Position numbers and translations under genes: made by a program
Notes under the pieces: generated by a model
What the model was told of the DNA's origin: nothing
Databases searched by the model: none
Seen by the model: the letters and a program-made list of their open reading frames with translations, nothing else
Shown: one piece after another, positions 1-64,000 of the stretch
Layout: each line of letters opens with the position of its first letter
Numbering within the stretch: position 1 is the stretch's first letter
NCBI RefSeq assembly: GCF_000143415.4
Contig: NW_003314373.1
Span: 62,001-126,000, forward strand
Source of the DNA: Selaginella moellendorffii
Lineage: Eukaryota > Plantae > Lycopodiophyta
DNA length: 64,000 nt
Direction of reading: 5' to 3'

Positions 1-592
1 CATACCATTAATGTTAATGTTATACGAATATAATAGCAGAGGACGGACTTTGGCCAAGCCTTTCCAAGCAAATTATCTCGGCAATCCAAAGAAAAGAAAA
101 GCTCGATGCCCAGGGAGAGGAGAGCATCATGTGGTCTCACTCCCATCGCCATGCCTGTGTTGCCACAACCTAGAGCTTAAAACTTGAGAACTGCATGTCT
201 CTGCATCTATTATTCTCCCAAAGTTTAGCAAAAAAGATGTGAGAGCTTGTTCTTTAGAAGGCTCGCCCACATTTTGGCGATCAAATAATGAACCACTGGC
301 AGCCCAACAGAATTATATTGCGGTGGAGAATTCCAAAGAGACTTGTTCTCTGGCGATCCAAACCCTGTGGATCCCAAAACCTTTGCGTCGATTCCAGTGG
401 CTCTTATCAATTTCATCCCAGCGCAAAGACAAGACACAGCAAAGAGTGCTCGAGTTGAGGTTCTGTGTAGCGTGCCGCACTAAGGAGACCAATAGCAATC
501 ACACTTGTCTCGCAAGTTCTCCAAGACAAAAACACTACGCTCCTACCTTCTCCCCCAGCCCAGCCCAAAAGTGACCAGCTTGGGAAAAGAGA

Positions 593-660
593 GGGGTACC
601 GAGAATTGAACTCGGGACCTCTCATACCATAATGATATAATATGCCCTTAGAATATTCAT
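593..660 (-). pseudogene. Degenerate tRNA-Pro-like relic (3' half recognisable)
   Basis: The minus strand reads GAGAGGTCCCGAGTTCAATTCTCGGTACCCC, matching the variable loop, T-arm and acceptor 3' strand of plant tRNA-Pro. The anticodon arm and 5' half are decayed. Confidence 0.55.
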
Positions 661-1017
661 TTTTATTTTGAATAGTAAAAGCTTGGAGTTAACTAATCTA
701 ATGTATAATTTATAGATTGCTGTTCAACAACTGGAAACAGAAAGATCTGTAACATTACAGACACAAGAAAATATCTAACATTGCAGCACACAAATTAACT
801 GAAATTAAGCGAGTGTAAACACCGGGAATGCAAAACAAGTAATCGGAAGATGCTGCAGTGAGCAGATTAAGGCAAGTAAAATGACCCCCACCGCCATTTT
901 CTTGCACAGCAAGCCAACCTTGATTCATCTCGGAAATGAATACCCAAAGGTGACTTGCCTAGCACTCATAAGTTGGTTGGAAATCAGTATTTTATTCACT
1001 CACTGACTTGTGCAAGG

Positions 1018-1045
1018 CTTCTTCTTCTTCTTCTTCTTCTTCTTC
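1018..1045. repeat. (CTT)n microsatellite upstream of the NAC gene
   Basis: About 9 perfect CTT units. Confidence 0.95.
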
Positions 1046-1364
1046 CAAGGTTTGGTTTTCCCTTCCTTCGCATGCACACCACTTCGGATCTCTTCCATAG
1101 TCTCTCTTTCGCTCTCTCCTCTTACCCTTTTGGTGGCATTTGCACAGTGCTGGCACCTCTCGAATTCCATCCAAAAGAGCTCCAGCTTCCATCATTTGAG
1201 CTTCTTTCTTTCGGGGTCTGAGCTTCGTCGCAAGAGCTGGATGAACTGACATAGCCGAGCTCCATCGAAGCAGCAGCGAGTAATACAATCACCCGAGAAT
1301 TCACGATCCAATGACTTCGCGCTTAGATTTGTACTTACAGGTTTAGTTTTTTTGCAGGACAGGA

Positions 1365-2317
1365 ATGTCTCCGTTTATGCACGGCCACTCGCACGTCCCT
1401 CCGGGTTTTCGGTTCCACCCCACGGACGAGGAGCTCGTCGGCTACTACCTGTACAAGAAGGTGTCCTCGGAGGCCATCGATCTCGACATAATCCGGGACA
1501 TTGATCTCTACAAGATGGAGCCATGGGACCTGCAAGGTATGGAAGAATTTGTAGCCTCTAGACTCTAGAGCATTCCAACTTCTGCAAGAATGGTAAATCT
1601 TTGACAAAGGTTGGGATCACAGAGGATTGCGCGAGCTCGGCAGATCAGAGCGAGTGGTACTTCTTCAGCCACAAAGACAAGAAGTATCCGACCGGGAGCC
1701 GAACCAACAGGGCCACAACAGCGGGGTTCTGGAAGGCAACAGGGAGGGACAAAGCCATCCACACCAAGTTCAAGCTGATTGGGATGAGGAAGACGCTGGT
1801 GTTCTACAAGGGACGGGCGCCAAACGGGCAGAAGACCGACTGGATAATGCACGAGTACCGGCTGGAGGACGAGCAAAGCGGCAGCGTAAGCTAGAAACTT
1901 GGAATCTATCTTTCTCATCTTAAAAGTACCCCAATTTTTCGCAGGAAGAAGGATGGGTGGTGTGCCGGATGTTCAAGAAGAGGCCGCCGCAGCGATGCCA
2001 GAGCACGGGCTCTTGTTCATATCTCTACGACGAGCACCAGCACCAGCAGCAGCAGCAGGAGCAGCAACACCACCACCAGCAGCAAAACATGGCGGCGTCC
2101 AGCAGCAGCTGCATGCAAATGCAACAGCAGCCTGTGGATCTCTTCTCGTACAAGCACGAAACGTTGAATCCCAGCATCGAGAGCAGTAGAAACACGTACC
2201 AGGATCCCTTTTCTCATCTCCCGCAGCTGGAAAGCTACGAGGTACGTCCTGCAAAAACATCGCCTTTCAAGTGTCAGTAACACGAGTACTATGATTTGCA
2301 TTTTTCACCCGCAGTAA
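1365..2317 (+). CDS. NAC transcription factor, VND/VNS (VND-NST-SMB) type; exons about 1365-1536, 1623-1884, 1945-2241 (stop at 2280 if unspliced or 2317 if spliced)
   Basis: Motifs [43 protein letters not shown] and [29 protein letters not shown], plus a C-terminal LPQLES (LP-box) and a poly-Q/H tract. Confidence 0.93.
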
Positions 2318-2619
2318 GCAGTAGCTTGCAAGGCGCGCCATTTTCTTCTTTACCCCTACACTGTGACATTCCAAAAGCATAAGGACGGCCACCAACACAA
2401 GCGCAAAAAGACAACATTGATAAGTCTTGCTCGATGTGAATAGCTAACCTTTGACATCGTCCGTCAACCCTGTGAAATTGTTGATCCTTCACTAACATTA
2501 TCAATAATAAAGCGAGAGAGAAAGAAGATCGAGAGCGTCTCAGCCTTCATTGAAAAAACGTACCATGGATCTAGAATACAATGTCGCAGTAGGCTATAGT
2601 ACGACGATCTTCTCACAAA

Positions 2620-5070
2620 CTATCTTCCCTGCATTATTCTGCTAAAAACTTGGCTGTTGCCTGCCAGTGTAGCTTCCCACTCAATGGAGTTAAACAAAAC
2701 GTGAGAGAGCGTGAACACGACCTGCTTCATGTCCGGCCTCAGCAGAGGGTCTTCCTCCACGCACTGCTTTCCAAGAACTGACACCTTCAGCCGGTCGAAA
2801 CAAAGCCAGTTAGATCTCACAAGGTACTCTTTGATCGAAAAATCGACTGCGACTTACTTTGTGCAAGCACTCGCTCGGGTATGTGTTGTCCAGTGTTGGA
2901 TCCGCTACGTCCCTTAGCCTTCCAATGCTTACGGGGGTTGCGTCTTTCAACGCTGATAGCATCTGCAGCGCTAAGAGAATGCATCAGAAGAGAGAGAGAG
3001 AGAGAGAGAAATGCTATCTACATATACGCGATGCTTACAACGGAGATCAACGATCGTCTTTCTGGAGTGCTTGGGATGTGGAGTCTGCTTTTTGAAATCG
3101 CTTCCTGGCCTGTGATGAGCTCGAAAAGGACTACGCCGAATGAATACACATCGGACTTTGTAGTGGCATGTCCATTACGCATGTACCTGGTTTAATAGAG
3201 AATGACTCAGGACGGGGACCATCGAATTTGAAACTATAAAACTCGTACTTACTCCGGAGCAAGATATCCAAAGGTTCCTACGATGCGGGTAAGAACCCCA
3301 TTCTCTTCACCTTGTTCAATTAGTTTTGCCAAACCAAAATCTGCGATCTTTGGACACCAAATAAAAAATGAGAAAACCAAATCCATTTCACGCATCATAG
3401 AACGTACCTTTGCTCTAAAGCTACCATCCAACAAGATATTGCTTGATTTAATATCTCGGTGAAGATAATGCTGCTTTGTATGATCATGAATGTATTCTAG
3501 TCCTCTAGCGGCGTCCAGAGCAATTTGTACTCTTGTTACCCATGATAGCGGCGTGTATCCTGCGTAGAGACGCATTGAAACTTAAGAAGAGATTTCATGT
3601 CGTGATGCATACCTTTAGAAAGCGGCTCATGAAGCCTATCACTGAGCGACCTGTTTTCCGCAAACTCATACACAAGAAAGAGCTCCTCGCCGCAGGAAGC
3701 ATATCCAATAAGCTCCACCTAATAAAATAATCGTTCGACTTGGTAGAATTTGCAGCAAGCTTTACCAAGTTGAAGTGGTGAGCCTTGCAGAGGACTTGAA
3801 TTTCCACCATAAACTCCTTTGCTTTGGTAGCTTTCATTCTCTTTACTGCCACTTCCTGAAAACTCTCATCAGTTCAACGTTTTCCACAACTATTTCTCAT
3901 ATACCTGATTACGAAGAATCCCATGAAACACCGAGCCGTAAGCTCCCTGCCCGAGCTTTTTGCTCTCCTTGAAGCAGTCTGTGGCTGCTTCGATTTCCTC
4001 GTAGGAAAATACCAAAGGCTTCTCAACATTCGTCACTTTGCTCATGAGCTCTGAGAAGAAAACAATGATATCAAGGAATGTTTTTGCTCGTTTCCTTTGA
4101 AGAACAGATACCTTTGGAAAATGCGGGTGTTTTGGCGACTGGAAACTCCTTTGGCTCTCGCAAGAAACATCGTCTTGCGGAATAAATCGCACACCCCAGC
4201 GCCAATGCAATCACGAGCGCGCCAGAAGCTGCGATCCCGACAACAGCACCCAGTGGCAATCGAGATTTCCTTCTCTTTCCGCCAAAAACCGCTGGATTCC
4301 CTAAAACCCGTGAAAAACCTCTCAACAAATCTCTACAAAAGCTTACGCTGCTCCTGCGCGCCACCATCCAAGCCTGGCGCGATCGCCTCGGTGCTCCCGG
4401 GAGCTGCATTGGCGGGGCGCCATAGAAATTTAGAACCAGCGAAGAAGAAATCCAAGAACCCTAGAAAACTTCTCTACGTACGTGTTGTCACTGGAATGTA
4501 GTAAACCACCCCGCTGGCCAAGAACGCGCCATTGCCGTCGATGTGGTTGAGCTGGCTGATATCGCTCCCATTGGTGCCGTACCGGAGGGCAAGGAGAGCC
4601 AGCGTGTCCTTGTTCTGGACCACGTGGCTCACCAGGTACGGATAGGTGTTACTGGAACAGCCACATAGAAGCCAGGTGTATCCAGAGGCGGTGTTATTCT
4701 GCGCTTCCTTCCATTCCAAGCCTTGGAAGTCGCGAGGAGGGGATGGGATTCGAACCGTATAGCCGTAGAGGTGCGAGGAAGACGAGCACCCGCAAGTGAT
4801 CTTCACGAAGATGGAGGTTTGATTGGAGGAGCTGGGCGCAAACATGGTGTTGTTGTCGATCGCGATGGCTGGAGGCCACACATCAAACATGGATTCCACG
4901 TCCTGGAGCGATTGATCCACTGGGAGCATGTAATGGAGGAACGCAGAGCACGTCCTTGCTGGGTCGGAGCAATTGAGCGGATTGGCGAGCTGGGCGGTGC
5001 CAATTGCGATAGAGGACGCGAGGAGGAGGAGACCCAGATGGATCCGTGCGCCAAATCTGCAAGAAATCAT
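2620..5070 (-). CDS. LYK3: LysM-domain receptor-like kinase, LYK3-like, multi-exon
   Basis: Signal peptide, CxC-separated LysM ectodomain ([17 protein letters not shown]), transmembrane helix, and a kinase with [21 protein letters not shown] and GTFGYLAPE. The C-terminus is [16 protein letters not shown]. Confidence 0.88.
2988..3009. repeat. (GA)n microsatellite in a LYK3 intron
   Basis: A run of about 11 GA units. Confidence 0.9.
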
Positions 5071-5597
5071 GGGGAATTGAGAGACCTGGTGGTGGATTTG
5101 GAGGATTTGCTGGCCCCCGCCCGTGGCGCCGAGGCTTCCTCGCCTTGATTTCATCGAATTGATGTGGAGGGAGAGCAAATCTAGTGACTGTTTGCTAGAT
5201 AGCTCGTTTGGTGTGAGCCATTGAGACGAGGAAGAATAGAGGGATTGATCAAAGACCACGAAGGAGACAAAATCTGGAACAGCAGCGAGCTACATTGCAT
5301 TGCAAAAGAAGTCTTCCGGATTGGAAAGGTGAAAAGAAAGAAGGGAGGGCGCTTTGATTCCCTTTGTTGAGCACAGCAAAGATGCTCGCTCGCAAGAAAA
5401 CACAGAGAACGAAGATTTCTACATCGTTTGTTCTGGTAGGACCAGTTTGATCGCCGAAAGGACTGTAGTACCAATGTCCATAAATACGTATGCCCCGCCC
5501 ACTGTACGCAACGCCCACGCAATCACAGTGCCAGTCCAAAGTCAGTCAAAATGTTCGATCAGTCCACGATAGCCAACGTCTGGTCAAAGAGTCCATT

Positions 5598-8066
5598 CTA
5601 ATGAGTGTTCTTGCTGGATCGCAATCTAGAGGCGAGGAAGCTCGCGATTCCGAATGGAATTGCCGTGGATTGGTATCTCTGGCTGATGAGCGGGTCGGGA
5701 ACCGCGAGATTCCCCTCGAGCATCTTGACGACATTGCCCATGCCCGGCCGGGCGGATGGATCGTCCTGGATGCAGCACAGCGCAACGAGCACGAATCTCT
5801 CCACCTCGCTGCTCGAGTAGCTCCATCCCTTGAGCCTGGGGTCGAGCAGCTCCACCAGGTCGCTCTGCTCGGCGTGGAAAGGGCGATGATCGTCGTCGCT
5901 ATCGCTGTGGTGGTCGATCGCGTCCAGGAACTCGAGCGCTTGCTTGCCGCTCACGATCTCGAGTAGCACGATGCCGAAGCTGTAGACGTCGATCTTGAGC
6001 GAGACCTCGCAGCGCAGCCACTCGGGAGCCATGTATCCGGGAGTTCCTCGCAGCGCCGTGTCGCGGAGATTGTTGGATCCCTTGGCAGCGAAGATGGCGA
6101 GGCCAAAGTCGGAGATCTTGGCCTTGAACTCCACGTCGAGAAGGATGTTCTGCGGCTTAATATCCAGGTGGAGGATGGATTGATCGCAGCCTTCGTGGAG
6201 ATACGAGAGACCCTTTGCGATGTCAAGCGCGATCTTGGACCGAGTTCTCCAGTCGAGGAAGTTGTTATCGTCTCGAGCGAAGATCCACATATCCAGCGAT
6301 CCGTTTGGCATGTACTCGTAGACCAGGAGCGTGTGCTTGTGCTCGTCGCAGCAAAAACCGATGAGCTTCACCAAGTTGGAGTGGTGGACGCTGCCGATGG
6401 CGATCACCTCGGCTCGAAACTGGTCGTCTCCGCCACCTCGGGAGCTCTCGAGCCGCTTGATTGCAACTTTGGTGCCGTCTTCCAGCATTCCATGGTAGAC
6501 CGTGCCGAAGCCCCCCCGTCCCAATTTCCGGCTAAAGTTGGCGCTGGCGTTCTTGAGCTCCAGGAACGTGAACCGCCGTGGAACTCCCGGGATGGACTCG
6601 AGGAGCTCGTCACTCACGTTCTTTTGCCTGGACAGGCTCCGCAAGTAGAGCAGCGCGAGTGGAACGAGCACAAGCGTGGCGATGGCGAGAGATACCGCCA
6701 GCCACATTGCTGTTCTTCGTCGTCTTTGTCGTCCGCTACTGCTGCTCGACTGCGGAGGATTCTCGACTTTGATGAAGGCTAGCGAGGTAGCGCTGCTGCT
6801 GCCGGTGACGTTGATGAGCGAGAGAACGTTGCGGAAGCCATAGCACAGGCTCCTGTTCCGGACGTCTTTGAAGATGGCAACGTCCCAGGAACAGTTCTCC
6901 ACGATCAGCTTCATGCACTCGTCCACGGAGCTCACTGGAATTCCTGCGTCAAACTGCGTCGAGAAGTAGTCCGTGTTCTCCAGCCGGATCAAACGCTGCG
7001 AGCTTGCGTTTTTGTTGCAAAGTAGCGGCCGGCGAAGCTCGCAAGTTCTCTTCGATCCACGAAAGTCCTCCGAGGGACAGCTACAATTTCCATTCCCCGA
7101 GCAAATCCCGTATCTCCTACACTTGAATGGAAGGCTACACTCTCCCGCTAGAGGAACCTGGAACTTACTCCCCTGGAGCTTCTTGTTGAGAGGAAATGGC
7201 TTGCCGGTCTCGAAGTGGAGATTCAAGCTTCCATCGCGTTCCAGACGCATGAAACGCAAGGTCCTGTTTTTCGTCCTCACTTTGGTCCGGTCGAGCATGG
7301 TGAAGTTGGCGGAGAACACTGCGAGGAGATCTCTCGTCTTGGAAAACTTGAGCCAGCCGATGGTGGCATTGACATCGCTCTTCAAAGACCAGGCTGCGTA
7401 GCTCGACAGCGTCTGCTCCATCGTGTTGTTCACGTACATCACCACCTTTCGCTCCTCCACGACCAGCGAGTAGTCTCCAGTCCTCAAGTCCAGCCCCGAC
7501 GAAGATTTGTAAGCCTCGAGCTTCTTCCCGATATGGAGCATCTGCTCGGGCATGAGAGTATCCGTTGGATGATCGAAACTTCTCCAGACTTCTGTCCCGT
7601 TGGCCGTGACAAGCACCAGATTTCCAGACATCTTGAGCTTTAGCATGCGGACTCCCAAGTTGGAGGTGTTGGTCGACCAGACGAGTCCTCTCCTTGCATC
7701 CCTGAGTTCTAAGTTCCCTTGAGCAGTGAGCACGATTGTGGATTGCGGAGAAACTGGATCGTTCCCGTTCGCCGTCCACACGAGATGATCTGGGAGGAAG
7801 CCACCATCTTTACCGAGGAAGGCGACACCGAGAACCAGGCACTTTTGCGGTCTATTTGGACACTGTACCGAAGAGAAGCCACAGCCTATGTTCTTGGTAG
7901 CGTTGTTGACGAGAAGAACCATACCTTCGGCTACTTGGTTCGAGGACCCGATCTTGAAAGTTGTGAAGTTTCTGATCAATTGAGCTGTGGATTCTCCTGC
8001 GAACAACGTGAGAAGAAGCAGCTGCGTGACGAGTATCACCTGGAGCCATGAAGGAGCTTCATCCAT
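5598..8066 (-). CDS. G-type (bulb) lectin S-domain receptor-like kinase, SD2-like, intronless (probable start 8066; ORF open to 8204)
   Basis: B-lectin motifs VWTAN and WRSFDHPTDTL, EGF/PAN cysteines, a TM helix, and a kinase with LGRGGFGTVY, HLDIKPQN, DFG and RGTPGYMAPE. Confidence 0.93.
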   Translation of the reverse strand: MDEAPSWLQVILVTQLLLLTLFAGESTAQLIRNFTTFKIGSSNQVAEGMVLLVNNATKNIGCGFSSVQCPNRPQKCLVLGVAFLGKDGGFLPDHLVWTANGNDPVSPQSTIVLTAQGNLELRDARRGLVWSTNTSNLGVRMLKLKMSGNLVLVTANGTEVWRSFDHPTDTLMPEQMLHIGKKLEAYKSSSGLDLRTGDYSLVVEERKVVMYVNNTMEQTLSSYAAWSLKSDVNATIGWLKFSKTRDLLAVFSANFTMLDRTKVRTKNRTLRFMRLERDGSLNLHFETGKPFPLNKKLQGSKFQVPLAGECSLPFKCRRYGICSGNGNCSCPSEDFRGSKRTCELRRPLLCNKNASSQRLIRLENTDYFSTQFDAGIPVSSVDECMKLIVENCSWDVAIFKDVRNRSLCYGFRNVLSLINVTGSSSATSLAFIKVENPPQSSSSSGRQRRRRTAMWLAVSLAIATLVLVPLALLYLRSLSRQKNVSDELLESIPGVPRRFTFLELKNASANFSRKLGRGGFGTVYHGMLEDGTKVAIKRLESSRGGGDDQFRAEVIAIGSVHHSNLVKLIGFCCDEHKHTLLVYEYMPNGSLDMWIFARDDNNFLDWRTRSKIALDIAKGLSYLHEGCDQSILHLDIKPQNILLDVEFKAKISDFGLAIFAAKGSNNLRDTALRGTPGYMAPEWLRCEVSLKIDVYSFGIVLLEIVSGKQALEFLDAIDHHSDSDDDHRPFHAEQSDLVELLDPRLKGWSYSSSEVERFVLVALCCIQDDPSARPGMGNVVKMLEGNLAVPDPLISQRYQSTAIPFGIASFLASRLRSSKNTH

Positions 8067-9067
8067 GCTGATCGAGTATGAAAACTTGGGAACGAAAGCA
8101 TCCCCTGGGGACTCGTTGCCGATCTTCGATGGACACGAAGTTACTCGTCGTCCAGCAATTATGAATAGCATGGAGCCTCGTTGCTTGGAGTTTAGTGACA
8201 CCACTGTTGAAGCCAGCCAAAGATGCCTGTCCTTGTAAAAAACAATGGTATAAGACGATGAGAGATGCCTTTACAACGAACTTAGAGTAATTTTTCTATT
8301 GTAACGTAGCCTTGTTTGATTCAAGATCACACTGTGTGTTAACCTTTCTGTGTTATTCCTGTTATAAGAATTAAGACACTTGGATGTTTAAGCTGAAACT
8401 ACGAAACTAGAAAAAAATTACTCTACAGAATTGGTATGGAAATTTCTTACTCCTCCTTGCATGACATCAATGATGTTTGGGATCACAGCGGCAACCATGA
8501 AACGGACCGCCATGAATCCTAGCCAGCGCAATCACTTACAAACAAAGACAAAGCTTCCGGATCATTGAGACAAGAACTTCGCCAAGATTTTTCTCACCTG
8601 TGATTGCGCTTTACTTCCATCTATGATCGCTCGTTCATTTGGGAGCGCAGGATCGTTCTTCGAGTTATTTTCATTTCTGTCTAGCCTCTCCGAGGGGCGA
8701 GTAGTTTACAATGTTTCCTTGACTTCATAGGTAGTCTCTTGCACGAAACCGTGTTACTTTGTAGACTTGATCCAGCGTTGGAAGTTTGTGATCAAGGCTC
8801 CAGGCTCGAGAGTCGGTTTCATGCTCGATCGGCAGGAATAAATAAAACTCCTCAATGCCTCCAATTTCACTCAGCGCTCAGCAACTTCCCTGGAAGATTT
8901 TGCTGAATCAAATCTTTGATGGAGGCCCCTGGTTTCGTCCGACACGCTGTTGGAGCCAGCGAGAGCTACTTGCTTCTTGCAAAAAACAATGGTATAAGAC
9001 AATGAAAGATGGCTTTCTCGCAAACTTACTGTCGGGAGAAAAAACTGTCTATATCGTAGCGAGTCTA

Positions 9068-11227
9068 TTACGGCCACAACTGTGTGTAAAACTTGATTAA
9101 ATTGGCGCCACTTGGATCCTTGATCAAGTGCTTGACCAGTTGCATGCGGAGCGTGTTTGGAGCAACTAGAAACGTGAGCAGTGCAAACCATATCAGCTCA
9201 GCAGAGGAGAGATCAGCTGCAAGGAAGCCTTTCCACATCCTAGCAAGAAAAGAGTCAGCTTTTCCAGTGTATTGATTGACGTTTCAGTCGGTACCTTTCA
9301 GGAAGTTTGAAGAACGTCTGGAAGAATGTCCGCATGCTTTGCACGTCAAGCTGCAGCAGTAGCTCGAGGCCAAAGAAAAAGAATGCTCGCTGTCGTTTCC
9401 TTTCGTTAGGCCAAAGCACGTTCCATGCTACACATGAAAAAGCTCATCAAAGAAGCGATATAATATGCAAGTCTTTCTTACCCTCGAGGGCTGCGGATAT
9501 GGAATCCCTTTGAAGTTGAAGATAACCAGGACTGGCTTTTCGAGGCTGTAGTGCTGCCGCAATAGCAGCTGCATAGGTAGGGGCTTCGGACAATGAACGA
9601 ACAACTGAATAGCCTGCATCAATATCCACGTCTCAGACCATATGCAATGAACGAAAGCAAAGGAAGAGAAAAAAAAAGCTAAACCTGTTGCAGGATGAAC
9701 CATGCTTGCAGCTGCACCAAATGCCAAGTGCTGCTGATTTGTGTCTGGAAGGGTGGCACCAACAGGTATATAAGACCATTCCTTGCAATAAACCAACCAG
9801 GTAAGTCGCCTGAATCCAAGATACAGGAGCTTACTTCTTCGTACATGTGAACAACTTTCACTCCAAGCTTGTTTAACCGCGTATAAAGCCGGTCCTTCAG
9901 CGTATTGAATGACATAACAGGTCTTGCAGCTAGACAGGTTTCCTGCAAAATGATCAGGTCAAGCTCGCATAGAGAAACAAAGGAAGAATTATTAACCTCA
10001 AAAAAGACTCTGGTTTCTGAGAAAGGCATGACATACAGAAACGACGGAACTTCGCCCTCTCCAGATTCAGCTTTGTAATCTCGATAGTCCATAAACACCA
10101 TCACATTCGGATCGTACGGATGTTTCTCGACCTGCAATAGAAAAAAACTCAATCCTTAAACAATCAAAATGCACGATCCTCGAACCTCAACTTCAATGCC
10201 GTATGCCGTCTGGACGCTCATTCCTCGCTCTTCAAGCGCCTCGTACTTCAAAAACTTACCAGATGCCGCACCTGAAGCAAATGTAGCCAACCTGCAAACT
10301 ACTGTGAATCAGGAGAACATGCCGCCGCAATGAACAGAGAACCTGCACTTGATGGATTTCCCACTGGCGCACGCAAGTGTACTCCCACTGTTCTTGTCAA
10401 CCCGGGAAATATCTTCAACTTCCGAGCAGTGATACAAAACGTTCGCTTCTTGGCACCTGTCATAAAAAACTAGTTATGCTCTCGACCAACCAGACAGAAC
10501 TAAAGAATGAAAAACTGTCACACACCTCCTCAGCAGTTCTTCCCGAAGTCGGTCGCGTCCCACGCGACCATAAGCACGCCCCAGCAGCAAACAATCGTTA
10601 TCCGTGAAGTACATAGCCGTGTCTTTCCAAGTATGCTCGATGCAACTTTCCAGCCCAAGAGCTGCCAGGAAAACAAAAGACGCAAACCGTAAAGCTCAGC
10701 TGCCTTTGACAAAAACGTGAGAGGTTTTTTTTTGCGTACCATCAAACTCGTCCTGCCAAACTCCATAGTTGTTCGTGAATGGCATGTCCGGACCCACGAG
10801 CACCACACTCAATCCTCGCCTGGCTGCCTCGGAAGCTAGCGCGAGCCCTGCTGGTCCACAGCCTATCACGGCCAGATCAAGCACCTTATCGTCAGTGAAT
10901 GCCGTCAACTGGATCAAAAAACCAAAGTGAGAAAAACAAGGAAAAACAAAACGAAGAACACCATCGAACCTTGTCAGCGATCTTTGGTTGATCCATGGGC
11001 TTCAAAGCTTGCATCTGGACGAAGCTAAGCTCTTGGCCCCCAGCCTTGACATAGTCTCCCTCGTCGACATACTTTTTCTGGAGAGGAGCCACTGTTGCCT
11101 TGGCATAGCTTTGCCGCCTTCTTGAGCTCCTACAGTATGAAATCCTGGCAACTCCACAGCCCTCTTGCAATTCTTTGGTGAGAAAACCAGTCGAGAAGGC
11201 GGTGGATGGCTTGATCAAAGATGCCAT
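9068..11227 (-). CDS. LCYE: Lycopene epsilon-cyclase, multi-exon, with plastid transit peptide
   Basis: The epsilon-type N-terminal motif DEGDYVKAGG.EL.FVQMQ, FAD-binding DLAVIGCGPAGLALA, NNYGVW, EEWSYIPVG and FGAAASMVHPATGYS. Confidence 0.93.
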
Positions 11228-11590
11228 CGCAAGAAAAAGTAGCTCAATTTGCGTCGGCCACAAATTTCCTCTCTATGCACGTCACAGCAAATGTATTTTA
11301 AGAAACGTCTCCAGGAATGTCCGCTAGGAGAGACAAAGAATCTCCTATTCACTACAGACAGCTCCTATTGAAATCACCCGGCATTCCTGAAAGATCGCAT
11401 GGATTCGATCAGCATGGAGCATCCAATCGACAGGGACAAGAGAATAGGAGATTCCTTACCTGGAGCGGGCACTCTCCGCCATCGCAACGATAGCAGCAAC
11501 CATAGCTGGAAAGAACCCTAAATCCAAATCGACGGCTGGGACCGTCTTATCCAGTGGGATAGCCCGCCAAATATTTTGGAGCAAAACCCT

Positions 11591-12831
11591 ATGGATATGG
11601 CCAGCACTTCCTCCAGCGTCGCCAGCTGCGCCATCGTCAGGGCGAGGATCGTGTCCAGGATCGCCATCGCCAGGAGCCGTGCCGTGCTGAGATGTGAGCG
11701 ATGCAAATCCACGGCCCTCGGGCTCCAGGTATCCTCTAGTTTCTTCTCCACTCGTCGCGATTCGACTGGCTATGGAAGGAGGAGAAGGACAATGCGAGGG
11801 CTCGCCGCATTGGACAAAGAGGAAGGATCCTCCCCTTCCAGTGTAGTAGAGATTGAGGGGAATGAATCAGATGGAACAGAAGAATCGGCTGGAGAGACTG
11901 TGGCGAGAGATCTTACCCCAGAAGAAGAGGAGGACCAAGAGTGCGTCGATCAGATCCTCAGAGTACGTAGAAAACTTTTCTTTCTTCCAGTTTTCATTCG
12001 TTTTCTTTGTTGTAGATACTGGAGCTTCTAAGGATCAACAGAGACATGACTCCCAACGAGGTGCGACCTTTCTTTCCATGACCTCGCTGCCATCGTCTTA
12101 CATTTTTTTGTTTCTTCTCGTGCTCCTTTTTTCATCCCAGGTCAGGCTCGTTGTTATGATAGAAGATCCTCGTGAGGCGGAAACTGCTGGAGTGCTCACT
12201 GAGGATGGTGAATGGACGAGCTACCGGGATGAAATGGGAAACGCTTTGATAGACGTAAGCTCACTCCACCTTTCTCGTTTTACGGAATCATAGCTTGTGC
12301 CTCTGGTTTTCTCTATAGATCAGCGAAGGTAGAATTCCAGATGATCGAGAACTCCTGCGAGCGCTAAGGAACGAGCTACTCAGCTGGCCCAACCTTGAAG
12401 TAAGCATTACTCTTTCCTTTTGTTTCCAGTGCTCAGTTTCTCGTGAAAACCCTCGAAGGAAATGGCTGACAAAAGAGATCCTCGTCAATCATCTTACGCT
12501 CAAATCACGGATACCGGAGTTGATCCAGTTTTCGCCGGCAAGCGTGCCAAGGTGGACGCCAAGGTGGACGCCGAGGTGGACGCCGATCCGCTCAAGTCGA
12601 CACCGGGTGGGGGCTGGGACGAGGCAGCGGAGATTATACCCGGCAAGGAGAAAGACATGTCTGAGAAGTTGCCTCCAGCATTTGTAAGTTAGCTCTCTCA
12701 AGTTTTTTGGTTTTGTTCTGATCTCTACTAAACGTTTCCAGGGATACAGCCTGCTTTACTTAGTGAGCTTGTTGCCGATACTCATAGGTGTTGCTGTGGT
12801 TGCAATCCTTTTCTTCAACTCTTTTCAGTGA
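11591..12831 (+). CDS. Y3IP1: Ycf3-interacting protein 1 (Y3IP1/CEST)-like chloroplast protein, multi-exon
   Basis: Transit peptide, then EEDQECVDQILRV, RDM...EVRLVVMIEDPRE, WPNLE, S.YA..TDTG.DP and a C-terminal TM segment GY..LYLVS..PILIG...V.ILF.NS.Q. Confidence 0.8.
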
Positions 12832-13341
12832 TTTGCGCCACAGAACTTACCGTGAGGACGATTTTCGTCTAACTTATTCGAGCCTATAAATAAGCCTGCT
12901 GCGAGCTGATGCCATTTAAGTTGTTTGTTTCTTGATTCGTCTCTAACTCGTTGATTGAAAAGTTTTAGGAAACGACGCTTGAACGACTTGTAAGTGCTCT
13001 CAAATTATCTGAACTTGTGTAAGTGCTCTCAAGTTTGAATCTCCTGAGACATGTTTCGTGTTCGTTTTCAGGGTATTTTCATCTCTGAAAGTCTAGAGTC
13101 GGAGCCTAGAGGTTCTCTTTGACGGACTTTCTTTCTGAAAGATCATTTTCCTTGCGGACTGGTGGATGAATAATTGTTTGGCTAGCAGCTTTGCAGTCTT
13201 CGCAAAGTGACAAAAAATTGGTGACAGCCGAAAGGTACCTTAGTGCCAAGTCTTTAGTTTTTTTTCTCTGACTCTTTATTCGACTGCTTCAAGCTTGAAC
13301 ACACAGATAAGGTTTTAGACGTTATAGTGAGACAAGACGAG

Positions 13342-15451
<2,110 letters not shown>

Positions 15452-15664
15452 GATATCACAAACTCTTATCTTTGGTTTTTTTTGCATATTAATTTCTTGC
15501 ATATTTCCTTACCCATGTTGACTATGGAGTGTGGGAATGTGGTTAAGATCCTCCTCTATAAAGCATTTTCAAGGTGGTATGGAAATCTCCTTGTTGGAAG
15601 GAAGATTCTCAAGTGTAGAACTTTTTGGGGAATGGCTTTTTGTTCCATGGTGCACAATTTAGAA

Positions 15665-16255
15665 TCAAGATTGACTTGGAACGTTTGGAAAAAGGATCCC
15701 ATAGGCTTTCATCAGCTCCACGCCTCTCTTCCTCTCTTCAATCGTCTCGAGCGGTGGCGACATCTCGAGTCCACTGCCGGAGCTAGCAGCTGTGCCAACG
15801 TCAAGAAACCACTGCTCAAATCCGCCAGGGGCGTAAGTCACAAGCATCCGGGCAGGCTTGTCAAGCTCGTTGGCGAAAGTATGAGGCACAAGGCGGGGGA
15901 GATGAGCAAAGGAGCCGCGCTTGGCGTGGAAACGCTCCACCCCAATTGTCCAAGTTAGCTCTCCATCAAGAACATACCAGCTCTCGTCCTCCCGGGTGTG
16001 GATGTGGAGGGGAGGCCCAGCTCCCGGGGGAACCAAATCCTCGAACAAGGCATAGGAGCTTGCGGTGGTCTCGTTCGCTAGAACTTTGAGAGTGACAAGA
16101 ACACCAAAAACCCAAAGGCTCAAGCCTCCACCTGGAATTCCAAGAAATGCTAGAGCTTCTCAGTGGATGAAAGCAGTACTACCTTCTTCCAGGACGCTGA
16201 TTTTTGCTGGAGACAAAGCTTGGAAAAGGCCGCCATCAATTGCCACTCGATCCAT
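15665..16255 (-). CDS. Cupin, bacterial quercetin 2,3-dioxygenase-like; two exons (16255-16183, 16131-15665)
   Basis: Cupin motif 1 PPLHIHTREDESWYVLDGEL and motif 2 GSFAHLPRLVPHTFAN. A GT-AG intron at ~16132-16182 joins VLEEG|GGLSLW in frame. Confidence 0.8.
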
Positions 16256-16355
16256 GGAAAGCAGGAAAAAGAAAATCACAGGCCAAGATAGATTTGACCA
16301 AGCTTTACATTTTGGGGCTCTTGAGCAAATAGATATCTTAGTATATTCCGTGGCT

Positions 16356-17424
16356 ATGGCGGGAGCAAGCGATCGGCCGCTGCGCGTCCTTTGCCTCCAC
16401 GGCTTCCGGACGAGCGCTCGGATCATGGAGAAGCAAGTCGGGCTGGCGCGCTGGGGAGCGCCCGTGATGGATCTCTTGAAGCTGGTAAGCTCTTTGTTTG
16501 TTTGGGCGATCTCGAAAGAGAGCGTCGATTCGTTTCAACTGATCCGGGGCTTTTGTGCTGTTTGATCCGGAGAGCTACTTGGATGCCCCATTTCCAGCCG
16601 AGGGCCCGTCCACTGTCCAGGGATTTTTCGAGCCGCCCTTCTACGAATGGTATCGTACAAACAATGTGAGATTTTTCCTAAGCTCATTCAAACCATAGCT
16701 GGATCTTCTTCTTCCTCTTGGCTTCTCTTTTCTAGGATTTTACCGAGTTCTATCAAGTCGAGGAGTGTATCTCTTACATCTCCGATTACATGAAGTCGCA
16801 CGGTCCATTCGATGGTTTGATGGGATTTTCACAGGTTTGGAGGAGCTCAAAGTGGGATTTTCACGAAGCGTTTTGCTTCTTTCAGGGGGCATTTCTCGCA
16901 GGACAACTAGCTGGATATCAGCGTTTGAAGGTGAATCATCGTAAAAGTTCTAAGATTGTTTCGCCAAAAACCTCTTTCTTTGCAGGAAGATCTTCTTCCT
17001 ACGCCGATCAAGTTTGTGATCTTGATCGGCGGAGGTATGTCTGGATACAAGCCCATGTCGGCGGCTTACGACACTCCAATCAAGTGTCCTTCGCTCCACA
17101 CAATCGGTAACGATGGATGATTCATGGCAAAAGCTCACCGATCGAGTGAAACGCTTTGAATCCACACAGGAAGGAAGGACTTTAATCGCCCGGCCGGGGA
17201 GACACTCGTGACAAAATTCGAGAACCCAGTGATCTTGAGGCATCCTCATGGTCATCGTGTTCCAGAGCTTGGTAAGATCAACATTTTCTTTGCTAGACAA
17301 ATCTTCGTTCATGTGCTCTCTAGACAACGACTCCATCGCCGAATTTCGATCCTTCCTTCTAAAGATGCTGGCTTTGCGAGACGAAGACGAAGATCCAAAG
17401 GAGCATTTGGAAAAATCCACTTGA
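16356..17424 (+). CDS. FSH1/OVCA2-family serine hydrolase (esterase), multi-exon
   Basis: LRVLCLHGFRTS, GPFDGLMGFSQG nucleophile elbow, PSLHTIG and HPHGHRVP. Confidence 0.9.
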
Positions 17425-17515
17425 ATGGTATCCACGCATCGTGGCCGTCCAAATTCAAACTTAGGGTTCTTAAAGTTAGGCGCCATTTCTTGTTGCTATG
17501 GGCATTTAGATTTGT

Positions 17516-19522
17516 ATGAATGTTCTTAGAAAGCAAAGCCAGGATGAGATCGCCTTCTTCGCTCAGCTCATCCGATCGCGAGGCGTGGGCAGGGATCTAT
17601 CCGAGGCGCTGCGCGTCCACTCGCAACTCCTTGGCTCGCCCCATCTCAGCAAGAACAGATTTCTCTCCAATCTCCTCGTCGAGATGTATGGAAAGTGTGG
17701 CAGCATTGACAGCGCGCGCGCTGTTTTCGATGGAATCCATGAGCCCAATAGCTTCTCCCACACGCTCATGGTCTCGGCGCTCGCGCACAACGCGCGAGTG
17801 GAAGAGGCGATGGCGCTGTTCTTGAGGATGGACGGCCGGGATGTCATACCATGGACGGCCATGATTGGTGGGTGCGCGATGGCGGGGGATCTTAAGCAGG
17901 CCAAGCACTTCTTTGATCGAATGCCACAATGGAACATCGTGTCGTGGAACGCGCTACTCCAGGCTTTTGCCACGAGTGGGGATTTTGCCAGTGCGATGGA
18001 AATCTTCGAAGCGATGCCGGAGAAAAACAACGTTTCCATCAACACCCTTTTGAGAAGCATGAACCAGCTTGGTTTTGGCGATTGGGCGATGACGATTTTC
18101 GAGAAAATGGAAAACCGAGACATCGTTTCGTGGACAGAGTTAGTATCGGCAAATGCCGCATGCGGGTATCTTGAGGATATGTGGCATATACTTAGAAAGA
18201 TGCCACAATGCGACGTCGTTGCGTGGACCGCCGTGCTAGTGGGTTTTGCGGAAAACGGTAATTTGGAATATGCTAGGGCAGTGCACGAAAAGATGCCCCA
18301 GCGTGACAACGTTGCGTGGAACGCGATGGTCCAAGCATATGCCCTTCGAGGGCAAATAGAGGAGGCACGGCTCATGTACGACCGTACGCCCAAGCACGAC
18401 GTTGTCTCGGCGACGCTCATGGTCTCGGCATATGCCCAGTACGGAGACGCCATAGAGGCTCAAAAGGTGTTTCGATCCATGAAGAAAACCAACGTTGTGT
18501 CTTGGAACGCAATGATCCAGGCTTACATCCATATCGGCGATTTGGAGGCCGCAAAATCGAGTTTTGATGAGATGCCACAGAGGGATGTCGTGTCGTGGAA
18601 TGCAATGGTTGCGGTCTTTGCTCAGAATGAGCAGCAGCTCCAAATCGCGAGGAGTTTCTTTGATCGTATGCCGCAAACGAATGTGATCTCCTGGAACACG
18701 ATCATGACGGCGGTCGCGAGCAGTGGACACTTGGAGGTCACTCTGGAGATCTTTGCGGGCATCCCACAGCGGAGCCTTGTGTCGTGGAATGCGATGGTCC
18801 AGGCGTATGCTCAAAACGGGCACATCGAACAAGCCCAGGAAACTTTTGATCTCATGTCGTGTAGAGACGTCTACTCGTGGAATCTGATCGTCGCCACTTA
18901 CAACATGGTGAAGAAACTCGATCAAGCGACCAGGTATTTCATGGAAATGCCCGAGGCCAACTTAGTCGCGCAAACAAACATGGTTTCGGCGTATGCCCAC
19001 AACGGACATCTCACAAAGGCCAGAGAGCTGTTTGATAGTATGAAGCAGCGCAACCTCCTTGCATGGACCACCATGCTCACGGGATATGCCCAAAGGGGGC
19101 ATACCAGCGAAGCCTTTGAGCTCTTCCATCTCATGGGACTGGAAGGGATCGAGCCCGACGAGCTCGCATTCATCGCGGTTCTCACGGCACACAGCCATGT
19201 CGGACTCCTCAAAGAGGGTCTCGAGTGTTTCAAGTCGATGATCGGGGACAGGAAAGTCTCCCCAGTTCTCCAACACTACCACTCCATACTTGATCTCCTG
19301 GGCCGCGCGGGAGAGATTGTGGAAGCCGAGAACTTGATCTACTCCATGCCATTTCTCCCGGACGAGGTCTCGTGGACGATCTTGCTGGGAGCTTGTCGAG
19401 TCCACCGCGATTCCAAGCGAGCCAAAGAGATCGCAGATACGATGATGAATGTGGATCCATCAAAGGGCGCTTCGTACGTGCTCTTGTCAAACGCTGTTGT
19501 GGATCATTCCCGCCATCTATGA
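17516..19522 (+). CDS. PLS-class PPR protein with a long array of short (31-aa) repeats and a C-terminal E-like region; no DYW domain
   Basis: Repeated FDRMP.RDVVSWNAM..AYAQNG units and a terminal HY..ILDLLGRAG...A..LI.SMPF.PD.VSW..LLGAC..H segment. Confidence 0.93.
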   Translation: MNVLRKQSQDEIAFFAQLIRSRGVGRDLSEALRVHSQLLGSPHLSKNRFLSNLLVEMYGKCGSIDSARAVFDGIHEPNSFSHTLMVSALAHNARVEEAMALFLRMDGRDVIPWTAMIGGCAMAGDLKQAKHFFDRMPQWNIVSWNALLQAFATSGDFASAMEIFEAMPEKNNVSINTLLRSMNQLGFGDWAMTIFEKMENRDIVSWTELVSANAACGYLEDMWHILRKMPQCDVVAWTAVLVGFAENGNLEYARAVHEKMPQRDNVAWNAMVQAYALRGQIEEARLMYDRTPKHDVVSATLMVSAYAQYGDAIEAQKVFRSMKKTNVVSWNAMIQAYIHIGDLEAAKSSFDEMPQRDVVSWNAMVAVFAQNEQQLQIARSFFDRMPQTNVISWNTIMTAVASSGHLEVTLEIFAGIPQRSLVSWNAMVQAYAQNGHIEQAQETFDLMSCRDVYSWNLIVATYNMVKKLDQATRYFMEMPEANLVAQTNMVSAYAHNGHLTKARELFDSMKQRNLLAWTTMLTGYAQRGHTSEAFELFHLMGLEGIEPDELAFIAVLTAHSHVGLLKEGLECFKSMIGDRKVSPVLQHYHSILDLLGRAGEIVEAENLIYSMPFLPDEVSWTILLGACRVHRDSKRAKEIADTMMNVDPSKGASYVLLSNAVVDHSRHL

Positions 19523-19653
19523 TTGTAAATGCAAGAACTTTTTTAGTCAACGCACAGCGACTTAAAAAAGTCCCAAGTGTTTGACTTTTCACTGCTGGGT
19601 GGCCTGGTCAACTTATCCTCTGGCCGGCATTTGACTTTTAAGCTCTTGACCAA

Positions 19654-19727
19654 GTCTGGGTGGTGTAGTTGGTCATCACGCTAGTCTCACACACTAGAGG
19701 GCCCCGGTTCGAACCCGGGCCCAGACA
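19654..19727 (+). tRNA. trnV-CAC: tRNA-Val(CAC)
   Basis: GTCTGGG/CCCAGAC acceptor stem, CTAGT-CTCACAC-ACTAG anticodon arm and GGTTCGAACCC T-loop. A CAA lies upstream and an oligo-T terminator at ~19743-19748. Confidence 0.96.
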
Positions 19728-20079
19728 CTCCCTCTCGCCCACTTTTTTGTCGTCATGCCAGCTCAGCAACCAGCAGCCACCTAATTGACAAAGCTCCTCT
19801 TGCCTTGATTAAAAGCTTGGTTTCCCATTGATGCCAAGGCTGTTAGTTAAGCGACTTTGTCCACACGGTTTGTGGAGGATCCTTTCTGGGAATTAACCGG
19901 CTAGGAGTTCTAGTAGCGCTGTAGTTTAGTTAGCTAGCGTCGCGAGTCGCGATAAGAGAGAAAGAGAGGGAAAGAGAGGAAAGTATAGCGTTCTTTAGCT
20001 AGGGTTCTTACAATCTTCCATTCTTTCTTCCAGCTACTTGCAATTGGAGCGCTGGAGCGAATTGCCTAGCGCGATTTGG

Positions 20080-20445
20080 ATGGGGCATTTGCAGGGATTT
20101 GTGTTCTTGATCGTCGCATTGCTTCTTCTTGCTCAATCCAGGGCCGAAATATTGTCCGGGCATGCCGATGTGCTCGTCGGGATGATTCGAAAGCCTTGCC
20201 AGGGCCGCATTGGAGAGTGTAGCGACGACGAATTCGAGCTGAGCTCGCCGCTACTCCGGCGCCTCCTCCAGCAGCGGCAAAAGCAGTACATCAGCTATGG
20301 CTCGCTCCAGGCCGATAGGGTTCCTTGCCCGCCGGGCTCCGGGCGCTCCTACTACACCAACAATTGCAACAGAGCCACCGGCGCGGCAAACCCTACGCAG
20401 CGCGGCTGCTCCACAATCACTCGCTGTCAGCGAGACACAGGCTAG
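20080..20445 (+). CDS. RALF: RALF (rapid alkalinization factor) peptide precursor
   Basis: Signal peptide, RRLL S1P cleavage site, YISY motif and four conserved cysteines (VPC...SYY..NC...RGCS.ITRC). Confidence 0.95.
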   Translation: MGHLQGFVFLIVALLLLAQSRAEILSGHADVLVGMIRKPCQGRIGECSDDEFELSSPLLRRLLQQRQKQYISYGSLQADRVPCPPGSGRSYYTNNCNRATGAANPTQRGCSTITRCQRDTG

Positions 20446-21380
20446 CGGCGTCGCGGAATCGATTTGCGGAGGTATGGTGGGCGAAATTCCTTTCGATTGC
20501 TAGCTCTGGAAGAGAATTCTCTCTCGCCTCCTCTTCTATCTCCTATATCTTCTTCGATTCCTGGGTATGGCGAGGGAAGTAAAGATTCTTTGGGCTTGTA
20601 CTACTGGCTGGCTTAATAATCTTCTTCACGACCACATTGTTGGAGATCGAGTGTGTCTATATGATCATACGTTCTTCTTCATCACTAATAAAGAACTCCT
20701 TCTTCGTTGTCTCGCTTGAAATTTCATAGCTCTTCTGGATCGATCGATTGATCGAGCGAGAGAAAGTTCTCGCTACCCGGCCGATCGATCTAACAATCCA
20801 ACAACCAAGAGAGAGACGTTCTTCCTTTCACTCTCGAGCTAGTTTTTTAAGAAATGCGGGCCCTGGATTGTCAGCGCTAGTGGGTTGATCCATCCCATCC
20901 CACAGTCCCACTGCCAAGGGTTCTTCCACCACGAAAAACAAAGAAGTTCCAGTTCCCGGAACTCGAACCCGCGTCCATCCAAACGCTGGCTTTTTCTTTC
21001 ACACTGCCAGCGCGGACGCCCTCTGACGCGTCAGCCACGCAAAGACCACGTCAGCACACCTTCTGCCCTACGCTGTTGTAGTGCTGGTTCTTCGAGGATC
21101 TGGGGCGTGGAGCGCTTCCCTCGCGGCGGCATTGCGTCGCGCTTGGAAATATGGAGCGGGGAGCGCGGATTTGAGGTCTTTGATGGCGCATCTGAGCTAG
21201 GTTAGAGTCGCGCGTCCAGGATCTGGCAGCGGGCGCTACAGCGGTCGCCAATTCCTGGCTCAACGTGGATGGAATCCAATGCAACTCCAGGGATTGTTTC
21301 GTCGCGGTGAGAGGCGGCATAGCGGCGTGTATGGCAGCAACGGATTGAAGAGCGCTGGGGAGGCTGCGGGTGGGGCGACA

Positions 21381-24300
21381 ATGCATTTCTCCAAGCTGGA
21401 GGACTCTCCAATGTTTCGGAAACAGGTCAGATCAGCGAAGATTGTTTGCTCTCCTTTTCTAGTGTCGCTTTTTTTCTTCTTTTTTTTTTCTTCGTTTAGA
21501 TCCAAGCATTGGAGGAGAGCGCCGAAGCATTGAGGGAGCGATGCCAGAAATTTTTCAAAGGCTCGCGCAAGTATACGTAAGCCCACTCTACCGAGTAACT
21601 GTGTTCCATGTTCAATCCGGTCTTTGTTTCTCTTTTTTTCCTACAGTGAAGGACTCGGTGAAGCGTACGATGGAGATATCGCTTTTGCCAGTGCTTTGGA
21701 AACATTTGGTGGCGGGCATGATGATCCCATTAGCGTCGCTGTTGGAGGTACTACGAGTGCTGTTCTTGTTGTAATCAGCTTAGTTCATTTTTTCTTTCGT
21801 GCTAGGTCCGGTTATGACGAAGTTTACCATTGCCCTGCGAGAGATTGGAACGTACAAAGAAGTTTTACGATCACAAGTAAGAGGTGCTGTTTTCTTGTGA
21901 ACGACTGCCTTGTTCCATCTCATATTCTCATCGATGTATGATAGGTGGAGCATATGTTGAATGATCGGCTCGTGCAATTCGCGAGCATCGATCTGCAAGA
22001 TGTCAAGGTTTTGCTTTTGAAGGGTATGTTAGATGGAACTGATGGTGATCGCTGCAGGATGTCAGAAAACGTTTTGACAAAGCAAGCCTTCACTATGATC
22101 AGGTTTGTACTTTGAGCGTTCTCCTTGTTGGTAAACTCATAATCCACCTGCAGGTCCGGGAAAAGTTCCTGTCATTAAGAAAGGACGCTAAATCAGATGT
22201 TGTGGCTGATGCGGAAGAGGTACATGTCTTTGTGCGGGAAGCTGAGTTCTAACTTTTTCTTTACTTCAGGATTTACGGACTGCCCGGACTTTGTTTGAGC
22301 AAGCTCGGTTTAATTTGGTATGTTTTCCCCGTTTATTAGCGAGGAGTTTTAAGCTGTGGTTGTATCAGGTTACAGCACTGTCGAACATTGAGGCCAAAAA
22401 GAAGTTTGAGTTCCTAGAAGCCGTCAGTGGCTCAATGGATGCACATCTTCGATACTTCAAGCAGGTACGTACGGTTCCTTAGAATTACTGGAGAACCAAT
22501 TACCATATTTTTTAATCGTCAGGGGTATGAACTCCTCCATCAAATGGAGCCTTACATCCATCAGGTAAAATTTTTAGTTTTTTGTTCTATCTTTGAAGTT
22601 AAGTGGTTTTATCTAGGTGTTGACCTATGCACAACAATCAAGGGAGAGAGCAAACTATGAACAAGCAGCGCTTGCAGATAGAATGCAGGAGTATCGAAGA
22701 CAGATGGAACGCGAGACTCAAAATGCTTCCAGCGAGCATGATGTTATAAGCGCTGCTGACGGAATTCAGGCCATTGGAAGGAGCTCCCACAAGTACATCG
22801 AGGCAGTTATGCAATCCGCATCACGGGGAAAGGTATGGGCAGCTTTCAACTTTTGTTCCTTCGTAACAGGTGTGGTGTCATTGCAGGTTCAACCTATAAA
22901 GCAAGGCTACCTACTTAAGCGTTCTTCAAATTTGCGTGGAGACTGGAAAAGGCGTTTCTTTGTTCTGGATAGCCGTGGAATGCTGTACTATTACCGTAAA
23001 CAATGGGGCAAGCCCACTGTAAGAACTTCTAATGTAGGATTCTTTTGGTTCATACATGAAGCGTAACCTGACATCTTTTCGTGCAGGACGATAAAACCAT
23101 TGCTCATCATACAGTAAATTTATTGACATCAACTATTAAGATGGACGCTGAGCAGAGCGATCTACGGTTTTGCTTTCGAATAATATCACCTTCGAAGAGT
23201 TACACGCTACAGGTAACTGTCTTCCACTCTATCGTTTTAGCTCTACTGTGTGTGTCTTCGACAGGCTGAAAATGGCATGGATCGAATGGATTGGATGGAT
23301 AAAATCACTGGAGTGATTGCCTCTCTCTTGAATTCCCAGGTCACGGAACAGGTATGGTATTTTCACATTTGGTTTTTATTTACTTATTTATTTATTTGTT
23401 CCAGCCTAGAAGTCCATTGAACAACTTCCATCAGCGGTCGCCCAGTGAAAGCAGCTCCGTGAGTGCTTCCTCCGACTTCGAGCATTCTATCGGGGACGAT
23501 ATCAAGTTTTCCAGACGTGACCGCATGTACCATAACCTTGAGCTACAAGAACGGCCTCTAGACATATTGCGACGGGTTTCTGGGAACGAGTTTTGTGCGG
23601 ACTGTGGGGCTGCTGACCCCGATTGGGCTTCCTTGAACTTGGGAATACTTATTTGTATCGAGTGCTCTGGTGTACACCGAAATCTCGGCGTGCATTTGTC
23701 AAAGGTACTTGGCGTTGATATAAACTTTTGTCTCTTATGTTTGTCGTGCAGGTGCGTTCCCTGACACTTGATGTCCGGGTGTGGGAGCCATCAGTAATTG
23801 GATTGTTTCAATCTATTGGAAACGCCTTCGCCAATTCAATGTGGGAAGAACAGCTTCCAAAGTGGGAAGGGGAACGTAGCCGGAACAACAAAAATGCCTT
23901 GACTGCGGGTTCTGCAACTGAGAGGTATAACCATCTCTTGTTTCCAAGAACAAGCTTTTCCATTGTTTGTCTTTGCAGAACCGATATGAAGGTGAAGCCG
24001 GATGCGAGGGATCCTTTGGCTGTCAAGGAGAAGTTCATCTTTGCGAAGGTAAGAACGGATTCAAACTATAGATGTTCACTGTGGAAATTGCAGTACGTGG
24101 AGAAGCGTTTTGTCGTAAAGATGAAGCTGGATCCTCGTGGTCCCAGCGTTGCTCGCCGAATCTGGGATGCAGTTCAAGCCAACAACAAGCAGTCAATCGT
24201 TCGTCTGCTTATCAACGGAGACGCTGATGCAAACACCACGTACGAACTCGCGTTTGAAACAACCGCTGGAAAACAAACAGTCAAAGGGGGGCCGAGTCCG

Positions 24301-24765
24301 AGTCCGAGCAGCAGCCTGGATTCACTCAGACTGTCGGAGGCGGCACCGAGCTCCATTTCGGGAAAAGCTGGAGCTCTCACACTCAGCAGTGACTCTGGAG
24401 TCGAAAATCTTCGAGGCCAGACACTACTCCAACAAGCTTGCCAGGTTGGGGACTTGAGCACGGTAGAACTTCTACTCCAACATGGAGCACAGGTGAACAC
24501 CAAGGACGGAATCGGGAGAACTCCTCTCCATTTTTGCGTGGAGTGTGGAAGGAACTTATGTGCAAAGCTACTTCTATCCAGGTGAAACTCTTTCAATGGT
24601 TCTAGCTGTGATCTTACTGGCAGTTTTTCTTTCTCTTGTGTTTGTAGAGGAGCCAATCCCGCTGCTGTTGATAGAGCAGGGAAAACTCCATTAGAAGTAG
24701 CTATGGAGCTCGGGGCCGTGACAGACGAAGAGCTCTTCGTGATGTTATCAGAGTCGAGCCGTTGA
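21381..24765 (+). CDS. ACAP-type ARF-GAP (BAR-PH-ArfGAP-ankyrin; AGD1-4/VAN3-like), many exons
   Basis: [15 protein letters not shown] start, PH motif [23 protein letters not shown], ArfGAP zinc finger [29 protein letters not shown], and ankyrin repeats. Confidence 0.95.
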
Positions 24766-25286
24766 TGCTTGGTGTGCCGGTGATCCAACGGTGGAGAGTG
24801 TACAAGGTATATGCTTTTGAAAATATTCCCTCCCAGGGTGGCATATTCGCATGTGCTTCGCGCGAACACGCCGGCGGAAACCGTCCTCTTCTCGCCCGTA
24901 CGTACGGGCCACCTCGCCACCACAAACGCAAAGTTTGGCCCCTAGTGGTGGCCAGGCCACTATTAGTGGCCATGGCGATCTCACTTAGAACCCTAAAAGA
25001 AGGCACAGGGAGAGAGAGAAAGCCCTTGCTCTTGGCGGATTCTGGCGCTCCGCGTGGAATGCTGGCAATGGCGCTGGCGCTCGGGATTTGGATTCCAATG
25101 TGAGTGCTCCGCATTGCCGCATTGCGGCATTCCAGCATTGGTCCGCTAGGAATCTCTCTCGAAATATTGCCTGATCGGGGTATTTGCTGTGGATTTTGCA
25201 GCGTCCAGGGCGGGCAAGGTGAGATCCGAGAGGGTTATGGTTTCCTGCGGTGATTCTTCCCAGCTATCGATTGGATCCTCGGCCGG

Positions 25287-27965
25287 ATGACCGCCGCTGT
25301 GGTGTCAATGGCGGCAGTGCAAAGCGCTCCAGATATTTCCAGGACTCGTGCGTTTGCCTGTGGAGGGGCGGTGTTCTTCTCTCCCGGACCATCTTGCGCC
25401 AGCTGCAATGTGTTCTACAGTAGGAGTATGGTGTCGCATTTTGATGGGCTCAAGGCGGTGGGATTGGTAGGATCAAACAAGCTCGCGGCGACCAGGCATG
25501 AGATCAAGAGGATTGTTCCACGGAACAAACGGAAGGGGGTGATTGTGTGTGGGATGAACTTGGTCTTTGTTGCCGCGGAAGTTTCTCCTTGGAGCAAGAC
25601 TGGCGGGCTTGGAGATGTCATGGGAGGCCTTCCTCCAGCCATGGCGGTAAGCGATTTGTTTCTTTTCTTTCCTTTTTTCTGCCTGTCCTCGTTTTCTTAC
25701 GTGCACTATCAGCTGATTTACAGGCTCGTGGTCACCGCGTCATGACTGTTGCACCGAGATACGATCAATACAAAGATGCCTGGGACACAAGTACTACACT
25801 TGCGGTGGGATGTTTTGGTGTTCTTTGCACTTTTACGAGATTTTCTTACTTTTTTATAAATTTTATCACAGATTAAAGTTGGCGACAGGACAGAGATTGT
25901 ACGCTATTTCCATGTCTTTAAAAGGGGTGTAGATCGTGTTTTTGTGGACCACCCATTGTTTCTGGCAAAGGTATTCGACGATTCCTTCACGAAAGAGACT
26001 ATAGCTGAAAAGTAAGTGTGCTGGCAGGTGTGGGGGAAAACAGGTGGTAAAATCTATGGTCCCGAAGCCGGAGAAGACTATCACGATAATCAACTTCGAT
26101 TTAGCTTGCTAGCACAGGTCTGTCCCCGTTCTGAAAGCAAAACTTGATTTTCTTTTAGTCTTTCAGGCAGCAATCGAAGCATGTCGTGTGTTGAATCTTA
26201 CAGCCAATGAATATTTCAGCGGACCATACGGTAAGACAAATGCTTTTCTTGAACCTGTGTTGGTTTTTATCTGAGCTCTTACAGGTGAGAATGTAGTTTT
26301 CATTGCAAACGACTGGCATACTGCCGTGCTGGCGTGCTACTTGAAGGCCAACTATAAGTCTCGTGGCATGTTTGCCTCTGCTAAGGTTTCTTTACAAGGC
26401 TTACATGTGTTCTCTGAATTCTAAAATAACGCCTTCGTATTCAGGTAGCGTTTTGTGTACACAACATTGCCTATCAAGGCAGGTTTGCCTATCAAGACTA
26501 TGACTTGCTGAATCTTCCAGATGAATATGAGGAGTCCTTCGATTTTATCGACGGGTAAGACTTATCATTCTTTTCTATCCTCCTTTGTTTCTTCTGAAGT
26601 ACAAAACATTTCCTTTCAGCTACGACAAACCAGTTAAGGGCCGGAAAATTAACTGGATGAAGGCTGGCTTTCTTCATTCAGACATTGTTCTTACTGTCAG
26701 TCCAAACTATGCTCGCGAGCTGATTTCTGGCCCCGAAAAAGGAGTGGAACTGGACGACATAGGCAGGAAAACCTGTATATGGGGCATTGTGAATGGGATG
26801 GACGTACAAGAATGGGATCCCTCTGCGGACAAGTTCCTCGCCGTCCGGTATAACTTGAACACGGTATGGATTCAGCTTGTCATGGTCTTGGAAATGCTCA
26901 CATTGTGCAATATATACAGGTCTCGGAGGCAAAACCACTGTTGAAAGAAGCGTTGCAGGCCGAGGTTGGCCTGCCTATAAACCCGGACGTCCCAGTTATT
27001 GGCTTCATTGGAAGGCTAGAAGAGCAAAAAGGGTCAGACATACTTGCAGAAGCAGTGGCCGATTTTATAGACGAAGACGTGCAACTGATTGTGCTGGTTT
27101 GTAGTTTTTTCATGGTATTTGCAAGCCTGCTTATGCGTGTGTTGGTACAGGGTACCGGGAAGAAAACATATGAAGAGCAGCTGAAGCAGTTGGAAATCAA
27201 TTATCCCAACAAGGTTCGGGGGGTGGCCAAGTTCAACGTTCCTTTGGCACACATGATCACCGCCGGGGCAGACTTCATGATTGTTCCCAGCAGATTTGAG
27301 CCATGCGGACTCATCCAGCTTCACGCAATGCGATATGGAACGGTAAGCGCGTTAACCGAAGACTTCTCTCCCTTCCAAGTTCCTTCTTTACAAGTGTGTA
27401 TAGCTGAGCGAAATGGTCGTCGTTTAGTTTAGAATGGGAGGAATCGTTTACTTCTAGCGCTCTAATGCATAGTTTTTTATATATGCAGATACCTATAGTC
27501 TCATCCACAGGCGGTTTGGTTGATACTGTCAAAGAAGGTTTCACAGGTTTCCACATGGGTGCGTTTAACGTTCACGTAAGAAAACTCTCAAACTCTTTTT
27601 TCTTTCTTTATTTTTTTCCCTCCAGTTTGCAACGCTTGAGTTACATGCATGCAGTGCGACACCATCGATCCTCTCGACGTTGTTGCGCTCGCAGCGACAG
27701 TGAAGCGAGCGACCCGAGCGTACAAGACGCCGAGCTTTCGCACCATGATCCAAGCTTGCATGTCACAGGATCTGTCATGGAAGGTATTGTTCTTGGCTCT
27801 CTTTTTCTTTTCTTTTTTTCTTGCTCGATTCAGCGTGAGTTCTATCAGGGTCCTGCGAGGAGATGGGAGGAAGTGCTTCTCAACCTTGGAGTGGAAGGCA
27901 GCCGTGCAGGCCAGGAGGGAGAGGAGATTGCTCCTCAGGCAAAATATAATCTGGCCACTCCATAA
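25287..27965 (+). CDS. GBSS: Granule-bound starch synthase, multi-exon (probable 5'UTR intron ~25219-25263)
   Basis: Transit peptide ending [58 protein letters not shown] and a terminal LATP. Confidence 0.96.
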
Positions 27966-28118
27966 AGAAAATCATTTGGAACATTCATATCCTTTGGAAA
28001 CCATGTGCTAACCCCACATAGTATATATATATACTCTGACTAGATCCAAGGTAGCTGAGAGATAAAAAATCATCTTCTATACTCTAATATACACTGACTA
28101 TATCGTTGATATCCTCGA

Positions 28119-30479
28119 TCAAAAATCGTCTTCTATGATTGGCTTGTTGGTCGATTGTGGCAAAAATGGTGGAAAGGTTGAGAGGACTGAGATGAAGGCG
28201 GTTGCGCCCAGGAAGAAGAACAAAAGCTGGTCGCCTGTAACAAAGCGGGAGATTTTTAATCAATCAACCAGGAGTGAGATGAAGTGAAATTGATCCAAAC
28301 CATACCAGGAAGTATTGATGCATGGGGGCGAGTTTGCGCAAACGCAAAACTAAAAATCGACACGGATACACAGTTTAGTTTAAAGCCATGAACGTGTTTC
28401 TTCCTTTCTAAACTTACACTGAGCCTCCGACCGCTGGTCCCAATGCTCTGAAGAGGGAAACGACGCTCAGGGAAAGACCATTCGCAGCTCCTCGCTGTGC
28501 TTTCACCTGGAAAAAAGCTTTGCGTTTTGCAGAGGCGAAAAGAATGGCAATCCACTTACAACGGAATTGTTGACTAGGAGGAAGGCCGCGGTTGAGGCCG
28601 CCGACTGGAAATGCAAACTCTCAGCCAAACTGTGCCATGAATCATGCTAAGGATACTCACGCCAAGGCAGCACTTGAGTATGGCTATTACAGTCACAACA
28701 ACTCGCAGCCACGTATCTTCGAGGCTTGTTAGAGACGGCAGCAAGACCAGTAGTGGTATTGACAATGCCTGCACGAGTTTCACACAGTTGAGACACCGAG
28801 AAAAAGGAGAGAGTTGAAGAACTCACGGTTACGGCGCGCGTTAGGAGAATGGGACCAAATAACCTGGTAAGTGATGGAAATATAACAAGCTGAAAGAACA
28901 GCAGCGCTAGACCTGTAAACGAAGAAAACTTACGGATGTTTCCACTTTGTTTGTTGTAACCATACCCGAGAGAGCGAGCGCTTGTCCAACGTCTGTACTC
29001 GTCCAGCCGAGACCACCCGTGCGTTTGGGACTCACTGCCCACAGGGAGAATGTCTGCACGGAATTCCATGAGAGTGGTACAGGCACTTCGACCCACCTCC
29101 GAAAACGCAATGTCGTGGAACGCCCAGATGCAGTACACTAAAATGGAAGATATCAATGGAAAGTTTTTCAGCAGGGACTCCTTAGGATCATAGGCTCCAG
29201 CTTTACCGTCGTTTGCAAACACTTCGTGCTTGTGAAGTGTTTCCTGCCACAAGCAAAGCTCGTTTTTGGTCCAAGCCAATGGATAAGACAGAACTTACAG
29301 GTAGCTGGGCGAGTTGGGCGAGCACCATCACCGCATAGATGGTAATAACCAGAGCTTGGAGGAAATATGGGTAGCTGCAACTTCCTCTTAGCCCCTCTCA
29401 GTTTCATCTGGAAAATGTTCCTCACCTATCAAAAATGGTGCCAGCAAAAACTCCAGGATACTTTATAGCGGGCTGGACCAACAAAAAATTATCATAAGGT
29501 GATTGACGTAAATACACAAAGGTGGAGGAGACCTGTGACAAGTAGCCCCCCAATGCGGGACCGAGTATAAGTCCAACTCCCCACATTGATCCGACCTGTG
29601 TAAGTGGATCAAACGCAAAGAGATTCACCATTAATGTTTGTCTCTCTAAAAGGCGAATCACTTACAAGTGACACGCTGAAGGGAACGTGTTCTTCGCTGC
29701 AAATTTCAGTAGCATAGGCCTGAAATAGATAGCACTCAATTAAAGGAAACCAAGGCTCCAACGAGAATTACCGTCATCGTTCCAAGCAGCCCATTGAAAG
29801 TTCCCAGCAGGAAACGGGTCGTCAGAGCCATCCAGAAACTTTTACTCAGCCCAAACAATGTGTTGAAGACAATGCTGCAGAACACACACAAGAGCGATTT
29901 AATGAGGTTCTTGTCTTGATTCTCATCAAGACGATAAACGAACACCTAACATTGACATGATTCCGCAGAAGATAACGGGTTTCCTGCCGTATTTGTCGGC
30001 GATAGTTCCCCACAAGATTCCAGTAAGAGCTCTTCCAGCCATGAAAGACGAGCCTGGAAGAGAAATCAATGAGCAAAAATGGATCGGGAAGTTTACAGCA
30101 CGAACCGATCCATCCAGCAAAGTATCCGATATCAGCATCCGACTTGGTCACATGAAAGTCCTGAACCTGCAAAGAGGAAACTTTCTCAAGCCGACAGAAG
30201 TAGCAAGAAACTGAGAGATCGATACTGACCATGAAGTACAAGAACGGGAAGATGACGGCAATTGGCAGCGCTGTTGCAAACGATCGTAAAACCCTGCTTG
30301 AAACAAAAGAGAGAGAACATACAGTTGCAAAGCATCATGTTGGCCACAATGAAGAGAAGCTTTTTCGGAAAACCATGATTTTCTCTGACGATGAGGATGG
30401 CCTTGCAGCCGGGGCATCCTTCTACAGACCCGGAGAAGCTTTTCTCTTCGTCCAACAACGGGATCTCGGCATCAGCCAT
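28119..30479 (-). CDS. ZIF/ZIFL-type major facilitator transporter, multi-exon
   Basis: GCPGC N-terminal motif, DIGYFAG, WG..ADKYGRKP, RFLLG.FNG, GPALGGYL.QP and AVSP...GGLG. Confidence 0.92.
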
Positions 30480-30690
30480 CGAAGAGAAAGACAGAAGCTC
30501 AAAAGAGCTAACAGCACCCCAAATTTAAATTCCTGAAATTGTTCCGGTGACGATAAGGCCACTCGCCACGCCGCTACAAACAAAGCCAAATTCCATGTCA
30601 ACCATGTGATTCTTCCTGCGAAACTCCCTACCATTTCGTAAATTTAGTACCACGTAAAGATGAGACAACGAGGTCTCAGATACGTTGGTT

Positions 30691-33349
<2,659 letters not shown>

Positions 33350-33440
33350 CGACTTCTCTTAGAAATGGCGGCGTCTTCCCTAGAACCCTAAAATTTCATT
33401 TGTCCTACGTGGCGAGGCTTTACACGTGGCCAGTATTTGA
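33350..33440. promoter_or_regulatory. Compact bidirectional promoter with a telo-box-like motif and two ACGTGGC (G-box/ABRE-type) motifs
   Basis: 91 bp between divergent start codons, containing AACCCTAA, TACGTGGC and CACGTGGC. Confidence 0.5.
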
Positions 33441-35468
33441 ATGGTCTTGCGGGGGTTTCGTCGCTTTTCTTCCCAAGCTCCTCAAGCTCTCTCCTGGGAT
33501 TCATGGATCGAGCTAGCGAGGCGATGCAAGACGCTAGAAGAGGGCAAAGATCTCCACGCCGCCATCCCCTCGATCGCCAGCAACAAGAGCGCCAATGTCT
33601 TCCTCCACAATTTGCTCATCCAGATGTACAGCCGCTGTGGCAGCCTCGACGACGCCATGGCCGTCTTCGATTCCCTGCTTTGCCCCAATTCTTTCTCCTG
33701 GACAATCACGATCTCGGCGCTCGCGCAGCATGGCAATCACACCAGCGCGATCCACTTCTACCGATCGATGCTCCTCAGCGGCGCAGTGGCAGACGAGGTC
33801 ACACTGGTCGCCGTCTTGGACGCCTGCGAAGATCTCCACACGGGCAATGCCATCTTCGCCAGTGTATCGGGCGAGCCCAGGATCATCGCCCACACCAAGG
33901 TACGCAACGCCGCGCTCACCATGTATGGCCGCTGCGGCGATCTCGCCATGGCCTGCGCGATCTTCAAAGAAATCCCCGCCAAGGATGCGATCTCCTGGAA
34001 CAGCATGATCACTGCCTATGCCCGAAATGGGCATCTGGAGGAGGCCGAGAAGATCTTCGATTCCATGCCCGTGGCAAATGTTGTGTCCTGGACTGCAATG
34101 ATCGCCGGGAACGCGCAGCACGGCCGATCCGCCCAAGCATTCCAATTCTTCCGGAGGATGATCCTCCAAGGCGATCCAAATTCCCGGCCAAACCAAGTGA
34201 CCCTCCTCGCGATCTTGGACGCTTGCTTGAGCTTGACGAGCAAATCCGCCATAGCTACCGTACGGGGTCTCGAGGCGCTAGCGGCAGAGTCAATATTCCA
34301 TGGGGACATGATGGTCAACAGCGCGCTGGTCAACGTGTACGGTAGCCTCGGGAGCGCCCCAGATGCCCGGAGGATATTCCAGTCAATGCCGGACCGCAAC
34401 GTCGTCTCCTGGAGCTCCATGGTCGCCGCGCTGGCCAAGTGTCAACGCAGTGGCGAGGCCATGGCGACGATGAGAGCGATGGAGCTGGAAGGGATCAAAG
34501 CGAGCAGCGTGACGCTCCTAGCAGCGATCGAGGCCTGCGAGAGCTCCGAGGATGCGGGAAGAATCCACGCTAGGATCGTCCGCGATGGCTTCGAGGGCGA
34601 CACCAAGCTGGGCAATGCGCTCGTCAGATTGTATGGCCTCAAGCTGGGGATGATCGATCGAGCTCTAGAGGTTTTCGATCGGATCCAGCGCAAGGATGCC
34701 GTCTCCTGGGGGGTCGCGATTGACGCCTGGGCGGTCAGTGGATTCCCGCGAGAATCCCTCGTGATCTTCGCGCGCATGGATCTGGAGGGAGTCTTGGTCG
34801 AGGAGGTTTCCTTCACTCTGGCGATCGATGCCTGTGCGGCGATCCCCAGCCTGGAGCGCGGACGAATGCTTCACCGAGAGATGATCGAGGGAGATCGCTG
34901 TGGCGTCGAAGAAGATCTCCGCCTCGGCAATTCCCTGATCAACATGTATGTCAAGTGTGGGAGCATTCCAGACGCGAGAGCCGTGTTTGATTCCATGCCC
35001 GAGCGCGACGTGATCTCCTGGACCGCGATGCTCACTGCCTACATTGAATCAGAGGAAGCAGCGCTAGAGATCTTCCAGGCGATGAAGCTCGAGGGAATTC
35101 TCCCAAACCAAATCACTTTCCTCAACCTTCTGGCAACGTGTAGCCACGCGGGAATGCTACAAGACGGCCACCAGAATTTCCAGAGTATGATCGTGGATTT
35201 CTCGATCCCAGCCTCTCCAGATCACTACATCTGTATGATCGATCTCCTCGCGCGGTGTGGGAGACTGGAAGAAGCCGAGAATCTCATCGATGAAATGCCT
35301 TACGAACCGGATCCCGTGGCTTGGACGACGCTGCTGGGAGGAAGCCGGATCCACGGCGACCGCTCCAGGGCCAGTGAATCCGCACGTAGCGTCTGGAAAT
35401 TCGAGGCGCAAGCTAGGCATCCTGCGAATTACGCGCTGCTATCGCACGTCTACGAGGAAGAGTCATAG
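33441..35468 (+). CDS. PLS-class PPR protein with E-like C-terminus
   Basis: 675-aa ORF with LI.MY.RCG...A..VFD and SW..MI motifs and a terminal DHY.CMIDLLAR.G.LEEA segment. Confidence 0.92.
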   Translation: MVLRGFRRFSSQAPQALSWDSWIELARRCKTLEEGKDLHAAIPSIASNKSANVFLHNLLIQMYSRCGSLDDAMAVFDSLLCPNSFSWTITISALAQHGNHTSAIHFYRSMLLSGAVADEVTLVAVLDACEDLHTGNAIFASVSGEPRIIAHTKVRNAALTMYGRCGDLAMACAIFKEIPAKDAISWNSMITAYARNGHLEEAEKIFDSMPVANVVSWTAMIAGNAQHGRSAQAFQFFRRMILQGDPNSRPNQVTLLAILDACLSLTSKSAIATVRGLEALAAESIFHGDMMVNSALVNVYGSLGSAPDARRIFQSMPDRNVVSWSSMVAALAKCQRSGEAMATMRAMELEGIKASSVTLLAAIEACESSEDAGRIHARIVRDGFEGDTKLGNALVRLYGLKLGMIDRALEVFDRIQRKDAVSWGVAIDAWAVSGFPRESLVIFARMDLEGVLVEEVSFTLAIDACAAIPSLERGRMLHREMIEGDRCGVEEDLRLGNSLINMYVKCGSIPDARAVFDSMPERDVISWTAMLTAYIESEEAALEIFQAMKLEGILPNQITFLNLLATCSHAGMLQDGHQNFQSMIVDFSIPASPDHYICMIDLLARCGRLEEAENLIDEMPYEPDPVAWTTLLGGSRIHGDRSRASESARSVWKFEAQARHPANYALLSHVYEEES

Positions 35469-37267
35469 GATCTTGGAAGAACCCTAATTTCAGTGGGGGG
35501 AATGCCGCGATTTGAATAGATGTTGGCCATTAGCGTGTAGGCGGCAGCAAGGGTTCCATCCTCCTCGCTCCCAAGGCTCAGCTCCCGGATCGCATCAAAT
35601 GCGCGCCTCCCGATCGCTACATTCTTCCTGTTGTGACAGGCGCTGAGCACCGCCATCCAGATCGCGAGGCTCGGCGTGAGATTTCCAGGCATTCTTTCGA
35701 TCACGGCTATGGCTTCCTCGACCTGATTGGCACGGCTGAGGAGATCTACCAGGCAAGTGTAGTGCTCCATCCTCGGCGCGATCCCGTGCTGGACGCTCAT
35801 CACCCGGAAGAGATTCTTGGCTCGCTCGACGAGCCCCAATCGACTACACGCCGAGAGGAGCGATAGTAGCGTGATCTCGTCGGGGCGGATCGATTCCTGG
35901 AGCATCTGGCGGAAGAATCGAAAGGCGTGTTCTTCGCTGCCGACGCAATGGCTGTGCGCGGCGATGAGAGCACTCCAGGGGGCCATGTCTGGGCTAGAGA
36001 AAGCGTGAAACGCCAGCTCAGCTGCCACCGGGCAGCCACATCGGCCGTAGTGGCCAATCAGAGAGCAGGCCACTGCTGACTCAGCCTCCACGCCAGCGCG
36101 GCATACCAGAGAATGGACGACGCTCTTTCCTGGCTCGAGGAATCCACTGTTACTACAAGCCTTGATCGCAGCAATGAAAGTTCCAGCGTCTGGAGTGAAT
36201 CCTCGAGCTCTCATTTGATCCAAGAGCTCGATCGCAAGCTTGGGAGAAGCTCCAGCTTCCGCGATGCCCAAGGTCATCACGTTCCAGGAGACGAGAGTGT
36301 GGCGCTGCATCCTCTGGAAGATCGCCCGGGCTCTCTCCAGCTCCCCAGATTTCACGTAGAGATCGAGCAGACTGTTCTGGAGGAATTCGTCGTTGTCAAC
36401 TTCTGGAGTGGTGGTGATTTGCGCTGCTCTCGCTAGACACCAGGATCTAAGCTCTCGATCGGCGCTGTTCTTCTTCACAAGGCTGGAGCACGCATTGATA
36501 ACCGCGACGAAGGTCCGTGCGCTTGGAGAGATGGAGCTCTCTCGTTTGATCATTCGATCGAAGAGCTCGAGCGCAAATCTGGGCTGGTCGTTGTGGACGT
36601 AGCCGAGGATGATCGAATTCCACGAGACCAAGTCGGCTAGATTGTAGAGGAGGAGCCGATCAAACAGGCGCTGGGAATCGGGCATGCTTCCACATCTCGA
36701 GTAGCAATCTATCAGGCTGTTGGCGATGAAAACGTTGGATTCAAAGCCGGCATCCACGATCCAGGAGTGGAGAGCCATGGTTCTCTCAAGGGAAACGATC
36801 TTGATGACTAGTGCCCGGCCTTGGATCTCGATTTTCATCCCAGCTTCCCTCGCGGTGAGATCTTTGATCGCTTCCAGCACAGCGACGCAGCTCCTAGCAT
36901 TCATCGACGGCATTGCTGAGAACATCTCCAGAGCGATCTCGCCCTGGCCATTGCTCGCGTAGCCGCCGATGATCGTGTTCCAAGAAACGATGCTGTGGAT
37001 CTTGATCGCTTCAAACACGTCGCGAGCGTCGGCCATGCTTCCACTCTTGGCGTACATGTCGATGAGGCTGTTCGCGAGGATGAGCGCTGCCTTGGAGCTC
37101 TGGCGATCGCGCTGCTGGAGCAAGCGAGCGTGGATTGCCCTGCCGCGATGGAGATCCCTAGAGCGGCCGCAGGATTTCAGTGCCGCGACGATGGCCGCGG
37201 TTTCTTGCTCGGATGGGGAAAGATCTAGCGATGGGATTGCTGGAGAGCTAGAACAAGAATCCGCCAT
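35450..37267 (-). CDS. PLS-class PPR protein with E-like C-terminus
   Basis: 605-aa ORF with PLS repeats and EHYTCLVDLLSRA...W.AVLSAC. Confidence 0.92.
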   Translation of the reverse strand: MADSCSSSPAIPSLDLSPSEQETAAIVAALKSCGRSRDLHRGRAIHARLLQQRDRQSSKAALILANSLIDMYAKSGSMADARDVFEAIKIHSIVSWNTIIGGYASNGQGEIALEMFSAMPSMNARSCVAVLEAIKDLTAREAGMKIEIQGRALVIKIVSLERTMALHSWIVDAGFESNVFIANSLIDCYSRCGSMPDSQRLFDRLLLYNLADLVSWNSIILGYVHNDQPRFALELFDRMIKRESSISPSARTFVAVINACSSLVKKNSADRELRSWCLARAAQITTTPEVDNDEFLQNSLLDLYVKSGELERARAIFQRMQRHTLVSWNVMTLGIAEAGASPKLAIELLDQMRARGFTPDAGTFIAAIKACSNSGFLEPGKSVVHSLVCRAGVEAESAVACSLIGHYGRCGCPVAAELAFHAFSSPDMAPWSALIAAHSHCVGSEEHAFRFFRQMLQESIRPDEITLLSLLSACSRLGLVERAKNLFRVMSVQHGIAPRMEHYTCLVDLLSRANQVEEAIAVIERMPGNLTPSLAIWMAVLSACHNRKNVAIGRRAFDAIRELSLGSEEDGTLAAAYTLMANIYSNRGIPPTEIRVLPRSYDSSS

Positions 37268-37327
37268 AGCCTACCTCTCGCCGGCATTTCCCTCGAAATA
37301 TTTCTAGGGTTCTTGAGAGATTCCTCA

Positions 37328-39433
37328 ATGAGGCGGCTCCACGCGCGCCTCTCCAATGTCCTTCGATCCCGAGCGCATTCTTCTTCCCCCGCGATGGATC
37401 TTGCGCCATTACCAGCGCCAGCGCCATCGCTCCAACAGCAGCAGCAGCAGCATCAGGACGAGAAAATGGCCAGGTATTCCATCAATTCCAGGATCATCCT
37501 CGATCTCCTCAAGAATGCCAAGCGCGGCGAGAGCATGGACGAGATCATGAGACAGTGGAGCGGCTTGCTCACGACCTACGTCGTGGCGGATGTTCTCAAG
37601 CATCTCCCGAGCTCCGAGGCGGCTCTCCGGTTCTTCGAGTGGGCACCCAAGCGAATGGGCTACGAGCACAACGTCTTCACGTACAACAAGCTCCTCCTCC
37701 AGCTGACGAGAGAGCATCGCCACGACAAAGCCAGCGCCGTGTTCCAGGAGATGATCGACAAGTCCTGCCAGCCCGATGCCTTCACCTTTGCGATTCTCTT
37801 GCGGGGACTTTGCCGATCCAACCAGCTCGAGAAAGCTCGCCAGCTCCTGGGAAGAATGAAGGAGATGGGGTGCGTTCCAGACGATGCCATCTACAATGCT
37901 CTCATCTCCGGCTACTCCAAGGCCAAGGATTTCGGCCAAGCATTCAAGTTCCTGGCCGAGATGGTGAAGAACCATTGCCTTCCAACGGTGGTCACGTACA
38001 CGAACATCGTGGATGGGCTTTGCAAGGCCGGGCGGACCAAGGACGCGGTGAAGTTACTGGATGAGATGCGTGACAAGGGATGCTCTCCGAACATCTATAC
38101 TTACAACGTGATCGTGGAGGGGCTTTGCGAGGAGAGGAAGCTGGACGAGGCCAAGAAGATGCTCGAGGAGATGGCTGTGCGAGGATACTTTCCAGACGTC
38201 GTGACTTACAACTCGTTCATCAAGGGACTTTGCAAGTGCGACCGAGTGGACGAGGCACGAAAGTTTCTGGCGAGGATGCCTGTGACTCCCGACGTCGTGA
38301 GCTACACCACGGTGATTAACGGGCTTTGCAAGTCCGGGGATTTGGATTCAGCGAGCAGGATGCTGGATCAGATGACCAACCGTGGCTGCACTCCCGACGT
38401 TGTCACGTACTCCTCGTTGATAGACGGGTTTTGCAAAGGTGGCGAGGTGGAACGAGCCATGGGTCTTCTAGACTCGATGCTGAAGCTCGGGTGCCGGCCA
38501 AACATGGTAGCTTACAACTCGCTGCTCGGGGCTCTCCACAGGCTGGGACATATTGGCAAGGCTGAGGACATGCTAGTCGAGATGGAGAGGCGGGGATTTA
38601 CTCCAGACGTGGTTTCCTACAACGCTTGCATTGACGGGCTTTGCAAGGCGGAGCGAGTGAAGAAGGCCAAGGCCGTGTTTGACAGGATGGTGGAGAGGGG
38701 CTGTACGCCCAACGCCTCGAGCTACAGCATGTTGGTGGAGGAGCTTTGCAAGAAAAAGGAGCTTGACGATGCTATAACTCTGGTGGAACAAGCTCGCGAG
38801 AAATATCAGATTGTGGACATTCTTCTTTACACGGTGCTGCTGGACGGGCTTTGCAAAGGTGGTCGATTCGACGAAGCTTGTGCGCTGTTTAGCAAAGTTT
38901 TGGACGAGAAGATCTGCGAGCCGGACGTGTTCTTCTACAACGTTATGCTCGACAGTCACTGCAAGCGCAGGCAGATTGATAAAGCTCTCCAGATTCACAA
39001 GCAGATGCTAGAGAGGAACTGCTGCAACGTCGTCACCTGGAATATTTTGGTTCATGGACTGTGCGTGGACGACAGGCTCTCAGATGCGGAGACGATGCTT
39101 CTGACGATGGTGGACGAGGGATTTATTCCGGACTTCGTCACGTATGGGACACTAGTCGATGCTATGTGCAAATGCGGAAAATCTGCGGCCGCTCTAGAAC
39201 TGTTTGAGGAGGCAGTAAAAGGTGGATGTGTGCCGGATGTTGTCACCTACAGTGCTTTGATCACGGGGCTTGTCCACGAGAACATGGCCGAAGAAGCATA
39301 TCTGCTCTTCACGAAACTTGTCGAGCGACGCTGGGTGCCGGATGACAAAACGCTCGGCCTTCTTCACAGGAAGCTGAAGCTGTTGAACAAGCCAAGGAAG
39401 GCGGAGGTGGTGGACTTGTACTTGACCACTTGA
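37328..39433 (+). CDS. P-class PPR protein (probably mitochondrial)
   Basis: Tandem canonical 35-aa repeats (PDVVTY..LI.GLCK.G...A) and an Arg-rich N-terminus MRRLHARLSNVLRSRAHSS. Confidence 0.94.
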   Translation: MRRLHARLSNVLRSRAHSSSPAMDLAPLPAPAPSLQQQQQQHQDEKMARYSINSRIILDLLKNAKRGESMDEIMRQWSGLLTTYVVADVLKHLPSSEAALRFFEWAPKRMGYEHNVFTYNKLLLQLTREHRHDKASAVFQEMIDKSCQPDAFTFAILLRGLCRSNQLEKARQLLGRMKEMGCVPDDAIYNALISGYSKAKDFGQAFKFLAEMVKNHCLPTVVTYTNIVDGLCKAGRTKDAVKLLDEMRDKGCSPNIYTYNVIVEGLCEERKLDEAKKMLEEMAVRGYFPDVVTYNSFIKGLCKCDRVDEARKFLARMPVTPDVVSYTTVINGLCKSGDLDSASRMLDQMTNRGCTPDVVTYSSLIDGFCKGGEVERAMGLLDSMLKLGCRPNMVAYNSLLGALHRLGHIGKAEDMLVEMERRGFTPDVVSYNACIDGLCKAERVKKAKAVFDRMVERGCTPNASSYSMLVEELCKKKELDDAITLVEQAREKYQIVDILLYTVLLDGLCKGGRFDEACALFSKVLDEKICEPDVFFYNVMLDSHCKRRQIDKALQIHKQMLERNCCNVVTWNILVHGLCVDDRLSDAETMLLTMVDEGFIPDFVTYGTLVDAMCKCGKSAAALELFEEAVKGGCVPDVVTYSALITGLVHENMAEEAYLLFTKLVERRWVPDDKTLGLLHRKLKLLNKPRKAEVVDLYLTT

Positions 39434-39530
39434 CGAACAGGAGCTCTCGAATCCAAAACTGGTGAGTTTGATTGTTGTAACATTGTGAGTTTTCTTTGTT
39501 TTCCAACTCCTGCTTTCATTTCAGTGGGGG

Positions 39531-42329
39531 ATGGATGTCATGGCTGCGGCAACGTTCCTATCTGCCACAATCCAGGACTCTCAAGTGAGCAAGGCTCAAG
39601 AAGAGCTTCAATGGCGTCAATTGTTTGAAGACCCATCTCTATGGTGGGACAACAGGAACCACAACGTAAGTGCTTCTGTATTGTTTTCTTAGTTTTCATG
39701 GGATGGGTCTTTACTGCAGCTACATGGTTCGCAGCACGATTTCAAGCACGCACAATCAGGTGCCACGCTCACGATTGCTTCCTCGTTTTGTCCAAAATGG
39801 GCAAAGCTCGGCCTCAAGTGCTTGAAGGTTTCAAATTTCAAAGCCCGAGCACAGTACAGAGATGGTGAGGAGCCTATCTTTGAGAAGAAAACTCAGAGCA
39901 CTGACAGTGACGGTACCAGGCAGAGTAAAAGTCGCTCAAATCAACATCGCGAGAGCGTCTCCAGCCTAGTAGCCGCATTGAAAGCCTGCACTGGCTCGAG
40001 AAACTGGGCTCGGGGCATGAAACTTCATGCGGTTGCTGTGGAAAATGGAAAGGACTCCAACATCTTCGTGGCAAGCTCGTTGGTCGGCATGTACTCGAAG
40101 TGTGGACGCATGGAGGATGCCCGGAAGGTGTTTGACGGTATGCAGAAGCGGGATGCAGTGTCCTGGAACACTGTGATACTTGGCTATGCTGAAAATGGTG
40201 ACGGAGAAACAGCACTGGAACTCTTTGAGAAAATGCAAGCAGAAGACCATTTGTCACCGGACTCTTGGACGATTGTTTCTGCACTGAAAGCTTGCTCCAG
40301 CCTGGCTGCGGCAGAAAGATCAAGGGAAGTTTTTGGAGAGCTTGTGAAGATTCAGACTCTGGAGAAAGGAATGGCTGTTCACAGCTTGGCTTTGAAGAAC
40401 AGGTGTGACTCGGACAGATTTGTGGCCAGTGGCTTAGTGGACATGTATTCGAAGTGCGGAAGTCTATCATCTGCTCGGGCAGTCTTCGACGGTTTCTCCG
40501 ACAAGGACGTTGCTCTGTGGAACGCAATGATCCTTGGATACGCAGAAAATGGAAGTGGTGACCTCGGGTTGAAGCTGTTCGTGGAGCTGATAGAATCAGA
40601 TGTCGAGCCGAACGCTCGGACTTTCGTAGCAGCTCTCAAGGCCTGCACTGATCTTGCAGCGACAGAACAATCTAGAAAGTTTGATGGGACGCTTGTGAAA
40701 GCTAAAGCTCTGGAAGAAGGATTGGCCTTACATTCTCGGGCAGTGGAGAAACAGCTCGAAGCAGACATCTTCGTGAGCAACATGCTGGTCGATGTGTACG
40801 CGAAGTGCGGGAGCATGGCACTTTCGCGTGGAGTTTTTGACAGGATGCGGACTCACGACGTGATTTCGTGGACCGCACTGCTCTCAGGCTACTGTGACAA
40901 TGGTGAAGAGGAGGAGGCACTGGAGCTGATCTCAAGAATGCTGCAAGATCCTGGAAGGTGTTCTCCAAATGCTCGAACGTTTGTGGCAGCATTTAAGGCC
41001 TGTGCGAACTTGGCAGCAAAAGAAGATGCCCAGGTAGTCGCAGGAAAGCTGGTGAAGATGGTTTCACTGGAAAGAGGGACGGCTCTTCACGTTGAAGCAG
41101 CAAAGTCCGGCTTTGCCTCGGACCTTTTCGTGAGCAACACTCTGATCGACATGTACGCGAAGTGTGGTGCTCTTGAAGCTGGCCGCAGTGTTTTCGAGCG
41201 CATGAAAATCCGAGCTCCGGCATCTTACAACGCACTGATGCTGGGATACGTCGACAGTGGTGAGGCCGAAGAAGCTCTGGCGCTGTTCGAAAGAATGAGC
41301 TGCGAACCAGATGCGCGAACTTATGTGGCTGCTCTCAAGGCGTGCACCATCCTCGCATCCAGGGAACAGGGCAAAGAAATCAGTGGCAAGCTTGTCAAGG
41401 CGGAGTCACTTGGAAAGGCCAGAGGTCTTTTCGATCGGGCTGTGAAAGGTGGATTCTTTCCGGACTTGTTCGTGGCCAACACTCTGATCGACGTCTTCGC
41501 AAAGTGCGGCGACTTGGAAGAGGCTCGCAGGATCTTCTACTCGATGAAGCAGCGAGACGTGGTATCGTGGAACGTCTTGATGCTCGGCCTGGCCGAGAGA
41601 GACCAAGGCAAGCTAGCTCTCGAGCTCTTCGAGGAGATGAAGTCACAGGCTCAGTGTGATCCCGACTCCAGGACTTACGTCGCAGCTCTCAAGGCCTGTG
41701 CAAGCGTCGGGGCCTTAGAGATGGGACGAGCTCTCCACGAAGTCATCCGCGAGCTCGGCCTGGACGAGAGCGATGGGATCCTCGCAACCAGCCTGGTGGA
41801 TTTCTACAGCCGATGCGGGAGCATGAGTGAAGCTCGCGAGGTTTTCGACTCCATCAAAGCTCCCAAAGACGTGGTGGCTTGGAACTCGCTGCTCGCCGGC
41901 TATGGCAGGCAAGGTGGCGGAGACAATGCAACAGGCACGATGCTGGACGTGTTCTCGCAAATGCGAGAGCGAGGAGTGAAGCCAGTCGGGATCACTTACC
42001 TCTGCCTTCTCACGGCTTGCAGCCACGCCGGTTTGATCGACGAGGCACAGCGGCTCTTCGACGAGATGTGGAGTAAGAACGGGATCAAACCCGGGCTGGA
42101 GCACTACCACTGCTTGATCGATGCTCTGGGGCGAGCGAACCGGATCGAGGAAGCACTGGCTATGGCGGACAGGATGCCTCACGCTGCGAACTGCGTCACC
42201 TGGACGATGATCTTGAGCGCTTGCCACAAGTGGAAGAACTCGCGAGTGGGAAGGATCGCTTTCGACGCGCTCCAGCGGCTGGATTGCAAAGAATCCGCCG
42301 CATACGTGCTCATGGGCAACACATTGTAG
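39531..42329 (+). CDS. PLS-class PPR protein with an N-terminal OSB/PDF-like motif; exons 39531-39665 and 39720-42329
   Basis: A GTAAG...CTGCAG intron (39666-39719) joins WRQLFEDPSLWWDNRNHN to LHGSQHDFKHAQSGATL...CPKW. This is in frame with the 835-aa PPR ORF because 39822-39720 = 102 nt. Confidence 0.85.
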
Positions 42330-43783
42330 AAAACAATTTAAATCTTGAAAGCGCGGGGAAGACATATAGTTTGTAGATGGAACCGTGGTGTTTGTGAAAA
42401 GCTCTTCATCACTCCGGTTCCAAAGTAGAATCCTCCCACAATTTAGAGCTCTTCGTAGCAGCAGTCAGCAACCTGGAGAAATTGGTGCAACAAATGATAT
42501 CAGGAGGAAGAAAACCGGCAATGGTGACCATGACTACTTGAGGAGCTGAGGTGGAAGATAATATTAGGAAGATCAAGCTCGGCACAAGTTGCCACAGCAT
42601 TGAGGAGATGGGAAAGAAAGATGCAACTTGCTTCCATGTACAAGAACAATCCTTCCTCGCACTGGAGGTGCATTTCTTCAAAGATCTAAGAGGATGTATT
42701 TTTTTTAATTGTTATCTGTTGTGGCAAGCTTTAGCGTCCCCAGCACAAGCAAGGAGATCCTCTATGCAAATCAAAAGCTTAAGCTCAAGTTACAAAAATA
42801 TTTTAAAAATCTAAAAGCTGGGTATACTCTTTAGCTTGTCTTATCAAGTTTAGTTCCTTCAATTTTTATTATATATACAGTCAATTACTTTGAGATACAA
42901 AAGATTTTCCCTCTTGGTAAGCAATTTATATGGACTATTGGCAACTAATATGTGATTGCAAAGTACATCTTTTATTTATGGATACATTCTTTTGTTTTCA
43001 ATTGCATACAAAAACATTATGCACACAATCACATTTCTTTATGATAGTAATGAAGAGGAGCTTGATGGTGATTGAGAACACAACAAGCTCCAGGTGGTTA
43101 ACCACAAGTCACTTGAACTAGTAATTGTATCATAGGGAGATCTTAATACAACTCAAGAAGCACCAAAGGCATGTATTGTGACCATTAGAAGATCTTTCCT
43201 TAGATGGGGATTAAGTAAGATCTTTGTCAGCAAGATACTATTGAAAGCATGACAGTTACCAGCACGATCACCACCACCACAGTAATCAGAGAACTTGGAC
43301 TACTGTTCAAATCATTAGAATTCCAAAGGTGGTGGTGGTTCTTATGGAGTTTACCATGAAGAGTTTGGACTATAGCTTGAGCAAATGTGAATAAGTTATT
43401 TATTTAGATTTTAATGCAAATGTTAAATGAGCTTTTTTAATGCAAAACATTATGTATATACATGTTTTATACTATACATTACTCTAAATTAAAACAAAGC
43501 GTGTCACATTTGCATATGTTCGAGCTCCTTCTAAACCCTTGCAGCTCGCAGCTCGTTGCCACTTTGTCGTTCGCAGCTGCTTGTAGCTTGCCGCTCACCA
43601 CCACCCGTGCTTGCAGCCTGCCACTCCCCATGCCGCTTGCTACGATGGGGGACATAAATAAAAAGCTCATGGAAATTATTCTCAAAGAATATTTTGCTGG
43701 ATTAAACCCGGAAGTGTCCTAAGCATGATCGAAGGGGGACAATCATTAGTATGTTTTATTACTCTTGATTCATGAACAAACGC

Positions 43784-46037
43784 TCAGTGCTTCGTTTCCT
43801 TACCTTTAGCCATTTCCACAATCTTATTTATCAAAAGCGCCTTGTTCCTGAATGCTTTTCTCCCCGTCTCTTTCATTCCAAACTTCTCCTTAGCCATTTT
43901 CTCTAGCTCAACTCTCTCAAGCGCCAGAAGTCCAAACCCGTCGTCACAGACATCCGCATAATTAGTTTTCCAGACCCGGTTACTCGCAATCTCATGAAGT
44001 AGCTTGTAGTCTTTGGCGTTCAAGCCTGGTAAAGATCTATCATCAAACGGCTGAATGTGCTGCTGGAATGCAGGTGTTTCGTATGTGCTCCTCGACCATG
44101 ACTCCTGCATCCCTCCACTATACTCGGGCTTGGAGGAACATCCCATGAACACATAGTGGAGCTTAACGTTGTCCGCGGTCATAAACTTGTCAATGTCCGG
44201 AAACCAGGTTCGCAGATAATCCAAGCTCATAAACTGCCAACATGACTTGATGTGTTCGTCGATATTGACAGTGTACTGGAGAGCCACAATGTGGAGACGG
44301 GAATTCTCGTCCACCCAGGCCAGCACCGCATCAACGAAAGGAAAACGCACGTCCAATGGCTTGTAGAAATAACCATTGTTGGGGCTGATCTTCAACATGG
44401 TCTCGACACTGCAGGAAGGAATAATGTTGAAGTCCACCACAGTGATGTGCCCCGAGATCTTCAGCTCACCGAGCACGAGCCCCTTCTTTTGAATTACATT
44501 TGCCAGAACGTCCTCGCACAACCAGCCAAGAAATGACCAGCTCACCTCCACGTCTTCACGATCCGAGAGCCGTCTAACATACTCCATCCAAGCTCCATCC
44601 TGATAAGGCTTGATTTTCTCTTCCTTGGCACGCACCACCCTCGTGTAAATTCTCTCGATAAAGCTGGAGCAGTAGACTCCCCTAACAGGATCCAGCACGT
44701 AAGTTGCGTCGAGACATGCCATGGCAGCGGCATCAGGGCATTCGCCTTCAAGCCGAATAGCTTCCGCCTTCTTGCGAACGCTTGAAATCTCACGGTGCTG
44801 GGCAAACCTCAGGAGAACTTTGTCCCAGTAGTCATCCTCGCTAAGCAGCTCCACCATCTGTTCTTCACTTGGTTCCAAGGGTGCTGCTAAGCCGACACTT
44901 TGCCGGAGGCTGGCACAACTTGTGGTCTCCGAGTCCAGCAAATCCCGCGTGACTTGGCCACAGCACTCGCATAGAGCCTCCAGAAAAAGGGGCACGAGCC
45001 CAGTGTGGTATTCGATGCTTTGCAATCGACCCTCAAGCTTTCCAAGCACACACCTGGATGCGTACGTGCTGAACTCAGGCTGGTCATAGGACGTTATCAG
45101 TTAGATGGACAATAGTATTAGTACCAAAGCTTACCAAGCTGAAGCCCCTGTCTACATACGCAAACAGCTCAAGACGTAGAGTAATAGAGTACGGATAATC
45201 ATGCACAATGCGGGATTTCGGGCCGGTACACCACCATACCCTCTCCCCAGTTCGCAACAGCCGGTCCAAATTCTCAGAAACGCTACTCTTCCGCCCGGAG
45301 TCGTAAGCCGGTCCCTGAAAGAAGTCCAAAGGGTCCAGCTTCTCGCCGCCATCCACGAAGAAGTAAAACTCCTCCTGCTGCTGCTGCTTACGGGCCTCCA
45401 CAAATTCAGTAACATTTGTCACGGAAGAAAGCTTTTGAATAGCACATATCACGGTGTCCGAGCCCTCCGCCAGAAATGAAAACAGCAAACTGTTTCTCAT
45501 CGCTTCAGTTTCAGCAATCGAGAGCGTCTCACCCACAAGGTAGACTAGCCGCTTCTTCTTCACGTTACCGTGAGGCAGTGCTGAGGCTGGAGCAATTGGG
45601 CCGGCATTGGTGTTGTCGGCATGAACCCAGCCAAAGAGTATGCAGTAAAGCGCCCTGAAGTCGGACGACTTTCCTACGCCCCTGGGCCCATAGATCACGT
45701 AGTTATAATCGGACTCGTACCACCGAATGAGGAGTTCTCGTACAGTCGTTCTACCCACGAAGTTGAGAACTACTTCCGGCCTCGTACACGCACGACCTAC
45801 ACCAGGATACGGCAGGGCTGTCGATGTGCTCGGATCCGTGAGATCACTGTCCTTAAGCTTCAAAAGATCTTCAATCGCAGCTTTGGCCTCTTCAAGTGAA
45901 ATTGAATCACCGTTCGGCATAGCGCCAACCAAAACCCTAAGCCTTAATCCGGCAGCCCAATCGGAGCCGTCGGATCTAGGCAAATATCGTTTTTTCCATC
46001 GTGCGTTATTTTGAAAAATCTTGGGCCGCTGATCCAT
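43784..46037 (-). CDS. P-loop NTPase plus PD-(D/E)xK-like (REase-fold) protein, Crinkler/RHS-type architecture; 2 exons (46037-45135, 45079-43784), ~732 aa
   Basis: Walker A YGPRGVGKS, Walker B-like FYFFVDG, and REase-like YKPLDVRFPFVDAV...ALQYTV...H. A phase-0 intron GTAAGC...CTAAC...CAG at 45134-45080 fuses the two ORFs. Confidence 0.7.
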
Positions 46038-47176
46038 GCTGCCGTTGTGCTCCTCCCGTTTCTCATCGCGGCTTGCAAGGGCTATAGTTGATAAATATTT
46101 CCATCAACAAAATATGGTTGACAAAATATCACCATCCAATCATGTTAAAAAGTGACTGTAAAACTCCTTGTTATGTTTTCTTTCTACACAAACATTGTTA
46201 AGGGAAATGCTCTGCAAATGAAAAGACTTTAAAGGGAAAAGAAAACTCCTCTCTTCCTTCTCGTCCAAGCCAAATGAGAGACACCATTGGTACTTGATTG
46301 TTAATGTCTAGAGTTTCACTATATCAACATGTAATTGTGTTATAGAACTTTGTAGCTCCTAGATTCCAGAGATTTATTCTTTCTTCTTTTAAATTTTAGC
46401 TCCTCTCTCAGCTAATATAAATGTCCGAGTTCACCTGTAAAGACGCAATTCAGCTCTGGCACATTCATTGCAAGAGCTTGGTGATGGGCACCGTTTTTTG
46501 GAGTATACGTTATGATGTCTGCATGATCATGAGCAGATGATCTGTGGCAATGTGCTGGGAAAGGTCACAATCCAAGCTAAATAAAATTAAGAAAATCGAT
46601 GGTTCCAATCGTCAAACAAAAGCTCACCACAGTCTCCAGCGAGCTTTAGGTTGCAATCCCACGTCCTAGTGTGTCCAGGATGCCCAACCGTCTTTGAAAA
46701 ATTACAATGGATTTACGCTGCTTCCAGCAAAGAAGATTGCCGCATGATAAACTTAACAGCTTTTATTCATCCCATTTGACAGAATCTTTCGGTGGAAGGG
46801 AAGAAAAAAACTGGTCTGCTGCAGCCTTGGCTGCTCCAGGCCCTGGCCAGCGATCGGCCACGAGCCTGCCATCCGACGGCCATGAATATTTTAATGCTTA
46901 CGGAAAATTTGATAGATATTCTTGTGCTTCTTGATATTATTTAGGGTTCTTGGGCGCATCGAAATGGCACTGGACTTCTCGGGTATTTCTGTGCCGAAGG
47001 TTTCTATAATTGCGGTATTCTTGGTCCCCGCGTGGAGCATACTTACCAAGAAAACTCACAAACGTTCCAAATGCATAAACCCAAATGCGTTTGCAAACGA
47101 GGAAACTTATTCCATCACGTGACCCTCGGTGATATGGTTTTCAAAAGACCCTTTGAGAGTCGTTTGAGTTTCAGAT

Positions 47177-48596
47177 TGGAGTTTTTGACAGGATGTGCAC
47201 GACGTGATTCCGTGGACCACACTGCTACTGTAACAATGGTGAAGAGGAAGCACTGGAGCTGATTTCAAGAATGCTGCAAGATCCTGGAAGGTGTTCTCCG
47301 AATGCGCGAACGTTTGTTACAGCATTTAAGGCCTGTACAGCCTTGGTAGCAAAAGAAGATGGCCAGGTAGTCGCAGGAAAGCTGGTGAAGATGGTTTCAC
47401 TGGAAAGTGGGACAGCTCTTCACGTCGAAGCAGCAAATTCCGGCTTTGCCTTGGACCTTTTCGTGAGCAACACTCACGCGAAGTGTGGTGCTCTTGTGTT
47501 TTCAAGAGCATCAAACTCCAGGCGCCGGCATCATACAACGCACTGATGCTGGGATATGTCAACAGTGGTGAGGCCGAAGAAGCTCTGACGTTTTTGAAAG
47601 AATGAGCTGCGACCAGGTGTGTGAACTTATGTGGCTTCTCTCAAGGCGTGCAGCATCCTCGCATCCAGGGAACAGGGCAAAAAAATCAGTGGCAAGCTTG
47701 TCAAAGGCGGAGTCACTCGGAAAGGCCAGAGCTCGGGCTGTGAAAGGTGGATTCTTTCTGGACTTGTTCATGGCCAACACTCTGATCGACGTCTTCGCAA
47801 AGTGCGGTGACTTGGAAGAGGCTCGCAGGATCTTCTACTCGATGAAGCAGCAGGACGTGGTATCGTGGAACGTCTTGATGCTCGGCCTGGCCGAGAGAGA
47901 CCATCTCGAGCTCTTCGAGGAGATGGAGTCATAGGATCAGTGTAATCCCGACTCCAGGACTTACGTCGCAGCTCTCAAGGGTTATGTGAGCGTCGGGGTC
48001 TTAGAGACGGGACGAGCTCTCCACAATGTCATCCGCAAGCTCGTAATGGGATCCTCGCTCGCAAACAGCCTGGTGGATTTCTACGGCTGATGCGGGAGCA
48101 TGAGTGAAGCTCGCGAGGCTTTCGACTCCATCAAAGCTCCCAAAGACGTGGTGGCTTGGAACTTGCTGCTCGCCGGTTATGGCAGGCAAGGTGGTGGAAA
48201 CAATGCAACAGGCACGATGACGTGTTCTCGCAAATGCGAGAGTGAGGAGTGAAGCCAGTCGGGATCAATTACCTCTGCCTTCTCACGGTTTGCAGCCACG
48301 CCGGTTTGATCGACGAGGGACAGCGGCTCTCCGACGAGATATGGAGCAAGAACGGGATCAAACCGGGGCTGGAGCGCTACCACTGCTTGATCGATGCTCT
48401 TGGGCAAGCGAACCGGATCGAGGAAGCACTGGCTATGGCAGACAGGATGCCTCACACTGCGAACTGCGTCACATGAACGATGGTCTTTTGCCACAAGTGG
48501 AAGAACTCGTGAGTGGGAAGGATTTCTTACGACGCGCTCCAGCGGCTGGATTGCAAAGAATCCGCCGCATACGTGCTCATGGGCAACACACTGTAG
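47177..48596 (+). pseudogene. Frameshifted partial duplicate of the PPR gene at 39531-42329 (copy of ~40829-42329)
   Basis: Collinear near-identical text (MLQDPGRCSPNARTFV, IFYSMKQ.DVVSWNVLMLGLAERD, HCLIDALG.ANRIEEAL) broken by indels and stop codons. Confidence 0.93.
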
Positions 48597-49075
48597 AAAA
48601 AAATTTAAATCTTGAAAGCCCGGGAAAGAAACTCAAAAGGATATCGGCTTATAAGTTCTCCAGGTTGCTGACTGCTGCTGCAAAGAGTTCTATATTGTGG
48701 GAGGATTTTACTTTGAAACCGGGGAAGCCAGGACAAAAGTACAAGTCTCCGGGGTGTGCATTGCTGTGAAACCATAGAGGATTTGATTGGCTGGAGTTGC
48801 CCCCAAATCAAATCTGGACCAACAGAGTTAAGTTAACAAAGGAAGACTGAAGATTGTGTATGAGAACATCTTTATAACCTTCTACTTGTTCCAGTTGCTT
48901 GGTCTCCTCTTTTGATGAAGAGCTCTCTTTCTGCTGAGCACAAGCCCTTGACTTAAGAGATGTTGGGTGGTGTTGCTTGCATTCACGGACCATTTGCTCA
49001 TGGCAATCCACCTCTCCACCAGTCATAGGCCAGGGACTCACTGTGAACTCCCCTTGACTGCCCACAGTTAAAAGC

Positions 49076-50891
49076 TGTAAGTGACTAAATTTTCTATTTT
49101 ACTTTAGTCACTTAATCGCACCTCCGACCACTTGGAGGAGTTTCACTCACAACTTTCGTAAGTCTTATTTTGGACTTGGGTTTACTAGCCCCGAGAATGG
49201 TATCCCCGCCACTCAACTTCATGCACTTGGTCTAAGTGCTCCACGTGTCTGATCCCATGACCGACATCCCAAGGTACCACTGACATATCAGCCTGTTACG
49301 TTAAGGCCATGCCCCTTTACCTTGGTCACACCAGTGGTCTAACACCACCTGCATCACAGTCCCATCTCTCAAGGACTGGGCCATCCGTCCATGAGTGATC
49401 ATTCCAGATCCACTCCGCATCCTTAGGATGCCCACAGACATGGGGAATAGCCTTCCCTAATATCCCTTTTCCGGTCTTCATCAAATCCCTTTTTGCCCAT
49501 GGCCGTATTTGCCAACACTACCACTAGATCGAGGCCCACAGGCCCGACCACTAAATCCCACGGTCCTCTGGGACTTCCTCACCACTTGACTGTATCCTTG
49601 GTCACTACACCAGAGGACTACTCCTCTTCCTTTCCACAGTCTGGGCCTTTGGGACAACATTTCGGAATACTGTGGCCTTACGCGAGCCCCGTGGGTACTC
49701 TCCCCACCTTCCGCCTTTAGGTGCTCTAGCCATGGGCTTAGAGCAAGGTTCCGTTGAGCCACACCAGGTATCCAAGTAGGTAGTGCCACCCACACTTGGA
49801 CTGGGAGCATCGGCCAGTCGATCTCTCGGGGGAATTAGAGCCGGCTCTTGAACACTTCACCAAGCTACCCCGCTTGTCGGTCCGTATTTACTTTAGTCTT
49901 GGACTTCCCAGTGGTCAATTCATCACCCAACATTGGGTTTGGCCTTCCTAGGCCAAACTGGCCTTTCCTGGCTAAACTGGCTCCACTGCAGTCCTCCCCC
50001 TTACTATACTTTTGGAGCTCACCAAACCTCCCAGGGTCTAGGAGACGAACGCTTTGGGCTTTCACCCTCTCAGACTCGAACTCGGACTCGGACTCGGACT
50101 TGGACTCGGACTCGGACTCGGACTCGGACTCGGACTCGGACTCGGACTCGGACTCGGACTCGGTCTCGGTCCCAATCTCGGTCTCGGTCTCGGTCTTGGT
50201 CCTGGTCTCGGTCTCGGTCTCGGTCTCGGTCCCAGTCTCGGTCTTAACCTCGGACTCCATCTCGGGTCCTTCTCGGACTCCATCTCGGATTCCATCTCGG
50301 GTCCATCTCGGACTCCATCTCAGTCCATCTCGGACTCCATCTCAGACTCCGTCTTGGTCCACCTCGGACTCCGTCTCGGTCTCCATCTCGGACTCCGTCT
50401 CGGTCCATCTCGGACTCCATCTCGGACTCCGTCTCAGTCCACCTCGGACTCCACCTCGGACTCCACCTCGGACTCCATCTCGGACTCCATATCGGACTCC
50501 GTCCTAGTCCACCTCGAACTCCATTTCGGACTCCGTCTCGGTCCATCTTGGACTCTATCTCAGACTTTGTCTCGGTCCACCTCGGACTCCACCTCGGACT
50601 CCACCTCGAACTCCATCTCAGACTCCATATCGGACTCTGTCTCGGTCCATCTCGGACTCCGTCTCGGAGTCAATCTTGGACACTTCCACGTGTCATGTGT
50701 TGGTCCTTTTTGGGTCCCTTTTTGGAGCCTTGCTTATTGGTTTCCTTGTGCTTGCTTCCACTCCCGCTCTCAACCTTCCAAGTCAGAGCTTTTAGTCCAA
50801 ACGTGTTATGCTTGTTTGGCTTTCGCTTCGGCCACTACCACATGGCGCCCTTCCGGCTCCACTTTGGGGCCTAGGGATTTTGTGTCTCACA
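49076..50891 (-). repeat. 3' LTR of the outer element
   Basis: TGTAAG...CTCACA termini; direct repeat of 55724-57486. Confidence 0.88.
50070..50670. repeat. LTR-internal tandem array: (GACTCG)n, then (GTCTCG)n, then degenerate CTCGGACTCCAT 12-mers and related 9-mers
   Basis: Read directly. It generates the spurious SE/GL/RT low-complexity ORFs. Confidence 0.95.
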
Positions 50892-52348
50892 ACTCCACCA
50901 CCCATAGACGAAGTTCAATGTCCTCATCGAACGGTAAACCCTTTTATAAAGTAACACCCGCATGTATTACCAGTCCCATCCTTAGCATCCAGCTAATATT
51001 TGTCTATGGTTTGACACCAAAGGCGCACCATGCCTTGTCCATCTTCTAAGGAGCATAGTCTCTCCAACATATAGACTCATTCGACCACCTAGGGTGGTTT
51101 GCTCCCTTTTATTGGTTCAGTTCTCGCTAAACCCGTTAGAGGCTCCCTCTCTAACTCAATTCCACTACTCATTCTCGAGTAGTTTCAGATTCCATTGACA
51201 TAACTTTGCACTTTGGAACTTTTAGTTTTTACTTCTCAGAGTCAATTTCCTAGGTGTCTTCGACACCTTATGTTGCACATGGTGCAACTCCACTTCTCTA
51301 TCCTAGGAAGTTCTTTACTTGTGGATACTATCATCCTCTCTTCGATATCGTGCCACCTTTGACACTAAGTTTCAGTTATCATAATTGGTGCTAGGGCTGC
51401 CCTATTATTTGGCTACTTTTCCACTTCACCAAATTGGAGCGGTTGGGAATCCACCTTAGGGAAACTTGCCCTTCCCACATTCCGTTAGCACCTAACACAT
51501 TAGTGTTCTCGGCCTAACTTTGCCATTTGGATTCTTTCCCAGGATTCCCATGGCTCTTTTCTTAGCCACTACTTTTTTGCTCCTATCCTTGATTGTTGCA
51601 CCCAGCAACATAGGATCACTACCTCCATTTTCAAGGTTTCCTTTCAGTTCCATAGTAAACATTTTGCTTTGCTAAGTCTAGAGGATGTTCACCCTTAATA
51701 CGTCTCTTTAACATTTTCTGCTATGGGCTCTATCCACAGCCCAACTTTTGAGATCTTTTCTTGGATCTCTTATAAAGATTACCTTCCTCGGAGTTACTAT
51801 GCCCCAGCATTGACATAGCTCATTTCCCTTAGGTGTTCTTCCCACTTGGTCACCTTGACCAAACCACACCATTATCAATAGTTCAAATCAACACTTTGAA
51901 CTAGGAATCATATTCCTTAACCCAAACAAAGACCTTGTCCTTGTTTAGCCACAAGATCATTTGGTGATCTCATCTTAACCCTTTAATAGGTCTACCCATA
52001 GGAACTAGGTCTTCTAGACCCCTCTATGTTGTTGACTATAACCCCGGAGGCATCCCCCACACTTGGCGGTGCGCCCAAGCCAGCCCTTTCGGCCAAGGAT
52101 CCATAGCAACTGAGACTGAGTGTCCCCATCTCATTCACCACGTCCTTGGTGCCCTTTGCACCAAAGTGTTCAAGTTAGATATGCCGAGCTTTCACTCTAA
52201 ACAATCTAACCATGCATCACGACTCCGAGGCATCCCTCGTTTGGCGGTGTGCCCAAATCAGTCTCCTCACTGAGAGTCCATGACCACCGAAAAATGAGTG
52301 TCCTCATATTCCAAACCATCACCATGCCCTAGTGATTTGGGACTCGAA

Positions 52349-53126
52349 TGTAAGCTCCTAAGTTTGGACTTCTCGGGAGGTCACCCAGCCCAATACTATT
52401 CAAACCCAAGGATGCTTAACCCCAAGTATCCCAAGACCCTTAACTGATTGGAAAAGGGGCCCTTTCCCTCTATATTTAAACCCCTATGGATCGTCTCTCG
52501 AATCGTTCCCTTTGGTTGCTTACAATCCACCACGCTTCCCTGCAAGTTCACGCCCTCGTGAACGGAAGCTGAGAGCCGTAGCTCTCCCGAGAGCCCCGCT
52601 CTCTTGACACCCTACCCCTTGGGTCGAGCCCAGTGGGAGCAAACTGGACCAACCAGATGTCAATCAACATGTGGTGTGATTCCCCTAATGTGGTGTGATT
52701 CCCCTAGCCAACCAACAGAGTCGGACCCAAGACCCTGCTCCGATACCAAATGTAAGCTCCTGAGTTTGGACTTCCCGGGAGGTCACCCAGCCCAGTACTA
52801 TTCAAACCCAGGGACGCTTAACCCCAAGTATCCCAAGACCTTTAACCGATTGGAAAAGGGGTGCACTCTTGTTCATGGGCCCTTTCCACCGATATATCAG
52901 CCTGTTACACTAAGGCCATGCCCCTTTACCTTGGGGTGTCGGTCATGGGATCGGACACGTGGAGCACTTGGATCAAGTGCAAAGGTTGAATGGCGGGAAT
53001 GCCATTCTCGGGGCTAGCAAGCCCAAGTCTGAAATAGGACTTATGGAGGTTGTGAGTGAGACTCCTCCAAGTGGTTGGAGGTGTGGTTAAGTGACTAAAG
53101 TAGAATGAAAAATTTAGTTGCTTACA
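52349..53126 (-). mobile_element. Cassandra-like TRIM (non-autonomous LTR element with 5S rRNA-derived LTR core) nested in the outer element
   Basis: LTRs 52349-52524 and 52751-53126 both run TGTAAGC...GCTTACA. The PBS is TGGTATCGGAGC (52748-52737), a PPT lies at ~52526-52540, and the non-coding interior is ~226 bp. Both LTRs contain a 5S-like core. The flanks TCGAA/TTAAA are a probable decayed TSD. Confidence 0.85.
52768..52823 (-). promoter_or_regulatory. 5S rRNA-like internal Pol III control region (A-box, IE, C-box) in the TRIM LTR; second copy ~52366-52421
   Basis: The minus strand reads GGTTAAGCGTCCCTGGGTTTGAATAGTACTGGGCTGGGTGACCTCCCGGGAAGTCC, compared with the plant 5S pattern AGTTAAGCG...TAGTACT.GGATGGGTGACCTCCCGGGAAGTCC. 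Confidence 0.85.
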
Positions 53127-55723
53127 TTAAACCCAAGCACTAAAGGGTCGGGACTCGAACCCAACCTCCGTATATGCATCTACGGATGGCATCACACCGA
53201 ATGCCTGGCGTGACTCCCCACGCCGGTGCACCAACTTATTTTTAAAGCGCGCTACAGATCACAGCTTAGGTACCTAGTTCCTCCACACTGCCAAGTCCTC
53301 TCACTTGACAAGTCTGTGATTATGCATGGACTTCTCCATGCTTGGCCCCATGGCCCACCCTTTTTGAAGTTATCACCTTCAACTAGGGTATTTGTTCCCC
53401 CGACTTGCCAATCTCGCTTGGCAAGTCCTTCGACCATTGTAACATGGTTCCTGCATAAGCGTGAAAGTCCTTGACCATCGACTTTCGTTCAAAGCCCTCT
53501 CTTTGAACACTCGGGAACTACTTCCCTAACCTTGATAGCCTTGCCTCATGGCAAGCTTCAAGACCACGCTTCTGCTGCACCACTCTGATTTTGCACGTTC
53601 CATGAACCATTTACACTTGGCCTTTCTAGGTATTAAGCTACCTAGAATCGTCTTTAGGAACCTTGAAGGAATTCTGTCCCTTAGCTTGCTAAAGCCTCCC
53701 TTTTCGCAAGCTTTATAGTTGCCATATAGTCTAACATGGACAATTCCATATTTTAGACTCCCCATGGCATCATGGTTGCTAGCAACAACATCCTTGAGCA
53801 CCCTTTTGATTCTCCACTCTCAGCTTGCATAACCACCGTTAGATATACCTTTCGATTTCTATGGTTTAGTTCCATCCCAATACTACTTGCCTTTTGGCCC
53901 CCTATATTTCCTTTGGTTATTCTCCTCCAGACTAGGAGGATAGCTTTGCACATTTTACTATGCATTAGCAAGTATTCTTAGGGATGAACCTACTCGATAG
54001 CCTAGAGAGTGGTTCCTCAATCTTGAGCATGCTCACCTTATAATCCCACACATCGGAATTAATGTTGTTACTTATGGGCCTTTATATGCCCATCACTAGC
54101 CTTGCCAAAATTCCATTTTTGGCTTTGTCCAATTCGGGTAGACAGTCTTCTCCTGTCTCCACAACCTTGGACATTTGGATAGCACCTACTATCTATCATT
54201 CGTTAGGGACTTAGTCCCTTGGGCCTTATCTATTGCCCTTGCAACACGAAACACCACCTCCTAGTGTTCTAGAGTGTTTGGGTGTCCCAATGATGGCCTC
54301 ATGACAATAAGCATTCTTTTTTACGACATTGACTTACTATCTCGCAACATAAGCAATTTATCCTTCGTAAAGGTATATCTAACTTCCTTATAACTACCTT
54401 CTACCCATTTAATCAATTATCTTGCACCTCTTGCTTAGTTGTCCCATAGTTGTCAAGTCCTACAACTCATTGCTTGGTGCTTCCACACCTCTATCATTAT
54501 CTAGGTCACCACACTCCAACCGCATGCCTTCCAGCTTAGGCCATACCATTCCTGCTTCTGTTGGGATTCCCTTGGCAAAGGGTTTTTATGAACCCACCAT
54601 CATAACCTCAAGGTATTACACCTTGGCACATTTGGTGTCTCCACACCATTGGCCCCACGAGCCTACCTTTATGACACTACTTATTAGTGTTTAGGTCTTT
54701 GCCAAGACCAATATAGTTATTCCTCATGCTAACTATCCGTTAACATTGCACCATAATGTTTGCACCCAACTTTGGCCTAAAGTTGCTTTCTTCCGGGAAC
54801 ATCTTTCCCACAACTTTAGTATGGCACATTTTGCCATCAATGAGGTACCTACTACTCTCATACTTGGATCTTATGATCCTTCCCATACCTCATGGGGCAC
54901 CATACACCTCAGTCCAAATGCTCCAACCAATCCCTTAGGACCATTCCCTGACTCTGCTTGAGTCATCCAACATTTTGGACTTTGCTAATCCAACAACCTA
55001 CGAGGTCTCAGTTTTAGAGGTGCCCACTCACTGGAATACAATTTCTTGTATTCATGTCCTACTCACAAGAACAATCTTTGCAAGTGTTATTCTGACACTT
55101 GATGATTTTCTTGGGGCTAACCTTTGCCCCTTAAGACTACTTGTCCATGTGATGAGAATAGCAACTCATCTTTAAGTACACCCCCAACTGCTTGGGTTGT
55201 TCCAGCATTTATTAGAGGTAGCCCCGGCTACCATTTCAAGGACTGGTGTCCTCTTTTGTATTTGACCTCCCATGGTCAACAATTCCGGTCTCAAATTTAT
55301 GAGTACCAGCCTCAACCATATAAAGGTAATCTTGTGACTCCTTTATTGTTTTGGAGTCTGCATCTTTCCCGTGGTCCCAACTATCGTTGTTTACCACAAC
55401 TACATTAGCTCGTTTGCTGCGTCAAACGCTTATCTGGATCACATCCTCAGCTCTCTAAGGAAACCCTTATACTGTTCCCAAGATCCCAAAGTCGTTCCAT
55501 TATTAGCCCTTTTCTATCCACCACCTCATCTACAAGTTCACACATGAACTGTAATGGAGAGCCATGTCTTCCCGACTTGCTACTCCTCAAGGATAGGCCC
55601 ACTCCTCGGACCTTTCGATGCAAAGTTTAGCATCAATTCCTATACTTGAGCATTCCTATACCCAGCATTCCTATACTTGAACACCAATAAAAGTCGGACT
55701 AAGGAACAGCTTCGATACCAAGT

Positions 55724-57486
55724 TGTAAGTGACTAAATTTTCCATTTTGCTTTAGTCACTTAACCGCACCTCTAACCACTTGGAGGAGTCTCACTCACAA
55801 CCTCCGTAAGTCCTATTTTGGACTTGGGCTTACTAGCCCCGAGAATGGTATCCCCACCACTCAACTTCATGCACTTGGTCCAAGTGCTCCACGTGTCCGA
55901 TCCCATGACCGACATCCCAAGGTACCACCGACATATCAGCCCATTACGTTAAGGCCATGCCCCTTTACCTTGGTCACACCAGTGGTCTAACACCACCTGC
56001 ATCACAGTCCCATCTCTCAAGGACTGGGCCATCCGTCCATGAGTGATCATTCCAGATCCACTCCGCATCCTTAGAATGCCCACAGACATGGGGAATAGCC
56101 TTCCCCAATATCCCTTTTCCGGTCTTCACCAAATCCCTTTCTGCCCATGGCCGTATTTGCCAACACTACCACTAGATCGAGGCCCACAGGCCCGACCACT
56201 AAATCCCACGGTCCTCTGGGACTTCCTCACCACTTGACTGTATCCTTGGTCACTACACCAGAGGACTACTCCTCTTCCTTTCCACATTCTGGGCCTTTGG
56301 GACAACATTTCGGAACACCGTGGCCCTACACGAGCCCCGTGGGTACTCTCCCCACCTTCCGCCTTTAGGTGCTCTAGCCATGGGCTTAGAGCGAGGTTCC
56401 GTTGAGCCACACTAGGTATCCAAGTAGGTAGTGCCACCCACACTTGGACTGGGAGCATCAGCCAGTCGATCTCTCGGGGGAACTAGAGCCGGCTCTTGAA
56501 CACTTCACCAAGCTACCCTGCTTGTCGGTCCGTATTTACTCTAGTCTTGGACTTCCCAGTAGTCAGTTCATCACCCAACACTGGGTCTGGCTTTCCTGGG
56601 CCAAACTGGCCTTTTCTGGCCAAACTAGCTCCACTGCAGTCCTCCCCCTTACTATACTTTTGGAGCTCACCAAACCCCCCAGGGTCTGGGAGACGAACGC
56701 TTTGGGCTTTCACCCTCTGAGACTCAAACTTGGACTCGGACTCGGACTCGGCCTCGGCCTCGGTCTGGGTCCCGATCTCGGTCTCGGTCTTGGTCCTGGT
56801 CTCGGTCTCAGTCTCGGTCTCGGTCCCGGTCTCGGTCTTGACCTCGGACTCCATCTTGGGTCCTTCTCGGACTCCATCTCGGATTCCATCTCGGGTCCAT
56901 CTCGGACTCCATCTCAGTCCATCTTGGACTCCATCTCGGACTCCGTCTCGGTCCACCTCGGACTCCGTCTCGGTCCACCTCGGACTCCGTCTCGGTCCAT
57001 CTCGGACTCCGTCTTGGTCCACCTCGGACTCCACCTCGGACTCCATCTCGGACTCCATATCGGACTCCGTCCTGGTCCACCTCGGACTCCATTTTGGACT
57101 CCATCTCGGTCCATCTCGGACTCCATCTCGGACTCCATCTCAGACTCCATCTCGGTCCACCTTGGACTCCACCTCAGATTCCATCTCGGACTCTATCTCG
57201 GACTCCATATCGGACTTCGTCTCGGTCCATCTCGAACTCTGTCTCGGAGTCCATCTCGGACACTTCCACGTGTCATGTGTTGGTCCTTTTTGGGTCCCTT
57301 TTTGGAGCCTTGCTTATTGGTTTCCTTGTGCTCGCTCCTCGAGCACTTTGTTGGGAGTTCCACTCCCGCTCTCGACCTTCCAAGTCGGAGCTTTTAGTCC
57401 AAACGTGTTACACTCGTTTGGTTTTCGCTTCGGCCACTACCACATGGCACCCTTCCGGCTCCACTTTGGGGCCTAGGGATTTCACG
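55724..57486 (-). repeat. 5' LTR of the outer element, lacking its last ~7 nt
   Basis: Matches 49076-50884, then diverges before the TCTCACA terminus. It carries its own version of the GACTCG/CTCGGACTCCAT array (~56730-57260). Confidence 0.88.
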
Positions 57487-58555
57487 GAATAATCTCCACA
57501 CCCTATTTAAATTAATCCATAATGTTAATTCATTTAAAAAAGGTTTGCTTAAAATTTGTCAAGAGTAATAAGCCACTCTTCTTAATTCCACAGTTGTAAG
57601 GGCAAGGTTGGTTGTAAGTCAGAGGGTAAAACCACTGTGAAGCAGACAAACTACTCTGGAATTGACTATCACATGCTAAAGACCTTGCACTAAATTAATT
57701 TTAACCACATTAAGCACGAACAAAAAGGAAAAGTCCTCTTGCACACCTAGGTGGAGAGATTAAAGATTTATAACCCTTTACAGTCATGATAAAAGTTAAT
57801 TAGGGGAATTGAGGGGTAGACAAAATAAGAATGTTTACTAGCGATCCACTACACCTACTAAAAGATACATTTTGTTTATAGACCTAAAAAAAAGTTAATT
57901 GATTCCCACTCTATGTGACCAAATAATGTTATAACAAAGCAAAACTAAACTATCTTGTGTGCTTAATTAGGCCAACAAATGATAAATTTAATGAAATTGT
58001 TTAAACAATTTGACGAATTATCAAGCAAAATACTTAACAATATTCTACTCGAGATATACAGAAGTTTGACTCTTGGTACTTTTACTATTATCAAAGAAGG
58101 TGTAATAATACAGAAGCTCTATTTCGTTAAAGTGGGAATTGTCATTATCCCACTTGTAAAATAAGGTTTCCAAACCTTTATATAGTATATAAATATAACA
58201 AAATTCAACTGCATTGAGGCACATGCCATTTTATTTTAAACAAGGAAATGTCTACTCAATCACTTCTCCTCCCCCTGCCACTGCTTCACCTCTCTCTTCT
58301 CCTTGTCATCGTCGTCCAATTTCTTTCCATCCTTTTAATATTGGCTCAGTTGCTCCGAGTCTAGGTGGAGCCCAAGTCCCCATTCAATCTTTACTTTCCC
58401 CTTATTAATAAAACAACTTCGTAGACTTCCAATAACATGCTATAACACTTCTAGTATAATGCAAATCCTCTCAAAGAATTGTCTTTTAATATTAATACAA
58501 TGGCATGGAACCCCATGCCATAATAAGTTACATTTTTAAATAAATACATGCCATC

Positions 58556-59440
58556 TCAGACTGTTATTTTTTGCCTCCAACGCCTATACAATAATCTTGG
58601 AATTTCATCACTCTCCACACTATCAGGATTTAAACCCAATAGTAATGCCATCTCTTCTCTAATACGTCCACGCTCATGTTCAGTGGTCGAAGAACCCATC
58701 CGGTTGAGCAAATTATGGAGATGCGGATAGTGCTTGGCTAGACAATATACATGCCATAAATGATAACTGGTGTCTGTCCGATCAAATGGCTTCTGATATA
58801 CCGTTCCATCTGCCATTTGGTTGATTTCTGCAGCCACCTCCTGGACTGGCCAATTCTCTATCACCATCGCTCCAAGCCGTTTTGCAAGGTCCCCCAGAAC
58901 ATACGATTTCTTCTCCCTAGTTTCCATACTGCAAGAGATGGGGTGCACTGCATATGTGTGTGTGTTCGCTGCAGTTTTAATCGGTGAGTCATCAATGATG
59001 AGGATTTCACTTGACCTAGCAGTCCGGTTCATCACTACAGCCTCTGGCTTGACGAAGATGGGCTTGCTACCCCTCACATGGACCATAGTCAAGCAATCCT
59101 CCTGCGTTAGGAGAAAGTCAAATGGTAATATTACTCGCGTCTGATCGTGCATCATCTGTAGCAACGTTAATGCATTGTGGCACATCATGGATGTCCAAAC
59201 TCCCAATTGCAAATTGAACCCGGCCCTCTGTTTTAAGTGTCGCATGGTCATTATTAGATCCCGCAGTTTCTCCCGTGTGATTAATGTGAATCTGTCTCTT
59301 TTGACCAACTTGCGACCGCAGGCTTTGGAGGGTGCAGTGACATTCGAGGACGAGCTACGCTCATGGGAGAAAAGGACACTGTTCAGATAAAAAACGATAT
59401 AGTACTTTCGCCGTGACTCTGAAATGAAATGCGTCAGCAT
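58556..59440 (-). CDS. FCP1/NIF-like (HAD-fold) domain coding segment with a degenerate catalytic motif; possibly a 3' exon of the larger locus
   Basis: IVFYLNSVL (position of LDLNGVL), LGVWTS, LLTQEDC, KPIFVK, ILIIDDSPIK...N...AVHP. Confidence 0.6.
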   Translation of the reverse strand: MLTHFISESRRKYYIVFYLNSVLFSHERSSSSNVTAPSKACGRKLVKRDRFTLITREKLRDLIMTMRHLKQRAGFNLQLGVWTSMMCHNALTLLQMMHDQTRVILPFDFLLTQEDCLTMVHVRGSKPIFVKPEAVVMNRTARSSEILIIDDSPIKTAANTHTYAVHPISCSMETREKKSYVLGDLAKRLGAMVIENWPVQEVAAEINQMADGTVYQKPFDRTDTSYHLWHVYCLAKHYPHLHNLLNRMGSSTTEHERGRIREEMALLLGLNPDSVESDEIPRLLYRRWRQKITV

Positions 59441-60650
59441 AAAAAATGGTACAAGTCAATTTTACCATCTACAATATTAGCGAATGGTGCTCCCGATAGT
59501 TGTTCAGAGGGTTTTGGTCGAGGAAACGTGAAGGGCGGAAATACTCTCCTCTGCAATGTGGGGTCAATCGCATCCGATGGCGTGTGGGCACATGCCATTT
59601 CAGCTGTAAACTCTGGTACAACTGGCTCAATAGTGGCATGGGGTGGTTCCGATGGCGTGTGATCACACGCCATTTCAGCTGGTGCCTCCGTTGGCAAAGT
59701 GGACATGACCGAACAGGCAGCAGGGGCGGTGTAGGGAGGTTCCAACGGCACATAGTCAGACGATTGGGCACATGTTGAGTCCGTTGGAAATGAGGATACG
59801 ACCGGCTCGGCGGCTGGGGCGGCCTCATGCAGGTCCAATGGCACCTGGTCACCGTCAGTTGGATACGTGGACAAGATTGACTCAGTGGTATGGGCAGCAT
59901 CAAGTGGAGCGTGGTCAGCTTGCTTGGCGTTGATATGGATAGTAGCCTCCACCAGCTCTGATGACTCTTGCAAGCAAGTAGAGTCCACTGGCGGATCCAT
60001 ATGCATGTCCAAATATCTCCCTTCAATTGAGATGGTATCCTCCCTACTGGCTACTAAAAACAAACTCATTAGCACATTGAATCGACTATACTGTATTTAC
60101 CATCAACTGCTATTGAGGAACTAGGACCGATATCACTTGGGCGCACTGCTGATTCTGAAGGATTGGACATATGTTTCGACCCTTGCTTGGCACTATCCTT
60201 CCTTGACACTAAAGGCTAGAGTTTGTATCTTAATTCAACTGAATAATCTCTACTTACCATTTGCTCTGCGACCTATATGGACAATGTTAGAAATGGTAAA
60301 AGGTTAGGAATGGATGTACTATTATTTACCTGATGGTTTGTCTTGTATGACCTTCCTCCGCTGCTCTTTGGCCACCTCAAGCTGGCCATCGTCGTCATCA
60401 TCGTCGTCGTCGTTATTGTGATCATCACCATTGTGAGGACCATCCAAGTCCTCTTCGTCCTCCTCTTCTTTGTCCTCCTCTTCGTCCTTCTGCTCTTCCT
60501 ACTCATTATCTTTCTCTGGCTCTTCATCCCCCTCCTGCATTTCTTCTATAGGCTGCTCAGGCTGGATGGCTTGTTCTTCCAGGACCATCTTGGGAAAATC
60601 ATCTGTCCGAGTCTCCATCTCAAAATACAAGACATCCATAGCCTATTTTA
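59434..60650 (-). other. Low-complexity coding-like segments: Pro/Ala/Thr-rich repeats with a 75-bp tandem unit, and an acidic D/E tract with an in-frame stop
   Basis: AEMACDHTPSE/AEMACAHTPSD repeat (59572-59680) and GAG/GAC/GAT-rich codons on the minus strand at ~60380-60560. Confidence 0.5.
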
Positions 60651-63600
60651 GTGCGTGACTTAGGACCGTATCCTCACCCGACTGTCTTAACATGGTTTCT
60701 GCACGTTCTTGCACCCTTCGAAGACGACGAGATGAGAAAAACGTGGCCCTGACTTGAAAAGCATCCCTCATCCATTGTACCTCTCCATTGAGATTGGGGA
60801 AGGGGAGTCCGCCATAGGAATCTGAGTCAGGAGGTGGTGACCGCGAGGCATTACCTATCATCTTTTCGTTGCCCTTCTTCCTTTTCGAATCAAATGCCTC
60901 TAATCCCGACGACTGTCCAACATGCTTTCGCTTTTTATGACCACTGTCAGTTTGAGCTTGGCTGGTGCTTGCCTGTTTTGCCTTTGAAGAAGTGTCTCCT
61001 GCAAGGAATGGCATGAGACCACACGCCATTGCAAATATAATTTGTACCTCCTTTTTTCCTATTGCTTGTCTGTTTGTCCTTCTTCGACGCGCCACCAGTG
61101 TGCTTTTCAGTCCTTGTGTCTGAATATTCACAACGATCTATAATCAAAATGGTGTGAGGCCTCACGTGACCTTACCTTGTGCAGGTTGTGAGCTTGGCCC
61201 AACAGTAGCTGTTAACGCCGTTTCAGCATCTGGGGGTGGCCACGCTTATGCATACAGAGCTTGTGAGATAACATTTAAACTTAAAGTGCGTACTCACAAG
61301 GTTCGCAGAGAAGATACTGTTTTTCTTTGGCAACTGTAATTATATGCTTCATTGAAGTCACCTCTTCAATGGAGTTTGTCACCGCAACACACGGGACACC
61401 CTTGAGTAGTGCGGCTCGAAAGAATAATCCGCCGTAGTTGTACTCGACAACGCATTTGCCCTTGGAGTCGGAAGCAGGTGCTATTGCGTTGAAGACCCAG
61501 CTGAGCATTTCCCATGCTGCACCTGGAGCTTTCTCTAGATTCGAAAGCTCCATAGCCGTCTTCAGTTCCTCAGGCACGGGTAAATTGACCTCCCTCAGAT
61601 CAATTCAATCGGCCTTGTCGAACGAAGCTGGGAAGTCACTCCAGTCCCACTCTGCTGTAGGACCAATAACAAGGGCGAGTGTGAAGATGCGGACATTCGT
61701 CGGTATCTTCTTCTTAGCCATTATCCCATGGATCTCCTGCATCTCCTTGCCTTTCAACCGACCCTTCACCTCGTTCAAGGCCTTCCAGAACTTGTGATAG
61801 GATTCGGAGTCGTAGATCATATAGTGCACTGAAGATTCCACCTCCGCAAGTCCCACCATTAAGTCAATGATGGAGCTGACTTCGTCTGCATGAGTGATCT
61901 CCTCGTTTGTGAAGTTCATCACACAAAAGATGTTCTTGACCTGCTCATCTCCGCGGGAAACGATGCTCCTCCACCTTTGATCCTCATCCGAATTCACGTA
62001 TACCCGGTAAGGTTCTCGATAGGCCTCTGCTGCGGGGTCGAGCTGTTTCTGAAGCCGGCGGTCGACATCCCTCTTAATGAAATTTGGATACTGATTCAAC
62101 TTCTCAGCTTTACTTTTCGTGGCATCCCACAGCAGATCGATGAACTTGGGGGCCCCCTTCACGTAGTCGTCGATGTCTTCATTTGACGACTCCAGCTCTT
62201 CCATCATCTCTTGCGTGGTGTCGATGCTCACCCTCTCCACGGCCACTTGCTCAAAGATCCAATCCTTCAATAGCGCACGAGCTCTCAGAGTCGTGCACAA
62301 GTCCTCGTATGTCACAATATGGCTAGGAGTCATTTTGGTCTTGTTGAAGACTACCTCACCACGTAGAAGAACATTAGCCACTGTCAGAAGGTCATCGTCG
62401 TCTAAAGACCGCGAGAAATGCAAGGCGTTGAGCTTCAAATCATTGGGCTTCCGGCCGTCCTCCACACCCATTGAGTTTAGCAACTCCCCGTCATGGTACC
62501 TCCTCAGCACATCTACCCATTTTTCAAAAACAACTTTTGTCGCGAGTAAAATGTTATGGATGCTGAATGTGTCATTGACCCCCAGTGTTTTCGAGAGAAG
62601 ACTCGAGAATTCCTGCAATGGAAATGGCGTGAGGCCACATGCTATGCCACATGCAACGAGGCTTACCTGCCAGGCGCTAGTTGCTAGTGCACGTCCTTGT
62701 CCTGGTTTTTGTGGCTTCTTCAGTTGAACCCAGAGCTTCCGTGTTCATGCCAATGTCTCGTGCAGACCCGATTTGTAGCACGTTTCTTGCTTGACATTCT
62801 GTGCGTGGGAGATGGATATGATAGATCGGAGGGGCGAGTTGCCTTTTATCAGGCGGACAACTCTTATCTTGAAGACTTTCTTCACCTCCTCGCCCACCAT
62901 AATATCCACAACTATCTCTTGCATCGCCAAGCTAGAATGCTGCCTGGAGACGGCATAGAACCGGATGTTCTGATCGTCCAACACCTTCCTATTGATCAAG
63001 TCTGGAAACCTCGTCTCGCCCTTCATTGTTCGGTAGTAGGGGATCACGTCTGCGATGTCGGGTGTTACTGGACTTGCCAGCATCTTCTGCTTCAGTTTCT
63101 CCACCCACTCATCAGATACTAGCCTGTGGTTGTATTTGCTTTGGATGTCGATACGGCTCACGTCGATTGTATATACTTTGTTGGAATAGTAACAAGTACT
63201 ATTATCTGCGACGATTTTTGCTGCCTCTTCTTGCTCTTTCTGCTCTTTGCGGCTCTTCTTTTTGGTGGGTGTAGTGTTTGAACCCGAGGCAATGGCATCA
63301 CCAAGTAGCTTCTTTTTTGGAGCAAGAGAGTCGGACGTCGGCTTGAGCTTGACCACCCTTTTCTGCTTCGGGGTAGTTTCCAGATCGACCCCCTTCCCCT
63401 TCGCTTCGCGAACTGGAGGCACTCTCAACGGCTCAATGTTGGAATATAGTTTTTGAACATCGCCGTAGGTGAGGTCCGTGGATTCCATGTGATCTTCATA
63501 GACCCGCAGCGTCTTTGAAATTGTGGGCCTCCTGGACAACCTCTCCCTAGCTCCCTCTAGGAATTCCTCATAGCCGCTGCCCCCCTCTAGAAAGCCGCTA

Positions 63601-63845
63601 GGATGTGCAAGGTGGATCTTGAAGGCGGACGCTGTCTATACCACAAGTGCCAGTCCATATTCTTGCATGGAACTGCATGGAGTGTCTGTCACTTGGATGA
63701 GGATCCCCATGCATTCTTTTCTCCCACCATCTGTGTTGTACAGCCTCAGATCCTCGCCTTCCATCTCGAAAGTCCAACTGGTGAGCTCCTCCCCCTTCTT
63801 TGCATCCACATTGACAGTGGCTGGAAGAAGAACGCAATTCCTCGC
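60643..63845 (-). pseudogene. Multi-exon gene with a ParB/Srx-like region and a degenerate DNA amino-methylase-like C-terminal region; at least three in-frame stops; continues beyond the window
   Basis: ORFs 63636-63866, 62745-63539, 61605-62618 and 61281-61577 join in frame across single stops and one intron (62613-62666). Motifs are HRLVSDEWVEKLKQKM...FYAVSRQHSSLA and EKAP...WVFNAIAP...GKCVVEYNYGG.FFRAAL..G..CVAV. Confidence 0.6.
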
Positions 63846-64000
63846 CTGTTCAGAAATGCACAACAATTAGAGCTAACAGATGAAAAACTAGCAGCTGGAA
63901 ATAACGTGAGGCCACACGCCATTCACCACTGCATCAGATGTCTTGAGGCTGCATCCTAAGATGGCGTGAGGCTACACGCCATCTGTAACCGGACTGCACT

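What the first reader, a model, noticed from the sequence alone, without database searches (positions are those of the whole stretch)
58500..63982. A 22-bp palindrome repeated eight times across a ParB-like locus, mostly one per intron: candidate eukaryotic ParB/parS-like or self-marking mobile system
Seen in sequence: ATGGCATG-GAACCC-CATGCCAT (58500-58521), ATGGCGTG-TGGGCA-CATGCCAT (59577), ATGGCGTG-TGATCA-CACGCCAT (59652, a perfect 22-bp palindrome), ATGGCATG-AGACCA-CACGCCAT (61008), ATGGTGTG-AGGCCT-CACGTGAC (61149), ATGGCGTG-AGGCCA-CATGCTAT (62624), ATAACGTG-AGGCCA-CACGCCAT (63901) and ATGGCGTG-AGGCTA-CACGCCAT (63961). The 8-bp arms and the exact 6-bp spacer length are kept while the spacer sequence and flanks vary, and most arm changes are C>T or G>A. 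Five copies lie in predicted minus-strand introns: 60999-61047, 61120-61175, 62613-62666, ~63846-63926 and the intron ending ~63956. One copy lies just past the last stop codon. I saw no copy in the first 57 kb. Established: bacterial ParB dimers load on dispersed palindromic parS sites near their own gene. Inference: fixed arm-spacer-arm geometry points to a dimeric protein binding site, and the locus itself encodes a ParB-like and a methylase-like region. This may be a large mobile element that marks itself with binding sites placed in introns. Alternatives are splicing hairpins or tiny intron-generating insertions.
Basis: partly seen in the sequence, partly recalled or inferred. Interest (0 to 1): 0.88.

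Follow-up and report, generated by a model that had tools for sequence, protein, structure and literature searches.

The report
Gene-confined 22-bp palindrome repeat family
One decayed Selaginella gene of a rare, uncharacterised family carries eight or more copies of the same 22-bp palindrome in its short introns, one coding repeat and its 3' end; the repeat is real and confined to this gene, but a ParB/parS-like role is neither shown nor excluded.

Summary
All eight palindromes are at the stated coordinates. The motif gives 11 hits against 0.62 expected by chance. A profile finds significant copies only in 58.5-64 kb of about 107 kb of Selaginella DNA examined.

The window is Selaginella moellendorffii scaffold GL377677.1. 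The copies lie in one minus-strand gene (stop at 58556, runs off the window at 64000) that has at least three in-frame stops. The gene is collinear with rare, unnamed eukaryotic relatives.

Support for the domain labels is weak. 'ParB-like' rests on one DGQH-type motif with HMM E-values of 0.015 and 0.076. 'Methylase-like' rests on a motif-I-like segment, and the catalytic motif is degenerate.

Five of about ten short introns hold a copy. One of these introns is ancient and palindrome-free in two relatives, so the palindrome did not create it. The two exonic copies are in-frame 34-bp units. One of their arms is an old coding motif, so the palindrome probably arose inside the gene.

Three or four related loci have no palindrome of their own. 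Changes in the copies are mostly C>T-type decay.

Best reading (about 0.4): a home-grown short palindromic repeat copied in cis and kept where harmless. Protein-binding sites (about 0.25) and RNA exon-bracketing pairing (about 0.2) remain open.

The parts
58556..64000 (-). Decayed multi-exon gene that holds all copies. Stop codon at 58556-58558. The 5' end runs off the window.
   Evidence: One frame stays open from 63866 to 61284 apart from stops at 63636, 62745 and 61605. Spliced frames stay open further downstream. Collinear with L002, L007 and L008.
63639..63845 (-). Exon for the N-terminal domain ('TSWTFEMEG...'). Read by eye, it matches the N-terminus of L002 ORF1 ('SGWCFEVLE...').
   Evidence: The match is by eye only and was not scored.
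62748..63224 (-). The window reads IRFYAVSRQHS where relatives read IRFYIVDGQHT or FWIINGQHT.
   Evidence: Alignments A1, A3 and A5 have 13 invariant columns. phrog_1033 E=0.015 and DUF6551 E=0.076, both on relatives.
61284..62612 (-). Region called 'methylase-like'. A helical part is followed by a degenerate motif-IV position (NFTN) and a motif-I-like 'VVEYNYGG'.
   Evidence: tblastn against L002 E=8e-14 and against L001 E=1e-12. Alignment A2. L005 reads 'IDAFSGG'. No HMM hit.
58556..59440 (-). C-terminal 294-aa ORF with no detectable relatives.
63961..63982 (.). Palindrome copy with 8 of 8 stem pairs. Lies in the 44-nt intron 63956-63999.
63901..63922 (.). Palindrome copy in the 81-nt intron 63846-63926, 4 nt after the GT. 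Carries the flank CAGCTGGAA on the + strand.
62624..62645 (.). Palindrome copy in the 54-nt intron 62613-62666, 11 nt before the AG. This intron position is shared with two relatives whose introns have no palindrome.
61149..61170 (.). Most decayed copy (4 arm changes). Lies in the 56-nt intron 61120-61175, 5 nt after the GT.
61008..61029 (.). Palindrome copy in the 49-nt intron 60999-61047, 9 nt before the AG.
59648..59681 (.). 34-bp unit holding the perfect palindrome 59652-59673. In frame in a coding peptide repeat ('PAEMACDHTPSE').
59573..59606 (.). Second 34-bp unit holding palindrome 59577-59598. It matches the first at 31 of 34 bases, with unrelated flanks ('TAEMACAHTPSD').
59741..59788 (.). 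Older, interrupted version of the unit in the neighbouring peptide repeat. It has the same TGGGCA centre plus CATG, with a 13-nt interruption.
   Evidence: The homology is inferred.
59836..59857 (.). Half unit in a further peptide repeat (TCCA-ATGGCACC-TGGTCA). There is no second arm.
   Evidence: Inference.
58500..58521 (.). Palindrome copy 34 nt past the stop codon. It has 8 of 8 stem pairs, through CpG changes on both arms.
58208..58229 (.). Degenerate copy with 3 mismatches, about 330 nt past the stop codon.
   Evidence: E=0.68, so weak.
58544..58554 (.). Half site ATACATGCCAT just past the stop codon. The same 11-mer recurs at 58747-58757, inside the last exon.
61048..61119 (-). 72-nt lysine-rich exon bracketed by the copies at 61149 and 61008. 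A 29-nt exon at 63927-63955 is bracketed the same way by 63961 and 63901.
   Evidence: The RNA minimum-energy folds pair the bracketing copies across each exon.
60054..60329 (-). Three short introns without a palindrome (60273-60329, 60209-60257, 60054-60100). Two more lie at 61230-61297 and about 59414-59464.
   Evidence: Removing them gives one open frame from 60498 to 59437. No significant match to the unit.

Best explanation
The palindromes are members of one short repeat family that arose inside this gene and was copied only within it. They are not an imported element, and they are not sites that evolved separately.

Shown:
- The core is a near-perfect 22-bp dyad.
- Similarity between copies ends sharply after 22-34 bp.
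- The host gene is a decayed member of a rare eukaryotic family.
- At least one host intron is far older than its palindrome.
- About 100 kb of other Selaginella DNA holds no copy.

Inferred:
- One arm (ATGGCRYx on the + strand) is the antisense of the codons for (V/T)P(L/S)(D/E). All four peptide repeats of the exon at 59.5-59.9 kb carry these codons. The dyad was therefore probably created there by a small inverted duplication.
- A 22-34-bp unit was then copied in cis, in both orientations and without target-site duplications. It landed in existing short introns and the 3' UTR.
- The likely copying route is a hairpin-driven process: template switching, templated repair synthesis or short-tract conversion. 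This resembles how short palindromic repeats spread in organelle and bacterial genomes.
- Copies survive only where a foldable 22-bp insert does no harm: short introns, a disordered coding repeat where the unit is 12 codons, and the UTR.
- The copies are now decaying by C>T changes, together with the silenced gene.
For: - Clustering and restriction to the locus. The exact consensus is absent from metagenome, viral and prokaryotic collections.
- In the five upstream copies the centre is as well conserved as the arms. Four of them share the asymmetric AGGCCA centre in one orientation. This points to descent by copying, not convergence on a binding consensus.
- Unit borders vary. The exon units span 34 bp. 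Copy 63901 carries the same CAGCTG(G)AA flank, inverted. Other copies have bare 22-mers.
- I saw no target-site duplications in the flanks.
- Older, interrupted or half versions sit in the neighbouring peptide repeats, and the arm doubles as a coding motif.
- The intron at 62613-62666 shares its position with palindrome-free introns in the L001 and L002 genes.
- Relatives have no palindromes of their own.
- Decay is of the methylation type. 10 of 12 arm changes are C>T or G>A. CpG observed/expected is 0.71, against 0.97 in the neighbouring PPR genes. The three stops are TAG, TGA and TGA.
- Non-CpG divergence of the five upstream copies is 9 of 90 positions by my count. The three stops imply about 2.7% neutral decay of the coding frame. 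This argues against strong constraint on the copies.
Against: - No known plant nuclear mechanism places the same roughly 30-bp unit six to eight times in one 6-kb gene. Under pure neutrality that rate is implausibly high, so some driver is needed: selection, or an enzyme that recognises the hairpin.
- In the three downstream copies the arms are much better kept than the centre (3/48 against 9/18, p=2e-4). That is what recognition of the arms would predict.
- The direction from exon to intron rests on short similarities (a shared 10-mer plus in-register motifs).
- The genome-wide distribution is unknown. Only about 0.1% of the genome was seen.
- The sequence upstream of 64000 and the second haplotype could not be fetched.
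Confidence: 0.4

Rival explanations
1. The palindromes are cis-acting DNA sites read by a symmetric dimeric protein, possibly the gene's own DGQH-type ParB-fold product. This follows the logic of DndB binding at its own promoter, ParB at parS, or papillomavirus E2 at ACCG-N4-CGGT. The sites sit in introns and the UTR because those are the only non-coding positions inside a compact unit.
For: - The dyad symmetry runs through the centre (GGCC or GATC cores), the geometry is a fixed 8-6-8, and no copy has an indel.
- In the three downstream copies the arms are kept while the centre diverges (p=2e-4).
- Enrichment in a single gene is extreme, which is easier to explain with selection.
- The gene family carries a DGQH motif with weak ParB-type HMM hints.
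- A DGQHR protein, DndB, binds fixed-spacer palindromes at its own gene (PMC4507180).
- ParB-fold and N6/N4-methylase fusions are common in prophages (PMC12704722).
Against: - No ParB, HTH or methylase HMM reaches significance. The structure models were unusable and the fold search had no hit below E=0.8.
- The window's own motif is SRQHS and the gene has stop codons.
- Relatives have no palindromes of their own.
- The upstream copies show no contrast between arms and spacer, and about 10% non-CpG divergence.
- I saw no ParA-like partner in the ORFs I examined.
Confidence: 0.25
2. The palindromes act in the pre-mRNA. Because every copy is complementary to every other copy, copies in adjacent introns can pair with each other. 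This would loop out the small exon between them and so regulate skipping or back-splicing. A single copy would fold into an 8-bp hairpin that a short intron can tolerate.
For: - All copies lie within the transcribed unit.
- Four of the five intronic copies form two pairs that bracket very small exons, of 29 nt and of 72 nt. The 72-nt exon is lysine-rich and frame-preserving.
- The minimum-energy folds pair the two copies across each exon, with z=-3.0 and z=-1.6.
- Three copies sit 5-11 nt before the 3' splice site, where only a looped-out structure would be tolerated.
Against: - Decay shows no bias towards the sense strand. By my count from the sequences, 58 of 64 stem pairs hold on the sense strand and 59 of 64 on the antisense strand.
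- Folds of most single introns are no better than shuffled sequence.
- Copies also lie in an exon and in the UTR.
- A 15-nt exon is not bracketed.
- There is no Rfam match.
- The centroid fold of the first pair shows local hairpins instead.
Confidence: 0.2
3. The palindromes are an imported miniature mobile element. This could be an ultra-short MITE, an introner-like element, or a REP/IS200-type hairpin element that hopped locally.
For: - The arms resemble terminal inverted repeats, the units are discrete, and both orientations occur.
- Introner and symmetric-intron elements with inverted repeats are known (PMC7789003; PMC8469720, read only as title and abstract).
Against: - There are no target-site duplications and no shared target sequence.
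- At 22-34 bp the unit is far below known MITE sizes.
- No transposase or HUH domain was found.
- No copy was found in about 100 kb elsewhere.
- One arm is an old coding motif of the host gene.
- One host intron predates its palindrome.
Confidence: 0.1
4. The pattern is chance or a composition artefact.
For: None.
Against: - 11 hits against 0.62 expected, and 0 of 100 shuffles reached that count.
- Profile E-values run from 1e-6 to 7e-4 for all eight copies.
Confidence: 0.01

Closest known systems
Bacterial ParB-parS partition systems
   Same: Short palindromic sites cluster around the gene of a putatively ParB-fold protein, and the geometry suits a dimer.
   Different: No ParB HMM hit, no box II arginine (DGQHT or SRQHS instead of GxxR), no HTH and no ParA partner were found. 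The sites are spread through introns of a eukaryotic nuclear gene, the gene is decayed, and relatives lack such sites.
DndB, a DGQHR-motif regulator binding 5'-TACG-N10-CGTA-3' at its own promoter (PMC4507180)
   Same: It has a DGQH-type motif, palindromes with a fixed spacer, and sites at its own gene.
   Different: DndB has two promoter sites. Here there are eight or more copies inside the transcription unit. Homology to DndB is not demonstrated, and binding is untested.
Phage and prophage ParB-fold plus N6/N4-methylase fusion proteins (PMC12704722)
   Same: The order of parts is the same: a ParB-type motif first, then a region with the motif IV position ahead of a motif-I-like segment.
   Different: No HMM-level similarity. 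The catalytic motif is degenerate in every family member. The gene is eukaryotic, with spliceosomal introns.
Short palindromic repeats that proliferate in organelle and bacterial genomes (organelle palindromic repeats, Rickettsia palindromic elements, REP). Cited from my own knowledge, not checked here.
   Same: These are hairpin-forming units of tens of bases with no coding capacity of their own. They are found in introns and even in frame within genes, and how they spread is unclear.
   Different: Those families spread across a whole small genome. This one is confined to a single nuclear gene and appears to derive from that gene's own coding repeat.
Introner elements and internally symmetric introns (PMC7789003; PMC8469720)
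   Same: Repeated inverted-repeat sequence lies inside short introns, and hairpins sit close to splice sites.
   Different: Those elements create introns and occur genome-wide in many genes. Here only the 22-bp core is shared between introns. At least one intron predates its palindrome, and copies also lie in an exon and the UTR.
Complementary intronic elements that loop out exons, such as inverted repeats flanking circularised or skipped exons. Cited from my own knowledge.
   Same: Pairs of mutually complementary elements lie in the two introns flanking a small exon.
   Different: The elements here are only 22 nt and each is self-complementary. There is no expression evidence.

Membership tests
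ParB/parS partition system | ParB N-terminal (CTPase) domain recognised by family models, with the box II GxxRxxA arginine | tested here: inconclusive
   No Pfam or NCBIfam hit. phrog_1033 'ParB-like partition protein' scores E=0.015 on relative L002. DUF6551 scores E=0.076 on relative L007 at the same motif. The motif reads (D/N)GQHT in relatives and SRQHS in the window.
ParB/parS partition system | Helix-turn-helix DNA-binding domain and a C-terminal dimerisation domain | tested here: inconclusive
   No HMM hit. The AlphaFold models were too poor to judge, with pLDDT of 34 and 43. The fold search had no hit below E=0.8.
ParB/parS partition system | ParA-type ATPase partner encoded alongside | tested here: not met
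   No such ORF or domain in 56-64 kb or among the large ORFs of the window. Sequence beyond 64000 was not seen.
ParB/parS partition system | Specific, CTP-dependent loading of the protein on the palindromes | not testable with these tools
   Needs EMSA, DAP-seq or ChIP.
N6/N4 DNA methyltransferase (beta class) | Catalytic motif IV (D/N/S)PP(Y/F/W) | tested here: not met
   The aligned position reads NFTN in the window, ADLR in P0003, LDAT in P0014 and CDSA in P0006. The alignment is shallow.
N6/N4 DNA methyltransferase (beta class) | AdoMet-binding motif I (FxGxG) and recognition by family models | tested here: inconclusive
   Motif-I-like segments are present: VVEYNYGG, IVEYGCGG, VIDINTGG, IDAFSGG. 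No Pfam, NCBIfam, PHROG or PDB hit.
Introner / intron-generating element | The element's insertion creates the intron | tested here: not met
   The intron at 62613-62666 sits at the same W-[QK] | [ES]-F position as palindrome-free introns in the L001 and L002 genes. The other four introns could not be tested.
Introner / intron-generating element | Many near-identical whole introns in many genes | not testable with these tools
   No access to the whole genome. Within this gene only the 22-bp core is shared.
MITE / TIR transposon | Target-site duplications flanking terminal inverted repeats | tested here: not met
   The flanks of all eight copies show no direct repeat.
Hairpin elements moved by HUH enzymes (REP/RAYT, IS200/IS605, Helitron ends) | An HUH/Y1 or Rep-helicase gene in cis or in trans | tested here: inconclusive
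   No such domain in the locus ORFs. The rest of the genome was not seen.
Known structured RNA families (Rfam) | Match to a covariance model | tested here: not met
   The only match is a chance-level snoRNA hit at E=0.72, away from the palindromes.

The most novel reading that the evidence does not exclude
This is a eukaryotic nuclear gene family descended from phage-type ParB-fold/methylase fusions. In Selaginella it acquired its own dispersed palindromic loading or recognition sites inside its introns. That would make it a eukaryotic counterpart of ParB-parS or DndB-type self-recognition, possibly belonging to a selfish element whose ends lie outside the window.
Probability: 0.12. Interest if true: 0.85.

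Novelty: new variant of a known kind. Interest (0 to 1): 0.45.

Why it matters
- If the best reading is right, this is a rare nuclear example of a short palindromic repeat born from a gene's own coding sequence and then copied into that gene's introns. It would be a small natural case study of how hairpin-forming DNA spreads in cis, and of how much foreign structure a 44-56-nt intron can carry.
- If either functional rival is right, it would be more notable. One option is a eukaryotic protein with a ParB/DndB-type motif that has its own fixed-geometry sites. The other is a minimal, self-complementary element that loops out micro-exons.
- The work also exposes an unnamed, patchily distributed eukaryotic protein family. 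It has a DGQH motif region, a methylase-like region and an ancient conserved intron. One intact stand-alone paralogue exists in S. moellendorffii (LOC9650508).

Tried and rejected
Domain and family searches that gave nothing significant:
- Pfam, NCBIfam, PHROGs and PADLOC on all pieces and relatives, apart from the two weak hints reported.
- PDB sequence searches with single pieces and with profiles.
- tblastn against phage records.

Homologue searches:
- Word-based searches with the 337-aa and 294-aa pieces found no hits.
- A full HMMER scan of 1.8 billion representatives found only four distant real relatives, plus one repeat-driven hit to an RTX protein that I discounted.

Structure:
- Two AlphaFold runs gave pLDDT of 34 and 43, too poor to use.
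- Foldseek had no hit below E=0.8. SspE, sulfiredoxin and ParB chains appear only within the noise.

Collection scans:
- The 22-mer consensus gave zero hits in metagenome, viral and prokaryotic collections.
- Searches for related loci in prokaryotic and viral collections found none.
- The one metagenome hit, L006, is marginal and matched no other family member.

Other checks:
- Rfam gave nothing relevant.
- A possible ninth intronic copy in intron 61230-61297 is not significant (220 of 2000 shuffles).
- The 75-bp spacing of the exonic copies is not a 75-bp tandem duplication. Only 34 bp are shared.

Not possible with these tools:
- I could not reach the sequence beyond 64000 or the allelic haplotype. 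Look-ups need an exact protein, and no called gene lies close enough.

Ideas rejected:
- Excision footprints, because all copies share one sequence.
- MITEs collapsed to TIR-TIR remnants, because the spacer is always 6 bp.
- Helitron 3' ends, because only one copy is followed by CTAG.

Full report
**Where the window comes from.** A PPR protein encoded at 35450-37267 is on record. It clusters with a Selaginella moellendorffii protein. Its contig is GL377677.1, and the window corresponds to bases 62001-126000 of that record. The other large ORFs are plant-type PPR genes and a B-lectin receptor kinase.

**The observation.**
- All eight palindromes are at the stated coordinates.
- The pattern ATGGCRTG-N6-CAYGCCAT, with up to three mismatches, gives 11 hits against 0.62 expected. 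No shuffle reached 11.
- A profile built from the eight copies recovers all of them at E between 1e-6 and 7e-4. It finds nothing else significant in the window, in L001 (21 kb around a paralogue) or in L003 (22 kb of the other haplotype).
- Weaker relics exist:
  - a degenerate copy at 58208;
  - two ATACATGCCAT half sites at 58544 and 58747;
  - older versions in the coding repeat.
- The exact consensus is absent from the metagenome, viral and prokaryotic collections.

**The host gene.**
- On the minus strand, one frame stays open from 63866 to 61284 apart from three stop codons.
- Removing short GT-AG introns keeps the frame open further downstream.
- The gene ends at 58556 and runs off the window at 64000.
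- No Pfam family matches any piece.
- A scan of 1.8 billion protein representatives with the 337-aa piece found only distant relatives:
  - an intact stand-alone S. moellendorffii paralogue, LOC9650508 (P0003, 25% identity);
  - unnamed proteins from metagenome and SRA assemblies.
- The contigs of those relatives (L002, L007, L008) have the same two-part layout as the window. An upstream part ends in a DGQH-type motif region, a conserved intron follows, and then comes the part matched by the 337-aa piece.

**The domain labels.**
- 'ParB-like' rests on one motif. Relatives read IRFYIVDGQHT or FWIINGQHT. The window reads IRFYAVSRQHS.
- Two weak HMM hints fall at that motif: phrog_1033 'ParB-like partition protein' at E=0.015 and Pfam DUF6551 at E=0.076.
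- Everything else was negative or unusable: Pfam ParBc, NCBIfam, PADLOC, PDB sequence and profile searches, two AlphaFold models and Foldseek.
- 'Methylase-like' rests on a C-terminal motif-I-like segment (IDAFSGG, VVEYNYGG). The position where DPPY would sit is degenerate in every member. If this is a methylase fold, it is probably inactive.
- The order of parts resembles prophage ParB-fold/N6-N4 methylase fusions (PMC12704722). That is a resemblance, not a demonstrated membership.
- Nothing marks the locus as a mobile element.

**Anatomy of the repeat.** About ten short introns can be inferred.
- Five hold a copy: 63956-63999, 63846-63926, 62613-62666, 61120-61175 and 60999-61047.
- Five do not: 61230-61297, 60273-60329, 60209-60257, 60054-60100 and about 59414-59464.
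- The palindrome fills 27-50% of each host intron.
- Three copies end 5-11 nt before the 3' splice site. Two begin 4-5 nt after the GT.

**The intron at 62613-62666 is ancient.**
- The paralogue gene in L001 has an intron at the same W-[QK] | [ES]-F position, and so does the distant relative in L002. Neither intron holds a palindrome.
- The palindrome therefore entered an existing intron. 'Intron-generating insertion' fails where it can be tested.

**Descent by copying.**
- In the five upstream copies the 6-bp centre is as well conserved as the arms: 3/30 changes against 9/80.
- Four of them share the asymmetric centre AGGCCA in the same orientation.
- These copies descend from one sequence. 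They did not converge on an arm-only consensus.
- The three downstream copies behave differently. Their arms are kept (3/48) while the centre has diverged (9/18, p=2e-4).
- Ten of twelve arm changes are C>T or G>A, and six are at the CpG.
- The locus has CpG observed/expected of 0.71, against 0.97 in the neighbouring PPR genes. The three stops are TAG, TGA and TGA (read).
- The locus therefore looks like silenced, methylated DNA in decay.

**A likely birthplace.**
- The two exonic copies are not a 75-bp tandem duplication.
- They are two copies of a 34-bp unit, identical at 31 of 34 bases, with unrelated flanks.
- Each unit reads in frame as 12 codons, xAEMAC(A/D)HTPS(D/E).
- They lie in a run of four degenerate peptide repeats.
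- All four repeats carry the codons for (V/T)P(L/S)(D/E). The antisense of those codons is the + strand arm plus its TCCR flank.
- One neighbouring repeat keeps the TGGGCA centre and CATG but is interrupted by 13 nt. Another keeps one arm and a centre but has no second arm.
- My inference is that the dyad arose here by a small inverted duplication of a coding motif.
- The intronic copy at 63901 carries the exon unit's CAGCTG(G)AA flank in inverted orientation. This suggests copying from exon to intron.
- These similarities are short, so the direction is a hypothesis.

**What it most likely is.** I favour, at about 0.4, a home-grown short palindromic repeat that was copied in cis by a hairpin-driven process and kept only at harmless positions.
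- In favour:
  - an endogenous origin;
  - variable unit borders;
  - both orientations;
  - no target-site duplications;
  - no analogous palindromes in L001, L002, L005, L007 or L008;
  - divergence that exceeds the decay of the coding frame.
- Main weakness: the number of events in one gene is implausibly high for a neutral process, so a driver is needed.
- Two functional readings therefore stay open.
- DNA sites for a dimeric protein (about 0.25). DndB is the closest documented analogue: a DGQHR protein that binds TACG-N10-CGTA at its own gene (PMC4507180).
  - RNA-level pairing (about 0.2). Four of the five intronic copies form two pairs that bracket a 29-nt exon and a 72-nt lysine-rich exon. 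The minimum-energy folds pair the two copies across each exon, with z of -3.0 and -1.6. Stem decay shows no sense-strand bias (my count), and single-intron folds are mostly unremarkable.
- An imported mini-transposon is unlikely (about 0.1).
- Chance is excluded.

**Verdict.**
The palindromes, their intron placement and a loosely ParB/methylase-like architecture hold.
- The decisive data could not be reached with these tools: a whole-genome motif scan, the allelic haplotype, other Selaginella species, RNA-seq and binding assays.

Noticed in passing
window 50000-50880 and 56648-57482: Two blocks of 12-, 22- and 34-nt periodic satellite-like repeats lie 6.6 kb apart as direct repeats (85-94% identical). 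The arrangement could be LTR-like or a segmental duplication. No long ORF lies between them.
   Followed up: no
window 52927-53126 and 55724-55924; L001 8486-8587: An inverted-repeat element has roughly 200-bp arms (89-96% complementary) about 2.6 kb apart. About 100 bp of the arm is 82% identical to a stretch near the paralogue gene on another scaffold, so this is a dispersed TIR-type element.
   Followed up: partly
L001 10001-11425 (S. moellendorffii GL377575.1): An intact, annotated stand-alone paralogue (LOC9650508, 451 aa) has only the methylase-like part, with no DGQH-motif part upstream. It keeps the ancient intron and has no palindrome. It may be a domesticated remnant of the family.
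   Followed up: partly
window 62613-62666; L001 about 10115-10183; L002 about 1709-1794: An intron directly after a conserved W-[QK] is shared by the Selaginella gene, its paralogue and a distant eukaryotic relative. The L007 ORF also ends at ...EEWK. The family is therefore old in eukaryotes, not a recent transfer.
   Followed up: yes
window 62625-62654: Inside the 54-nt intron the 9-mer GCATGTGGC (sense strand) occurs twice, 12 nt apart. This looks like a micro-duplication that overlaps one arm of the palindrome.
   Followed up: no
L005 3318-3941; L007 has the same gene order: In the SRA-derived relatives, a SET-domain ORF (Pfam SET, E=4e-5) lies about 1.5 kb downstream of the family member, on the same strand. 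I do not know whether it belongs to the same gene.
   Followed up: no
window 58556-59440 (minus strand): The C-terminal 294-aa ORF is the longest intact piece of the gene, and no search found a relative. It contains an H-L-H triplet followed about 47 residues later by a tyrosine. That spacing recalls HUH/Y1 enzymes, but no model supports the idea and it may be chance.
   Followed up: no
window 60330-60500 (minus strand): A strongly acidic low-complexity stretch (runs of D and E) carries a further in-frame stop near 60500. The gene therefore has more than the three stops seen in its 5' half.
   Followed up: no
window 33441-42329: Four intronless PPR genes lie on alternating strands. The allelic haplotype (L003) has differently sized gene models for the same genes.
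   Followed up: no
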